Shown piece after piece: positions 1-55,260 of a stretch of 55,260 nucleotides of DNA. The position numbers and the translations under genes were made by a program. Numbering within the stretch: position 1 is the stretch's first letter; every line of letters begins with the position of its first letter. Source of the stretch: Minisyncoccota bacterium (lineage in GTDB: Bacteria > Patescibacteriota > Minisyncoccia > Phycocordibacterales > SBAW01). The notes beneath the pieces were generated by a model, which worked only from the letters and a program-made list of their open reading frames with translations, did not search any database and was not told the origin of the DNA. The stretch lies in the NCBI GenBank assembly GCA_035548815.1, contig DASZSF010000004.1, positions 1 through 55,260 on the forward strand, in the 5' to 3' direction.

Positions 1-6734
<6,734 letters not shown>

Positions 6735-6801
6735 GGGGTTTCTATGAAGTGACGAGCTTAGTAATAGTCGGGCACGCTATTAATATGTGAGAGCCTGCGC
6801 A

Positions 6802-6840
6802 GAACTTTTCGATCGATTCTAAAGAATCGCGAGAAAGTTC
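6802..6840 (-). promoter_or_regulatory. Imperfect ~17-bp hairpin in the long untranslated region upstream of rpoBC
   Basis: GAACTTTTCGATCGATTC-TAAA-GAATCGCGAGAAAGTTC. It lies about 70-105 nt upstream of the rpoBC ATG. Function unknown. Confidence 0.35.
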
Positions 6841-7089
6841 TACTCCGGCATCCTCTTCAGTTGAAGTGAACTGAACCGTATATCTAAACGCGAAAAATTG
6901 GGCGCGTACAACGCTCCCACCGTTGGGCTTTCGCCCTTCGTTTGTTAGGTGACTTTCGTCACAAATTTGGTGTTCTGAAACCCCAGCCCTCAGAACTCAT
7001 CCAACTCTGTTTCCAGAGTGCCCCGCTTTTGGTTTCATCTATTAGTATACGCAGGGCTTCGTTCACGTCAAGCTCATCTTTATGAACAA

Positions 7090-7113
7090 CCCTTCGACTT
7101 CGCTCAGGGTAAA
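7090..7113. repeat. Short dispersed repeat CCCTTCGAC-NN(N)-GCTCAGGGTAAA, non-coding copy
   Basis: cccttcgacttcgctcagggtaaa matches copies at 9409-9435 and 9590-9616. Confidence 0.7.
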
Positions 7114-7148
7114 AAGAAAAGCCGCCCGACCCCGTGAGGGTGGGCGGC
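7108..7148 (-). terminator. Rho-independent terminator of GC-rich cassette A
   Basis: On the minus strand the stem GCCGCCCACCC-TCAC-GGGGTCGGGCGGC is followed by TTTTCTTTTT. It lies 48 nt downstream of the 7196 stop. Confidence 0.75.
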
Positions 7149-7195
7149 GGTTGGGTCATTGACCCTGATTCGGGCTGCCAGGAGAAGTAGTTGGG

Positions 7196-7414
7196 CTACT
7201 CGCTCCAGGGGGCCAGCGATCTGCCCATGCCCTGCTTGGCCTGCTTGAAGTTGGCGTGCATGGTGAACTGCCGCGCGGCGTAGCCCTGCATCTGGTACTC
7301 GCGATCGCGGCGGCGCTGTTCGTCGGAGGGAGGCGGGACCTCCCTAACCGGCGCATTGAAGCCGACCGGCCCGCTCTTCGAATTGGGCGGCACGAAGACA
7401 AAATATCCGGACAT
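7196..7414 (-). CDS. Hypothetical small protein (72 aa), GC-rich cassette A, gene 2
   Basis: Track ORF MSGYFVFVPPNSKSGPVGF... with an ATG start. GC and GC3 are clearly higher than in the flanking genes. It is followed by a terminator. I recognise no family. Confidence 0.55.
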   Translation of the reverse strand: MSGYFVFVPPNSKSGPVGFNAPVREVPPPSDEQRRRDREYQMQGYAARQFTMHANFKQAKQGMGRSLAPWSE

Positions 7415-7454
7415 CGCTTTTACCTGCTCTTGTCAGATTGTTGGAGGGGTGAGG

Positions 7455-7634
7455 CTATGCATTCACGGGAACGCTGATGCCGAGCGAGGTGGCGAGTGTG
7501 CGATGATCAGTGACGAACTTCTTCTCGTCATCGTTCAGATTCGCCCATCCCTTGCCCTTGAGCGTCTTCATGCGCTTCCTGAGACGGCCGTCGTCGATCT
7601 TGTTGCGGCTCTGAGCGCCACTCGTACGAAACAT
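7455..7634 (-). CDS. Hypothetical small basic protein (59 aa), GC-rich cassette A, gene 1
   Basis: Not in the track because it is under 60 aa. Hand translation gives MFRTSGAQSRNKIDDGRLRKRMKTLKGKGWANLNDDEKKFVTDHRTLATSLGISVPVNA*. The strong SD GGGAGAG lies 5 nt upstream of the ATG. Confidence 0.55.
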   Translation of the reverse strand: MFRTSGAQSRNKIDDGRLRKRMKTLKGKGWANLNDDEKKFVTDHRTLATSLGISVPVNA

Positions 7635-7696
7635 TCGGTCTCTCCCTTATCAAACCAGACTCTGCAGAATCACCCTTTCGGTCCGCATTAGTAATG

Positions 7697-7725
7697 ACCA
7701 TACTGCTCACTAAATCTTCAGTCAA
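7697..7725 (-). promoter_or_regulatory. Sigma70-like promoter of cassette A (TTGACT-17-TATGGT)
   Basis: Minus strand: the -35 TTGACT is at 7725-7720, a 17-nt spacer follows, and the -10 TATGGT is at 7702-7697. It sits directly after the trmD stop codon. Confidence 0.5.
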
Positions 7726-7731
7726 TATGAG

Positions 7732-8382
7732 TTATAAACTTTTCCCGCTACGTCTTTTGGCACGGAGGGTATCGATGTTGGCGTGATGGCCTGAAAGAAG
7801 GACTTTTGGCACACTATATTTCTTCTTTTTGTATTCAAAAACTTCCGGCCGGGTGAATACATCATGCGAGGCGACCCTTCCCTCTTCTAAACTATCGAAT
7901 GTGCCCAAAACGCCCTTAATCTGGCGGGCAGTCGCGTCAATAATAGTAAGTGCTGGCAGCTCGCCCCCAGTCAAAATATAATTTCCTACCGAAACTTCTT
8001 CCGCGCCAAGCGCTTTTTTGACGCGCGCATCAATACCTTCGTAGCGGCCGCACAAAATAATTACCTCTTTTTGTTTCGCGAGCTTTTTTGCGTACTCGTT
8101 CGTAAACTCTTTCCCACCCGCAGACGTGATTAAAACTTTCACGCCTTTCTTCCCTTTCTTTATTTTATCGACTGCTTTAATGAACGGCTCGGCCTGCAAC
8201 ACCATGCCTGGGCCGCCGCCGTATGGGCGCTCGTCTGCTTTGCCCCATTTATTTGCGACAGTGTCGCGCAGTTGATACGCCTTTACATTCAACTTCTTCT
8301 CCCGCTGCGCCCTACCCAAAATAGACGCACCTGTGTACGCCTCAATAACCTCTGGGAAAAGAGTAACAACGTGAAATTTCAT
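7732..8382 (-). CDS. trmD: tRNA (guanine37-N1)-methyltransferase
   Basis: 216 aa, MKFHVVTLFPEVIE... with RPYGGGPGMVL, typical of TrmD. It sits in the conserved rpsP-KH-trmD context. Confidence 0.9.
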   Translation of the reverse strand: MKFHVVTLFPEVIEAYTGASILGRAQREKKLNVKAYQLRDTVANKWGKADERPYGGGPGMVLQAEPFIKAVDKIKKGKKGVKVLITSAGGKEFTNEYAKKLAKQKEVIILCGRYEGIDARVKKALGAEEVSVGNYILTGGELPALTIIDATARQIKGVLGTFDSLEEGRVASHDVFTRPEVFEYKKKKYSVPKVLLSGHHANIDTLRAKRRSGKSL

Positions 8383-8402
8383 ACAAAGGGAAGTGGTGGA
8401 AC

Positions 8403-8771
8403 CTAGAAGTTACCGAGGCTGTCCATTGCTTCGTCGATGGACTTCATTTCGGGCGCTGCAGGAGCTTCGTGAGTGCCGTCCCAGCCAGTGCTTGCCGAGC
8501 CGCCGCCAGATTCAGCCGAGCGGCCGCCTGCCGGTTCGTTTATCTTCAAGTTCACGCGGGCATTGTGCTTCATCCCTACAACGCGCAGAAGCGTGCGGAT
8601 AGCCTTAGCGGTATTGCCCGAGCGGCCAATAACCTTGCCCATATCCTCAGCATTCAAATCGAGCATGAGCAAAACGCCCATCTCATCGACCGTGCGGGTG
8701 ACTTTGACCTCCTCTGGATGATCAACCAACCCTTTCACGACGAACTCCAAAAACTCCTGATCTCGTTCCAT
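8403..8771 (-). CDS. KH-domain RNA-binding protein (YlqC/UPF0109-like) with a Gly/Ser/Ala-rich C-terminal extension
   Basis: DMGKVIGRSGNTAKAIRTLL is the GXXG KH signature. The position between rpsP and trmD is the usual one. Confidence 0.8.
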   Translation of the reverse strand: MERDQEFLEFVVKGLVDHPEEVKVTRTVDEMGVLLMLDLNAEDMGKVIGRSGNTAKAIRTLLRVVGMKHNARVNLKINEPAGGRSAESGGGSASTGWDGTHEAPAAPEMKSIDEAMDSLGNF

Positions 8772-8816
8772 GCAGTATATTTAGTTTTTATAAACGTTCC
8801 GCACCTACCTCAAAGC

Positions 8817-9212
8817 TTACGCTTCTGGAGTTTCTTCAGCAACTGGTGTTTCCACAGGTGCTTCTTCTGTTTGAGCTACTTCTTCAGTGGCTGCTGCTTC
8901 CACAGGAGCTGCCTCTGCTACCGGCTCTTCTTTTTTTTCAACAGTCTTCTTAGGAAGAACATTGATTTTCTTTGCATCGATAATCTTGTTTGAAACAAGA
9001 AGGTTGTGAACGGTTTCTGAAACAGTTGCGCCGTTCTGCATCCAGTGCTTGATGCGGTCTGCCTTCAAATCAACATGAGAGGTCTTTGGGTTGTACGAAC
9101 CAACCATCTCAAGATAATTGCCCGGCTGGGGCTTTCGCTTGCTTTCAACGACAATAACCCGGAATGACGGGTCGTTCTTTCTACCTACGCGGCTGAGTCT
9201 GATAGTCAACAT
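8817..9212 (-). CDS. rpsP: 30S ribosomal protein bS16 with an acidic Glu/Ala/Pro-rich tail
   Basis: The ATG at 9212 gives MLTIRLSRVGRKNDPSFRVIVVESKRKPQPGNYLE... The track ORF 8817..9590 is an artefactual upstream extension. Confidence 0.9.
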   Translation of the reverse strand: MLTIRLSRVGRKNDPSFRVIVVESKRKPQPGNYLEMVGSYNPKTSHVDLKADRIKHWMQNGATVSETVHNLLVSNKIIDAKKINVLPKKTVEKKEEPVAEAAPVEAAATEEVAQTEEAPVETPVAEETPEA

Positions 9213-9249
9213 ATTTCTGTAAAATACCCGCCAAGGCGGGAATGGAACC

Positions 9250-9278
9250 ACTGTAGCAGGCACCTGGTAAAACGTCAA
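9250..9278 (-). promoter_or_regulatory. Sigma70-like promoter of the rpsP operon (TTGACG-17-TACAGT)
   Basis: Minus strand: the -35 is at 9278-9273 and the -10 at 9255-9250, with an exact 17-nt spacer. A CCCGCC-TT-GGCGGG hairpin lies in the predicted 5' UTR (9226-9239). Confidence 0.5.
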
Positions 9279-9303
9279 TAAATGGTATATAGTAGGCCCA
9301 CTG

Positions 9304-11388
9304 ATGTCTCCTGACAGAAAGAAAGGCCCTTCGCGTAAGGCGACGGCTAAAAAACACATATCCGGCATCGTCCAAGTAACCCGCAAAGGCACGGGGTATA
9401 TGCGCTGGCCCCTCGACGAAGCTCGGGGTAAACCCGATAAGGAACGAGAGGATATCGAAATCTTCCCTGAAAAGTTGAGTGGCGCCTTAAATGGCGACAC
9501 TGTTGAGGTTGAGCTTCTATCGCTCTTCCCACGCCCCCGCGGACGCGTGGTCAAAATAGCTGAACGCTCAAAGACCCGCTTTGTCTGCACCCTTCGACAA
9601 GCTCAGGGTAAACCCGGGCAAACTCAGGGCAAGCGGTTGTTAGTTGCTGTGCCTGACGATATGCGCTTCCCTGTCCCTATAGAAGTCAAAACATCTGACA
9701 AAGAAGGAGAGAAAATTCTTGTAGAGCTCGAATCATTTGATGGGACAGTTGCAAAAGGAAAGGTGCTCCAGACCATTGGCGAAGCGGGACAGCATCGTGT
9801 TGAGATGAACGCAATTGTGCTCGAACATGGCTTCGCGACCGAGTTCCCTCCCGAGGTTTTGAAAGAAGCGCAGGATATAGAAAAGAATCATGCGAACATC
9901 ATTGCAGAGGAAGCGAAAAAGCGCGCTGACTTCCGCAACAAAACTACCTTCACTATCGACCCAGTTGATGCGAAAGACTACGACGACGCGCTTTCTGTTG
10001 AAAAACTAGACGACGATACGTATGAGATAGGTGTCCACATTGCCGACGCAACCTACTTCGTGCGGCCGGGCACTGCTCTTGATGACGAGGCGGTCAAACG
10101 CGGTACGTCAGTCTATTTGGTAGATGCAACTATCCCGATGCTCCCTCACGAACTTTCGGGCAATGTATGCAGTTTGAAAGCCGACGAAGACCGCCTGGCA
10201 TTTTCTGCAATATTTAAAATCACCAAGGACGGCGAAGTGCTCGACCGCCGGTTCGAAAAATCAATCATCCGCTCTAACAAACGCTTCACATACGAAGAGG
10301 CTCAAGAGATTTTAAACAAATTCGAAAAAACCAGAGCTGATGGAGGGGCTCCGCAGGGCGACGGCCCGAGGACTGAACAGATTTCTAGCAAGAAATCTGT
10401 GTACCCGGAATCAGTTGCTGGTTTTGAAGAAGAGTTACTTATACTGCGCGACTTGGCGCGAATTATGCGAAAAGAGCGCGAGAAAAAGGGCGCGATAGAT
10501 TTCGGCGACAACGAAGTAAAGTTCACGCTCGACGAAAATGGCATTCCTACAGGTGTTGTGCGCAAAGAGCGTATCGAAACAAACCTACTGATTGAAGAGT
10601 TTATGCTCTTGGCCAATCGCGAGGTTGCGAAGTTTGTTTCCAAACTTGCGGAAAAGAATCCAGAACATGGTCTTGTCTTTCTCTATCGTATCCATGACGA
10701 CCCGAAAGCCGACCGCATCGACGAACTCGCGACGTTCGTGCGTGCAATTGGCTACGACTTCGGCCACAACAAAAAGAAACCGTCGGCCCGCGATATCTCA
10801 AAACTTTTGAGCGACATCGAGGGTACTCCGGAAGAACACCTCATCCGCACGGCAACACTACGTTCGATGGCAAAGGCAATCTATTCAACAAAGAACATTG
10901 GCCACTTCGGATTGGCCTTCGACTACTACACGCACTTCACCTCCCCTATTCGCCGCTACCCCGACATGCTCGTGCACCGCATCTTGGCATCGCACTTAGA
11001 CGGCCATCCTATAACGCGCCGCGAATATGGCGTGCTTGAGCGTATGTGCATCACTGCATCTGAGCAAGAAGCAAAGGCTGTTTCGGCCGAACGCGGCTCC
11101 ATTCGCTACAAACAAGTTGAATATTTGAGCGCGCGCGTGGGCCAAGAATTTGATGCCGTCATTTCAGGTGTCACCGACTGGGGCATGTATGTGGAAGATA
11201 AAATAACAGCATCAGAAGGTCTCGTCCGTATAAAAAATTTGGGTACCGACTTTTTTGAACACCGCCCGAAAGAATATGCGATTGTTGGCCAGCGTACGAA
11301 AAAGAAATACGCGCTCGGGGACTCCGTACGCGTAAAATTGGTGGCGACCGACCTAGCAGCTAGGACGGCAGATTTCGAGCTGGTCTAG
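9304..11388 (+). CDS. rnr: Ribonuclease R (RNB family 3'-5' exoribonuclease)
   Basis: 694 aa. The RNB core contains TIDPVDAKDYDDALSVEK and HFGLAFDYYTHFTSPIRRYPDMLVHR, and a C-terminal S1 domain is present. It contains three in-frame repeat insertions, listed as separate repeat features. Confidence 0.9.
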   Translation: MSPDRKKGPSRKATAKKHISGIVQVTRKGTGYMRWPLDEARGKPDKEREDIEIFPEKLSGALNGDTVEVELLSLFPRPRGRVVKIAERSKTRFVCTLRQAQGKPGQTQGKRLLVAVPDDMRFPVPIEVKTSDKEGEKILVELESFDGTVAKGKVLQTIGEAGQHRVEMNAIVLEHGFATEFPPEVLKEAQDIEKNHANIIAEEAKKRADFRNKTTFTIDPVDAKDYDDALSVEKLDDDTYEIGVHIADATYFVRPGTALDDEAVKRGTSVYLVDATIPMLPHELSGNVCSLKADEDRLAFSAIFKITKDGEVLDRRFEKSIIRSNKRFTYEEAQEILNKFEKTRADGGAPQGDGPRTEQISSKKSVYPESVAGFEEELLILRDLARIMRKEREKKGAIDFGDNEVKFTLDENGIPTGVVRKERIETNLLIEEFMLLANREVAKFVSKLAEKNPEHGLVFLYRIHDDPKADRIDELATFVRAIGYDFGHNKKKPSARDISKLLSDIEGTPEEHLIRTATLRSMAKAIYSTKNIGHFGLAFDYYTHFTSPIRRYPDMLVHRILASHLDGHPITRREYGVLERMCITASEQEAKAVSAERGSIRYKQVEYLSARVGQEFDAVISGVTDWGMYVEDKITASEGLVRIKNLGTDFFEHRPKEYAIVGQRTKKKYALGDSVRVKLVATDLAARTADFELV
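9409..9435 (+). repeat. Dispersed repeat CCCTTCGAC..GCTCAGGGTAAA, in-frame copy 1 in rnr (encodes PLDEARGKP)
   Basis: cccctcgacgaagctcggggtaaaccc. Confidence 0.65.
9590..9632 (+). repeat. Dispersed repeat, in-frame copy 2 in rnr, with a partial tandem duplication (encodes TLRQAQGKPGQTQGKR)
   Basis: cccttcgacaagctcagggtaaaccc followed by gggcaaactcagggcaa. Confidence 0.65.
10339..10412 (+). repeat. ~73-nt palindromic element inserted in-frame in rnr (encodes DGGAPQGDGPRTEQISSKKSVYPE)
   Basis: About 90% identical to the reverse complement of 33338-33410 in pheT. It contains a perfect 9-bp stem, CAGATTTCT-AGCA-AGAAATCTG (10378-10399). Confidence 0.8.
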
Positions 11389-11389
11389 A

Positions 11390-11662
11390 CTACAGGAGCT
11401 TAGCCAGAGCTTCATCCAGTTCGGTGTCAGTCTTCGCGAGTCGATACTTCGGAACAGGTACGAGGACTCGAGGATCCACGTTCTCGCGAACGAACTGGGC
11501 ACTGACTGGCCTCAAGAACTTTGCTCCTTGTCGTTGCCAGATAGCAACGAGCAGGCAATCTTGTTCTTTGAGGCAACCCCAATGGATCTTGAAGGGGCCC
11601 TGAGTGAAGCTTGCGGCAAGCACTACGGGGACTTTGTCAAAATAGATTGGTTCATTCGCCAT
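11390..11662 (-). CDS. Hypothetical protein (90 aa), single-gene cassette D between smc and rnr
   Basis: Track ORF MANEPIYFDKVPVVL... with an ATG start. An SD (GCGGAG) lies 8 nt upstream, which is unusual for this contig. I recognise no family. Confidence 0.5.
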   Translation of the reverse strand: MANEPIYFDKVPVVLAASFTQGPFKIHWGCLKEQDCLLVAIWQRQGAKFLRPVSAQFVRENVDPRVLVPVPKYRLAKTDTELDEALAKLL

Positions 11663-11715
11663 TGGCGATTCTCCGCTTCCTGGTACAACTCATCAAGCAC
11701 TATACACCCAAATTT

Positions 11716-13929
11716 TTATTTCGCTACTGCGAGAGCTTCGTCGAATTTTACAGAGAGGAGTTTGGAAACGCCGTCCTGGCCCATGGTGATGCCGTAGAGC
11801 ACGCCTGCGCGCGACATCGTTTCGCGATTGTGAGTAATTAATATAAGCTGCGATTTTTGCGCCAAGCTTTCTATCATGTCGCCGTAGCGGCGCGAGTTTG
11901 CCTCGTCGAGCGCAGCTTCCGTTTCGTCCAAAATGAGAAATGGCGGGGGGTTGACTTGCGACATCGCGAAGATAAGTGCGATAGAAGTCAGTGCACGCTC
12001 CCCGCCTGAAAGCATGTGCAAGCCTTTAATGCGCTTATGCGGAAGTGATATACCTATTTCTACTCCCTCTTCTATATCTTCGTCTTCTTCAGCACCCTCT
12101 TCGTTCTCTTCGCCACGCGCGAATTTTTTTTCTTGGACGACGTTGAGCGCTGCCGTGCCGCCACCAAACATCAACTTGAAGAATCGGTCGAATTCAGTAT
12201 TTATTTTCTGAACACCTTCATCAAAACGCAGGCGGAGTGTGCCGGTAAGCTCAACGATAAGCTGCTTGAGCGATTCAGCAGATGCTTCCAAGTCGTTCAA
12301 CTCGCGCGCCAAAAATTCATCGCGTTCTGTTGTTTCCTGATGCTCTTTCAAAACCTCTGACGAATTTCCTGCGCCCATTTCTTCCAAGCGGATTTTCATG
12401 CGCTCGAGTTTGCGGCGACGATCTTCCTGTATATCGCGCGCCTCGTCTGCCATATCAGATTGCGAAAGCTCTTCTCCGTTTTCTGTATATACCGCAGCGT
12501 GTTCGTATTCTGTGACTTCTCGACCTAACAGTGCTGCTGCTTCGCCCAATTCCATCTTGAATTGCGCCTCGTCGCGGGAAAGCATTTCGCTGCGTGCACG
12601 AAGTTTGGCAAGCACCGTTTCAAGTTCACTGCGCTTTTGCATTGCCTGAAATAGTTCTCGTTCTGCCTCGCGGTTCGCATCCTTTTCGCCTTCTATTTTT
12701 GCGCGAAGTTCGGCCACGGCTTTGCGTGTCTCTTCTTGCTCGCGCCGCAGCTGTTCTAATTCTTTTTCAAGACCATCCTTTTTGGCACGCAGAGCTTCAA
12801 GTGACGGCCCCGTTCGTTCTTCCGCCCGCATGATGCGCTGTAAGAAATCTTTTGTCAGCAATACGAGCGATTTCAGTTTGCTCTGCACGTCACCGGCCGA
12901 AAGTGCTGCCTCAAGTTCTCGTTCAACGGTCTGTGCAAATTCGCGAGCATCTTTCCCTGGGACAGAATCTTGCACCGTGTGTGCGATACGCTCATGTGCC
13001 GAAATTTCGCCTTCCAAACGGCCGATGTCGCGCACAACGTTTGCCTCGTGCGATGCCGCGGCGCGCGACGAGCTTTCAAGCGCCATCAATTCCGACGCAC
13101 CCGTATCCCCCTGTTTTTTGGAAACCTCCGTGCGCAAATGCGCTATGGTCGTTTCAAGCTGTTCATATTCTTGCTGTGGCGCGCTTGTTTCGTCAGCAAG
13201 CAGCGCGCGTGTTACGAGCAAGTATACGTTTTCGCGTTTAAAATATTGGATATATGCGGCGGTCGTTTCTTCGCGTAATTTGTGCGACTGCTCTATTTTT
13301 TTGACTTGATTCTGCAAAAAGCGCAGGTGCGGTGCCAGTTCGCGGCGCAAGCTTTCCACCTCGCGCATATTTTCTGCGGTCTTTTCGAGTTTCTTTTCTG
13401 CTTCTTCTTTTTTATACAAATACGCGGTAAGACCAAGCGCATCTTCAAGCATTTCGCGGCGCTCGCGTGCAGATGACGAAAGTATCCTGTCCGCTTCCCC
13501 TTGCGAGATGATGTGGTGTCCGGATGCGCCAATGTTTGCCTGCGCCAACAGTTCAGCAATATCACGCAAGCGCACTTGAGATCCATTCAACAAATAGTCA
13601 TTGCCGCCGTCGCGATGCACAACACGCTCCAAGCTCACTTCGTCAAAATCAATATTGAGCGCTCGGTCGGTATTATCAAACACCAACTTTACCGACGCTC
13701 TTCCCGCTCGCGGCGAGGCGTTCGAGCCGTTCCAGATCATATCTTCGCCGCGCTTGCCGCGCATCGACTTCATCGACTGCTCGCCGAGCACGAAACGGAA
13801 GCTTTCTGCCACGTTGCTTTTGCCCGAACCATTGGGCCCGACAATAGCAGTGATTGCGGATGCAAACTGCAGCTCCGTCTTTCGGGCAAATGATTTAAAA
13901 CCGTTCAATTCTATCGACTTCAGCCGCAT
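11716..13929 (-). CDS. smc: SMC-family chromosome partition ATPase, short form (737 aa) without a recognisable hinge
   Basis: The N-terminal Walker A head is GFKSFARKTELQFASAITAIVGPNGSGKSNVAESFRFVLGEQS. The C-terminal signature and Walker B region is LSGGERALTSIALIFAMSQVNPPPFLILDETEAALD. Only about 380 aa of coiled coil lie between them. Confidence 0.85.
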   Translation of the reverse strand: MRLKSIELNGFKSFARKTELQFASAITAIVGPNGSGKSNVAESFRFVLGEQSMKSMRGKRGEDMIWNGSNASPRAGRASVKLVFDNTDRALNIDFDEVSLERVVHRDGGNDYLLNGSQVRLRDIAELLAQANIGASGHHIISQGEADRILSSSARERREMLEDALGLTAYLYKKEEAEKKLEKTAENMREVESLRRELAPHLRFLQNQVKKIEQSHKLREETTAAYIQYFKRENVYLLVTRALLADETSAPQQEYEQLETTIAHLRTEVSKKQGDTGASELMALESSSRAAASHEANVVRDIGRLEGEISAHERIAHTVQDSVPGKDAREFAQTVERELEAALSAGDVQSKLKSLVLLTKDFLQRIMRAEERTGPSLEALRAKKDGLEKELEQLRREQEETRKAVAELRAKIEGEKDANREAERELFQAMQKRSELETVLAKLRARSEMLSRDEAQFKMELGEAAALLGREVTEYEHAAVYTENGEELSQSDMADEARDIQEDRRRKLERMKIRLEEMGAGNSSEVLKEHQETTERDEFLARELNDLEASAESLKQLIVELTGTLRLRFDEGVQKINTEFDRFFKLMFGGGTAALNVVQEKKFARGEENEEGAEEDEDIEEGVEIGISLPHKRIKGLHMLSGGERALTSIALIFAMSQVNPPPFLILDETEAALDEANSRRYGDMIESLAQKSQLILITHNRETMSRAGVLYGITMGQDGVSKLLSVKFDEALAVAK

Positions 13930-13950
13930 TGAGCTTGATTATAGCAAAGG

Positions 13951-13975
13951 AAACTCCCGCCAAAAGCGGGAGTTT
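13951..13975 (-). terminator. Hairpin terminator downstream of the GH30 gene
   Basis: AAACTCCCGC-(loop)-GCGGGAGTTT, followed on the minus strand by a T-rich stretch (TTTCCTTT). Confidence 0.55.
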
Positions 13976-13998
13976 GCCTGCGCACATATGCGAGAGCC

Positions 13999-16068
13999 TT
14001 ACTGAATCGCAGTCATTTGATCTTGGCGTGTCCATCCATAGCAGCCATTGTTGTAGTCAATGTGCCACCAGGTGTAGCCATCGTTCTTGACCGGGCCCTC
14101 TTCAACATCACCAACCGAACCTGCCGGTTGCGTACAGCGAACTTTGGCTCGGAGTTCCGTCTTCGTGTAGGCGTTGATCTTTGTCGTGGTCTTTATCTTG
14201 CCGCCAATGTGGAACTGTGGAGTGTTTGAAAGCGTTGTTGCAGAAACAGTGCTTGAGAGCGCTGACGTATTACCTGCCGCATCAAAGGCAGATACTGCAT
14301 AGGTGTACTGCGTCGATGCGGTAAGTCCAGCATCTACGTATGACGTCGACTGACTGATAGCAACCTTTGTGCCGCCGCGATACACGTTGTACCCCGCAAC
14401 ACCGATATTGTCGCTCGAAGCTCTCCACGAAAGCGTTATCTGAGTCGACGAATTTGCGGTGGCGCTTACATTCGTCGGTGTCGAGGGTGTCGACGTATCA
14501 GATGCTGCCTGTGTCTTTGCCGATGCAGTGCCTGATTTTGCTGAGACGTTTCCTGCAGCATCGTATGCATCTACTGTGTAGCTGTATGTGGTTGCAGCTG
14601 ACAAACCAGTGTCAGTGAATGACGTGCCTTGGCTTGTGCCTACTTTGGTCCCGCCGCGATACACGTTGTAGCCTGTGACACCAACGTTATCAGTCGATGC
14701 GCTCCATGAGAGTGTAATTTGCGTTGCCGAATTTGCCGTTGCAGAAAGTCCGGTCGGTACGGAAGGCGCTGCAGTGTCGGCAGGAGCACCCGTCTGCTGT
14801 GCACCCACAAACGTGGTAACGCTCTTTGCTGGCAGAGTTGCTGTGAAGGCGCCGTTCGATGTAAGTATAGCGGCTTGAGCTTTGAGGTCTTCTGTTGCTG
14901 ACGTGCGCCATGGAGTTACCGAGGTCAGATTGGTGTCAACCTGCGTGCTCAAGGTGTAGCTCGAGCTCGTCTGGTTGATAGCAACGAGCGCGAACTTGCC
15001 TGTTGAAGGGTCCTTGTATGCAGACACCAAGATGCCAGTGGCAGGACTTGGGGTTGCTGCAATGCGCACAAAGCCCGGGCGCACGAAGCGTGCGAAGTTC
15101 CCCATCGTCCACAGACGCTTTGCAGGCTTCAGGTTGTAGTCGAGGAGTCCTTGGTTGTCATTATTGTAGAGCGTCCAGAACCACCAGTAGTCCCACGAGT
15201 TAACGTTGGCAACAGTAAGCCAGTTATGCGCATCTGCCGCCCAGCGAAGGCCGTTGTCTATCGAACCGTCGAACGTGTCATGGATGGTCGAAATTTCCGA
15301 CATCCAGAACTCCTTGCCCTGTGCAAGCGGATATACCGACGGGGAGTTGTAGTTGTAGTTATGGCTTGCGACGATGCCAACATACTGCGCAGCAGCAGGG
15401 TCCTGCATCGTAGCGTCAGCAAGGCTAAAGTCCCACCAGCTTTCTTCCGGTGCCATTATCTTGGTCGTGATGCCATTGGCCTGGAATGCCGGTCCGAGGT
15501 TGTTGAGGATGAAATCGTGAAGGTTCTGTCCCGTCCACAATGCTGTGTCGTAGGTAGATGTGTAGTCCGGCTCATTTTGAACCGAAAGTGCGTACAATGT
15601 AACGCCATACTGCGACTTCACTTTCTTCACGTAATTGGTCAGGTAGTCAGCATATGCTTGGTATGAGCCTGCTGCGAGCGAACCTCCATTCAAGTTGTTG
15701 TTCGTCTTCATTGACGGCGGAGGGGTCCACGGAGTTGCCCATGCGCGTGCGCCGCGAGCAACTGCCTTTTGCATAGTCGGGCCGCATTCAACCGTTCCGT
15801 CGGTAGGAACGCGTGCACGGATAAGTGACAGACCTGCTCCCGATGTCGTCGAGAAAAAGAGGTCGGCCTGCGCGTCGGTCATGTCAGGAAGCCATGGGCA
15901 TCCCGCACCAAACCCTACGATTGTCTGATATGTCTGATTCCACGAAACAGTAACGTTTGATGCGTGTGCAGGTGACACGACAATAAGCACAGCTACAAAC
16001 ACAGCGACCGCAATCCGTGCTAACGAAAGAATAGAGTCGCGTACGGACTCTGTAACAGTAGATGCCAT
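13999..16068 (-). CDS. Secreted glycoside hydrolase family 30-like enzyme with 2x fibronectin type III domains and a C-terminal SH3b-like domain
   Basis: An N-terminal signal anchor is present. The GH30-like core contains GFGAG, LSVQNEPDY, SHNYNYN and FWMSEIS. Two about 90-aa FN3 repeats follow (LSWSASTDNVGVTGYNVYRGGTKV), then a C-terminal GYTWWHIDYNNGCYGWTRQD. Confidence 0.7.
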   Translation of the reverse strand: MASTVTESVRDSILSLARIAVAVFVAVLIVVSPAHASNVTVSWNQTYQTIVGFGAGCPWLPDMTDAQADLFFSTTSGAGLSLIRARVPTDGTVECGPTMQKAVARGARAWATPWTPPPSMKTNNNLNGGSLAAGSYQAYADYLTNYVKKVKSQYGVTLYALSVQNEPDYTSTYDTALWTGQNLHDFILNNLGPAFQANGITTKIMAPEESWWDFSLADATMQDPAAAQYVGIVASHNYNYNSPSVYPLAQGKEFWMSEISTIHDTFDGSIDNGLRWAADAHNWLTVANVNSWDYWWFWTLYNNDNQGLLDYNLKPAKRLWTMGNFARFVRPGFVRIAATPSPATGILVSAYKDPSTGKFALVAINQTSSSYTLSTQVDTNLTSVTPWRTSATEDLKAQAAILTSNGAFTATLPAKSVTTFVGAQQTGAPADTAAPSVPTGLSATANSATQITLSWSASTDNVGVTGYNVYRGGTKVGTSQGTSFTDTGLSAATTYSYTVDAYDAAGNVSAKSGTASAKTQAASDTSTPSTPTNVSATANSSTQITLSWRASSDNIGVAGYNVYRGGTKVAISQSTSYVDAGLTASTQYTYAVSAFDAAGNTSALSSTVSATTLSNTPQFHIGGKIKTTTKINAYTKTELRAKVRCTQPAGSVGDVEEGPVKNDGYTWWHIDYNNGCYGWTRQDQMTAIQ
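14233..14766 (-). repeat. Tandem duplication encoding the two FN3 domains
   Basis: aa 435-527 and aa 528-612 of the GH30 protein are clearly paralogous (PS.PT..SATANS.TQITLSW.AS.DN.GV.GYNVYRGGTKV). Confidence 0.8.
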
Positions 16069-16155
16069 CTAAGAATAGTGCTAAACGGACAGAATAATTT
16101 TAAAAAACCTCGTGCCGCACCAAACATGAAGACCAAAGAAACCACCTCTACTATA

Positions 16156-16845
16156 CTACCATCCCTTGGCCTCCAGGGCGGCGCGGGCAGCGGACTGTTC
16201 AGCCTCTTGCTTTGAGCGGCCTTCTCCGTGCGCTAGCTGGGCACTTCCTGCATAGACGCCGACAATAAAATGCTTGTCGTGGTCAGGACCAGTCTCTTTA
16301 ATGACGCTGTAGTGCGGCGTGAGGCTCTGATGCTCCTGCACTTTTTCCTGCAATGTAGACTTCGCATCCTGCCACAAACGATTCCTGAGTATGTCTTCCA
16401 TCTTGGGGAACAGATGTTCGGTGATGAATTCTTTAGCCGAGTCGTATCCTAAATCTAGATAAATAGCGCCAACGACTGCCTCGAATGCATTCGCGAGCAG
16501 CACCTGGCGCGCACGGCCGGTATCTTTTGATTCGCCTTTTGAAAGCAAAAGAAATTCATTCATGCCAAGTACTGCGGCCACTTCTGAAAGCGTGACGGCG
16601 TTCACAAGCGCCGCGCGGTACGCGGTCAAGTCCCCTTCAGGTTTGTCGGGATACTCTTCATACAAAAAGTGCGTTGAGATAAGTTCAAGTACTGCATCCC
16701 CCAAAAATTCGAGACGCTCGTTGTGGCCGGACACTTCACCCCGATGTTCGTTTAGATACGAACGGTGAGTAAAGGCCTGGCGAAGCAGTTGTATATCGTT
16801 AAATTGGAGACCGATCTTCTCTTCGAATGACTGTAAATTCTGCAT
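16156..16845 (-). CDS. rnc: Ribonuclease III
   Basis: FTHRSYLNE...ERLEFLGDAVLELI signature plus a C-terminal dsRBD. Confidence 0.9.
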   Translation of the reverse strand: MQNLQSFEEKIGLQFNDIQLLRQAFTHRSYLNEHRGEVSGHNERLEFLGDAVLELISTHFLYEEYPDKPEGDLTAYRAALVNAVTLSEVAAVLGMNEFLLLSKGESKDTGRARQVLLANAFEAVVGAIYLDLGYDSAKEFITEHLFPKMEDILRNRLWQDAKSTLQEKVQEHQSLTPHYSVIKETGPDHDKHFIVGVYAGSAQLAHGEGRSKQEAEQSAARAALEAKGW

Positions 16846-16887
16846 GCCTGAACGTTATTGGAATTATTTATAGTGAGCGCAGTCGAA

Positions 16888-17793
16888 CTATTTTTTATTG
16901 AGCGTTTCGAGCGCTTTTTGCACGAGCGGGAGCATGTCCTCGTAAAAGTTGAGCTCAAGCGCGTCCTGCACCTTAAACCAGCGTGCATCATCAAGGCCGC
17001 CCGTAACTTTCAGTTGGATCTCGCCCCACGGCGCTTCGGCTAAAAAGTACACGACATGTTTGCGCTTCTTGCCAGTTTTAGGGTCCGACGCAACATATTC
17101 GTTCTCCCCCACTTTGTCCAAAAGTTTTATATCAAGGCCCATCTCTTCTTTTATTTCGCGAATGGTACCCTCTTCAACTGTTTCGTCTTTGAACTCTTCT
17201 TTGTCGCCAATCTTGCCTTTGGACAGCGTCCAGTGGCCGAATATGTCATGCACGAGCGCTAAGTAGATTTCTCCATCATGGCGCGCATAGACCACAGCGC
17301 CGCCCAAGTGCTGCACCGGCAATTGGTCGTAGGGAATGTCTTTTTTCTTTTTCGAGACCTCGTCTTTGCCTGGTTCGCCGAGTTCTTTGTAGACTGCGCC
17401 GAGCACGCCGTTGACGAAGCGTCCGCTGTTTTCTCCGCCGAAGTTTTTAGCGAGTTCGATGGCTTCGTTGATGGCGACTTTGGCAGGAACTTTTTCGCGG
17501 TCAGAAAAGAGCAGTTCAAAGAGGCCCAGCCGCAGAACATTTCTGTCGACGAGCGCGATGCGCGCGATAGGCCACTCAGGCGCGGCTTTTTCGATGACCA
17601 TATCAAGGTCATTCTTGCGCGAAAGCACACCGTCTAGAAGCTCTTCCATAAACGGCAAGTCGCTTGCGCCTGGCGCAAATTCATGAGCGTTTCTATCGAG
17701 AGCCTCTTCTGCTACTTCTTTTTTGCAATCGCGAAAGTCCCATTCAAAGAGGGTTTGAAGAACCACTGACCTTGATAAATGTCTATTCGCCAT
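16888..17793 (-). CDS. nusB: NusB-like antitermination domain fused to a Nudix hydrolase domain
   Basis: aa 1-140 are NusB-like (RSVVLQTLFEWDF...INEAIELAKNFGGENSGRFVNGVLG). aa 160-300 carry a Nudix box, GKIGDKEEFKDETVEEGTIREIKEEMGL. Confidence 0.75.
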   Translation of the reverse strand: MANRHLSRSVVLQTLFEWDFRDCKKEVAEEALDRNAHEFAPGASDLPFMEELLDGVLSRKNDLDMVIEKAAPEWPIARIALVDRNVLRLGLFELLFSDREKVPAKVAINEAIELAKNFGGENSGRFVNGVLGAVYKELGEPGKDEVSKKKKDIPYDQLPVQHLGGAVVYARHDGEIYLALVHDIFGHWTLSKGKIGDKEEFKDETVEEGTIREIKEEMGLDIKLLDKVGENEYVASDPKTGKKRKHVVYFLAEAPWGEIQLKVTGGLDDARWFKVQDALELNFYEDMLPLVQKALETLNKK

Positions 17794-17852
17794 TTCAAAA
17801 AAGAACTAACTGAACTAACAAACACGAACCGAACTTTAAACAAAAACGAGGC

Positions 17853-18077
17853 CTACTTCGCAGCTTCGCTCTTGGTCTTAGCCTTTGCAGCCTTCTTCTT
17901 AGCTTTTGCTGCCATGTCTACAACGACACGTCCGCGGTAGCGGCCGCATTCGGGGCAGGCACGATGAGAAACGCGAACAGCGCCGCACTCACATTTAGCG
18001 AGCGTTTTGCTTGTAAGCGCATGATGCGAACGGCGGTTAGCCGTGTGCGCCCTCGTGTGTCTCATCCTGACTACCAT
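17853..18077 (-). CDS. rpmF: 50S ribosomal protein bL32
   Basis: The ATG at 18077 gives MVVRMRHTRAHTANRRSHHAL...CPECGRYRGRVVV. The track ORF is extended upstream. Confidence 0.85.
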   Translation of the reverse strand: MVVRMRHTRAHTANRRSHHALTSKTLAKCECGAVRVSHRACPECGRYRGRVVVDMAAKAKKKAAKAKTKSEAAK

Positions 18078-18106
18078 GGCCTTACCGTACCAAAAAGCCC
18101 TATAAA

Positions 18107-18694
18107 TTACAAGGACCGGCAAAAACTGCGCCTGTGTATTTCACACAAGCCATGGGTCGCTATCGCCTCTATATGAGCGCGGGTGCCATAGCCTTTATGT
18201 TGGGCAAATCCATATTCCGGAAACTTCCCCGCCAGATCTTTCATAAATCTGTCGCGCGAGACTTTTGCCGCAATGGATGCGAGCGAAATAACCGGCTCTG
18301 TTGCATCGCCCCGGATGATAGTTTGCTGGGCATATTCAGGCGGCGCTTTCAGTAAGCCGTCTAAGAGAACTTCCCTCACCGTAGCGGCATCGGGCGCAAG
18401 CTCGCGCACTCCTCTATATATAGAGTCGAGCACAGCTTTGGTAATCCCCTCTCTATCTATTGTTTCTGCTGAGGCAAACACAATCGTGTACGAAACAACC
18501 TTTTCTGCCTGAAGCTCAAGCAGGCGCTCAAATAGCAGTTCTCGCTTTGTTTCGCTCAAAACTTTAGAGTCCGCAACGCCAGGGAACGCAGTTTTGATAT
18601 CAAAATCGTACGGAACCGCAACAATTCCTACAGACACAGGCCCTGCAAGCGGTCCTCTGCCGGCTTCATCTACGCCTATAAGAAATTCTTTCAC
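18107..18694 (-). CDS. rnhB: Ribonuclease HII
   Basis: GVDEAGRGPLAGPV motif, GTG start. Confidence 0.85.
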   Translation of the reverse strand: MKEFLIGVDEAGRGPLAGPVSVGIVAVPYDFDIKTAFPGVADSKVLSETKRELLFERLLELQAEKVVSYTIVFASAETIDREGITKAVLDSIYRGVRELAPDAATVREVLLDGLLKAPPEYAQQTIIRGDATEPVISLASIAAKVSRDRFMKDLAGKFPEYGFAQHKGYGTRAHIEAIATHGLCEIHRRSFCRSL

Positions 18695-18714
18695 GCTTCT
18701 AGTATACTCGTTGT

Positions 18715-21700
18715 ATGGCTGCGAAATTCGTACACCTCCATGTCCATTCGCACTACTCTTTGCTTGCGGCGCTGCCCAAGCTCCCCGACCTTATAGATGA
18801 GGCAAAACGCCAAGGCCACGAAGCCATCGCGCTCACGGACTTAGGCAACCTCTACGGCGCTATCGAATTTATTAAGGAGTGCCACAAAGCCAATATAAAA
18901 CCGATCATCGGAGTCGATGTCGAGCTTGAAAGCCGCGCGCGGCTCGTGCTTTTGGCCGAAAACAACGCAGGATACGAAAATCTTCTTGCAATTGTTACAG
19001 ATTCATATTTTGCAGCAGACGATAGCAAACCAGTTGTAATACTCGACACACTTCGCAAACATCATGATGGTGTGATAGCGCTCGCTAAATCTTCAATACA
19101 AGATATTGCCTCGCTTAAAGAAATTTTTGGAGAAAAGAATCTCTATGTAGATGTCGCGATGCGCGAAATTTATTATGTGCAGCCCGAAGATCGCCGTGCG
19201 TGGGAGACGATGCGCAAAATCGCGCACAACGACAACGAAGAAAACAACGCATACCTTGAAGAAGAGGATTTCCACTTCCCTTCTGTTGCTGAAATGGAAG
19301 AGCAGTTCAGCGAAGCGCAGCTGGCGCAAACGATTGAGATCGCCGAGCGCTGCAACGTCGACATCACGATTGGGAAATTTATCTTCCCTGAATTCCCCCT
19401 GCCCGCAGGCAAAACGGGCGACGATGTCCTGCGCGAATTGTGCGAAACCGGTTTGCGCGCACGGGGCCTCGAAAATGATCAGGCCGTTCTCGACCGCCTC
19501 AACTATGAACTCGGCATTATCAAATTCAAAGGTTACTCAACCTACTTCCTCGTCGTGGAAGACCTCATCCGTTTTGCGCGCGAGAACAATATCTACACCA
19601 ACATCCGCGGCTCGGTCGCAGGCTCGATGACGACGTATCTTTTGCAGATCACAAAGATCGATCCGTTGGCATATAAGATACCGTTCGAACGCTTCCTGAA
19701 CCCCGAACGCCCATCCGCCCCCGATATCGATATGGACTTTGCCGACGACAGACGTGACGAGGTCATCGAATATGCGCGCCAGAAATACGGCGAAGCCCAC
19801 GTGGCGCAGATTGGCACCTTCGGTACGATGCTCGCCCGCGGCGTTGTCCGCGACGTCGCGCGTGCGCTTGGATACCCCTACGGTTTGGGCGATCGCATTG
19901 CAAAAGAAATTCCAATGGGGTCTCAAGGCTTCCCCATGACGCTTGAACGTGCACTGAACGAAAACCCAGAACTCGCAAAGATGTACAAAGCGGACGCAGA
20001 AGCGCGTGAAATAATCGACCTTGGCAAAAAGCTTGAAGGATGCGCACGCCACGTGGGGGTGCATGCGGCCGGAGTTGTCATTGCACCCCGCCCACTTGTC
20101 GAATACACGCCGCTCCAAAAAGACCCCAAGGGCGGCAAAACGATAACCCAGTACGACATGTACTCGGTCGGCGAAGACGGCGTGGGGCTCACGAAGTTTG
20201 ACTTCCTTGGCATCACCAACCTCACCATGCTTGCAAGCGCGGTCGAACTTATAGAAACAACGCGCGATAAAAAAATCGACATAGAAACTATTCCGCTCGA
20301 CGATGCAAAGACGTTCGAAATGCTCACTCGCGGCGAAACAGAAGCCGTGTTCCAGTTGAACGGCGGCGGCATGACAAAGGCGCTCAAAGAGCTCCGCCCG
20401 ACGAGCATTCACGACATCAACGCAATGGTGGCACTGTATCGTCCGGGGCCGATGCAATTTATTCCGCAGTACATCGAACGCAAACATAATCCGTCGCGCA
20501 TTAAATATTTCGACCCGGCGATGGAGCCTATTCTGAAACAAACATACGGCATCCTTGTGTACCAAGACGACCTGCTGATCATGGCCAACCAGCTCGCGGG
20601 TTACAGTTGGGGAGAAGTGGACAAATTCCGCAAAGCCGTTGGTAAAAAGATTCCGGAAGAGATGGCGAAGCAGAAAGAGAAATTCATCGAAGGCTGCATC
20701 TCCACAAGCGGCTGGCCGCGCGCAAAGGCAGAGCGTGTCTGGGAGTGGATCGAGCCGTTTGCTGCGTACGGTTTTAACAAAGCACATTCCGCAAGCTATG
20801 GCCGCGTTGCATATCAAACCGCATATTTGAAGGCAAACTACGGTGTTGAATATTTGTCTGCCGCTCTTACTGCCGATGCAGGAGATGTCGATAAAGTTGC
20901 AGTGCTTGTGCAGGAATGCAAGCGTATGGGCATCGACGTTCTTCCGCCTGATATCAACCACAGCTTCGGCGACTTTACTGCAATACTTGGCAGCAACAAC
21001 AAAGAGCGTAGCAGGAAGGCTGCAAGTTTGGCCGGAGACGCACAGGATGACGCGATCCGTTTTGGTCTCTATTCAATAAAAAATTTCGGCGAGGGTGTTG
21101 CTGATGAGATTATTAAAGAACGCAAAGAGAACGGCCCGTTCACAACGCTGTCTGATTTTCTCACACGCACTGCAGGCGCATCACTCAACAAAAAGAGTTT
21201 GGAGTCGCTCATCCAATGCGGCGCGCTCGACTCGCTTGGCGAGAGAGGCCAGATGCTTGCGAACTTAGAGTTGATGCTGCAATTTCAAAAAGATGCCGGA
21301 GCTGAGCAATCGCAGGACTCGCTTTTTGCAGGGCTTGGAAACGCAAGTGGCGAGATACAACTCGCTCCTGCGGCACCCGCCCCGCAACACGAGCGCTTGG
21401 CATGGGAAAAAGAATTGCTCGGACTCTATGTCTCCGGGCATCCGCTCGACCAGCATAAAGAAAAACTCTCGAAGCGCCCGATGACTATTGGCCAGATGAA
21501 GCAAAAAATAATGCCTGGCATGACCGCTGTTGCTGCCGGGATGATACAAGACATGCGAGTCATTTTAACCAAAGGCGGCGACCAGATGGCGTTCATAAAA
21601 ATCGCTGACTACGACGGCACTATCGAGGCCGTTGTCTTCCCAAAAAACTTCACCGAACATAAAGATATCTTGAAGCCCGACACCTGCATTGCACTCAAAG

Positions 21701-21762
21701 GGCGTCTTTCCAACAGAAATGGCGAACTTTCGATGGTTGCCGAAGCGCTGAAAGCTTTATAG
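18715..21762 (+). CDS. dnaE: DNA polymerase III alpha subunit
   Basis: 1015 aa with a PHP N-terminus (HLHVHSHYSLL), the pol III alpha core and a C-terminal OB fold. Confidence 0.9.
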   Translation: MAAKFVHLHVHSHYSLLAALPKLPDLIDEAKRQGHEAIALTDLGNLYGAIEFIKECHKANIKPIIGVDVELESRARLVLLAENNAGYENLLAIVTDSYFAADDSKPVVILDTLRKHHDGVIALAKSSIQDIASLKEIFGEKNLYVDVAMREIYYVQPEDRRAWETMRKIAHNDNEENNAYLEEEDFHFPSVAEMEEQFSEAQLAQTIEIAERCNVDITIGKFIFPEFPLPAGKTGDDVLRELCETGLRARGLENDQAVLDRLNYELGIIKFKGYSTYFLVVEDLIRFARENNIYTNIRGSVAGSMTTYLLQITKIDPLAYKIPFERFLNPERPSAPDIDMDFADDRRDEVIEYARQKYGEAHVAQIGTFGTMLARGVVRDVARALGYPYGLGDRIAKEIPMGSQGFPMTLERALNENPELAKMYKADAEAREIIDLGKKLEGCARHVGVHAAGVVIAPRPLVEYTPLQKDPKGGKTITQYDMYSVGEDGVGLTKFDFLGITNLTMLASAVELIETTRDKKIDIETIPLDDAKTFEMLTRGETEAVFQLNGGGMTKALKELRPTSIHDINAMVALYRPGPMQFIPQYIERKHNPSRIKYFDPAMEPILKQTYGILVYQDDLLIMANQLAGYSWGEVDKFRKAVGKKIPEEMAKQKEKFIEGCISTSGWPRAKAERVWEWIEPFAAYGFNKAHSASYGRVAYQTAYLKANYGVEYLSAALTADAGDVDKVAVLVQECKRMGIDVLPPDINHSFGDFTAILGSNNKERSRKAASLAGDAQDDAIRFGLYSIKNFGEGVADEIIKERKENGPFTTLSDFLTRTAGASLNKKSLESLIQCGALDSLGERGQMLANLELMLQFQKDAGAEQSQDSLFAGLGNASGEIQLAPAAPAPQHERLAWEKELLGLYVSGHPLDQHKEKLSKRPMTIGQMKQKIMPGMTAVAAGMIQDMRVILTKGGDQMAFIKIADYDGTIEAVVFPKNFTEHKDILKPDTCIALKGRLSNRNGELSMVAEALKAL

Positions 21763-21773
21763 AGTAGAGAGAT

Positions 21774-22988
21774 ATGGAAGAACGCGACCACCGAATCATC
21801 GGCAAGGAATTAGACCTATTCACGTTTTCAGATTTAGTGGGTTCCGGCCTCCCGTTGTGGACGCCAAAAGGTACGGTATTCCGCACCGAGCTTGATAAAT
21901 TTATTTGGGAAATGCGCGAAGCCCGCGGATACGAACGGGTCACTATCCCCCATATCACCAAGCGCGACTTGTACGAACGTTCGGGCCACTGGGAAAAATT
22001 CTCTGAAGACCTCTTCCGCATCACATCACGCGAAGGCCGCGAATACGCGATGAAGCCGATGAACTGCCCGCATCACACGCAGATCTTTGATCGCAAACCG
22101 CACAGCTATCGCGAAATGCCCCAGCGCTATGCAGAAACTACCATGGTGTACCGAGACGAACAGTCCGGTGAACTTGGCGGTCTTACGCGCGTGCTTTCCA
22201 TAACACAAGACGACGCGCACGTATTTTGCCGCACCACACAAGTCCGCGAAGAATTTCTCAAGATCTGGGACATCGTCGACACCTTCTATCAAAAATTTGG
22301 ATTCACATTGCGCGTGCGCCTTTCCTTCCGCGACCCGGCAGCTCCTGAAAAGTATATCGGAACACCAGAAGTCTGGGATAAGGCAGAAGGCGAATTGCGC
22401 AGCTTGGCAGAAGAGCGCGGTGCGGACACCTTCGAAGGTCCAGGCGAGGCAGCCCTCTATGGCCCCAAACTCGACTTTATGGCAAAGAATGCTGCTGGCC
22501 GCGAGTGGCAAGTTGCAACCATTCAGCTCGACATGAATATTCCTGAACGCTTTGACCTAACGTGCGTTAACGAAAAAGGCGAAAAGGAACGTATTGTTAT
22601 GATCCATGCCGCAATCGCAGGTTCGCTTGAACGCTGTGCCGCAGTATTGCTCGAACACTTCGACGGCGCGTTGCCGCTGTGGCTCTCGCCTGTACAGGTT
22701 GCAGTGCTCCCTGTTGGCGAAACTCACAAAGCATATGCGGACGACGTTGTTGCAGAGCTAAAGAAAAATGGCATGCGTGTTGAATTACTTGCAGACGACT
22801 CGCTCGGCAAACGCATCCGCGAAACCAAAGTCAGCAAAGTCCCTTGTTTTATCGTTGTCGGAGACAAAGAAGTTGCAGACAAAACAGTGACGGTTGAGAA
22901 CAACAGAAATGGCGACAAGCAGACTGTGCTCATCGCCGATTTCATCGCACCTATGCTCGAACGCATTCGCGAACGCGCGAATAGTTAG
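21774..22988 (+). CDS. thrS: Threonine--tRNA ligase, catalytic core plus anticodon-binding domain only (no TGS or editing domains)
   Basis: It starts at ERDHRIIGKELDLFTF, which lies around residue 240 in full-length bacterial ThrRS. Class II motifs and a C-terminal anticodon-binding domain are present. Confidence 0.85.
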   Translation: MEERDHRIIGKELDLFTFSDLVGSGLPLWTPKGTVFRTELDKFIWEMREARGYERVTIPHITKRDLYERSGHWEKFSEDLFRITSREGREYAMKPMNCPHHTQIFDRKPHSYREMPQRYAETTMVYRDEQSGELGGLTRVLSITQDDAHVFCRTTQVREEFLKIWDIVDTFYQKFGFTLRVRLSFRDPAAPEKYIGTPEVWDKAEGELRSLAEERGADTFEGPGEAALYGPKLDFMAKNAAGREWQVATIQLDMNIPERFDLTCVNEKGEKERIVMIHAAIAGSLERCAAVLLEHFDGALPLWLSPVQVAVLPVGETHKAYADDVVAELKKNGMRVELLADDSLGKRIRETKVSKVPCFIVVGDKEVADKTVTVENNRNGDKQTVLIADFIAPMLERIRERANS

Positions 22989-23836
22989 GCAGTAATTTCG
23001 AAGAAGTATTCTTCAGCTTTTCGTGCGATTTTGTCCTGCACGCGCTTTACAACAACGAGGTAAGTGCCGAGCGCTGCCCAAACCGCCAAAAATGCCCAGT
23101 AGATGGCCGTGCCAATAGGACCCAAGTCGAGACCAGTATATGGCACTTGAGCCAGCAAGACCGTTTGCGTAAGAGTCGGAGCAGCGTAGGCTACCTGCGC
23201 TGCGTAGTAGTAGCAGTTCGGGTATGAGCCCATGTAGCCTGGCGGACAGTAGAAGCTGTACGGAGGATACTGAGGGGGCGGTGTGCCGCCGCAGTTAACC
23301 GTGCAGACTGGAGGATAGCAGTTTGTGTTGCAGATAGGAGGATTGCAGTTTGAAGTACAGCCTGGAGTGGTGCAGTTCGGAGGAGTCCCTGTCGTTCCAG
23401 GAGGGCAGCTTGGAACAACGCAGTTCGGATACGTGCCCGTCGTACCAGCTGGGCATGTAGGTGTTGAAGGCGGAATCACCGGAATGATAGGGGTGTCGCC
23501 AGTTACAGCGCCAGCATCACCGCCAGTAATTCCAGTATCGCCACCGCCACCGCAGCAACCGCCGCCAGTACCTGCATCACCATCACCATTTGCACCTCCG
23601 TCACCAGCGCCTCCAGCGCCTCCAGCGCCATCGCCACTGTCGCCACCTGCACCGCCGTCTCCGTCGCCACTGCCGTCTTGTGCGTGTGCAACATGGGCAT
23701 GGAATGCTGAAAGCACATTGCTGTGATCAGGGGTTGAAAACGAAACTGCGCCCGCTATAAAAAGGCCGGCAATCAAAAGGGCGCCCGCTACGCGTGCTGC
23801 AACAAAGAAAGCTGATGTGGTGGTTGTATTCTGCAT
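22985..23836 (-). CDS. Low-complexity surface protein (Gly/Asp-rich, then a Cys/Pro/Thr-rich CPPGTTGT.PNC region) with a C-terminal VPYTG sortase-type sorting signal
   Basis: It has an N-terminal signal anchor. VPYTGLDLG (23132-23146) is followed by a hydrophobic helix and KR. This C-terminus is paralogous to that of 26005..27141. Confidence 0.7.
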   Translation of the reverse strand: MQNTTTTSAFFVAARVAGALLIAGLFIAGAVSFSTPDHSNVLSAFHAHVAHAQDGSGDGDGGAGGDSGDGAGGAGGAGDGGANGDGDAGTGGGCCGGGGDTGITGGDAGAVTGDTPIIPVIPPSTPTCPAGTTGTYPNCVVPSCPPGTTGTPPNCTTPGCTSNCNPPICNTNCYPPVCTVNCGGTPPPQYPPYSFYCPPGYMGSYPNCYYYAAQVAYAAPTLTQTVLLAQVPYTGLDLGPIGTAIYWAFLAVWAALGTYLVVVKRVQDKIARKAEEYFFEITA

Positions 23837-23904
23837 ACTTGTAATACTTGGTAATAATTCGAACGACTCTTTATCGAAAGCCGATTATACATAATCGGTC
23901 CTCG

Positions 23905-23942
23905 AAAAAAAGTCGGGAGGGAGGCATCGCTGCCGCTCTCCC
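23905..23942 (-). terminator. Rho-independent terminator of GC-rich cassette B
   Basis: Minus strand: a GGGAGAGCGGCAGCGATGCCTCCCTCCC hairpin is followed by GACTTTTTTT. It lies 9 nt after the 23951 stop. Confidence 0.7.
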
Positions 23943-23950
23943 AACGCACC

Positions 23951-24481
23951 TCATCGAAAGAGGCGTTGTCTCTGCTTCAGGTCCTGGCACCCCTGGTCAC
24001 AGAGCTTTTGGTCCCACACGCATTCCATGTGGCCCAGCCGCATGCACCAGTTGCCGCAGACCTCGGGGAAGAACAAGGCGTAGTAGCGCGCCTCGCTGCC
24101 CGTGACGCGCCGAGCAGTATACATCCGCATCTTCTTGGTGGCGTTGCCCCATTTGGCGAAGTCCGACGCATCGACGATGACGTTTGGCGCCACGCCGTGA
24201 GCTCCGAAGAGCATGCGCGTTCCGCGCCAGCCCGGAAAAATCTGCGCCTCCGTGTACTGCCTGAGTTTCACCTTGCGGCGAAATTCGTCGGCGACATCCG
24301 GGTCCGGCGCCATCAGATCCCGGAATTGGCGAAGCGCATCTTCAAGGCGCACCCCGTTCTTGTCGTAAGGCTCAAAGCCGGGCCTGTACCAGTGAAAGAA
24401 GTTGTCCTTCCCCACTGCCGGCTCGGCCAGAAGCGCCAACCCTCCGGTTAGGAAGGAGCGCCGGCTCAACAACACGCTCAT
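23951..24481 (-). CDS. Hypothetical exported protein with a twin-arginine (Tat) type signal, Cys-rich C-terminus, cassette B gene 2
   Basis: The ATG at 24481 is preceded by the SD GGGAG. MSVLLSRRSFLTGGLALLA matches the S-R-R-x-F-L Tat consensus. GC3 is high. Confidence 0.6.
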   Translation of the reverse strand: MSVLLSRRSFLTGGLALLAEPAVGKDNFFHWYRPGFEPYDKNGVRLEDALRQFRDLMAPDPDVADEFRRKVKLRQYTEAQIFPGWRGTRMLFGAHGVAPNVIVDASDFAKWGNATKKMRMYTARRVTGSEARYYALFFPEVCGNWCMRLGHMECVWDQKLCDQGCQDLKQRQRLFR

Positions 24482-24485
24482 GCGT

Positions 24486-25163
24486 TCACTCCCTTCCGTA
24501 GACGAAATAGACAAGTGCTCCTCGCTTGCCCTGGTTGATCAGGTCCTCCAGATGGCTGACGCCCGGGGCGCTGCCCGGCTGGGCAATCTTGGTGCTCTGC
24601 CATCCCGCGAACTTCCCGTTTGTGATCGGGGGGTTGTATTTCGTAGGAATGTTGAGCTGGACTGCCACCATGGGTGACATGTTCCGTTCCCGCCGGAGAG
24701 CCATGAGCGGTTCCCGCGGCACCACCAAGGTGACCTGGCCGTTGACGACCGGGCCGTTTGTCGCCCTGGACTTTGACCTGGCGATGGTTGAAACCACCAC
24801 CTTTGACCACCCTCCGTCCGCTTGGACCAGCACGCTGCCCATGCAATACGCATTGCCGATGAGATACGGCAAGTGCAAAGGCAAACGCGTCGAATGGACG
24901 TTGAGGTAGTAGGTCAGAGTCATCGGGCCGAAGTAGCGCCCAACCGTGTCGAACAGCACCTGGCCGGCGCCGTTCGGGTTATCCATGACCGCATTGTAGG
25001 CTCGCGCCCCGTCTGCGACCACGAGCGTGTCGATATGGAAGCTCTGCGCGTCGTAGCGCATAACCTCTCCTGGGCGGCATGAAGGACCAGGTGCAGCTTC
25101 CGCCACACCGAGCATACTCAACACCGCGCCCGTAGCCGCAAGCAACATACGCCAATTCAACAT
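24486..25163 (-). CDS. Hypothetical secreted protein (225 aa, Sec signal peptide ...GVAEA/AP), cassette B gene 1
   Basis: The ATG at 25163 is preceded by the SD GGAGAG. Its stop lies 4 nt before the next start, indicating operon coupling. GC3 is roughly 70% versus roughly 50% in the neighbouring sortase gene. Confidence 0.6.
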   Translation of the reverse strand: MLNWRMLLAATGAVLSMLGVAEAAPGPSCRPGEVMRYDAQSFHIDTLVVADGARAYNAVMDNPNGAGQVLFDTVGRYFGPMTLTYYLNVHSTRLPLHLPYLIGNAYCMGSVLVQADGGWSKVVVSTIARSKSRATNGPVVNGQVTLVVPREPLMALRRERNMSPMVAVQLNIPTKYNPPITNGKFAGWQSTKIAQPGSAPGVSHLEDLINQGKRGALVYFVYGRE

Positions 25164-25311
25164 GGCACTCTCCTGGTTCTCCTGGTTCTGATCTATGTGT
25201 TAGTGTGCTTCATGAGCCTGAAGGCCACATGAAGAGACATACCTTCCACCATCCCGGCTGTGAGGCCGGGTTGCGAAGGCGTACCCGTGCGCCTCGCTAT
25301 TTTGTATAAAA

Positions 25312-25974
25312 TTAGTTCGAGGCGAGCGAATACGCTCCCACAAAATCAGCAGTAACAACAAAACGATCGCTCTTTGTTGCAAACGAATTGCATGTCACGA
25401 GCGTAAGATGTTTCCCTACTGGATTGAGCTCGATAGAATCGTCGTTTGCGTTCGCAGCTTTGACCTGCACAACCGCGTAGCGATATTCTGTGCCGCCAGA
25501 GTAGACGCTAACAGTCTGACCCGGTTTGAGCTTTTGGATATCGTCAAAGGTCTTGTACGCCTGGTTGTGCACCACGGGCAAATAACTGCTGTGGCCGAAC
25601 AACAAGACCGTACCATCAACTCCAAGCATCGCGCTTGTCGGATACCGGACAGCTCCATTCATAAGAGCCTCGTCGAGCACATCAACATCCACAGATGACG
25701 GATTTGCTATGGTCGCATCAAGTCCAATCTCCGACGCAATAATGCGTACAGGGACTTCGGGACTATTTGATACTGAGGCTGGTGCCGACCCGCTTACAAC
25801 CGGCTCGCTATGAACGGACGGATGTATCGGGTCAGGCGTAGCCCCAACGCTCATTAAAAAGAGGTAGCTCAATAGGAAGATAACGACAAACGCGGCTGCG
25901 AATGAGCCGCGATGGTCGTGAATTTCGGCTATTGCTCCCCTGTTGCGCGTTGCCATAGAATCTGTCGACACCAT
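25312..25974 (-). CDS. Sortase family transpeptidase
   Basis: It has an N-terminal membrane anchor, the catalytic His in LLFGHSS, the catalytic Cys in the HLTLVTCNS (TLxTC) motif, and a downstream Arg (SDRFVV). The start is ambiguous: TTG 25998, ATG 25974 or ATG 25956. Confidence 0.8.
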   Translation of the reverse strand: MVSTDSMATRNRGAIAEIHDHRGSFAAAFVVIFLLSYLFLMSVGATPDPIHPSVHSEPVVSGSAPASVSNSPEVPVRIIASEIGLDATIANPSSVDVDVLDEALMNGAVRYPTSAMLGVDGTVLLFGHSSYLPVVHNQAYKTFDDIQKLKPGQTVSVYSGGTEYRYAVVQVKAANANDDSIELNPVGKHLTLVTCNSFATKSDRFVVTADFVGAYSLASN

Positions 25975-26004
25975 ACAGTGTAGAACAAAACTTGTCAACT
26001 AGGA

Positions 26005-27141
26005 TTACGCCTGGGTGCGCAATTCGATCTGCGAAAGGATGAAGGGGTCGATAGGATCAACGACTGCCTTGGTTTCCCTATGGAGGTCTGAGTGGCTGGT
26101 ATGAGCAACGATATGGTCGGCAGACGTGTGGACATGAGTGTTGTGTGCATTTGTGTGGGTCTCGGAAGCTACTTGTGCATGAGACGCGTCGCCGAAGAGG
26201 AAGGTTACGAATTTGTTCTGGATACGCTTGACGACAATGAGGTATGCCGCAAAGAGGCACCAGAGGATGAGGAAGCCCCAGTAGGCAATAGTTCCCCATA
26301 CTCCAAGATCAAGACCGGTGTACGGCAACGACGAGAGTGTAACGTACGGGTTGTTTCCAACTGCGACCGGACCACCAATGATGACCGGGTACGAAGCCGG
26401 AGTGTTCGTGTAGTAACCCGAACCGCCGTAGATGACAGAGCCTGAACCCTGGGTCGTAGTCTGCGTAATAGTCTTGTTGCAATTATTCGTGCCATTGCAT
26501 GCATTGACGTTGGTCGTGCCAGTCGTCCCGTACTTCGGATATGTCGCGGTCGGATAATACGTCGAGCCGTAGTAGCCAGATGTGCCGTAGTAGCTCGAGC
26601 CGTATCCATAGGTACCGTAGTAGTACGGAGTGCCGTAGTTGTAGGAACCGTAGGTAACAGGAGTTGCTACATATCCGCCAGTTGAAGTGTAGACAGGAGT
26701 GGTAGAAACTGGAGAATATGTTGCGTAGTCAGTGGTGCCGTAGCTCGGAGAATAATTCGCGTAATCCATAGGGCTGTAATTAGCGTAGTCGTATGAAGGC
26801 GAGTAGTTTGCATAATCCTGGCTTGCAGGAGAGTAGTTTGCGTAGTCTTGAGTCGTAGGAGAATAGTTCGCAAAGTCCTGCGTTGAACCTACCGGGGAAT
26901 AGTTGGCAAAGTCAGAAGCCGTAGTTGCTGAATAGTATGCGTAATCTGCTGAACCAGCTGACGGAGAATAGTTTGCATAATCAAAACTACCACCACTTGG
27001 AGAGTAATTTGCATAATCTCCATCATCATCTGCATGTGCAGCAAATGGAGCTACGAAGGCAGCTGCAAAGACCACAAAGACAAGAAGTCCTGCGACAACT
27101 GTGGTATGTTTCTGTGCGATTGACGTGGTTTGCATAAGCAT
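26005..27141 (-). CDS. Tyr-rich repetitive surface protein ((D/F)YANYSP repeats) with an LPYTG sorting signal and a long His-rich tail after the membrane anchor
   Basis: A signal peptide is followed by about 10 DYANYSP-type repeats and a Y/G/T/S-rich region. LPYTGLDLG (26314-26328), a TM helix and KR come next, then about 70 further residues. Confidence 0.7.
   Translation of the reverse strand: MLMQTTSIAQKHTTVVAGLLVFVVFAAAFVAPFAAHADDDGDYANYSPSGGSFDYANYSPSAGSADYAYYSATTASDFANYSPVGSTQDFANYSPTTQDYANYSPASQDYANYSPSYDYANYSPMDYANYSPSYGTTDYATYSPVSTTPVYTSTGGYVATPVTYGSYNYGTPYYYGTYGYGSSYYGTSGYYGSTYYPTATYPKYGTTGTTNVNACNGTNNCNKTITQTTTQGSGSVIYGGSGYYTNTPASYPVIIGGPVAVGNNPYVTLSSLPYTGLDLGVWGTIAYWGFLILWCLFAAYLIVVKRIQNKFVTFLFGDASHAQVASETHTNAHNTHVHTSADHIVAHTSHSDLHRETKAVVDPIDPFILSQIELRTQA
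26710..27018 (-). repeat. Tandem degenerate repeats encoding (D/F)YANYSP units
   Basis: aa 42-144 read DYANYSPSGGSF DYANYSPSAGSA DYAYYS... DFANYSP... DYANYSP... DYATYSP. Confidence 0.8.
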
Positions 27142-27187
27142 TCAATTATTTTTTAATTACTCATCTGGTTACACAGACGGGGTTCTC

Positions 27188-27201
27188 TCACGAGAGCCTT
27201 T
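27188..27201. repeat. 14-bp direct repeat TCACGAGAGCCTTT, copy 1
   Basis: Identical to 27655-27668. It lies 47 nt upstream of the 27141 start on the gene-sense strand. Confidence 0.7.
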
Positions 27202-27309
27202 TTATATACCTTTTGAAGATATACAACCTAGGCGTGCATGAAATTTGTTCACCGGGAGGAGTCAGGATTAATCCTTTCTCCCCCCGTTGAACGGTAGTCG
27301 TCGGCCAAG

Positions 27310-27597
27310 CTACTGCTTGGCTTCGGCCTCCACGACGGGGCAGCCCTGGTAGATCACCAGGCACTGCCTGTCGCCCGGGACGGCCGGGTTGGCTCGGCAC
27401 CTGGACTGGTCGACGTAAGGGCGGCCGCCTTCGGAAAGGCACCGGTCCCAGCGGCCCTGGTTCGACAGGCCGGTGTTTCTGTACACCGTACCAGTCTTCG
27501 GGTCGGTGATGTTCGGCGCCCGGTTCTGTTGGGCGAAAACATTCATCGAGAAGACCAGGCTGCCGACGAGGGCGACGGTTGCGACTTTGACGAACAT
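27310..27597 (-). CDS. Hypothetical small secreted Cys-containing protein (95 aa), cassette C gene 2
   Basis: The ATG at 27597 is preceded by the SD GGGAG, and a signal peptide MFVKVATVALVGSLVFSMNVFAQQ follows. The track ORF starts at an upstream GTG. Confidence 0.6.
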   Translation of the reverse strand: MFVKVATVALVGSLVFSMNVFAQQNRAPNITDPKTGTVYRNTGLSNQGRWDRCLSEGGRPYVDQSRCRANPAVPGDRQCLVIYQGCPVVEAEAKQ

Positions 27598-27654
27598 TGA
27601 AGGTACTCCCTGTGATAGAAACGATTTGAACGAATGCACTCTCAGTGAAGCTAT

Positions 27655-27668
27655 TCACGAGAGCCTTT
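27655..27668. repeat. 14-bp direct repeat TCACGAGAGCCTTT, copy 2
   Basis: Identical to 27188-27201. It lies 58 nt upstream of the 27597 start. Confidence 0.7.
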
Positions 27669-27721
27669 CTAAACATCTCAACCGAGATGTACAGCATAGG
27701 CGCTTGCGAAAGAGTGGTACC

Positions 27722-27748
27722 GGCAGGTGATGAAATTCATCACCTGCC
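27722..27748 (-). terminator. Perfect 13-bp palindrome between the cassette C genes (terminator or attenuator-like)
   Basis: GGCAGGTGATGAA-A-TTCATCACCTGCC lies 23 nt after the 27771 stop. There is no strong T-run, so its function is uncertain. Confidence 0.4.
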
Positions 27749-27770
27749 GAAACCGAGGTTTGCGAAGAAC

Positions 27771-28301
27771 TTACTTGATGTCCTCGAACTTGCGGTTGAA
27801 GCCGCCGTTCGAGGCGGGGCCCGGAGGTGGCAGGGGCACCGGCGTCGCCGTCGGTCCCGGCGGTGCCGGGGGCGTCGCCGGAGCGGCCGTCGTCGGAGCT
27901 GCGGCCGGAGCCACCACTTGCGTGGATGAGCTCCAGGGAGCCCACCAGAAGAGCCCGAGGACGACAGCCGCGATTGCGGCGGCGATTGCGGCGGTGGCGA
28001 CAACCTTTCTGCCCAAGTTCGGCCCGTTCCCTTGCGGGTTCGGATCCGCCTGCCGCTGCTGCGGCGCCGGCGCGGGGGCCGGATCCGGGTGGTGGGCGGC
28101 GTCGTCGCGATTGACGACCTGCGCCAGACCCATGTCGACCGTCTCCGGTTCGACGTCCGTGACACCGGGCCTCACGGGCCCAACGTCTCGCGTCTGCCGG
28201 GTGTAGCGGGGGTCCTGCAGATCCTGCTCGCTGGCACGAAGCCAGCGGGGCTTGTTGACGACGGGCCCCAAACCGAGGGGCATATTGCCTGCGTTAGCCA
28301 T
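27771..28301 (-). CDS. Hypothetical single-pass membrane protein with a Pro/Ala/Thr-rich extracytoplasmic tail (176 aa), cassette C gene 1
   Basis: The ATG at 28301 is preceded by the SD GGAAGGGA. It has a TM helix VVATAAIAAAIAAVVLGLFWW. I chose this frame over overlapping alternatives because of the promoter, the SD and the TM helix. Confidence 0.5.
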   Translation of the reverse strand: MANAGNMPLGLGPVVNKPRWLRASEQDLQDPRYTRQTRDVGPVRPGVTDVEPETVDMGLAQVVNRDDAAHHPDPAPAPAPQQRQADPNPQGNGPNLGRKVVATAAIAAAIAAVVLGLFWWAPWSSSTQVVAPAAAPTTAAPATPPAPPGPTATPVPLPPPGPASNGGFNRKFEDIK

Positions 28302-28388
28302 GATGGCATTCCCTTCCTGCTGTTGACGAAGAATCGACTTCCTTGTGACAAGGCCTGTAAAAGCCTTATTTCACTTGGTACATTTGCT

Positions 28389-28417
28389 ATTATACGCCTA
28401 AAGGCAGAGCTTGTCAA
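28389..28417 (-). promoter_or_regulatory. Consensus sigma70 promoter of cassette C (TTGACA-17-TATAAT)
   Basis: Minus strand: TTGACA is at 28417-28412, a 17-nt spacer follows, and TATAAT is at 28394-28389. Confidence 0.6.
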
Positions 28418-28448
28418 GTACCCCCAATAACGACATAAAATACCATCC

Positions 28449-28477
28449 TTGACAAGCATTTTTGGCTATGGTAGGTT
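28449..28477 (+). promoter_or_regulatory. Promoter of the CARDB-like gene (TTGACA-17-TAGGTT), predicting a leaderless mRNA
   Basis: The -10 ends 6 nt before the ATG at 28484, and there is no SD. Confidence 0.45.
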
Positions 28478-28483
28478 GCCGGC

Positions 28484-29593
28484 ATGACAACTACATCAGG
28501 GACAACCGCGAAAGACCGTGTTTTGCGCATTATAGCCATTTTTGGCCTTATTGTTATTTTGCTTTTGGGCGCATGGGGCATCATCCAGATAGCCTTCGCG
28601 CTCTATGGTTTTTTGGGTAATACCGATTCAAACACATCGGCCACCAAACAGGAGACCGTCCTCGTAACTGCGCCTTCGAGTGTCACCTCTGGCTCGCCTT
28701 TTAATCTTTCCTTTACGCACCAAAATGCGACTGGCAACTACGCGTACGACATTTCGTACTCATGTGCTGCTGGTTTGAGCATCCAGGCCCCCCTTCCTAC
28801 AGGCGCATTGCAGAATGTCCCCTGCAACACCCCATTCAATTACACTGGCGCAACTGCCAATATGGCATTGACCCCGACCATCACCGGCTCGTCCCCTATC
28901 TCGACCACCTTTACTGTTGCAGCACGCAACTTGGCATCGAACAAGACAACCGCAAGCGCAACTGCAAACACCACGGTTGTTCCGGGCACTACGAAGTCTT
29001 CAACCACAAGTTCAATCTCTGGCACCACGACCACCAAGCCTAAGCCGACAACCACCTACGTTCCAGCACAGCGCGTGCAGACCCTCTACGGTTCTCCTGA
29101 CCTTGCAGTTTCTATCACCACTGTGTCAGGCGGCAATGGTCAGTATTCTGCAACCTTCACTATCCAGAACGTCGGCACGAACATCACTCCATCAAATTGG
29201 ACGTTCAACGCATGGTTGCCGACAAGCGCGGGCTACACCTACACGTCGGCACCTCAGCAGGCGCTCCGCCCGGGTGACAAGATTGTATACACACTTTCAT
29301 TCAACCTTGGAAGCTCGTACAACTACACCAACTATCAGTACGGAAGTGGGTATTACTACTACCCGACGAACTGCGGATACACGTCTAACTACACCTACAA
29401 CGGTGCATACAGCTACCCTGGCTACAACTACAACTGCACTCCGCAGTACACCAACTCGTACAATTACAATACTTATCCGTACGGCCAGTACCAGCCGACA
29501 TACGGCGGCACGATGACTATCACCGTTGATCCGAACAACGCTGTGTGGGAAAGCTCAGAAGCTAATAACACCGCAAGCGCAACGCTTCGCTAA
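28484..29593 (+). CDS. Membrane-anchored surface protein with a CARDB-like domain and a Tyr/Asn/Gly-rich insert
   Basis: It has an N-terminal TM helix. PDLAVSITTVSGGNGQYSATFTIQNVGTN ... TITVDPNNAVWESSEANNTASATL resembles the CARDB fold signature. The Y-rich stretch is SSYNYTNYQYGSGYYYYPTNCGYTSNYTYNGAYSYPGYNYN. Confidence 0.6.
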   Translation: MTTTSGTTAKDRVLRIIAIFGLIVILLLGAWGIIQIAFALYGFLGNTDSNTSATKQETVLVTAPSSVTSGSPFNLSFTHQNATGNYAYDISYSCAAGLSIQAPLPTGALQNVPCNTPFNYTGATANMALTPTITGSSPISTTFTVAARNLASNKTTASATANTTVVPGTTKSSTTSSISGTTTTKPKPTTTYVPAQRVQTLYGSPDLAVSITTVSGGNGQYSATFTIQNVGTNITPSNWTFNAWLPTSAGYTYTSAPQQALRPGDKIVYTLSFNLGSSYNYTNYQYGSGYYYYPTNCGYTSNYTYNGAYSYPGYNYNCTPQYTNSYNYNTYPYGQYQPTYGGTMTITVDPNNAVWESSEANNTASATLR

Positions 29594-29603
29594 GCGAACA
29601 AAC

Positions 29604-29628
29604 AAAAAGCCCCCGAGAGGGGGTTTTT
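29604..29628. terminator. Bidirectional rho-independent terminator between convergent genes
   Basis: AAAAA-GCCCCC-GAGA-GGGGG-TTTTT. Confidence 0.8.
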
Positions 29629-29639
29629 AGTTTCTAATA

Positions 29640-31802
<2,163 letters not shown>

Positions 31803-33683
31803 TTAGCGCACCTCAAAGCCTTTCTCCACCAAAATACGGCTTATTTCCTGCATAATTTGGTTGACTTCTGCTTCAGTGAGTGTTCTTTCAAACGATTGGA
31901 AAATAAGGCGGTAACCGAGCGATGTTTTCTCGCCTTTTTGAAAGCGGTCGAAGAGCGAAATGCGGACGCAGAGCTCCCCTGCCTTTTCTTCAATCTCCTT
32001 CATGACCACATCTTCATCAGTGCCAGCCGGCGTCCAAAACGCAACATCGCGGACAATGTAGGGGTAGCGTGAGAATGTTTCGTATCGTTCAGCATCAGAA
32101 AGCGGATGGGCGTCGTATGATTCTGCAGCAATTGGTTCGAGCACGCGTTCAGCAGCAACTCCTTTCGCATCTACAGTTGCAATATGCGTCTCCTCTGTGC
32201 CGCCCACCCACACCACGCCAATCTCAAACAGCTTCACTTCTTTCAAGCCAAGGAGATCTTTGTTGGGTTGATTTTTTTGCCACGCATCCAAGAGGCCTGT
32301 CTTCAAGTCGCTGCGCAAGTGCGGTTTGACTCCATCAACTTTATTCAACACAGTGCGTTCGCCGCTTTCAGCAAAGACGCTCGTAAATACTTCTGAATAT
32401 CCTTGTGCAATGAGTTCTTCGCGTGCTTTTTCTGCTGCATAAAACCCCGCATTGATTTCAGACTTCTTCGGAAATGGCGGGAGCGGCGTTGCAGTGATTT
32501 TATCGTAGCCAATGATACGCCCAACTTCTTCAATCAAATCTTCTGCGATTACCAAATCGAGGCGCTCAAATGGCGGCTGGACTTCAAATACTCCTGATTC
32601 TTCTTTGTATGAAAATCCGAGACGCTGAAATACATCAGCAACATCAGCACCAGTGAGTTGAACGCCGAGTACGCGGTTTATCTGTTCGAGCGTTACCGAC
32701 ACATATGTTTGTTCCTGCTTTTCTGGATACACGTCAACAGTACCTACAACTTCGCCGCCCGCTACAGCAAGAATAGTCTCAACTACTTGGCGCATTCCGT
32801 AGAACGCAAGCTCTGGAGAAATGACTTGCTCAAAACGCGCAGATGCGTCAGTGCGAAGTTTAAGAGCAGATGCGGTTTTGCGGACAGACACACCGTCAAA
32901 ATTCGCTGACTCTATGATGATGTCTGTTGTGGTATCAGAAATCCCAGCCGGCATGCCTCCTTTGACGCCTGCAATGCCTATCGCTTCGTCTTTGTCAGCG
33001 TCAGCAATAACAAGCATGCTCTCGTTCAGCGTGTACTCTTTGCCATCAAGGGCGAGCATCTTCTCACCCACCTTGGCTGGGCGAACTTCGATTGCATATG
33101 CGCCATCCTTGTGTACGAGCTTTCCTGCATCAAATGCGTGCAGCGGCTGCCCTAAGTTGAACATGACCATGTTGGTCGCATCGACGATATTGTTGATAGA
33201 TTTTTGTCCTATCGCTTCAAGACTATTATTAAGCCAATCTGGACTTGGACCAACTTTCACGCCCTTCATATGAGTCGCGATGTAGCGTTTGCAGAGAGGG
33301 GTCTTAATCTCGACTGAGACTCCAGCATTAGCTGCCGGATTCGGGTACGCAGATTCCTTGCTAGGAATCTGCTCAGTCCTCGGGCCGTCGCCCTGTGGAG
33401 CCCCTCCCTCGGCACTAATGCTTTCGTTTCCTCTAGCAAACGGGTCGTGCGGCACGTTCATCGGCATTTTTAAGATCGCCGAGAGTTCTTTTGCTATGCC
33501 GCGATGGCACAAACAATCGTGACCGCGGTTAGGCGTCACTTTTACATCAAGAATAGAATCATCGCCATGTGCTTCAACGCCGTCTATTTCAAACGCATGG
33601 AATGTCAGCGCATCAGAAACCTCGCCCACAGGCGGAAGTTTTTTATCAAAATAATTATTAAGCCAGTTATAGGAGACTTTCAT
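31803..33683 (-). CDS. pheT: Phenylalanine--tRNA ligase beta subunit
   Basis: The ATG at 33683 gives MKVSYNWLNNYF... It lies 4 nt after the pheS stop. The track ORF is extended upstream. It contains the in-frame palindromic element. Confidence 0.88.
   Translation of the reverse strand: MKVSYNWLNNYFDKKLPPVGEVSDALTFHAFEIDGVEAHGDDSILDVKVTPNRGHDCLCHRGIAKELSAILKMPMNVPHDPFARGNESISAEGGAPQGDGPRTEQIPSKESAYPNPAANAGVSVEIKTPLCKRYIATHMKGVKVGPSPDWLNNSLEAIGQKSINNIVDATNMVMFNLGQPLHAFDAGKLVHKDGAYAIEVRPAKVGEKMLALDGKEYTLNESMLVIADADKDEAIGIAGVKGGMPAGISDTTTDIIIESANFDGVSVRKTASALKLRTDASARFEQVISPELAFYGMRQVVETILAVAGGEVVGTVDVYPEKQEQTYVSVTLEQINRVLGVQLTGADVADVFQRLGFSYKEESGVFEVQPPFERLDLVIAEDLIEEVGRIIGYDKITATPLPPFPKKSEINAGFYAAEKAREELIAQGYSEVFTSVFAESGERTVLNKVDGVKPHLRSDLKTGLLDAWQKNQPNKDLLGLKEVKLFEIGVVWVGGTEETHIATVDAKGVAAERVLEPIAAESYDAHPLSDAERYETFSRYPYIVRDVAFWTPAGTDEDVVMKEIEEKAGELCVRISLFDRFQKGEKTSLGYRLIFQSFERTLTEAEVNQIMQEISRILVEKGFEVR
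33338..33410 (-). repeat. Second copy of the ~73-nt palindromic element, in-frame in pheT (encodes EGGAPQGDGPRTEQIPSKESAYPN)
   Basis: The reverse complement aligns with 10339-10412, with about 6 substitutions and 1 indel. The stem is CAGATTCCT-AGCA-AGGAATCTG (33350-33371). Confidence 0.8.
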
Positions 33684-33687
33684 AGAA

Positions 33688-34425
33688 TTAGAACTGATTG
33701 ATGAAGCGGAGATCAGCCGAATGCATGTGACGCACGTCATCTATCGCCCAGCGCAAAAGCGCCAAACGATCGAGCCCCATGCCGAATGCAAAGCCGCGAT
33801 ACTTCTTTGGGTCAACGCCTGCGTTCTTCAGCACATTCGGGTGCACCATGCCCGCGCCCATCATCTCAATCCATCGGCCGCGCAATTTTTCTGGCACGTT
33901 CTCGCCATCGATACGTGCATCTACTTCGACCCCAGGTTCAACGAATGGGAAGAAGCTCGGGCGGAATCGCACCTCCACGTTTGCTCCGCGAAAGAGCTCC
34001 TTGTAAAACGCGTCAATAGTTCCTTTCAAATGCGCGAGCGTAATATCTTCGCCCACAGCCAACCCTTCAAGCTGGAAGAATTCTGCTTCATGTGTCATGT
34101 CGGTTGCTTCATTTCGAAACACTTTGCCTGGCACGATAATCCGATACGGCGGTTCAATGCCCTTTTTCATCTGCTCTTCCATGTAGCGCACCTGCACCGG
34201 ACTTGTCTGCGTACGGAGCACCATCTCTTTTTCGTCCTTCATAAAGAAGGTATCTTGCATATCGCGCGCCGGATGATCTTTCGGGACGTTCAAGGCATCA
34301 AAGTTGTACCACTCGCTTTCAACGAGCGGACCTGAAGCAAACGTGAAGCCCATCTTTGAGAAAATATCGTTGGCTTCGCGTATGAGCGAGCTTATCGGAT
34401 GTATATGTCCGCGGTCAGAATCCAT
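33688..34425 (-). CDS. pheS: Phenylalanine--tRNA ligase alpha subunit, short form lacking the N-terminal coiled-coil
   Basis: 245 aa with NVPKDHPARDMQDTFF, FRNEATDMTHEAEFFQLEG and GMGLDRLALL. Confidence 0.9.
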   Translation of the reverse strand: MDSDRGHIHPISSLIREANDIFSKMGFTFASGPLVESEWYNFDALNVPKDHPARDMQDTFFMKDEKEMVLRTQTSPVQVRYMEEQMKKGIEPPYRIIVPGKVFRNEATDMTHEAEFFQLEGLAVGEDITLAHLKGTIDAFYKELFRGANVEVRFRPSFFPFVEPGVEVDARIDGENVPEKLRGRWIEMMGAGMVHPNVLKNAGVDPKKYRGFAFGMGLDRLALLRWAIDDVRHMHSADLRFINQF

Positions 34426-34463
34426 AGGGAAAATATAGCAGAATATGCTATACTAGGCGAACG

Positions 34464-35711
34464 ATGAGCGGCGCCCTGCTTGCCTATATTTTCATATTTT
34501 TAGGGATCTTCTTCGAGTCTTTTATGCTCGTAACCTTCCTCTCTAAACCTGCTCGCACCGCGCGCGCGAGGCCTACCACGACCAAAACTCCTCATGTAGC
34601 ACTGATTATCCCCTGCTACAACGAGGAAGATACAGTTGAACTCTCGATCAAAGCCGCATTGCGCGTTGATTACCCTGCCGACAAGTTTCAGCTTGTCGTC
34701 GTAAATGACGGTTCAAAAGACAAGACGTGGGAGATAATGCAGAAGTTTAAAGATCATCCGCAAATCTTGCTCATAAACCAGAAGAACGGCGGCAAGCATA
34801 CTGCGCTTAATGCCGGCATCGCTGCAACCACGGCCGAGATAGTCGGATGTTTGGATGCCGATACCGTGCTTGAGCCAGACGCCCTCAAACGCACGCTTGT
34901 CTGCTTCGACAAGCCAAACGTCGCAGCAGCAATGTCTTCAATTTCAATTCGAACACCGCGCGGTCTGCTTGAACGCATGCAGAGCGCAGAATATACCGTC
35001 GGCATTTTTTATCGCCACGCACTCTCCTCTATAAATGCGATGTACGTTACCCCTGGTCCTTTTTCTTTGTACCGCCGCAGCGTTCTCGAAAAGGTTGGCG
35101 GATTCGTATACGGCCAGCAAACCGAAGACATGGAAATGGCCCTGCGTCTCCAGCGCGAAGGCTACGAAATAGACAATATGCCGCGCGCGCTTGTGACAAC
35201 CCACGCAATGGACACGCTCCCGAAGCTTATGCGCCAGCGCATGCGCTGGACAAGCGGCTTCTTCCGCAATGTTCTATTTGATTATCGAGATCTCTTGAGC
35301 TACAAGCACGGCGTGCTTGGATATCTGATTTTGCCATTCGGTCTTATTGCTCCTATTGCAATACTTTCAATTTTTTCCTTCACGATATATCGCATTTTGC
35401 ACGCAATAATAACAGCATTTGAGATTCGCCAAGGCATACCTTTTGATTGGTATTTCCACTGGCCAGCACTGTTGCACACGGCTACGTGGTTCTACACTCC
35501 CATTTCTATATTTGGTTTGCTTGGCATAATCGCAGCCGGACTCGGCATCGCTATGATGGTTGTAGGAAAGCGGGTCTCAAACGCTCCAACAAACCTCTTT
35601 GCCGATGCAATTTGCTATTTATTGTTGTACGGCTTTGTTGCACCATTGTGGTATCTCCGCGCAACTGCTGATGTAATTACCGGCACCCGACGCGGCTGGC
35701 GAATTGAATAA
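34464..35711 (+). CDS. Family 2 glycosyltransferase, processive membrane-integrated synthase type
   Basis: PCYNEE, NDGSKD, DADT (DxD) and QRMRWTSG (QxxRW) are present, flanked by TM helices. Confidence 0.8.
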   Translation: MSGALLAYIFIFLGIFFESFMLVTFLSKPARTARARPTTTKTPHVALIIPCYNEEDTVELSIKAALRVDYPADKFQLVVVNDGSKDKTWEIMQKFKDHPQILLINQKNGGKHTALNAGIAATTAEIVGCLDADTVLEPDALKRTLVCFDKPNVAAAMSSISIRTPRGLLERMQSAEYTVGIFYRHALSSINAMYVTPGPFSLYRRSVLEKVGGFVYGQQTEDMEMALRLQREGYEIDNMPRALVTTHAMDTLPKLMRQRMRWTSGFFRNVLFDYRDLLSYKHGVLGYLILPFGLIAPIAILSIFSFTIYRILHAIITAFEIRQGIPFDWYFHWPALLHTATWFYTPISIFGLLGIIAAGLGIAMMVVGKRVSNAPTNLFADAICYLLLYGFVAPLWYLRATADVITGTRRGWRIE

Positions 35712-35716
35712 AAGAT

Positions 35717-36391
35717 ATGTCTCTCGCCACACGCAACGTTCTCATCGCGCTTTGTATTACCATCGCTATTGGCGCATCGGTTATCTACTCGGTCAATTAT
35801 CTCAATAGCCTGCGTATAAAAGACCTCAATTCGACGCAGCAAAAACTGTCTGTCGATACACTTTCACTCGAAACACAGATATCTCTTCTTGAAAGCTCGC
35901 CTTGTTCAATTATCAGCCACACAAGCGAGCTGACATCCGAGCTAGACGACCTCGGCAAGCGCCTTTCCTACACTGAAAGCCAGTTGGGCTCGAACGACAG
36001 CCAGGTTATTTTGCTCAAACAGCAATACAGTTTGCTTGAAATACGCGACTACCTTGTGACCGAAAAGTTCTCAGAAACCTGCCACACTAACCAGGTTACG
36101 GTCCTCTATTTCTATTCAAACGACAAGAACTGTGCAGACTGCGACAAGGCTGGTTATGCGCTTTCGTATCTGCACGACGCATACCCTAACATCCGTGTCT
36201 ATTCCTTCGATTACAATCTCGACTTGGGAGCACTTAAAACGCTCATCTCTCTTGAAAAAGTCGGCAGCGGTCTTCCCGCGTTTGTGATAAACAACAAAGT
36301 AAGCTACGGATTTACTGACTTGGATACACTTAAAACGCTCTTCCCTAAAGGGACATTTGCAACAAGCACTGCGACCACAACTGGGCACTAA
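35717..36391 (+). CDS. Membrane-anchored protein with a thioredoxin-like C-terminal region (CADC motif)
   Basis: It has an N-terminal TM helix and a coiled segment. VTVLYFYSNDKNCADCDKAGYAL is Trx-fold-like, but the family is uncertain. Confidence 0.45.
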   Translation: MSLATRNVLIALCITIAIGASVIYSVNYLNSLRIKDLNSTQQKLSVDTLSLETQISLLESSPCSIISHTSELTSELDDLGKRLSYTESQLGSNDSQVILLKQQYSLLEIRDYLVTEKFSETCHTNQVTVLYFYSNDKNCADCDKAGYALSYLHDAYPNIRVYSFDYNLDLGALKTLISLEKVGSGLPAFVINNKVSYGFTDLDTLKTLFPKGTFATSTATTTGH

Positions 36392-36394
36392 TTT

Positions 36395-36470
36395 TGGAGC
36401 CGCCTCCCAGATTCGAACTGGGGACCTTCTCTTTACAAAAGAGTTGCTCTACCAACTGAGCTAAGGCGGC
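36395..36470 (-). tRNA. trnT: tRNA-Thr (anticodon UGU), CCA encoded
   Basis: The reverse complement folds as a cloverleaf: GCCGCCT-TA-GCTC-AGTTGGTA-GAGC-A-ACTCT-TTTGTAA-AGAGA-AGGTC-CCCAG-TTCGAAT-CTGGG-AGGCGGC-T-CCA. Confidence 0.9.
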
Positions 36471-36498
36471 GTGTGTTTTGTTTCGTACCTTGACCCTA

Positions 36499-36927
36499 TT
36501 ACCCTTCTTCTACTTCTGAAACCTGAGCTTTGCGCTTCGATGCTTTTTTTGAAAGCAATGTGCGCTTGTGCGCTGCAACCTCACGCAAAAATTCTGACGC
36601 TTCACGGTTCGTGCGCGGCTGCTCGGTCACGCCGCGCAAATGTCGAAGCATGTGCTCAAGTCCTTGTTCAGTCGCAAGCAGCATATGTGCAGCGGCTCGG
36701 TGAAGCCATTCCTCTGCACGCTTTGCTGCCCGTGTACCTGAGGACGAAAGAAGTCCGGGCAAGGCACGTTCGAACCATGCCACGACAGTGCGTGCAAACG
36801 CGTTAATCTTTGGGCGCGCGCCAGCGAGCACCATGCGGCCGGTCTCAAGCTCCCATCGTTTTATAGAAAAGAGCGACACGAGCCCCGCAATGGAGATGAG
36901 CAAGGTGGCAATGAAGAGGAGCTCCAT
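36499..36927 (-). CDS. Hypothetical membrane-anchored protein (142 aa)
   Basis: It has an N-terminal TM helix (MELLFIATLLISIAGLVSLF) followed by a basic helical region. I recognise no family. Confidence 0.5.
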   Translation of the reverse strand: MELLFIATLLISIAGLVSLFSIKRWELETGRMVLAGARPKINAFARTVVAWFERALPGLLSSSGTRAAKRAEEWLHRAAAHMLLATEQGLEHMLRHLRGVTEQPRTNREASEFLREVAAHKRTLLSKKASKRKAQVSEVEEG

Positions 36928-36943
36928 ACTCCAAGTCTAGCCC

Positions 36944-37399
36944 TTAGCGGACTGAAAAACAACTGACTTTCGCTACCTCAACACGTTCACCAAATTTTTG
37001 AGTTGCGCCGGAAAGGAGATCTTTGATTGTCTTTGACGGATCCTTGATGAACTGTTCAGTCATGAGCGTTTCGACATCTTCATTGCGCATTGCAGAAACA
37101 TGCATTGCGATATCGCGTGCGAGCGCAGCAAATTCTTCGTTCTTAGATACAAAGTCAGTTTCACAGACAAGAAGTACCATAGCGCCAACTTGTCCTGTGT
37201 TGTGAATATACGATGCTACCATGCCTGCGCCCAATTCGCGGTCAGCTTTTTTAGCAGCAATGACAGACGAGCGTGCTTGGAGAAGCTCTACTGCTTTGTC
37301 CATGTTGCCCTCTGCTTCTTCGAGCGCTTTCTTGCACTCCATCATTGAAATCCCAGTCTTGTCGCGAAGTTCTTTTACTGCCTCTGCGCTGATTGCCAT
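36944..37399 (-). CDS. tsf: Elongation factor Ts, short form
   Basis: VKELRDKTGISMMECKKALEEAEGNMDKAVELL is the UBA-like N-terminus. It lies downstream of rpsB. Confidence 0.85.
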   Translation of the reverse strand: MAISAEAVKELRDKTGISMMECKKALEEAEGNMDKAVELLQARSSVIAAKKADRELGAGMVASYIHNTGQVGAMVLLVCETDFVSKNEEFAALARDIAMHVSAMRNEDVETLMTEQFIKDPSKTIKDLLSGATQKFGERVEVAKVSCFSVR

Positions 37400-37443
37400 A
37401 GAAAAAATCTTTTAGTTTTTAAGTACCGACTCTACTATACACA

Positions 37444-38169
37444 CTATGCCTGTACCGCTGCGAGAGATTCAGGATTAGGCGCCGAACCCATGTTTGTTTC
37501 GTATGCTTTTGCGACTTCATCAAGAACGTATGCGATGACTTTGGTGTTCGCATCGTTTGCCGGTATCGGGTACTGAATGCCTAGAACGCTGCAGTCAGAG
37601 TTCAAGAGCGCAATAACAGGAATATTCAATTGCTTGGCTTCTGCCATAACGCCTGACTCCTGCTTAGGGTCAACCACGAAGATTGCATCCGGGAGTTTAT
37701 GCATGCCTTTGAGACCTCCAAACATTGTTTCCAAATCTGCGAGCTGGCGGTCAATGAGAAGGCGTTCGTGCTTGGTGTACTTTGCGAGTTCGCCCTTTTC
37801 ACGCTCTGCGGTGCGGTCAGTGAGCAAGGTGACGCGCTTCTTGATTTCAGAAAAGTTAGTGAGCGTACCGCCGATCCAGCGTGATGCAACAAACGGCTGG
37901 TTAAGGCGTTCTGCCGCGCGCTTGAGCGATTCGCGAGCTTCAGCTTTACCGCCAACAAAGAGGATCGTCTTGCGGGATGCTGCCATGGTCTTCACGAACT
38001 CAAGAGCCGAATTCAGCGCCCCTGCGGTCTGCTCCAAGTCGAACAATTCGGTGCCACCTTTGGTACCAAACAAATACGGCGCGACCGACGGATGGCGGCG
38101 CGAAGGGGCATAGCCAAAGTGGGCTCCGATCTTGAAAAGGGTATCTATTACTGAATTATTTTGCTCCAT
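37444..38169 (-). CDS. rpsB: 30S ribosomal protein uS2
   Basis: 241 aa in the rpsB-tsf context, with LFKIGAHFGYAPSRRHP and IPVIALLNSDC. Confidence 0.9.
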   Translation of the reverse strand: MEQNNSVIDTLFKIGAHFGYAPSRRHPSVAPYLFGTKGGTELFDLEQTAGALNSALEFVKTMAASRKTILFVGGKAEARESLKRAAERLNQPFVASRWIGGTLTNFSEIKKRVTLLTDRTAEREKGELAKYTKHERLLIDRQLADLETMFGGLKGMHKLPDAIFVVDPKQESGVMAEAKQLNIPVIALLNSDCSVLGIQYPIPANDANTKVIAYVLDEVAKAYETNMGSAPNPESLAAVQA

Positions 38170-38199
38170 AACGGTTGTCCTAAGGTATCACGCGCACGT

Positions 38200-39174
38200 C
38201 TATTCTGCAACCTCTTCTGCGGCTGCCAGACCCCCTGCCGAACCCGCCTCCACGGCGTCTAAAATAGGGCCGATATTGCCTTCCATAATGAGGGGCAGAT
38301 TGTGCCAGCTCTCCTTAAGCCGGTGGTCGGTCACGCGGTCCTGCAGGACATTATAGGTGCGGATCTTTTCCGAACGGTCCGCAGTGCCTATCTGGCTCTT
38401 TCGGTCGGCAGAAAGTTTTGCAGCCTCCCTTTCCTCCTCGTACTGCTCGAGTTTTGCCAAAAGCACCGCCATCGCTTTTTCGCGGTTGCCGAGCTGGTTG
38501 CGTTCCGACTGCGAGCGAGCTTCCAAACCCGTTGGCTTGTGTACGATGCGCACAGCAGTTTCAACTTTGTTGACGTTCTGTCCGCCTGCGCCGCCTGCGC
38601 GCGAAAATTCCATTTCAATGTCCGCAGGATTTATTTCAATCTTGTGTTTTTTGCGTATAGGCAATATAGCGACCGACGCCGTCGAAGTATGCACGCGTCC
38701 GCCCTTTTCAGTTGCTGGAATGCGCTGGACTCGGTGCACGCCAGTTTCAAAACGCATGCGGCGATATACATCAAGGCCTTTAATTTCAAGCACAACTTCT
38801 TTATAGCCGCCCAGGTCAGTCTTAGACTCCGAGACGGCGCGTGCAGACCACCCCTGTGTTGCTGCATACGCTTGGTACATATGAGCCAACTCTTCAGCAA
38901 AAAGCGCGGCCTCTTCCCCGCCGACACCCGCGCGAATTTCCATAATCGCTTCGTTCGGGAACTCTTCTTCCTGTTTTTCCTTTTCCAATATTTTCTCCAT
39001 CTCGGCGATGATGGCAGTTTTTTGCTCTTCAATGCGGGCAAGCTCATCTTTCGCAAGGTCGCCCAAGTCACCTGCACCAAGCTCTTTCACTTCGGCTTCC
39101 TCTGCAAGCAAACGTTCAAGCTCCGCTGCGAAATATGCGGTTTTTGGATTGTCTTTGTATTTAGAGATGTCCAT
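38200..39174 (-). CDS. prfA: Peptide chain release factor 1
   Basis: The PAT tripeptide ([14 protein letters not shown]) and the GGQ motif ([17 protein letters not shown]) are present. There is no RF2-type frameshift site. Confidence 0.85.
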
Positions 39175-39264
39175 GACGAAACAAGAACTTCTCGAAAGAA
39201 GGTCTGGCCGAGGCTTTGCGAGGAGACCCGAGGACCCTTTTGAGAGAAGGTTCTTGGGTAGTAC

Positions 39265-39474
39265 TTACTTCTTAGCAGCAGCGCGGCGTGCCTTGAATTT
39301 CTCGACGCGGCCAGCAGTGTCGAGAATCTTTTCGTTGCCAGTGTAGAACGGATGGCATGCGCTGCAGATTTCGACAGAGAGTTTTGCCTGCGTAGAACCC
39401 ACAGTAAAGGCGCGGCCACATACGCACGTGACGTTCGCTTCCTTAAAGTATTCCGGGTGGGTTTCTGCTTTCAT
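39265..39474 (-). CDS. rpmE: 50S ribosomal protein bL31
   Basis: The ATG at 39474 gives [20 protein letters not shown]...[10 protein letters not shown]. Confidence 0.85.
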
Positions 39475-39529
39475 ACAAACCATCGTAGCACGCAATGGGC
39501 TTCAAATCAAGCCCACATGAGCCTGTATT

Positions 39530-40900
39530 TTAAAGGTTATTGTCCTTCAAGAAGTTGATGTTTTGCTGGTATTGGTCAGCAAAGGACAAGACGCTATTTG
39601 CATACGAAATCCCGAGCGTCGCCCAATTCGAACCTGCATAGTACTGCGCAGCAGCTTTGCGCTCAGCGCTGTATGTTTGCGCTCCAGCGCCTAAGTCTTT
39701 CATATAGAGCGCGGTTGCCATAATTGCATCCCCCGCTTTCCATGGGTCTGCAACCGCAGAACCTGTCGCCACTTCAATGCGATTTTCGTAGCTCTTCCAG
39801 GTTGACGGGATGAATTGCGACGGACCCATAGCGCCGCCATATCCGACAGACTGCGGACATGACACAACCTGGCTGTACGGGTCGATGCCGAGCCTCTGCG
39901 TAATATCCATAAAGACCGGCACATCGCGCGTTGGATGCATGACCTTAGCAAATGGTGTGCCTGTATTCTTGCCTTTGCCGGCGCCGGTTGTCGCGTCTGT
40001 CAGCAAACACTGGCCAACGTTGGTGCCTAGGTTAGATTCCTGACGCAAAATACCAAGAATGAACGCTGCGCGTACACCTGTCTTTGCTTCGGCATCTTGC
40101 GCATATTGAAGCGCTGTCTCGAATGTAATGCCTTGCGCGTCGCGAAGATTGAAGAGCGCGTTGCGGATCTGTGTTGCCTGCGCCTGCTTCTGCGCCAACA
40201 CCTTGTTATATGCGCTTTCTTGACCCTTGGTTACTGTCAGCTCCTGTGCTTTTTGAGCCTTTGCATTTGACACCGTTTGCTGCAACACCTGGGCATCGTG
40301 CTTGGCGTCAAGCTGCTGGTCCTGTTGGGCAGCAAGTTGATCTTGCTGAGCTTGCGTTTCTGTCTTGATGCCCAAGAGCTCATTCATGTGGTTCTGAAGC
40401 GCACCATTGAGCGAATCTATCGTAGTCATCGTACTGAAAAAATCAGAAAGGGTGCCTGAGGCAAGTGCTAGCTCGACGAGCGATGTTGATTCAGCCTGCT
40501 GGCGTTCACGCATCAACTTTCCCAGCGAATCTTTGCTGTCTTGGAGTTTTTCCTGAAGCGTCTGCACGACAGCGGCCTTTTGGGTTATCTGGTCCCCAAG
40601 CTGTGTTATGACGTTCGTACGCTGTTTGATCTCAGCCTGAGCTTTTGATATCGCCGCATTGAGCGACGTGACGTCGCCCTGCAGGCTCGCCTCTTTTGCA
40701 CGCGTGTCATCTATAACCTTCTGGTACGTAGCGATTTCCTGTTGGAGCTGATCATACTGGGCCTGCAGTTGGGCGCGCTGTTCAGGGGTCAGCGTATCAG
40801 CGTGCGCTTTTGGCAGGACAAAAAAAGAGACGGTAAAGATTCCTACAGTCATTGCTACGGAAACGGCGAACAGCACACTATATCGCCCAACACTACTCAT
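39530..40900 (-). CDS. Secreted peptidoglycan hydrolase: Gln-rich coiled-coil N-terminal half plus a lysozyme-like/lytic transglycosylase C-terminal domain
   Basis: It has a signal anchor and about 230 aa of coiled coil. The C-terminal region contains ILRQESNLG...GPSQFIPSTW. Confidence 0.6.
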   Translation of the reverse strand: MSSVGRYSVLFAVSVAMTVGIFTVSFFVLPKAHADTLTPEQRAQLQAQYDQLQQEIATYQKVIDDTRAKEASLQGDVTSLNAAISKAQAEIKQRTNVITQLGDQITQKAAVVQTLQEKLQDSKDSLGKLMRERQQAESTSLVELALASGTLSDFFSTMTTIDSLNGALQNHMNELLGIKTETQAQQDQLAAQQDQQLDAKHDAQVLQQTVSNAKAQKAQELTVTKGQESAYNKVLAQKQAQATQIRNALFNLRDAQGITFETALQYAQDAEAKTGVRAAFILGILRQESNLGTNVGQCLLTDATTGAGKGKNTGTPFAKVMHPTRDVPVFMDITQRLGIDPYSQVVSCPQSVGYGGAMGPSQFIPSTWKSYENRIEVATGSAVADPWKAGDAIMATALYMKDLGAGAQTYSAERKAAAQYYAGSNWATLGISYANSVLSFADQYQQNINFLKDNNL

Positions 40901-40956
40901 CCTTCTAGTGTAACAAAAATCCCGCCTTTGTGGGCAGGTTTTGTGAATTATTTAGA

Positions 40957-41598
40957 TTATTCGGTTTCAGCAGCAGGAGCCTCTTCTTCTTTCTTACCGC
41001 GCTCAACGCTGGTCTCGATTGATGAAAGGTCCATAGGAGCGGCTTCTTCAACTTCTTCTTTTGCCGTATCTACAAGAGCGACAACTTCATCGGTCGGCAC
41101 AGTGATGATTGCGCTCGCTGGGAGCTTCAAATCACCAACAAAAATTTTATCTTCGAGAGTTTTGAGTGATGAAATATCTACGTGAATTGCTTGCGGAAGG
41201 TCCTTCGGCATAACTTCCATTTCAAGTTCGTGCATGACCTTCACCAAGATGCCGCCTAAATCTTTGACCGCCGGAGAAACACCATCGAATTCAAGTGGAA
41301 CCGAAACGGTAACAGTCTGGCCCTTCTCGATTGCGTAAAAATCAGCGTGGAGCGGTTCGCCCGAAACAGCGTGGAATTCTACGTCATGGATGAGTGCATC
41401 CTTTTCTTCGCCCAAGCCCTTGAGCGTAATGACGGTCGAAGAGCCTGCTGTTTTAAATACTTTTTCAAATTCGCGGCGAGGAATGGAGATAGGGGTCGAC
41501 TCCTCGCTGCGGCCATAAATTACCGCAGGCATAAGGCCTTCCTTGCGGTACTGGCCCGCCTTTTTAGCTGTATCGCGCTTTTCTACCGTCAATTGCAT
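40957..41598 (-). CDS. rplY: 50S ribosomal protein bL25 (Ctc form)
   Basis: The ATG at 41598 gives MQLTVEKRDTAKKAGQYRKEGLMPAVIYGR. Confidence 0.85.
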   Translation of the reverse strand: MQLTVEKRDTAKKAGQYRKEGLMPAVIYGRSEESTPISIPRREFEKVFKTAGSSTVITLKGLGEEKDALIHDVEFHAVSGEPLHADFYAIEKGQTVTVSVPLEFDGVSPAVKDLGGILVKVMHELEMEVMPKDLPQAIHVDISSLKTLEDKIFVGDLKLPASAIITVPTDEVVALVDTAKEEVEEAAPMDLSSIETSVERGKKEEEAPAAETE

Positions 41599-41622
41599 GA
41601 TTCGAGAAATATACAAGAAAAG

Positions 41623-42480
41623 CTACGCATTTGCAAACAGGCGTAACTTTTGGGCTACGTAGGCCTGCATGGCATCGACTGCCGGGGTCAAAAACTTATA
41701 CGGAGCAACTTCGTGCGTTGAAGTTAGAGCTTTTTCGAGCGACTCTTTATATATAACACGCAAGTCGGTGTTGATGTGGATCATAACAACACCCGCCGCG
41801 ATGGCTTGGCGGAATTCGTCGTCCGACGAGCCCGAACCGCCATGCAACACAAGCGGTACCGGCGAGACGGCCGCAAGTGCACCAATACGTTCGATAGAAA
41901 GCTTCGGCTGGCCCGATTGCACGAGGCCATGGATATTACCTACAGCCGGGGCCATTAAGTCAGCGCCTGTTTCCTGTACGAACTTCACAAGTTCGTCCGG
42001 CTTGGTCATCATTTCTTCAGTAACGGCGGCGCCTTCTGGCAATATGTCGTGCACATCCGAACCTGTGCCGATATACCCAAGCTCACCTTCTACCAAGACA
42101 TCACCTCCTGCCGCTTTTGCATACTTCACTGCAGTCTGGAGCAACAGCACATTCTCTGCAAATGAAAGCTGAGCACCATCAACGACAACAGAATCAACGC
42201 CATCGGCAAGCGCAGCCTGAACTTTTTCGATGCTGTAGGTGTGGTCGGCATTTAAATATATCTCTGCCCCGTGTGCATTGTAGTAATCAACGAGTGCACG
42301 AGCTTCTGCAAGGGGAAAGAATTCCCGTTCGCCTTCTGAAAGTCCGACGGCGACGGGTAGCTTGCATTCCATCGCAGCGTTTGCAATTGCGGCAAGCTGA
42401 TTTGAATCAGAAAAATTAAAATGCCCGAGCGCTTTTTTTTCATGTGCGTATTGTGCAATAACTTCCCGCAAGGTTTTCAT
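41623..42480 (-). CDS. fba: Class II fructose/tagatose-bisphosphate aldolase
   Basis: 285 aa with GHFNFSD, ADHTYS and LVLHGGSGS, typical of class II FBA family members. Confidence 0.8.
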   Translation of the reverse strand: MKTLREVIAQYAHEKKALGHFNFSDSNQLAAIANAAMECKLPVAVGLSEGEREFFPLAEARALVDYYNAHGAEIYLNADHTYSIEKVQAALADGVDSVVVDGAQLSFAENVLLLQTAVKYAKAAGGDVLVEGELGYIGTGSDVHDILPEGAAVTEEMMTKPDELVKFVQETGADLMAPAVGNIHGLVQSGQPKLSIERIGALAAVSPVPLVLHGGSGSSDDEFRQAIAAGVVMIHINTDLRVIYKESLEKALTSTHEVAPYKFLTPAVDAMQAYVAQKLRLFANA

Positions 42481-42498
42481 ACGCGCAGTATACTATAT

Positions 42499-43506
42499 AT
42501 GTATATGGACAGCGTACTGGACTTCTTTGCTATTGGCGACATCGTCACCGAACCCTTTATACGCCTCAAAGAGGCCGAAGTGCACTGCAGATTGGACTCA
42601 GAGACATGCGAGATCTGCATGCGCTGGGGCGACAAAATCCCCTACGAGTCGTTTACGCTCGTTGCGGCTGTAGGAAATGCATCGAACGCCGCGGTCGCCG
42701 CCGCGAGGCTTGGACTTACATCCGCATTGCGCGCATATATCGGCCAAGACCGCTACGGCGAAGACTGTCTTGAAGTTCTCAGGAAAGAAAAAGTCGACAC
42801 GGGCTTTATGGTCAAAGATCCGTCACGCCCTTCGAACTATCACTATGTGCTGTGGTACGAAACCGAACGCACCATCCTCGTCAAACACGAAAATTATGAC
42901 TACCGGCTGCCTCAAATTCCACCTTCCGTGAAATGGATGTACCTTTCTTCCCTTGCAGACAACTCGCTTCCCTATCACCAAGAAATCGCAGCGTGGCTCG
43001 CCGCACATCCAGACACAAAACTCACCTTCCAACCTGGCACATTTCAGATGAAATTGGGCGCTCCCGCACTCAAAGGGATTTACGAACGTACAGAATTATT
43101 TGTCTGCAACAAAGCAGAATCGGAACGCATCCTTGGGTTGGAACAGACGGATGACAAAAAAATATTACTGGATGGACTACATGCGCTTGGTCCAAAAATC
43201 GTCGTTATTACAGACGACCGCAAGGGCGCCTATGCGCGCAGCGAAGATGGTCAGTATTGGTACGTGCCAATGTACCCAGACACTCGTCCGCCATATGAAC
43301 GCACTGGCGCCGGAGATGCGTTTGCATCAAGCATCACTGCGGCGCTCGCGCTTGGCCTCCCGCTTGAACAAGCGCTGTTGTGGGGGCCAGTCAACGCTAT
43401 GTGTGTCGTGCAGGAAATTGGCGCGCAGAAAGGACTGCTCACCCGCACGCAACTAGAAGAATATATAAAAAACGCCCCTGCGGAATTCGCACTTTCGAGT
43501 CTCTAA
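42499..43506 (+). CDS. pfkB/ribokinase-family carbohydrate kinase
   Basis: The C-terminal TGAGDAFASS motif is present. The start is ATG 42499 or ATG 42505. The track ORF begins inside fba. Confidence 0.75.
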   Translation: MYMDSVLDFFAIGDIVTEPFIRLKEAEVHCRLDSETCEICMRWGDKIPYESFTLVAAVGNASNAAVAAARLGLTSALRAYIGQDRYGEDCLEVLRKEKVDTGFMVKDPSRPSNYHYVLWYETERTILVKHENYDYRLPQIPPSVKWMYLSSLADNSLPYHQEIAAWLAAHPDTKLTFQPGTFQMKLGAPALKGIYERTELFVCNKAESERILGLEQTDDKKILLDGLHALGPKIVVITDDRKGAYARSEDGQYWYVPMYPDTRPPYERTGAGDAFASSITAALALGLPLEQALLWGPVNAMCVVQEIGAQKGLLTRTQLEEYIKNAPAEFALSSL

Positions 43507-43688
43507 TTGTCCTCGAGCGTCGTGTGCTCTATGATCGTCTTCGCCATGGCGTTGGCTATGGGATTTTCGCCGAACGCGGCATGCCAAATGAGCAAGCCCG
43601 CCCCGAGTGCAAAGCTCCCCACGAACAAAAGGCTGATAGCCGGGTTTATCCACGAGCGGAATATTGAAACGTTCCGTTGCGTGAGCAT
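43503..43688 (-). CDS. Possible small membrane protein (61 aa)
   Basis: This track ORF fills the gap downstream of tktC and has one hydrophobic helix. Support is weak. Confidence 0.3.
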   Translation of the reverse strand: MLTQRNVSIFRSWINPAISLLFVGSFALGAGLLIWHAAFGENPIANAMAKTIIEHTTLEDN

Positions 43689-43705
43689 GTACCAACAGTA
43701 TACCG

Positions 43706-44692
43706 CTAGAATTTCCGGGCAAACGCAGCCCGGATAGCTTCTGCGATATCAAGCTCCGTCAGCTTGTATTCCTTATATAATTCCCCCGTCCGCCCTGACT
43801 GCCCGAAGCGGTCGCGGACTCCAATAAATTCCATAGGAACTGGTGACGTCTGTACGAGCAGCTCTGCTATCGCACTTCCGAACCCGCTGGCCACCTGGTG
43901 TTCTTCAACAGTAACGACAGCACCAGCGCTCTGTGCGGCTTTCACAACGGTTTTTTCATCCAAAGGCTTTATGGTATGCACGTTGAACACGGAGACCGCG
44001 ATTTCACTTTGAAGTATCTTTGCCGCACGAAGCGCGTTATGCAGGAGCGGGCCGGTAGCAAACACTGCGACTTGAGGATTCTCGCCGAGCCATAGCAACT
44101 CTGCTTTGCCAAACTCAAACGGAGTATCGCGGGTAGTGATGACAGGGGTTTTTTCGCGAGCAAGACGGATGTACACGGGTCCCGGATGCGCTGCGGCCGC
44201 GAACGCCGCCTTGCGCGCCTCCTCGCGGTCGGCGGGCGATACTACTGTCATGTTGGGCTGCGTGCGCATGAGCGCAAGATCTTCAAGCGCCTGATGCGTC
44301 GCGCCGTCGGGGCCAACGGAGAGCCCCGCATGCGAGCCGACGATTTTTACAGGAACATTGTTAAGCGAAATGGTCGTGCGGATCTGCTCGTTATTGCGGC
44401 CCGGGCTGAACGTCGCATATGAGGCAATGAAAGGAACCTTTCCGTAATTTGCCAGACCCGATGCCACCGCGGCCAAATTCTGCTCTGCGACGCCAAGCTC
44501 AATGTATCGGTCAGGATATTTTTCTTTAAACGGGAGCATGCGTGTCGATTCGGCAAGGTCAGCGCACAGCGCAACTACATCTTTATTTGTTTCGCCCAGT
44601 TCAAGCAGTGCCTCGCCAAAGCCATCACGTGTATACGCTTGTTCTGCGTCTTTTAAAACTTCGCTATGAAGTTTCTGCGATGGCACGAGCAT
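43706..44692 (-). CDS. Transketolase, C-terminal subunit (pyrimidine-binding plus C-terminal domains)
   Basis: 328 aa with RDGFGEALLELG and ELGVAEQNL. Confidence 0.88.
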   Translation of the reverse strand: MLVPSQKLHSEVLKDAEQAYTRDGFGEALLELGETNKDVVALCADLAESTRMLPFKEKYPDRYIELGVAEQNLAAVASGLANYGKVPFIASYATFSPGRNNEQIRTTISLNNVPVKIVGSHAGLSVGPDGATHQALEDLALMRTQPNMTVVSPADREEARKAAFAAAAHPGPVYIRLAREKTPVITTRDTPFEFGKAELLWLGENPQVAVFATGPLLHNALRAAKILQSEIAVSVFNVHTIKPLDEKTVVKAAQSAGAVVTVEEHQVASGFGSAIAELLVQTSPVPMEFIGVRDRFGQSGRTGELYKEYKLTELDIAEAIRAAFARKF

Positions 44693-44710
44693 ACATAAAG
44701 TATATCGCAG

Positions 44711-45228
44711 CTATTGAGGGATGATGGTAAGGCACCCGTTAGGGTCGCCACTTTGCGCTTCACCCCAACCCCACGTCGCTACACATGAAGGATGGCAGCT
44801 AGCGGGCGTCGGGTTTTCGAACAATGCATACACTACGGCGTATTTGCTTGTTGCACTTCCACACGCCGTATCAGCTGTAAAAGTTATGTAACGGTAGGTG
44901 CAACCGCCAAGGTAGTTTTCTTTAGGGACGCCTGAGGAAAATTCGCCGTCCGTCACAAGCGCGGAAAGCCAGCCGCCGCTGTTTGCCGTGTTCCCCCCTT
45001 CCCACACCCCCAGCATCCGCCACCGCCCGCAGTGGACGGAGGGTATGTGCCGTGATTGCTCGCATAGACCTCGAGCGCGGTTTGTATGGAGTGCATGTCA
45101 GCAAACCGCCTAGCATCACGAGCTTTACTACGAGCGCTCGACAGCGACACAAGTACGATCGACGACAAAATGCCGATGATGGCGATGACGACGAGAAGTT
45201 CTATCAACGTAAAGCCGCGGGGTTTCAT
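44711..45228 (-). pseudogene. Type IV pilin-like gene interrupted by a frameshift near a homopolymer run
   Basis: [23 protein letters not shown]... (ATG 45228) stops at 44953. The rest of a pilin-sized body continues in another frame (44711..45016). One extra G in the G5 run (plus-strand C5, 45007-45011) would restore ...[26 protein letters not shown]... Confidence 0.65.
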
Positions 45229-45239
45229 ATATATACCGG

Positions 45240-45764
45240 TCACCAGCCCGCCATGCCGGACGTATACACAGCAATGGCCCATGGCGCGTTGCCGTCCACA
45301 GTTGTATCGCTTGAGCCGCCATCGCGGCGCGGGTCCCACACCGCCTTGCTCATCGCCGCAGGATTTTCCGGCAGATGCGCGACAACTTTGTAGTCGGTGA
45401 GCGTGGAGCCGACCACGTAGCGCGTTCCCCATCCGCCGCAGTCGCTGCTCCCATTGTCACCCGTCGAATTAGGCGCCGTGGGTATGTTTGGCATATAAGG
45501 CGCGAGGGCCACCTGCAAAGACGCATAGTGGGTCGGGTCGGATTCGCATATTGTTACCGATATGTTGGGATACTGCCCGTTATGGTCCGACGCATACAAC
45601 TCAAGCGCATTCGCTATTTCTCGTATCTGCGCAAGCCGCGCCGCATCCCGCGCCTTGCTGCGGGCGGAATTGAGCGACACGAGCACCACGGACGCGAGCA
45701 CGCCGATGATGGCGATGACGACGAGAAGTTCTATCAACGTAAAGCCGCGTGTCTTGCTATGCAT
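45240..45764 (-). CDS. Type IV pilin-like protein (prepilin N-terminal cleavage/methylation signal)
   Basis: [41 protein letters not shown]. Confidence 0.85.
45643..45736 (-). repeat. Pilin 5' module, 94 nt, identical to 46108-46201
   Basis: gcatcccgcgccttgctgcgggcggaattgagcgacacgagcaccacggacgcgagcacgccgatgatggcgatgacgacgagaagttctatca. Confidence 0.85.
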
Positions 45765-45767
45765 GTT

Positions 45768-46226
45768 CTAGTAGCAATATGTGCGGGTGGTGCCGGTGCG
45801 CAGCTTGCATGTGCCACTCCACACGCCCCAATAATAGGGGCTCGACGCGCAGTCGTTTTCCTGCGAGATCTGAATGCAGTAGTCGGTGCCGTTGGAAGTA
45901 TAATAGTACCATTCTTCGGGAGAGGCCGCGTTTATGGGATCTTGGGGCACAGTCGGAATATACGTCGGCGACAACCCCGGTATCCACGTAGATCCCGAAC
46001 CGCTATAGGCCCACGAACCGGCGCCGGTATTTGGATACGATCCGTTGTGATCGGATGCGTAGAGTTCAAGCGCGGTCACAAGGCTGTGCATGTCGGAAAG
46101 GCGCCGCGCATCCCGCGCCTTGCTGCGGGCGGAATTGAGCGACACGAGCACCACGGACGCGAGCACGCCGATGATGGCGATGACGACGAGAAGTTCTATC
46201 AGTGTGAAAGCGCGCGGCGTTTGCAT
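45768..46226 (-). CDS. Type IV pilin-like protein
   Basis: The ATG at 46226 gives [45 protein letters not shown]. Confidence 0.85.
   Translation of the reverse strand: MQTPRAFTLIELLVVIAIIGVLASVVLVSLNSARSKARDARRLSDMHSLVTALELYASDHNGSYPNTGAGSWAYSGSGSTWIPGLSPTYIPTVPQDPINAASPEEWYYYTSNGTDYCIQISQENDCASSPYYWGVWSGTCKLRTGTTRTYCY
46108..46201 (-). repeat. Pilin 5' module, copy 2
   Basis: Identical to 45643-45736. Identity with the 48464-48565 copy extends further upstream (tgtcggaaaggcgccgc). Confidence 0.85.
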
Positions 46227-46233
46227 TGTAGTG

Positions 46234-46680
46234 TTAGAAATTGCATGTGGGCGGACTTCCCCAGTCACCCACACCAACGTTTACCCCTGTTCTGCAATAT
46301 CCGCTCAGAACGTTTACGTAAACAAGTAAGCTGTAGCTGCTAGGACTTATGCCAGTCGTAATACCCGCCGAGTAATAACGATCACTATCTGAAATAAGAA
46401 CGCTTGGCATACTCGGCATATACTTTGGCACCAGTTTACCCACAAGAGTTGAATCGCTTAGCAACACGTCACCATTGCTGCTGCCGTTCGACGTTGGATA
46501 CCCCCCATTATCATTATTATATAGCTCCATGGCGGTTTTGAGGGATTTTACATCGGATATACGAGCTGCATCGAGTGCCTTTGTGCGAGCACTCGAAAGC
46601 GAAACCAAAACAATTGAGGCCAATACGCCGATAATGGCGATGACGACAAGCAGTTCGATGAGTGTAAACCCCCGCTTCAT
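46234..46680 (-). CDS. Type IV pilin-like protein
   Basis: The ATG at 46680 gives [38 protein letters not shown]. Confidence 0.85.
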   Translation of the reverse strand: MKRGFTLIELLVVIAIIGVLASIVLVSLSSARTKALDAARISDVKSLKTAMELYNNDNGGYPTSNGSSNGDVLLSDSTLVGKLVPKYMPSMPSVLISDSDRYYSAGITTGISPSSYSLLVYVNVLSGYCRTGVNVGVGDWGSPPTCNF

Positions 46681-46685
46681 GATAT

Positions 46686-47216
46686 TTAGCGCGGCACTGT
46701 CGCGGACGGAGTCATCATCGGTTCCATGACCGGCGCAGACGTCTGTTTGGAAGTTGGCCACACAAGCCAGGCGGAAAATGCTATGCAGGCTGCGGCAAGC
46801 GCGAGCATGACGACGTTCGCCTGCGCGGCGGTTTTGACGATCTTCATGCGTATAAGCAGGCCTATGATTCCCTTTTCCGCGGGCGCGGAAACATCCGCCC
46901 GGAATTGCTGCGATGCGGGGGCAGAGGCGGCGGATACGTTCTGATACGGATTCTGCGCTGCGGCTTCCTGCCGTCGCTTTTCCATCTCCGCCATAAAGTC
47001 AGCGGTCGGAGCCGCCGCAGCGGGCGTCGTCGGCATATGCACCTGCACAGGAGCAGGGACCGATGCAGAGGGCGCCGCAGGCCGTTCAAGTTCGGCGAAC
47101 GCATCCGAAATATCCCCCGCCGCCCAGCCCGCGGACGCGAGGGATTGCACGATCTGCTCTTTCGCGAACTGTGCCTCGTGCTCTCGTATATATGCGATTA
47201 GTTGCGGGTTTGCCAT
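46686..47216 (-). CDS. Hypothetical membrane protein (177 aa) inside the pilin block
   Basis: The ATG at 47216 gives MANPQLIAYIREHEAQFAKEQ... A Pro/Ala-rich linker is followed by a C-terminal TM helix, VVMLALAAACIAFSAWLVW. Confidence 0.55.
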   Translation of the reverse strand: MANPQLIAYIREHEAQFAKEQIVQSLASAGWAAGDISDAFAELERPAAPSASVPAPVQVHMPTTPAAAAPTADFMAEMEKRRQEAAAQNPYQNVSAASAPASQQFRADVSAPAEKGIIGLLIRMKIVKTAAQANVVMLALAAACIAFSAWLVWPTSKQTSAPVMEPMMTPSATVPR

Positions 47217-47229
47217 ACGGTATATAGTA

Positions 47230-48102
47230 TCACTCGTGCTCGCCCGCGACCTTGCCCCGCATGGTGCGCAGCTCATGCAGGAACTTCTTCGCGTCCGCGG
47301 GGCTGGGAGATTTGCCATGCCAGCGATAATCAAACTCAATCTCTTGTATACCTTTGCCTGGAATGGTGTGCGCAATAATCACGACCGGGCGCTCGTAAAT
47401 GGCGTGCGCCTGGTCGCACGCATCAGTAAATTCACGGATATTGTGGCCATCAACTTCGAGCACATGCCAATTGAACGCCTCGTATTTTTGCCGCAGATGT
47501 TCAAGGGGCATCACGTCTTCTGTCATGCCGTTTATTTGGATGTTGTTGCGGTCGACAATTGCCGTGAGATTCGAGAGCTTGTTGTTGGCGGCAAACATCG
47601 CCGCTTCCCACATATTTCCCGCATCATGTTCGCCATCGGACATCGCGCAAAATACGCGGTTCTTTTTGCCGTCCATGCGCAGCCCGTAGGCAATGCCCGC
47701 AGCTTGCGATAGGCCCGAACCCAGCGGCCCCGACGTTGTTTCAAGCCCGGGGAGACGCAGCCGTTCGGGATGCCCTTGGAGGCGGCTGCCGAATTTTCGC
47801 AGCGTCAAACATTCTTCAACCGGAAAATATCCCGCATGCGCCATCGCGGCGTAGCGCACCGGCACGATATGGCCGTTTGAAAGTATGAGCCTGTCGCGGC
47901 CGTCCCATTCAGGATGCTTTGGGTCATGGGCCAAAATATCAAAATACAGCGCCGCGAATATGTCAGCCATGCCCAAAGGACCTGCCGTGTGCCCGGAACC
48001 TGCCGCAACAAGCATCTCAATAATCGTCTCGCGGATGGCCTCCGCTTTTTTCTCGAGCGTTTGAATTTTTTGCTGGGTTCGGATCATCGCTGGATATAAC
48101 AT
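47230..48102 (-). CDS. Transketolase, N-terminal (TPP-binding) subunit
   Basis: GSGHTAGPLGMADI, TSGPLGSGL and MSDGEHDAGNMWEA are present. The start is ATG 48102 or ATG 48087. Confidence 0.88.
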   Translation of the reverse strand: MLYPAMIRTQQKIQTLEKKAEAIRETIIEMLVAAGSGHTAGPLGMADIFAALYFDILAHDPKHPEWDGRDRLILSNGHIVPVRYAAMAHAGYFPVEECLTLRKFGSRLQGHPERLRLPGLETTSGPLGSGLSQAAGIAYGLRMDGKKNRVFCAMSDGEHDAGNMWEAAMFAANNKLSNLTAIVDRNNIQINGMTEDVMPLEHLRQKYEAFNWHVLEVDGHNIREFTDACDQAHAIYERPVVIIAHTIPGKGIQEIEFDYRWHGKSPSPADAKKFLHELRTMRGKVAGEHE

Positions 48103-48109
48103 ACCACCC

Positions 48110-48592
48110 TTAATTGCCCAACCAGTAATAGTTAGGCCCGGCGGTCGTGCATGAGGAAGGCGCCGGAGAATGCACCGGGGAAAGCTGGCTTTCAAGATTT
48201 ACCGCAAGGACGTATCCCTGATTGTTGTTGATCGCGCAATAATGATAGAGATGGCAATCGGTCTGGCTGTAGCAATTTCCCAGGTCAACGTTCAGCGGGT
48301 CGGGTGGAAACGTCGAGATATAGCTTGTCGGCATCACCTGCGTCCAACAGCCCCAGCTGCTCCACATGTCTCCGCCGCCGCCGTTGCAGGCGGCATTTGG
48401 GTTCGGATACGCGCCATGGTCTACGTAGTACAGCTCGAGCGCAGCCTGCATGTTGTGTATGTCGGAAAGGCGCCGCGCATCCCGCGCCTTGCTGCGGGCG
48501 GAATTGAGCGACACGAGCACTACGGACGCGAGCACGCCGATGATGGCGATGACGACGAGAAGTTCGATGAGCGTAAAGCCGCGGGGTTTCAT
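48110..48592 (-). CDS. Type IV pilin-like protein
   Basis: [44 protein letters not shown]. Its start overlaps the rpe stop by 4 nt (ATGA). Confidence 0.85.
   Translation of the reverse strand: MKPRGFTLIELLVVIAIIGVLASVVLVSLNSARSKARDARRLSDIHNMQAALELYYVDHGAYPNPNAACNGGGGDMWSSWGCWTQVMPTSYISTFPPDPLNVDLGNCYSQTDCHLYHYCAINNNQGYVLAVNLESQLSPVHSPAPSSCTTAGPNYYWLGN
48477..48565 (-). repeat. Pilin 5' module, copy 3 (1 mismatch)
   Basis: Same sequence as 45643-45731, with a single C-to-T difference. Confidence 0.8.
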
Positions 48593-49224
48593 TGATTTGC
48601 TTCTTTCACAAGCGCTTCGTATGCTGCGCGGGGGTTGTCTGCATTGAGTATGGCCGACCCCGCCACCAGGCGCGACGCGCCCACATCGACCAGCGCCCTG
48701 ACGTGCCTGGTGCGTAGGCCACCGTCAACTTGAATAATATATGCGGGATGGAGCGCATGAATATGCTGCACAAGTGCGAGGGCCCGTTCGTCAAATGTCT
48801 GTCCTTGGCTTCCTTCGTGCGCAATGCCCATCACCTGCACATAATCATACAACCCCTCGAACGCGTCGAGCGCGCGTGGTGTTTCGTCAACTGCAAGCGC
48901 TATGCCAACTTCTGTTGCAAAGCTCCCTCCGCGTAAATGCTGCAACAGCAATAGAGCCTCATGAGCGCCTTTGTCACGCGCATGCACAATGATGCGCGAT
49001 GCGCCAAGTTCAATACAGTGCTCGACGTGCTGCTCGGGGTGCGGGAGCATCAGGTCAAACTCAAAATCAAATTCGTCCCACAACGGTAACGACTCTTCGT
49101 TCTTTAAAAAATCTGAACCGACCATATCTATTTGTACCGTAGCGCTCGCACCACGCAATCTCTCGAGCGCCACGCGAAGGTCATCGACCGAATGTTCTAA
49201 AACTGCAGGAATAATGTCGATCAT
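48589..49224 (-). CDS. rpe: Ribulose-phosphate 3-epimerase-like TIM-barrel protein (divergent)
   Basis: 211 aa in a pentose-phosphate context, with IIPAVL...VQIDMVGSDF...VDGG. The family assignment is moderately confident. Confidence 0.6.
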   Translation of the reverse strand: MIDIIPAVLEHSVDDLRVALERLRGASATVQIDMVGSDFLKNEESLPLWDEFDFEFDLMLPHPEQHVEHCIELGASRIIVHARDKGAHEALLLLQHLRGGSFATEVGIALAVDETPRALDAFEGLYDYVQVMGIAHEGSQGQTFDERALALVQHIHALHPAYIIQVDGGLRTRHVRALVDVGASRLVAGSAILNADNPRAAYEALVKEANQ

Positions 49225-49658
49225 GATAGTTTTGCGATACGGCGAACGTGACGCTCATCGTTTGAAAACGGCGTTTCAAGCCAGAGCGACACTGCTTCCT
49301 TTGCCTCTTCTTCCAACATAAACCGGGCGCCTAGTGCGAGCACATTTGCATCGTTATGCTGGCGCGAAAGAGTTAGGACCTCATGCGAGCCTCCATAGTA
49401 GACTGCGGCACGTACCCCGGGCGCTCTATTGCATACCATAGCCTCTCCTTGTCCCGAACCTCCTATGGCAATGCCTGAACTTCCCTTATTTTGAGCCACA
49501 TTTACTGCAAGCGGAACGATCGTGTCCGAGTAGTCGTCTCCTTCTATATATATAGAGGGGCCCAAGTCCTCAACATCTCTGCCCTGCTCGCGCAAAAAGT
49601 TGATAAGTTTTTGCTTTAGTTCAAATCCTGCATGGTCTGATGCAATGTAGATTTTCAT
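49221..49658 (-). CDS. rpiB: Ribose-5-phosphate isomerase B
   Basis: MKIYIASDHAGFELKQKL... with GSGQGEAMVCNR. Confidence 0.88.
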   Translation of the reverse strand: MKIYIASDHAGFELKQKLINFLREQGRDVEDLGPSIYIEGDDYSDTIVPLAVNVAQNKGSSGIAIGGSGQGEAMVCNRAPGVRAAVYYGGSHEVLTLSRQHNDANVLALGARFMLEEEAKEAVSLWLETPFSNDERHVRRIAKLS

Positions 49659-49665
49659 ACTCCTG

Positions 49666-50703
49666 CTATATTGTCTTAGCTAAGCGCGCAACATGCTCGA
49701 CAAGCGCATGCGTGTACCCCATTTCGTTGTCGTACCACGCCATCACCTTCACCAAGGTTCCGTCTATCACGCGCGTGAGCGATAAGTCGGCAATAGATGC
49801 GAATGACGAGCCAACAATGTCGCTTGAAACAAGCGGTTCATCGGTCACAGAAAATACTGGTTTCCATCTATCGCTCGCTGCCGCCTTTTTAAGAGCCATA
49901 TTTATCTCTTCTGTGCTTGTATGTTTTTTTGCAATGAATGTTATATCGGCAATTGAACCTGCAACAATTGGCACGCGAAGCGATATCCCATCGAACTTAC
50001 CAGCAAGCGAAGGAATGGCTTTCGTTACCGCAATCGCGGCGCCAGTTGAAGATGGCACGATATTTTGTGCACCCGCACGACCGTCGCGGAAGTCATCTTT
50101 ATATTTTGCTTTTTTAACTGGACCATCCACCAAATTCTGCGATGCGGTATAGCCATGCGTTGTCGAAAGCACTGCCTTCTCCACCCCGACTGCTTCGTCC
50201 AATATTTGAATGAGCGGACTTGAAGCGTTCGTCGTGCATGACGCATTCGAACTAATAGTCACTTTGCTAAAGGCGTCGTCATTAATGCCCACAAGAACGG
50301 TCGCGCCGGCGATGCCCTCTGGAGCTTCATCTTGTACAGGCGCCGTGATAACCACGCGTCTAGCACCAGCATCAATGTGCACTTTCGATTTTTCAAAGCT
50401 CGTGAAAAATCCTGTGCTTTCTATCACGATATCGACAGCAAGCTTGCCCCACGGAAGTTTTGAAGGGTCTGCTTCAGCATAGACTGGAATATCGCGGCCC
50501 TCGATCTGAAGCGAATGTTCACTTGCTGAAACATCGAACGGCGCTTTGCCATATACGCTGTCGTATTTGAGAAGATACGCCAAATTTTCAGCGCCGCCTA
50601 AGTCGTTGATGGCTACGACCTCAAATTCTGGCCGCTCATGTGCAACCCGCATAAACGCGCGGCCTATTCTTCCAAATCCATTAATTGCGATCCTTGTTGC
50701 CAT
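49666..50703 (-). CDS. gap: Glyceraldehyde-3-phosphate dehydrogenase
   Basis: The ATG at 50703 gives MATRIAINGFGRIGR. The catalytic SNASCTTN motif is present. Confidence 0.92.
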   Translation of the reverse strand: MATRIAINGFGRIGRAFMRVAHERPEFEVVAINDLGGAENLAYLLKYDSVYGKAPFDVSASEHSLQIEGRDIPVYAEADPSKLPWGKLAVDIVIESTGFFTSFEKSKVHIDAGARRVVITAPVQDEAPEGIAGATVLVGINDDAFSKVTISSNASCTTNASSPLIQILDEAVGVEKAVLSTTHGYTASQNLVDGPVKKAKYKDDFRDGRAGAQNIVPSSTGAAIAVTKAIPSLAGKFDGISLRVPIVAGSIADITFIAKKHTSTEEINMALKKAAASDRWKPVFSVTDEPLVSSDIVGSSFASIADLSLTRVIDGTLVKVMAWYDNEMGYTHALVEHVARLAKTI

Positions 50704-50724
50704 ACCTTTCAATTATTACATGTA

Positions 50725-53700
50725 TTATTCGCTGATAATGACTGTCCGTGTTGCCGTCCCTGTATTCCCTGCCTCATCGATTGCGCTGTAGAGGATCATG
50801 TGCGAACCTGCCGTTGATGTATCGAGCTGAAACTCTGCAGGAGACGTGCTTGTTGCTCCATCAAGCGACATTCTGTAGCCAATATTTGGACTGCCCGCGT
50901 CTACTATAGTAACGCCCATGTCACTATAGACATCGCCCACATGGAGTTCTGCCGGATCATCACCCTGTACCGTCAGCGCAGGCGGAGTTGTATCGGTTGA
51001 AGACGCGTTGCCAGAGTTTGGAGGCGTCGAAGCAGAACTCTCTCCCGCGGCGCCTACACCACTGGAAGAGTTCTGCGCAGATGCCGAAGAAGCGCCTGAA
51101 AGCAGCTGGTCAAGTTGACTCCGAGTGATGCAGGTCTCGCCCGAGTCGTCGCTGATGCAGAGCTGGTCAGTATGAATTTCGTGCGCGAACACCTTGTTGA
51201 ACACACCGACAGTCGCATATACGGCGGTGTTGAACAGCTTGACCACTGTGCTGCCGATGCCGCCTATAGCGCCGCGCAAAGCGCCCGAGAACGTAGCGGC
51301 CGTCGAAGAGGCGGCGAGCGCCGCGGCGCTCGTGGTTGCGTTGAGTGCATCGCCTATCGCCTCGATCGGTGTGCCCTGCTGGGGGTCGACGTAGACCATG
51401 ATCTGGTCGTCGCCCGCGGCGCCCGCGGCCGTCGAAGAGGCGGTGCCGTAGTCCACCAGTGCGCGGCCGACGCTCGTGTCGAGCGGATCGGCCTTCATGC
51501 CGACGCCCGGCACCGACGACTGCGTGATGCGGTCGCCGACCTTGATGGGGCCGTTTTCGAGCGAAACGCGCATCGGCACGCGACCTGCCATGGAAAGGAG
51601 GATGTGCGACTGGTGCCACTGCGTCTTAAGGTCGGTCGCGACATCCGACTGGATGTCGTTACCGGTATAGGACGGGTAGTTCGACACGGCGCCGATGAGC
51701 ATGTCGTCGTGCGCGCGGCCGCACAGACCGTAGGTGTCGGGCGAGGTGCCCTGCATGCAGATCAGCGAACCGTCGGGGTAGTCGGCCGCTGCAGTGCCGG
51801 GAACGGGGTCCACATATTCAGCGTAGTCGGCGCCCTGCAAGCGCGAGCCAGCGAAATTGGTGTTGATGGCTGAACCGGAGATGGTGGTGCTCGTATCCGA
51901 ATAGCCGTCGCCTACAATGTAGTCCGTCGTACCATTCATGTCGACGATAGCGACTGCCGTCGCAATGGTGACGTTCCCTTGGGAGCCCGACTGCTCGACT
52001 ATATTTCCAAGCGCAGAGCCGTTTTTTGCAATAGCCGCGTAGCACGAGCCGGTAACACCGCAATAGACGTTGAGTCGGATGAGGTATTTGCCCGGCACCG
52101 TCGGCGTGAAGCGGCCGGTCCCCGTGTCGAAGTTATTGTTGGTGTCGAAGATTTCATGCGACCAGGTGAGCTGGGTGTAGGTAGAAAGTGATACGCTCTG
52201 GTCCGTGCCGTTCTTGTCCACACTGAACGCGGGCACTGCGCCCGTCGCATAGAGGCACGTGCCCGCCACGCGGAAGCAGCTGCCGGACGAGACGTTGATG
52301 TCGCCGCTTACATCGAGCTTGTACTGCGGGTTGGTGTTGCCAATACCGACGTTGCCATTCCCCACAAGCGTCATCACAGTTGCCTGTGTCGTTGCTGAGG
52401 CATTGCTGACTAGGAAAAACATCTTGTTGTTTGCGAGCGTACTGCCATCAAAGTTGTTCGCAATTCCACTGCGGTAATTCCCCGACGCGTCATATGTAAA
52501 CAGAAGATCGCTTACGCCTGCGTTATTCGCCGAGAGAACATTAAGTTTCGCTTGCGGAGCGGTGACGCCTATGCCGACGTTGCCGCCTGTCGCCTGCAAC
52601 AGCACGTAGCCAGTGGTGCCATTGCCCACGCCCGCGCCACCCGCGCCACCCGAGATGCTTACCGAGCCGCCGTTGCCGCCGGCGGTGAATAAGCCAGTTG
52701 CACCTGGGCCGCCTGCCAGCACGATGCCGCTGCCGTTCGCCCCATTGCCCGTCATCGTGCCGCCCTGGATATACGCACTGATAGCGGTGTTAGTCGCGCC
52801 CAAGACCGACAGGGTCGCGCTGGGCGAAGTGGAGCCGATGCCGACGTTGCCGCTTGAGGTGATGTGGAGGTGGTCCGCCGTGATGCCTGAGCCGAGAATG
52901 ACGGGGCCACCGTTAGTGGTTATAGCGAGCGCCGCGTTCGAGGTGCTCTGCCAAATGGTGTTGCTCGTGTCGCCACCGTTAAGTCTAAGTGTGCTGCCCG
53001 CATAGAGATAGCCACTCGTGGTAACTGCTGCGCCGTGCTGCACGTAGAGTGCGCCATTGCCGAGCGAAACGTCGCCGCTCGTGTCGCTTATCGTGAGCGG
53101 CCGCAGCGAATTCCAGCCGCCGTACTGGTCGCCCGACGCGGTAAGGAGGAAGTAAAAGTTGGAGCCATCGTTGTAGAGCATGTCGCCGTAATTGCCATTC
53201 ACCGCGCGGAAGGCGACGGCGTTGGTTGACTGCACCTCGGCGCTCGCGCGCAGCGACCCGCCGAGATCTATCGAGCCCCATGCGCTGCCTGTCCAGTATC
53301 CGATCGTCGCACGGTCGGTCGCCGTCTCGGGCTTGAACGTCAAGAATTTCGTCCCCGCCGTATTCTGTACCGTGAGTGTATCGCTGCCGTTGCTCGCGGC
53401 CTTGACCGAAAGCACGCCCTTGTTCACCGACAGATTCGTCGCAGTGCTGCCGTCGCCCACGTACACGCTGCCGCCGTTGTTGTAGTTGATGTACGTGGCG
53501 ATCGACGATTGATCGGGATTGATATGGACGATGCCTCCGCCGGAATATAGGCGCGTCGTGTTGGAGCCGTCCACGCTAAGGACGCTGACTGCGGTGCCGC
53601 CCGAATTCTTTATCTGGTACGCCGTGTTGTTGGCAAGCACGAGGTTGCCCTGGAGCATGTTGGTGTCGTTGCTCTGCTGCAAGAGAGAGCCGTAATAGCT

Positions 53701-55260
53701 GACCTTGCGCGTCGTGCCGTCGGTCATGCTGCCGACGATGTTGAGGCCGGCGCTGAAGATGCCTGCGCCTATTTTGCCGTCGTTGCCGTCGGATTCTCCC
53801 GCATACGGGAACTTCAGCGCATTGCCCTGCGAAATGCGGACTTCGCCATCTACGGAGAGCTTCGATTGCGGATTGGTCGTACCGATGCCCACATTGCCGC
53901 CGCTCGTGTTTTGAAGGACAAGGGAACCGCTGCTGTTTTGCGAATCAATGAAAAGCGAATTGTTGCCATTGGTGCCGAGGGCACGGATACTGTTGTAGCC
54001 GATGCCAACCCCTGCACTCAAGTTATTTGCACGCACCGCAAAAATGTTAGTGCCAAACGTGTTATCGCCACTTAATATAGAGAGCTTCTCTGTCGGCGTT
54101 GTCGTGCCGATGCCTACCCTGCCGTTGTTTCCGTTGAGGAAGAGCATCGAGCCGCCGTAGATATTGCTCTTGAAGTTGATGAACTGATGCTCCACGAACG
54201 TGCCGCCGTCGCTCGAACCGTTTATAGTTTCCAAACCGTTGCCGATCATGTGGTTGCCGTCGCCGTTGCCCGCAAGGTAAATAGGGTTGCGGTTGACCGC
54301 CACGCTGCCCGAGACGTCGAGCTTGGCGCCCGGATTCGTATTGCCGATGCCGACATTGCCGCTCCCGCCATCTATGTACATGCGTGTTGCCTGGCCGCCG
54401 AAGGAATTGCTTGAAGCGTTGAATGCGATGCCGTTGTATCCGGCGAGGTTGAGGTAGTTGCCGTTGCTCAAGCTGCCCGCGGCGCCGCGGAATATGCCGG
54501 TGTCGTAATAGCCTGTGCCGTTGGAGTCGTTGCCGAGGGCGATCGTACCCGTCTCGTTGGTGGCGCCCGTGACGCGCAACACTCCGCCGAGCACGGTCAG
54601 TTTTTCCGTCGGGCCCGTGGTGCCAATCCCCACGTTGCCGCCGGTACTGATCGTGAAGTACGGCGACCCGATGCGCTGCGTGCCGTCGTATGGCGGCGCA
54701 CCGATGACAAAATTGTTGTTTGATGCATCGATGCCTTGCGACCACACCACGCTGCCCGCGCGGGTCATTGAAATGTAGCTCGGTATGCCGTTGAGCGTGT
54801 TGTTGCGCGTCACGCCAAAGGTCCCGTACGTCCCCGTATCGAAGCCGACGCCGTCGCTTACCTCCGCAGTGCTTGTGCCGGTGAGCCGGAACGGCGTTGC
54901 CTGGCCGGAAACTGTCCCGTCGCTCACGTTAAAGGTCAATCTGTTGTATATGCCGACACCGCCGTAGAAGTTCGTATCGAGGCTCGTCTTGTAGCTGTTG
55001 TTGCCGTCGAACGTGAAAAGAAGGCCGGTGTCATTGCCGGAGACTACTGACAGTTTTTCAAGCGGATTGGTCGTCCCAATGCCCACGTTGCCCGCAGTGG
55101 CTGCGTTCAAAATAACTTTTGAAGACTCGACGGTGAACGATTTAAATGCGTTATCTGAATCATTGCCTGATTGAAGCGTCACACCATCCTGTCCGCTGTA
55201 TGGAGCGCGGACAAATAAGTGCTGGTCGGTGTCTGTTTTAATATCAAGTTTGTAAAGGGG
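50725..55260 (-). CDS. Giant fibre-like surface protein (>1,511 aa). The 5' end runs off the right edge. It has repeated GNVGIGTTNP..KL.V motifs, a C1q/TNF-like globular domain and a C-terminal Ig-like (DUF5011-like) domain.
   Basis: The track ORF begins at an internal GTG (55182). The frame stays open to 55260 by hand translation (PLYKLDIKTDTDQHLFVRAPYSGQDGV-TLQSG). There are at least 8 GNVGIGTTNP-type motifs. A C1q-like region lies at about 51835-52233 (FSVDKNGTDQS...FDTGTGRFTPTVPGKYLIRLNVY). An Ig-like region lies at about 50728-50991. Confidence 0.8.
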   Translation of the reverse strand, partial: PLYKLDIKTDTDQHLFVRAPYSGQDGVTLQSGNDSDNAFKSFTVESSKVILNAATAGNVGIGTTNPLEKLSVVSGNDTGLLFTFDGNNSYKTSLDTNFYGGVGIYNRLTFNVSDGTVSGQATPFRLTGTSTAEVSDGVGFDTGTYGTFGVTRNNTLNGIPSYISMTRAGSVVWSQGIDASNNNFVIGAPPYDGTQRIGSPYFTISTGGNVGIGTTGPTEKLTVLGGVLRVTGATNETGTIALGNDSNGTGYYDTGIFRGAAGSLSNGNYLNLAGYNGIAFNASSNSFGGQATRMYIDGGSGNVGIGNTNPGAKLDVSGSVAVNRNPIYLAGNGDGNHMIGNGLETINGSSDGGTFVEHQFINFKSNIYGGSMLFLNGNNGRVGIGTTTPTEKLSILSGDNTFGTNIFAVRANNLSAGVGIGYNSIRALGTNGNNSLFIDSQNSSGSLVLQNTSGGNVGIGTTNPQSKLSVDGEVRISQGNALKFPYAGESDGNDGKIGAGIFSAGLNIVGSMTDGTTRKVSYYGSLLQQSNDTNMLQGNLVLANNTAYQIKNSGGTAVSVLSVDGSNTTRLYSGGGIVHINPDQSSIATYINYNNGGSVYVGDGSTATNLSVNKGVLSVKAASNGSDTLTVQNTAGTKFLTFKPETATDRATIGYWTGSAWGSIDLGGSLRASAEVQSTNAVAFRAVNGNYGDMLYNDGSNFYFLLTASGDQYGGWNSLRPLTISDTSGDVSLGNGALYVQHGAAVTTSGYLYAGSTLRLNGGDTSNTIWQSTSNAALAITTNGGPVILGSGITADHLHITSSGNVGIGSTSPSATLSVLGATNTAISAYIQGGTMTGNGANGSGIVLAGGPGATGLFTAGGNGGSVSISGGAGGAGVGNGTTGYVLLQATGGNVGIGVTAPQAKLNVLSANNAGVSDLLFTYDASGNYRSGIANNFDGSTLANNKMFFLVSNASATTQATVMTLVGNGNVGIGNTNPQYKLDVSGDINVSSGSCFRVAGTCLYATGAVPAFSVDKNGTDQSVSLSTYTQLTWSHEIFDTNNNFDTGTGRFTPTVPGKYLIRLNVYCGVTGSCYAAIAKNGSALGNIVEQSGSQGNVTIATAVAIVDMNGTTDYIVGDGYSDTSTTISGSAINTNFAGSRLQGADYAEYVDPVPGTAAADYPDGSLICMQGTSPDTYGLCGRAHDDMLIGAVSNYPSYTGNDIQSDVATDLKTQWHQSHILLSMAGRVPMRVSLENGPIKVGDRITQSSVPGVGMKADPLDTSVGRALVDYGTASSTAAGAAGDDQIMVYVDPQQGTPIEAIGDALNATTSAAALAASSTAATFSGALRGAIGGIGSTVVKLFNTAVYATVGVFNKVFAHEIHTDQLCISDDSGETCITRSQLDQLLSGASSASAQNSSSGVGAAGESSASTPPNSGNASSTDTTPPALTVQGDDPAELHVGDVYSDMGVTIVDAGSPNIGYRMSLDGATSTSPAEFQLDTSTAGSHMILYSAIDEAGNTGTATRTVIISE

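Follow-up and report, generated by a model that had tools for sequence, protein, structure and literature searches.

In the stretch of DNA analysed here (the window, 55,260 nucleotides), the genes rnr and pheT each contain an element of 99 nt (33 codons), on the plus strand in rnr and on the minus strand in pheT, and this element is an insertion that the closest orthologues lack. One strand of it folds into a three-way junction, and selection acts on the nucleic-acid fold of that strand rather than on the encoded peptide. The family is undescribed, in that neither Rfam 15 nor the literature that we searched contains a match, and it is so far known from CPR/Patescibacteria only. We favor the idea that it is a new family of non-autonomous mobile elements, resembling the Rickettsia palindromic elements (RPE) or the intragenic REP, a reading which may as easily prove wrong as right.

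Two copies of the element in the window

The element is present twice, in genes that encode ribonuclease R and the beta chain of phenylalanyl-tRNA synthetase:

9304..11388, plus strand: host gene 1, rnr, ribonuclease R, with RNB, CSD2 and S1 domains
10327..10425, plus strand: copy 1, whole; in frame in rnr, 33 codons, peptide KTRADGGAPQGDGPRTEQISSKKSVYPESVAGF
10312-10431, plus strand: covariance model hit of copy 1, 114.4 bits, E 4e-27; RNA fold z-score -3.56
31803..33740, minus strand: host gene 2, pheT, phenylalanyl-tRNA synthetase beta chain, with B3_4, B5 and FDX-ACB domains
33324..33422, minus strand: copy 2, whole; in frame in pheT, 33 codons, peptide SISAEGGAPQGDGPRTEQIPSKESAYPNPAANA
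33318-33437, minus strand: covariance model hit of copy 2, 107.9 bits; RNA fold z-score -3.42

A first reading, made from the sequence alone, had claimed that a palindromic segment of about 73 nt in rnr recurs in pheT. This repeat is real: the segment is found at 10339-10412 (plus strand) and its reverse-complemented partner at 33338-33410. In a gapless alignment, the two copies are identical at 66 of 72 core positions and at 77 of the 99 positions of the whole element. A 35-mer of the core, with up to 3 mismatches allowed, matches these two sites only (0 matches are expected, from 100 shuffles), a repeat finder returns an inverted pair of 85 nt with 86% identity, and the covariance model, run with its filters off, detects exactly 2 copies across the 55 kb. 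Both copies are sense to the host gene and begin with a complete codon. They share one element frame, as had been claimed, with the common translation (D/E)GGAPQGDGPRTEQI(S/P)SK(K/E)S(V/A)YP.

The overall interpretation given in that reading is essentially supported, and its description of size and architecture is corrected. The 73-nt segment is only the core; on either side of it are the arms of a 15-bp closing stem, which bring the element to 99 nt. Instead of a simple palindrome, the structure is a three-way junction, and the 9-bp stem-loop that had been seen does exist, but it has 10 bp and an AGCA loop. The compensatory pair described in this stem held.

Fold of the element

The folded strand consists of a closing stem P1 (15 bp in the window copies, 15–25 bp in the family), a 3-bp stem P1a, and a three-way junction that bears two hairpins. 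The first hairpin, P2, has 3 bp, an internal loop GCA/GA, 4 bp and a GACG tetraloop; the second, P3, has 10 bp and a loop AGNA. The stems vary in a compensatory manner, and the loops and the junction are nearly invariant. The parts of the two copies are the following:

10327..10341, plus strand: copy 1, P1 5' arm, AAAACCAGAGCTGAT; pairs with 10410-10425 in the consensus structure
10410..10425, plus strand: copy 1, P1 3' arm, ATCAGTTGCTGGTTTT; one bulged G
10345..10406, plus strand: copy 1, three-way-junction core, which encloses P2 and P3
10345-10347 with 10404-10406, plus strand: copy 1, P1a, GGG/CCC; covariation to GAG/CUC elsewhere in the family
10350..10372, plus strand: copy 1, P2 hairpin, TCC-GCA-GGGC-GACG-GCCC-GA-GGA; tetraloop GACG at 10360-10363
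10373..10376, plus strand: copy 1, P2-P3 junction CTGA, kept in nearly all canonical copies
10377..10400, plus strand: copy 1, P3 hairpin, ACAGATTTCT-AGCA-AGAAATCTGT; loop at 10387-10390
33408..33422, minus strand: copy 2, P1 5' arm, AGCATTAGTGCCGAG; pairs with 33324-33339
33324..33339, minus strand: copy 2, P1 3' arm, TCCGGCAGCTAATGCT
33377..33399, minus strand: copy 2, P2 hairpin, TCC-ACA-GGGC-GACG-GCCC-GA-GGA; tetraloop at 33386-33389
33349..33372, minus strand: copy 2, P3 hairpin, GCAGATTCCT-AGCA-AGGAATCTGC; loop at 33359-33362

The P3 stems of copy 1 (ACAGATTTCT/AGAAATCTGT) and copy 2 (GCAGATTCCT/AGGAATCTGC) differ by a change from T-A to C-G, which is compensatory. When the P1 stem of copy 1 is aligned with the consensus P1 of the other Adlerbacteria copies, 6 base pairs differ and all of them are compensated. 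The minimum free energy of the window copies is -39 to -40 kcal/mol, with z about -3.5; the mean over 45 copies is -47.7 kcal/mol.

Known motifs were also considered. The hammerhead core CUGANGA/GAAA is absent on inspection, and reading the junction and loops as a K-turn or an anticodon loop was tried and rejected; a K-junction is unproven and remains speculation.

Selection on the fold of one strand

The comparative set consists of about 45 distinct copies from CPR/Patescibacteria assemblies; it is important to note that this sample was ascertained by the exact core. Changes on both sides are observed in 38 of the 39 base pairs, and 95.3% of the cells are paired, compared to 70% in shuffles and 38–58% in slid controls. 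G-U or U-G combinations are found in 77 cells and A-C or C-A in 17, and the strand that carries the core in the sense orientation is the more stable one in 43 of 45 copies. All 10 pairs of P3 covary family-wide, while its AGNA loop is conserved. The P2 hairpin is invariant among the copies found by the pattern and covaries in the variants: GCGC/GCGC in L053 and L054, UUC/GAA in L058, GGCC/GGCC and GGCU/AGCC in type II copies. The compensated pairs, the extent of pairing and the excess of G-U over A-C indicate that the fold is selected on one specific strand, and that the peptide is not what is selected.

The sequence-only reading had argued for nucleic-acid structure over peptide, and this claim held: the stems are kept through double substitutions, in both orientations and in intergenic copies. 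Further support comes from compensatory changes that replace a pair of residues together, such as the P2 flip from GGGC/GCCC to GCGC/GCGC, which turns QGDGPR into QRDGAR. Folding all the copies, which had been proposed as a check, reveals stem covariation, and the stems are conserved in many further copies.

Insertion into rnr and pheT

The element is absent from the nearest RNase R orthologue (P0002, 83% identity) and from most of 29 others, and also from the nearest PheT orthologues (P0132, 82% identity, and P0133, 80%). Variant elements are present in the RNase R P0012 (L053), in the same loop, and in the PheT proteins P0134 (L058) and P0150. In rnr and pheT, the flanking DNA can be aligned as far as the loop, the covariance model detects nothing at the empty sites, and the alignments of filled and empty DNA show net gains of 90 nt and 81 nt. 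Since the closest orthologues of both proteins (80–83% identity) lack the element, it is an insertion. Comparing empty and filled rnr and pheT did not reveal a clean target-site duplication, and no clean insertion boundary can be defined because the loop sequence itself has diverged. Weak, GAAG-like direct 4-mers are seen at the ends of Adlerbacteria copies (GAAG/GAAG in L012, GTAG/GTAG in L013); elsewhere they are imperfect.

In RNase R, two helices of the RNB domain flank the insert, and the AlphaFold pLDDT is below 50 for residues 347-370 (low-confidence coil). In PheT, it lies in the linker that precedes the B3_4 domain. The insert is predicted to be disordered, and we infer that the element is translated as a harmless protein loop. 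That the element is an insertion, as first proposed, is confirmed by the alignment of the orthologues, and the proposal that it occupies a surface loop is supported by its position between helices in one protein and in a linker in the other. The presence of the segment in distant orthologues, or the existence of only two copies, without stem conservation in further ones, would have refuted this interpretation; both conditions were examined and neither refutes it, as most orthologues lack the segment and many copies with conserved stems exist.

Distribution among genes and lineages

Further in-frame copies occur in tsaD, parB, recG, tig (trigger factor), rseP, dnaE and a gene for an HTH protein, and additional related copies occur in intergenic spacers. 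None of the in-gene copies breaks the reading frame or contains a stop codon. A search of 185,579 species-representative genomes for the exact 20-nt core finds it in only 15, every one of them CPR. All genuine matches are Patescibacteria MAGs, as expected from the CPR-like origin first suggested for the window, whose closest relatives are labelled Candidatus Adlerbacteria. The idea of a "universal CPR RNA" is rejected as stated, given that just 15 species representatives have the exact core and that the sample is core-ascertained. L011, L014, L019, L020, L022, L026, L028, L039, L044 and P0122 were discarded as chance matches.

Most genomes have a single exact-core match. The Adlerbacteria MAG ELA416 contains 3 copies at unrelated loci (one in L003, two in L013), and the variant rnr copy L053, from the same metagenome, is likely a fourth. 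The Adlerbacteria copies form a lineage-specific subfamily with a common P1 consensus and a GUACCC junction. Pairs of related elements in opposite orientations are present in L004, L015, L017 and L033, and related variants are side by side within some genes.

A single site in tsaD holds the element in about 17 distinct assemblies; the orientation is antisense in L002, L004, L005, L009, L010 and others, and sense in L007, L037, L050 and L054; the tsaD copies are in frame in either orientation. At these loci, the variable arms are 81% conserved, compared to 72% for the flanking coding sequence, and the correlation with host divergence is weak. Several proteins contain the peptide GGAPQGDGPRTEQ, read in one frame, and copies in the opposite orientation encode another peptide, ..FAQSSGRRPAES... 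The in-gene Adlerbacteria copies found by the DNA pattern are all sense to the mRNA (7 of 7) and in one frame. In the window, one copy is on each DNA strand and the GC skew does not switch between them, which suggests that orientation follows transcription rather than replication; for the same reason, single-stranded DNA of the lagging-strand template is unsupported, in the window, as the cause of orientation.

Database and literature searches

At the gathering threshold, Rfam 15 detects only tRNAs in the window and 7 loci; with E values up to 10, it gives nothing for 10250-10500 and only chance-level matches for positions 1200-2000 of L004. A pattern covering both core variants has no match in 2.9 million viral contigs, and literature searches, for the topic as well as for sequence strings, did not return a description of the element. 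The neighbours of the intergenic copies are housekeeping genes. According to Pfam, no transposase or reverse transcriptase is present among the 10 ORFs that flank intergenic copies (the neighbours of in-gene copies were left out), and no RAYT is present among these 10 ORFs or 10 selected ORFs of the window (whole genomes were not scanned). A peptide search in 5.8 billion proteins gave one match and missed known carriers; the word index is insensitive to a 24-residue motif, so this search is no evidence of rarity.

Comparison with known elements

RPE-1 and its relatives are palindromic repeats of about 100–150 nt that form long hairpins (Ogata et al. 2000, 2002, via PMC3733652, PMC2229807); they are found in frame in housekeeping genes and in intergenic regions, are translated as extra surface segments, and are not known to have a transposase of their own (PMC3733652, PMC2229807). 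The CPR element has a similar size (99–120 nt), a stable hairpin fold, genic and intergenic sites, in-frame positions compatible with function (8 genes) and bacterial hosts with reduced genomes. Contrary to RPE, which occur in tens to hundreds of copies per genome, it is present in 2–4 copies (whole genomes were not scanned); its hosts belong to an unrelated phylum, no sequence relation has been shown, its three-way-junction core is asymmetric and near-invariant with a clear strand preference, and its tsaD site is filled in repeated cases, in both orientations. The resemblance to RPE that had been pointed out is therefore a behavioural analogy only; membership is not shown and the copy number is far lower.

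Intragenic REP and REPIN are hairpins tagged with GTAG or CGTC which add 20–80 residues to replication and repair proteins (Di Nocera et al. 2013, PMC3733652). REP often form oppositely oriented pairs (dimers), a single-stranded action has been proposed for them, and the CGTC class has no dedicated transposase (PMC3733652). The CPR element likewise is a hairpin inside genes, occurs in pairs of opposite orientation and has no dedicated transposase that we could see among the ORFs scanned. However, REP units are simple stem-loops of 20–40 nt whose loop varies and whose end carries a tetranucleotide tag, whereas the CPR element is a 99-nt three-way junction whose conserved part is central, so that the tag criterion is unmet: GACG, the reverse complement of CGTC, is in the P2 loop and not at the end, and the GAAG- or GTAG-like terminal 4-mers are weak and inconsistent. 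Its low copy number and the lack of RAYT among the scanned ORFs are further differences.

Bacterial MITEs are also found in genes (e.g. the QMITEs of Coxiella, PMC5896051; reviewed in PMC2229807, PMC10969869). Like them, the CPR element is short and non-autonomous, has inverted ends (the P1 arms, 15–25 bp), an RNA fold and presence/absence polymorphism, and is sometimes in frame. Unlike them, it has no identified target-site duplication or parent insertion sequence, and its ends vary by compensatory change instead of being conserved as transposase-binding sites. Last, the size, the topology and the conserved unpaired junction recall three-way-junction RNAs of Rfam (hammerhead and other self-cleaving ribozymes, purine-type riboswitches), but there is no match in Rfam 15, and a location inside ORFs in both orientations is unlike that of any riboswitch.

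A proposed non-autonomous mobile element

In the reading that we favor, the element would be a non-autonomous ("selfish") element that behaves like RPE and intragenic REP. This would require an enzyme acting in trans that recognises one strand when it is single-stranded and folded, and copies the element to new sites. Recognition would rest on the conserved loops, and pairing is all that would be required of the stems. An insertion would persist only where it is harmless, either between genes or within a surface loop or linker of a protein, in an orientation and frame that adds 33 hydrophilic, disordered residues. Such a filter for harmless insertions is our proposed reason why all the in-gene Adlerbacteria copies are in one frame. 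Neither the enzyme, nor the intermediate (RNA or single-stranded DNA), nor the target rule has been identified.

This mobile-element reading is favored by insertion polymorphism, dispersal into unrelated genes, lineage-specific subfamilies, patchy distribution, clustered pairs, the selection for structure on one strand and the tolerated position in the protein.

Several observations weigh against it. Copies are very few (2 in 55 kb, 3 plus a likely fourth in the best-sampled genome). There is no transposase or reverse transcriptage among the 10 ORFs scanned next to the intergenic copies, no clean target-site duplication and no copy in viral contigs. The core is near-invariant and the arms are more conserved than the flanking tsaD sequence, which would not be expected of a decaying selfish insertion; a single tsaD site is filled, in both orientations, in about 17 assemblies; and the rnr copy has six fully compensated P1 pairs relative to the Adlerbacteria consensus. 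It may be that the insertion common to rnr and L053 is ancestral, in which case the hairpin was maintained in place.

Alternative explanations

The alternative that survives best, and which remains possible, is that the genes harbour a functional, structured RNA module, kept by purifying selection for a host function. It could be a small RNA gene, or a signal for protein binding or processing, and the copies would either be paralogous RNA genes or serve as a post-transcriptional "tag" of housekeeping mRNAs. This is supported by the near-invariant core and loops next to covarying stems, the strand asymmetry (77 G-U against 17 A-C), conservation above that of adjacent tsaD coding sequence, the filling of a single tsaD site in many assemblies, and the orientation, which tracks transcription (7/7 pattern-found in-gene Adlerbacteria copies are mRNA-sense). 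The junction CUGA...G(U)A could also form tandem sheared G-A pairs, an untested inference from sequence. On the contrary, the rnr and pheT genes of the closest relatives lack the element, the tsaD and intergenic copies are sense in some genomes and antisense in others, the exact core is found in a tiny fraction of CPR species representatives, and no Rfam family matches. A bolder possibility is that the near-invariant junction (GCA / GACG / GA / CUGA / AGNA), whose stems covary freely, defines a new class of functional RNA, which might be a self-propagating module that is catalytic or recruits proteins, or else a host RNA gene lying in frame inside essential genes such as tsaD. If so, this would be a kind of gene within a gene that has not been described in bacteria.

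We consider it unlikely that the element is an invertible intragenic segment whose P1 arms let the centre flip, giving two protein isoforms. Intragenic invertons flip a segment between inverted arms in this manner, the P1 arms are inverted repeats of 15–25 bp, and the tsaD site is found in either orientation in different assemblies, in frame both ways. However, mixed orientation was never observed inside one assembly (no read-level data were available), no invertase was identified, the in-gene Adlerbacteria copies all have one orientation, and inversion explains neither the dispersal to new genes nor the conserved asymmetric core.

Removal at the RNA level, by an intron-like or self-cleaving RNA, would keep the insert out of the protein altogether; this is less likely still. 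Compact junctions with conserved unpaired nucleotides are typical of small ribozymes, and the element has this architecture. But all in-gene copies are in frame and stop-free, and the window copies are exactly 33 codons long from a codon boundary, which argues against splicing, since a spliced element would not need to keep the frame. Moreover, no ribozyme or intron model of Rfam matches with E up to 10, and many copies are antisense to the host mRNA.

Last, a protein-level module, that is a peptide linker spread by recombination whose fold is incidental, would account for the recurrence of GGAPQGDGPRTEQ in several proteins in one frame, but it can be all but ruled out, being already contradicted by the opposite-orientation copies that encode FAQSSGRRPAES instead, and also by the intergenic copies, the compensatory GCGC/GCGC flip that changes two residues (QGDGPR to QRDGAR) and the predicted disorder of the insert.

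Implications

CPR phylogenomics uses RNase R, PheT, TsaD and DnaE as marker proteins, and the element inflates and distorts their alignments; its copies can be flagged with the covariance model obtained here. Its well-supported fold, with defined loops, junction and strand preference, makes it a tractable case for the question of the machinery that moves such elements, which is unsolved even for RPE. Rickettsia provides the best-known in-frame palindromic "protein-coding repeats", together with the intragenic REP of several other, mostly Gram-negative, phyla (PMC3733652). That CPR bacteria have an unrelated family which behaves alike implies that this way of colonising essential genes arises repeatedly in small genomes.

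Two copies of a structured element in rnr and pheT

The sequence-only reading had described a palindromic element of about 73 nt in rnr and pheT, likened to Rickettsia palindromic elements (RPE), with segments at 10339-10412 (+) and 33338-33410 (-). These locations are confirmed, the two segments align gap-free, and the stem-loop, with its compensatory change of T-A to C-G between the copies, holds as stated. The size and shape had to be corrected, to 99 nt and a three-way junction; with these corrections, the interpretation is supported.

Host genes and element copies in the window
9304-11388, + strand: ribonuclease R, long ORF containing copy 1
31803-33740, - strand: PheT, long ORF containing copy 2
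10327-10425, + strand: element copy 1, 99 nt (33 codons) including the closing stem, begins on a codon boundary
33324-33422, - strand: element copy 2, 99 nt (33 codons) including the closing stem, begins on a codon boundary

Both copies use the identical element frame. With up to 3 mismatches, a core 35-mer matches just these two window sites (0 expected by chance), which a repeat finder returns as the longest inverted pair of the window (85 nt, 86%), and an unfiltered covariance-model search of the window adds no third copy. The RNA fold of 91 nt around each copy gives one common architecture (z -3.56 and -3.42). The closing stem (P1) is built from sequence that is unlike between the two copies; inside it, both have a 3-bp GGG/CCC stem, then the three-way junction with the hairpins P2 (TCC-GCA-GGGC-GACG-GCCC-GA-GGA) and P3 (10 bp, AGCA loop).

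The window has other repeats and clusters. A group of 4-5 small paralogous ORFs at 45035-48594 (-) has a conserved 5' end in common (repeat families D1/D2); it is likely, as inferred from sequence alone, to be a pilin-like gene cluster, since ORF 45240-45764 has a prepilin N-terminal methylation motif. A 1484-residue ORF (50725-55182, -) has internal repeats spaced about 225-270 nt and larger, and Pfam matches to a phage long-tail-fibre trimerisation domain (Gp34_trimer), C1q and a bacterial surface Ig-like domain. ORF 26005-27141 (-), without a Pfam match, contains a set of repeats at 26794-26988: three 30-nt units head-to-tail and a fourth 105 nt beyond them. The sole Rfam match of the window at the gathering threshold is a tRNA gene (36398-36470, -).

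The element is an insertion

The element is an insertion in both genes. Of 29 RNase R orthologues, P0002, the nearest at 83% identity, reads ..ILNN-ESG-EYITELLILRDLA.., as do most of the rest, at the place where the window's protein has 38 residues; the RNase R P0012 (73% identity) has a variant of the element in that loop. The PheT orthologues P0132 (82%) and P0133 (80%) are without the element, while P0134 (74%) and P0150 (63%) contain variant copies. When the DNA of empty and filled alleles is compared, the flanks align up to the loop in rnr and in pheT, for a net gain of 90 and 81 nt, respectively, and the empty loci give no covariance model match. DnaE is a further presence/absence case: the window's gene (18715-21762, +) lacks the element, whereas the related DnaE fragment P0129 has an in-frame variant in the HHH_6 region.

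The RNase R insert lies between two RNB domain helices; residues 347-370 are predicted to be coil with a pLDDT below 50, in a model that is mediocre as a whole (mean pLDDT 71.6). The PheT insert lies in the linker preceding the B3_4 domain; at this place the window's protein has about 31 residues more than the Thermus thermophilus enzyme.

Other inserts occur at these loops. In other genomes of the Candidate Phyla Radiation (CPR), the same PheT loop holds an in-frame insert that is unrelated to the element, forms a hairpin (minimum free energy about -43 kcal/mol) and encodes the peptide SSDLSIRSLEPKLGELQEGSPEKS; examples are the PheT of MAG JBAXFJ01 (L057 1235-1360) and the proteins P0177 and P0180. 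This suggests several families of coding palindromes in the CPR. The RNase R orthologues P0003, P0016, P0017 and P0028 have 15-30-residue inserts at the element's loop, seen in the protein alignment only, with no likeness to its peptide.

Structure is what is conserved

RNAalifold predicts 39 pairs from 33 unique copies, with double changes in 29. Further measures were taken on a model-based alignment of 45 distinct sequences, with shuffled columns and slid 3' partners as controls.

Covariation in 45 distinct sequences
Cells paired: observed 95.3%; shuffled columns 70%; 3' partners slid 38-58%
Pairs changed on both sides: observed 38/39; shuffled columns about 27; 3' partners slid 20-26
Covariation score: observed 0.64; shuffled columns 0.19; 3' partners slid 0.08-0.14

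Fitting this alignment to the model biases it toward structure; the pattern in an ungapped MAFFT alignment agrees with it. Even P2, which is fixed by the search pattern, covaries in variants, to GCGC/GCGC in L053 and L054, and to GGCC/GGCC and GGCU/AGCC in divergent (type II) copies; its outer pairs become CUC/GAG, UGC/GCA and UUC/GAA. The GGGC/GCCC to GCGC/GCGC flip turns the peptide QGDGPR into QRDGAR: two residues are given up and the pairing is preserved. GCA, GACG, GA and AGNA, all unpaired, stay constant. G-U/U-G cells outnumber A-C/C-A cells (77 vs 17) and the core-sense strand is the better folder in 43 of 45 copies, which shows that the fold matters on one particular strand. Structure is thus what is conserved in the element.

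Copies in other genomes

When single representative genomes of 185,579 species were scanned for the 20-nt core, 17 loci came up, of which 15 are genuine. All 15 belong to Patescibacteria MAGs whose record titles read Adlerbacteria, Nomurabacteria, Paceibacterota, Parcubacteria, Saccharibacteria and Peregrinibacteria; the other two are chance matches in high-GC genomes. A metagenome scan in which the P2 tetraloop was free and every other core position fixed gave 34 loci, 27 of them genuine, with GACG, GTCG or GCCG tetraloops. Further variants, in which a P2 base pair is flipped, came from profile searches and from looking up contigs. The 41-residue "protein" P0001 of a JGI contig (L001) is really an intergenic copy, whose closing stem differs and whose P3 covaries. 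No copy was found in the viral collection. The closest relatives of the window's proteins are labelled Adlerbacteria or Paceibacterota. Since the sample was ascertained through the exact core, present in just 15 species representatives, conservation across the CPR cannot be claimed.

In Adlerbacteria, copies lie in frame and in sense in the genes for ParB, RecG, trigger factor, RseP, DnaE and an HTH protein, and another lies upstream of frr. Although three or four of the six element frames are open, the seven in-gene copies that the DNA pattern recovered from Adlerbacteria all share one sense frame, the most hydrophilic.

In other CPR assemblies, a copy with the canonical (type I) core lies in frame at one tsaD site, between GGPxISKLAEE and LPRPM, mostly antisense to the gene (peptide ..FAQSSGRRPAES..) and in sense in L007, L037, L050 and L054. 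Type II copies differ in core sequence, keep the loops GCA/GACG/GA/AGCA unchanged, and often directly adjoin a canonical copy in opposite orientation. It is so at tsaD in L004, L015 and L017, where the order is type II sense, then type I antisense.

Type II copies
L004 1393-1501
L015 4072-4192
L017 1518-1638
L033 163-283
L016 3452-3574
L027 6670-6795

In L004 the tsaD frame (905-2060) is broken at the type II element: it stops at 1405, and reading resumes in another frame from 1410. The gene may be a pseudogene or split, or the assembly may be in error.

Intergenic copies have housekeeping genes on both sides and occur in either orientation; no transposase is among the flanking ORFs tested. 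Two related contigs have one at the corresponding place (L042 813-932, L043 497-615), between a cupin gene and an AddA/UvrD-type helicase-nuclease gene and antisense to both.

Mobile element or functional RNA

By analogy with RPE and intragenic-REP families (features from PMC3733652), the element may be a non-autonomous mobile element of that kind, which is the preferred reading, at about even odds. Its presence/absence polymorphism fits this, as do its spread into unrelated genes, its lineage-specific subfamilies, its arrangement in pairs and its patchy distribution. The conserved loops, free stems and strand bias suggest that the folded single strand would be what is recognised, an inference for which no enzyme was found.

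It is less likely, though still possible, that the element is a functional RNA. This possibility stays alive, since several facts fit a decaying selfish insert less easily: the core hardly varies, conservation is higher in the variable arms (81%) than in the adjacent tsaD coding sequence (72%), P1 of the rnr copy differs from the Adlerbacteria consensus by six compensated pairs, and one tsaD site has been occupied repeatedly.

In its behaviour the element resembles RPEs, intragenic REPs and genic MITEs. It nonetheless falls short on, or leaves undecided, several traits that define those families, namely copy number, terminal tags, target-site duplication and a partner transposase, so that we do not assign it to any named family. 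Rfam 15 has no matching family, and the literature searched mentions neither its sequence nor such an element in CPR. As a structured element it is well supported and, within these two sources, previously undescribed.

Follow-up and report, generated by a model that had tools for sequence, protein, structure and literature searches.

A conserved Patescibacteria locus encoding a sortase and PYTG-motif repeat proteins, a candidate dedicated sortase/substrate system

The window analysed in this study is the whole stretch of 55,260 nucleotides from a Minisyncoccota bacterium, an ultra-small member of the Patescibacteria (CPR). It carries a sortase gene flanked by the genes of two putative substrates, subA and subB, and a CARDB-like gene, p369, which is divergent from them. 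All open reading frames (ORFs) of the first-pass annotation were present where it had placed them, and the sortase cluster that it proposed, with paralogous substrates and a common PYTG signal, proved genuine. The second substrate, described as lying about 1.5 kb downstream of the sortase, begins 1476 bp from the sortase stop, past the ORFs at 24486-25163 and 23951-24514. The features of the locus are as follows.

22985..23836, minus strand: subB, type B PYTG substrate, 283 aa (ORF list, feature map)
22988-23047, minus: short tail of subB
23048-23119, minus: TM helix of subB
23120-23164, minus: PYTG motif of subB
23213-23248, 23372-23407 and 23420-23455, minus: CPxGTTGTxPNC loops of subB
23510-23680, minus: Gly/Asp tract of subB with a CC pair
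23951..24514, minus: variable-slot small protein, 187 aa, twin-arginine-like signal, Cys-rich C-terminus (weak Pfam TAT_signal match; in 10 of 80 loci)
24486..25163, minus: variable-slot secreted protein, 225 aa, signal peptide (no family match; homologues in just 3 of 80 loci)
25312..25956, minus: sortase, 214 aa (PF04203, alignments, AlphaFold2/Foldseek, PDB sequence search)
25354-25368, minus: sortase catalytic R198
25390-25401, minus: sortase catalytic C189
25585-25599, minus: sortase catalytic H122
25846-25902, minus: N-terminal TM anchor of the sortase, with a Phe ladder
26005..27141, minus: subA, type A PYTG substrate, 378 aa (ORF list, feature map, orthologues)
26008-26058, minus: C-terminal motif of subA, DPIDPFILSQIELRTQA, which aligns with LSIEDIVKGLSR of the long forms
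26059-26190, minus: His-rich linker within the cytoplasmic tail of subA
26008..26229, minus: cytoplasmic tail of subA, beginning KRIQNKFVTFLFG (alignments)
26230..26301, minus: conserved aromatic TM helix of subA, VWGTIAYWGFLILWCLFAAYLIVV (Y27, W28 and Y40 invariant in the alignment)
26302..26352, minus: juxtamembrane motif of subA, NPYVTLSSLPYTGLDLG (P, Y, T and G invariant in alignment A2)
26710..27018, minus: ten tandem (D/F)(Y/F)A(N/Y/T)YS(P/A) repeats of subA (feature map)
27031..27141, minus: Sec-type signal peptide of subA, residues 1-37, AHA before DDD (read from sequence; putative cleavage)
27310..27639, minus: small secreted Cys-containing ORF, 109 aa, window-specific, in the variable slot that separates subA from the CARDB-like gene
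27771..28301, minus: Pro/Ala-rich ORF, 176 aa, one TM segment, window-specific (ORF list, Pfam, 80-locus comparison)
28484..29593, plus strand: p369, conserved divergent partner (homologue alignment, AlphaFold2)
28523-28612, plus: invariant N-terminal TM helix of p369
28655-28981, plus: Ig-like domain of p369, 2 invariant Cys
29048-29584, plus: CARDB-like domain of p369, split by an insert
29315-29500, plus: disordered Y/N/G insert of p369, residues 278-339 (AlphaFold2)

The locus was compared with 80 loci that were retrieved from genomes by means of the sortase. In L001 and L003, the homologues of 24486..25163 resemble lipoproteins and the RR(S/T/N)FL motif of 23951..24514 is kept. The ORF at 27310..27639 had no homologue in the 80 loci at E 1e-5, and its slot holds unrelated secreted proteins in other genomes; its membership of the system is uncertain. 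The coding status of 27771..28301, where ORFs overlap on both strands, is likewise uncertain. The window also encodes a lytic transglycosylase, which fits a peptidoglycan wall.

The sortase matched Pfam PF04203 at 66.3 bits (cut-off 26.6, E 2.7e-18), and its homologues place the start at the ATG at 25956 rather than at the TTG at 25998. The catalytic residues recognised in the first-pass annotation are intact, with FGHSS (H122), LVTC (C189) and DRFVV (R198) being 100% conserved among 120 homologues. The ladder in its TM segment consists of invariant Phe residues at i, i+4 and i+8. The AlphaFold2 model (pLDDT 80) matched SrtD, SrtE, SrtA and SrtC in Foldseek at E about 1e-10. None of the class A-F sortase HMMs reached its cut-off (140-166 bits), no score exceeding 34 bits.

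The C-termini of the two substrates had been regarded as paralogous, and both indeed show (L/V)PYTGLDLG, a W/Y-rich TM helix and then VVKR(I/V)Q(N/D)K. The back-translated shared motif occurred twice in the window against 0.00 expected from 100 shuffles, and no further ORF of the window has a C-terminus with xPx[TSA]G and a TM helix. Behind its signal peptide, subA has ten acidic Tyr repeats and then a tract of G, Y, S and T; a CNGTNNC loop comes next, ahead of the PYTG module and the long cytoplasmic tail. The earlier estimate of about ten Tyr repeats before the tract was accurate, since exactly 10 units of (Y/F)A(N/Y/T)YS(P/A) span residues 43-144; TRF picks up part of the array with a period of 30. 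The orthologues of subA share the signal-peptide junction, (V/T)AHA before (Q/A/D)D, and differ in the acidic Tyr repeats (DSGYSYTP, DGGVGSY, NYGTIT, YDYYPD). In subB, a Gly/Asp tract at residues 53-109 precedes Cys/Pro repeats as described before, namely three CP(A/P)G..G..PNC loops. Type B paralogues were found in L001-L005, L014, L025, L045 and L046. By analogy with LPXTG proteins, subA is predicted to be cleaved between T275 and G276; 102 residues follow the T-G bond in subA and 48 in subB, many more than in classical sorting signals.

The ectodomains are acidic and S/T/Y/G/P/N-rich, and Lys is absent from 122 of 194 (median 0). The Cys count is even in 180 of the 194, and the Cys residues lie in short CPxGxxGxYPxC or CxxNNxCN loops. 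Considering the even counts and the short-loop placement, the sequences favour intramolecular disulfides rather than cross-linking. The 834 cluster representatives of the module, and the conservation of the signal-peptide junction and of composition, support these ORFs as real genes.

Those representatives were obtained in a profile search with the module at E <= 1e-3 (261 at E <= 1e-10). PYTG is conserved in orthologues, being invariant in 144 of the 147 best family representatives of the 834, and at least one PYTG ORF lies on the same strand within 7 kb in 56 of the 80 sortase-fetched loci (65 ORFs, the two of the window not counted). In the 144 representatives, the preceding residue was V (115), A (11), T (7), I (5), L (3) or M (3), and the motif immediately precedes a TM helix and a basic stop-transfer. 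On the one hand, the proposal of a sorting signal was borne out for PYTG and the TM part. On the other hand, it does not hold as a minimal signal, as the conserved module is much larger. The full module comprises a pre-motif PYVTLS, PYTG, the conserved aromatic TM helix, FLFG, an Ala/Thr/His-rich cytoplasmic linker (His 6.2%) and a C-terminal D-x-F-I-x-S-Q-I-x-R. Because the module extends past the TM helix into the cytoplasm, the system differs from a plain LPXTG anchor, and xPYTGL[D/E]LG is unusual as an anchoring signal with a long conserved cytoplasmic tail behind it. In the literature searched, we found no paper that connects PYTG with a sortase signal.

The locus is conserved across one Patescibacteria lineage, comprising Adlerbacteria, Kaiserbacteria and related Paceibacterota. 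The gene order gyrB, CARDB-like gene, sortase, PYTG protein(s), thrS, dnaE was found in most of the 80 genomes, with the CARDB-like partner in 66 of the loci. Among the metagenome module matches, 55 of 65 lie in the same syntenic neighbourhood; the remaining 10 are without a marker and mostly on short contigs, but L137 has about 5.9 kb upstream without one. In L160, the gene right after that of a variant IPYTGFDLG protein encodes a sortase with 40% identity.

The description of p369 as a membrane-anchored, CARDB-like protein with a Y/N/G insert also stands. PF07705 was detected in 20 of 38 orthologues (best E 2.8e-8), the window copy being sub-threshold (E 0.071). AlphaFold2 modelled a TM helix, two beta-sandwiches and the disordered insert, and Foldseek returned generic tandem Ig matches. 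An S/T linker joins the Ig-like and CARDB-like domains, and the TM helix carries an invariant GLxxxLxLGAWGII.

Taken together, we consider it reasonably likely that this is a dedicated sortase/substrate system, in which repeat proteins that are acidic, free of Lys and rich in S/T/Y/G/P/N are linked to the envelope by a sortase of an unclassified clade. Both substrates would be exported via Sec through their N-terminal signal peptides, the type B copy perhaps retaining its anchor at the N-terminus, and held in the membrane by the conserved aromatic TM helix and the following VKR. The juxtamembrane PYVTLSx-(V/I/L)PYTG-L(D/E)LG would be presented to the membrane-anchored sortase of the adjoining gene, whose His122/Cys189/Arg198 would cut between Thr and Gly. 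The sortase would then pass the ectodomain on to an amine, for which a peptidoglycan precursor is the most likely acceptor. Repeat proteins that are Lys-free, net-acidic and rich in Ser, Thr, Tyr, Gly, Pro and Asn, with small disulfide loops, would thereby be covalently bound at the cell surface, where they may act as a coat or adhesive. The dityrosine or metal chemistry raised in the first-pass interpretation is speculative. Considering the Phe ladder of the sortase, the invariant Y-W...Y of the substrate TM helix and the invariant helix of the CARDB-like neighbour, recognition probably extends into the membrane. As the module continues into the cytoplasm, the precursor or the post-cleavage fragment probably has a partner there, on which it docks or to which it signals.

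The conserved tail could also mean that signalling or regulated processing is the main purpose, with the TM-plus-tail fragment left by cleavage after PYT as the functional output, reporting envelope status or localising partners via DxFIxSQIxR or the long-form cytoplasmic domain. The C-terminal motif is present in 132 of the 144 representatives and ends 2-6 residues from the C-terminus; however, type B paralogues are without it. Kaiserbacteria-type long forms have about 230 additional cytoplasmic residues, with an added helical region of about 150 aa; their cytoplasmic region is conserved and helical, with 36 invariant columns. The alignment also shows the TM helix conserved well beyond the needs of hydrophobicity. 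Streptococcus gordonii senses remnant sorting peptides (PMC11326707), but no sensor kinase or regulator is kept in the locus among the 80 compared. The strong compositional conservation of the large ectodomains argues that the ectodomain itself is the product. We regard signalling as unlikely to be the main purpose, and it is compatible with, not exclusive of, the dedicated attachment system.

It seems quite unlikely that the PYTG proteins are never cleaved and are bitopic proteins with a module for oligomerisation or docking, the neighbouring sortase serving other substrates and its adjacency being housekeeping synteny. An uncleaved bitopic protein is conceivable because no characterised sorting signal has comparable lengths after T-G (41-140 residues, median 91; 260-290 in long forms), such cytoplasmic extensions being atypical of sortase substrates, and LPXTG-anchor HMMs gave no module match at E <= 1. 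The sortase signature is nevertheless just what the module shows, namely an invariant P-x-T-G directly ahead of a TM helix with basic residues. Since the whole neighbourhood is collinear in these genomes (gyrB, thrS and dnaE flanks in 42-69 of 80 loci), sortase-PYTG adjacency alone is weak evidence; L074, however, keeps the trio of sortase, PYTG and CARDB-like genes together where gyrB, thrS and dnaE are absent. Two loci of the IPYTGFDLG subfamily (L137 and L169) have no sortase within 3.4-5.9 kb upstream, and one MAG may carry two sortases in different contexts (L029 and L062). Against this, of the 13 metagenome PYTG loci whose upstream sequence reaches 5 kb or more, 12 have the sortase, and the window has no other candidate substrate.

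A covalent pilus or fibre polymerised in class C style, in which type A would form the shaft and type B the base or tip, is already disfavoured and very improbable. In its favour, two paralogous substrates flank one sortase, subA contains YPK (TATYPKYG) and Foldseek scores SrtC much like the other classes. However, most ectodomains contain no Lys, the YPK is not conserved in L001 or L003, a single substrate is the rule in most genomes, domain searches found no CnaB or Ig pilin domains, and the class C HMM gave 32.6 bits against a cut-off of 160.

The dedicated attachment system that we favour is similar to the housekeeping class A sortase/LPXTG system (S. aureus SrtA and protein A). Both have a Cys transpeptidase that is anchored in the membrane and combines the His/Cys/Arg triad with the sortase beta-barrel. 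In both, the substrates start with a signal peptide and carry a P-x-T-G motif together with a hydrophobic helix and basic residues, and the acidic residue found here after the Gly is shared with many LPXTG signals. The present system differs in that the sortase misses the class HMM cut-offs, the motif is xPYTGL(D/E)LG with an invariant Tyr and a variable Leu position, one or two dedicated substrates are adjacent instead of many dispersed, the TM helix is conserved, and a conserved cytoplasmic extension of 40-290 residues stands in place of a short basic tail. In Streptomyces, a class E sortase anchors the long chaplins (LAXTG) to the wall; these are small coat proteins that self-associate and have no enzymatic role. 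The present sortase, likewise not of class A, would anchor proteins of a comparable kind. However, chaplins have hydrophobic amyloid domains without a cytoplasmic tail, whereas the present ectodomains are acidic and polar, with much Tyr, Ser, Thr and Gly; the motif is different, and the class E HMM gave 31.7 bits against 160. The proteobacterial TIGR03784 "class GN/marine sortase" is genomically paired with an adjacent target, a vWFA-type globular protein. One sortase, one cognate target and a lineage-specific signal are common to both, but the present sortase scored 21.7 bits against a cut-off of 158 and belongs to another phylum and envelope.

If the remnant is functional, it would resemble the C-peptide left by sortase A, a membrane fragment with its own function that is sensed by SGO_1180 of S. 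gordonii. That C-peptide (cited in PMC11326707) is a minimal TM peptide with a histidine kinase sensor, whereas the present remnant would carry a conserved tail or domain with no kinase linked. PEP-CTERM/exosortase, PGF-CTERM/archaeosortase, GlyGly-CTERM/rhombosortase and MYXO-CTERM/myxosortase rely on tripartite C-terminal sorting domains (PMC3237569, 10.1101/2023.06.07.544157). Unlike in the present system, their enzymes are unrelated polytopic proteases, their signals end the protein, and the pairing is usually many-to-one. Both kinds of system were found by comparative genomics, and in both a signature motif, a TM helix and a basic cluster would be recognised by a co-occurring processing enzyme.

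We have found in the window a sortase gene together with the genes of two secreted proteins that share an xPYTGL[D/E]LG signal (PYTG, after its core) and a divergent gene for a CARDB-like protein. The four ORFs, which the first-pass annotation had combined into a candidate coat or adhesion system, are present as it described them, and a two-gene cassette (23951-25163) separates the sortase gene from that of the second substrate, in the following arrangement:

22985-23836, minus strand: PYTG substrate of type B
23951-24514, minus strand: small protein with a Tat-like RR signal and a Cys-rich C-terminus (cassette; homologues in 10 of 80 related loci)
24486-25163, minus strand: secreted protein (cassette; homologues in 3 of 80 related loci, with lipoboxes in the loci L001 and L003)
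25312-25956, minus strand: sortase
26005-27141, minus strand: PYTG substrate of type A
28484-29593, plus strand: CARDB-like partner

The sortase matched PF04203 of Pfam above the gathering threshold (66.3 bits against 26.6, E 2.7e-18), and comparison with 120 homologues placed its true start at the ATG at 25956, which gives a protein of 214 aa. The catalytic residues that had been pointed out beforehand are intact, as H122 (FGHSS), C189 (LVTC) and R198 (DRFVV) are 100% conserved in alignments of 23 and of 120 homologues. The AlphaFold2 model (pLDDT 80) showed an N-terminal TM helix (8-36) and a beta-barrel, and its best PDB matches in Foldseek were all sortases (E 1.8e-10 and below, TMt 0.6-0.8), with near-equal scores for SrtD 4d70, SrtE 9m4u, SrtA 2kw8 and SrtC 2xwg. 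None of the NCBIfam class models A-F and GN reached its cut-off of 140-166 bits, the scores being at most 34 bits (class C 32.6, class E 31.7, SrtD 28.4, class D 26.9, GN 21.7, class F 19.2). Since no class model comes near its cut-off, the protein lies outside every curated class. Judged from its sequence, it is a member of the sortase superfamily that would function in the manner of the sortase/LPXTG system, with predicted transpeptidase activity. Its TM helix carries a ladder of Phe residues (F19/F23/F27) that is at least 97.5% conserved in the 120 homologues. A paralogous clade of 50-52% identity (L056:6971-7576, L062:1091-1693 and L073:6956-7555) stands in copper-ATPase, DsbA-like or cupredoxin-like surroundings with no PYTG protein. 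The paralogue locus L062 and the PYTG-linked locus L029 come from one MAG, so some genomes hold two sortases with different putative clients.

Both substrates share a C-terminal part consisting of (L/V)PYTGLDLG, a W/Y-rich helix and VVKR.Q.K. The first-pass annotation had taken this part as the sorting signal; both proteins do carry it, but as a putative signal it is not minimal and belongs to a larger conserved module that continues into a cytoplasmic tail. The back-translated motif occurred twice in the window against 0.00 expected, and no other window ORF scanned had a PYTG-type C-terminus. A word-indexed search with a 58-residue profile of the module told us nothing, as its whole yield was 10 truncated gene calls; an exhaustive HMM search of 1.84 billion cluster representatives was used instead and found 834 proteins at E <= 1e-3, including 261 at E <= 1e-10. 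The motif is kept in orthologues, a point on which the earlier proposal had been made to depend: xPYTG is present in 144 of the 147 best family representatives, with V (115), A (11), T (7), I (5), L (3) or M (3) at position 1.

In the aligned orthologues, pre-motif and signal read P-Y-V-(T/S)-L-S-x-(V)-P-Y-T-G-L-(D/E)-L-G, the TM helix has an invariant Y-W and an invariant Y, and V-K-(R/K)-V-Q-N follows the helix, then a juxtamembrane F-L-F-G. The linker of the tail is variable and composed of Ala, Thr, Val, Ser, Pro and His (His 6.2% family-wide, with 64 of 182 tails reaching 8% or more), and such a His-rich linker suggests possible metal binding on the cytoplasmic side. The tail closes with (I/T)-D-x-F-(I/V/L)-x-S-Q-(I/V/L)-x-R, which ends 2-6 residues before the C-terminus and was found in 132 of 144 representatives. 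The type A substrate has the full module, ending ...DPIDPFILSQIELRTQA, and the type B substrate has a short tail lacking the terminal DxFIxSQIxR motif. We also noted that the type A linker (26059-26190, minus strand) has 11 His in 44 residues and that orthologous tails often contain H-x-H or AH(A/T) runs. The C-terminal peptide of FtsZ has the form DIPxFLR; a relationship of the terminal DPFILSQI to it was set aside because the Pro-Phe spacing is different.

The number of residues after T-G is 48 and 102 in the window substrates, with a family median of 91, and rises to 260-290 in long forms from Kaiserbacteria-type genomes (loci L059, L065, L067-L069, L071, L074, L076, L078 and L079), of which one example is:

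L078:8813-12976: long-form PYTG protein

In the long forms, these residues contain GYSxYEGFKSFA..LSIEDIVKGLSR and, at the C-terminus, a helical region of ~110 residues that is conserved. Their cytoplasmic extension of ~230 residues has VEPIYENVEPI-type repeats and the conserved helical part (..LDDAYRAR.DG..C..), and it has no relative in Pfam, NCBIfam or PDB (nothing below E 0.5 in the PDB profile search). With low confidence in that stretch of the alignment, hhalign sets the short-form terminal motif on LSIEDIVKGLSR of the long forms; if this placement is correct, the short forms resemble long forms that have been cut short.

The closest relatives of the sortase and its neighbours are found in Candidatus Adlerbacteria and other Patescibacteria MAGs. 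We compared 80 genome loci recovered through the sortase, in which the recurrent order is gyrB, the divergent CARDB-like gene, sortase, PYTG protein(s), thrS and dnaE (gyrB in 69 loci, the CARDB-like gene in 66, thrS in 50, dnaE in 42); PYTG(L/F)(D/E)(L/M)(G/S) occurred in 65 ORFs, distributed over 56 of the 80 loci. Adjacency alone is weak evidence, because the housekeeping genes around the locus are collinear in these genomes. Several loci go beyond adjacency: in locus L074, the sortase, a long-form PYTG protein and a CARDB-like gene stay together where gyrB, thrS and dnaE are absent; L096 and L105 have the CARDB-like gene immediately after the substrate gene; and the gene next after an IPYTGFDLG variant in L160 codes for a sortase of 40% identity. 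With 55 kb as the only DNA of this organism, a metagenome scan for the back-translated motif served as a stand-in for a genome-wide census. It gave 65 loci with the module, 55 of which have at least one marker of the same neighbourhood, and the sortase is present in 12 of the 13 loci with 5 kb or more of upstream sequence. Both exceptions are of the IPYTGFDLG subfamily, namely L137, which is among the 13, and L169, with only ~3.4 kb upstream of the substrate gene. The distribution of these sequences suggests that PYTG proteins are confined to this one locus, in which case the system is a dedicated one and unlike a general housekeeping sortase whose clients are scattered over the genome.

Between the core genes lie variable slots, and the small secreted proteins found there differ from genome to genome. 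In the cassette, the twin-arginine-like motif of 23951-24514 is RRSFLTGG, with RR(T/N)FL in L001 and L003. ORFs 27310-27639 and 27771-28301 are window-specific, as no homologue was found in the related loci. The stretch between the type A gene and the CARDB-like gene (27188-28460) is of high GC content and has overlapping long ORFs on both strands that are Pro/Ala/Arg-rich and only putatively coding, for example 27771-28301 (minus) and 27727-28206 (plus).

The family of the CARDB-like partner comprises 341 matches, all unnamed. Its members have a near-invariant N-terminal TM helix (GLxxxLxLGAWGII), an Ig-like domain with two invariant Cys, an S/T linker and a CARDB-like domain with a Y/N/G/C-rich insert of 0-80 residues. 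The window copy reaches 13.8 bits with PF07705 against a cut-off of 22.7, because the insert splits the domain, and 20 of 38 orthologues match (best E 2.8e-8). AlphaFold2 gave high pLDDT for both beta-sandwiches and a disordered insert (278-339), and Foldseek returned generic tandem Ig matches only, with TM scores below 0.3 and no functional lead. The co-conservation of the gene and the conserved TM helix suggest that this protein could form a membrane complex with the sortase and the substrate.

The ectodomains were described beforehand as extreme low-complexity sequences, and the stretches are as claimed. The type A substrate has ten (Y/F)A(N/Y/T)YS(P/A) repeats and then a G/Y/S/T tract, and in the type B substrate a CC pair lies within a Gly/Asp tract and there are three CPxG..G..PNC loops. 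Pfam, NCBIfam and PHROGs gave no significant family for both substrates, both cassette ORFs and the long-form proteins. Type A proteins have a common architecture but not a common sequence: a signal peptide ending (V/T)AHA, lineage-specific acidic Tyr repeats (DYANYSP in the window; DSGYSYTP, DGGVGSY, NYGTIT and YDYYPD in other lineages), a G/Y tract and a small C-x-x-N-N-x-C-N loop. What type B proteins have in common is a poly-(G/D) tract that contains GGCCGG, together with repeats of the CPxGTTGTYPNC loop and a Q/N/Y tract. Putative signal peptides were read by eye from hydrophobic N-termini; the AHA/(D/Q) junction is conserved in type A, and in type B the junction lies 17 residues past the N-terminal helix, so signal cleavage is uncertain there. 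The ectodomains of 194 family members are made up chiefly of T (13.7%), S (12.3%), Y (10.5%), G (10.0%), P (9.8%) and N (8.3%), and their median D+E count is 8. The ectodomain proteins are real and selected, yet mostly of low complexity. The number of Cys is even in 180 of the 194, and their pairing in short loops favours internal disulfides over intermolecular cross-links. Dityrosine or other oxidative cross-linking was set aside, as the window ORFs scanned included no peroxidase, laccase or tyrosinase.

From the observed genes, motifs, fold and linkage, we infer all of the biochemical steps. The substrates would be exported via Sec and retained by stop-transfer through the aromatic TM helix and VKR. 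The neighbouring sortase would then recognise PYVTLSxVPYTGL(D/E)LG and probably the TM helix too, cleave between T and G, and transfer the ectodomain to a wall precursor. For sortase A, simulations have led to a proposal of TM-TM contacts with a substrate (PMC12393392). The window codes for an SLT-type lytic transglycosylase, which fits a peptidoglycan wall. The TM-tail fragment left behind, or the precursor before cleavage, would probably engage a cytoplasmic partner; for a remnant of a sortase substrate with a function of its own, S. gordonii offers a precedent (PMC11326707).

In a more far-reaching reading, a CPR-specific sortase class may act on a new kind of substrate, a bitopic "anchor-and-report" protein. 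Its Tyr-rich, Lys-free repeat ectodomain would be ligated to the envelope and form a hydrogel-like or glycan-binding coat for episymbiotic contact, and its conserved TM helix and tail (a full domain in the Kaiserbacteria-type proteins) would couple this ligation to a cytoplasmic partner, with intramembrane recognition among the three co-conserved TM helices of sortase, substrate and CARDB-like protein. We propose this joint reading tentatively, and as a whole it is unlikely. That the remnant fragment acts mainly in signalling we consider quite unlikely. It is very unlikely that the PYTG proteins stay uncleaved and bitopic and that the synteny is coincidental, as chance synteny as a full explanation is weakened by the loci L074 and L160 and by the 12 of 13 metagenome loci. 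A sortase-polymerised fibre or pilus is extremely improbable and was rejected, because Lys-isopeptide polymerisation is at odds with ectodomains having a median of 0 Lys (zero in 122 of 194), no conserved nucleophilic Lys of a pilin motif and no Ig/CnaB shaft domains in the substrates.

Elsewhere in the window, the threonyl-tRNA synthetase (21774-22988, plus strand) has 404 aa only, with a class II core and an anticodon-binding domain and lacking the N-terminal TGS and editing domains, a short form seen across the related loci. A single ORF (16888-17793, minus strand) fuses a NusB domain (7-136) to a NUDIX hydrolase domain (172-292). Another ORF (13999-16068, minus strand) codes for a GH30-family glycoside hydrolase that also carries FN3 and RGI-lyase-type beta-sheet domains; although the genome is reduced, this enzyme may be secreted and degrade polysaccharides. 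A protein of 1485 aa (50725-55182, minus strand) is a possible fibre-like adhesin: it combines a Gp34_trimer phage long-tail-fibre trimerisation domain (E 1.6e-21) with a C1q-like domain and, at the C-terminus, a bacterial surface Ig-like domain. It bears no PYTG signal and has no connection with the sortase locus.

In terms of known systems, sortases have been reported in more than half of CPR bacteria, without substrates or signals (PMC6744442). The literature searched contained no link between PYTG and a sortase signal, the sole co-occurrence being an unrelated Clostridium vaccine paper. The surface biology of CPR bacteria is almost unknown, and this locus offers a concrete enzyme/signal pair (xPYTGL[D/E]LG; peptide TLSQVPYTGLDLGP) testable in vitro and points to what are probably the chief wall-attached proteins in a large Paceibacteria lineage. 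A sortase of new specificity, with Tyr at P2 and tolerance at P4, could serve protein ligation. Compared with the LPXTG pentapeptide, P, T and G are invariant and x is always Tyr, but the first residue, Leu in the pentapeptide, varies among V, A, T, I, L and M. In contrast to the canonical LPXTG system, the PYTG substrates lie outside the anchor models of Pfam and NCBIfam (PF00746 / TIGR01167; no match at E <= 1 for either window substrate) and, despite the TM helix and VKR, break the rule that a short basic tail ends the protein. A sorting signal fused in this way to a conserved cytoplasmic sequence would widen the concept of sortase substrates.
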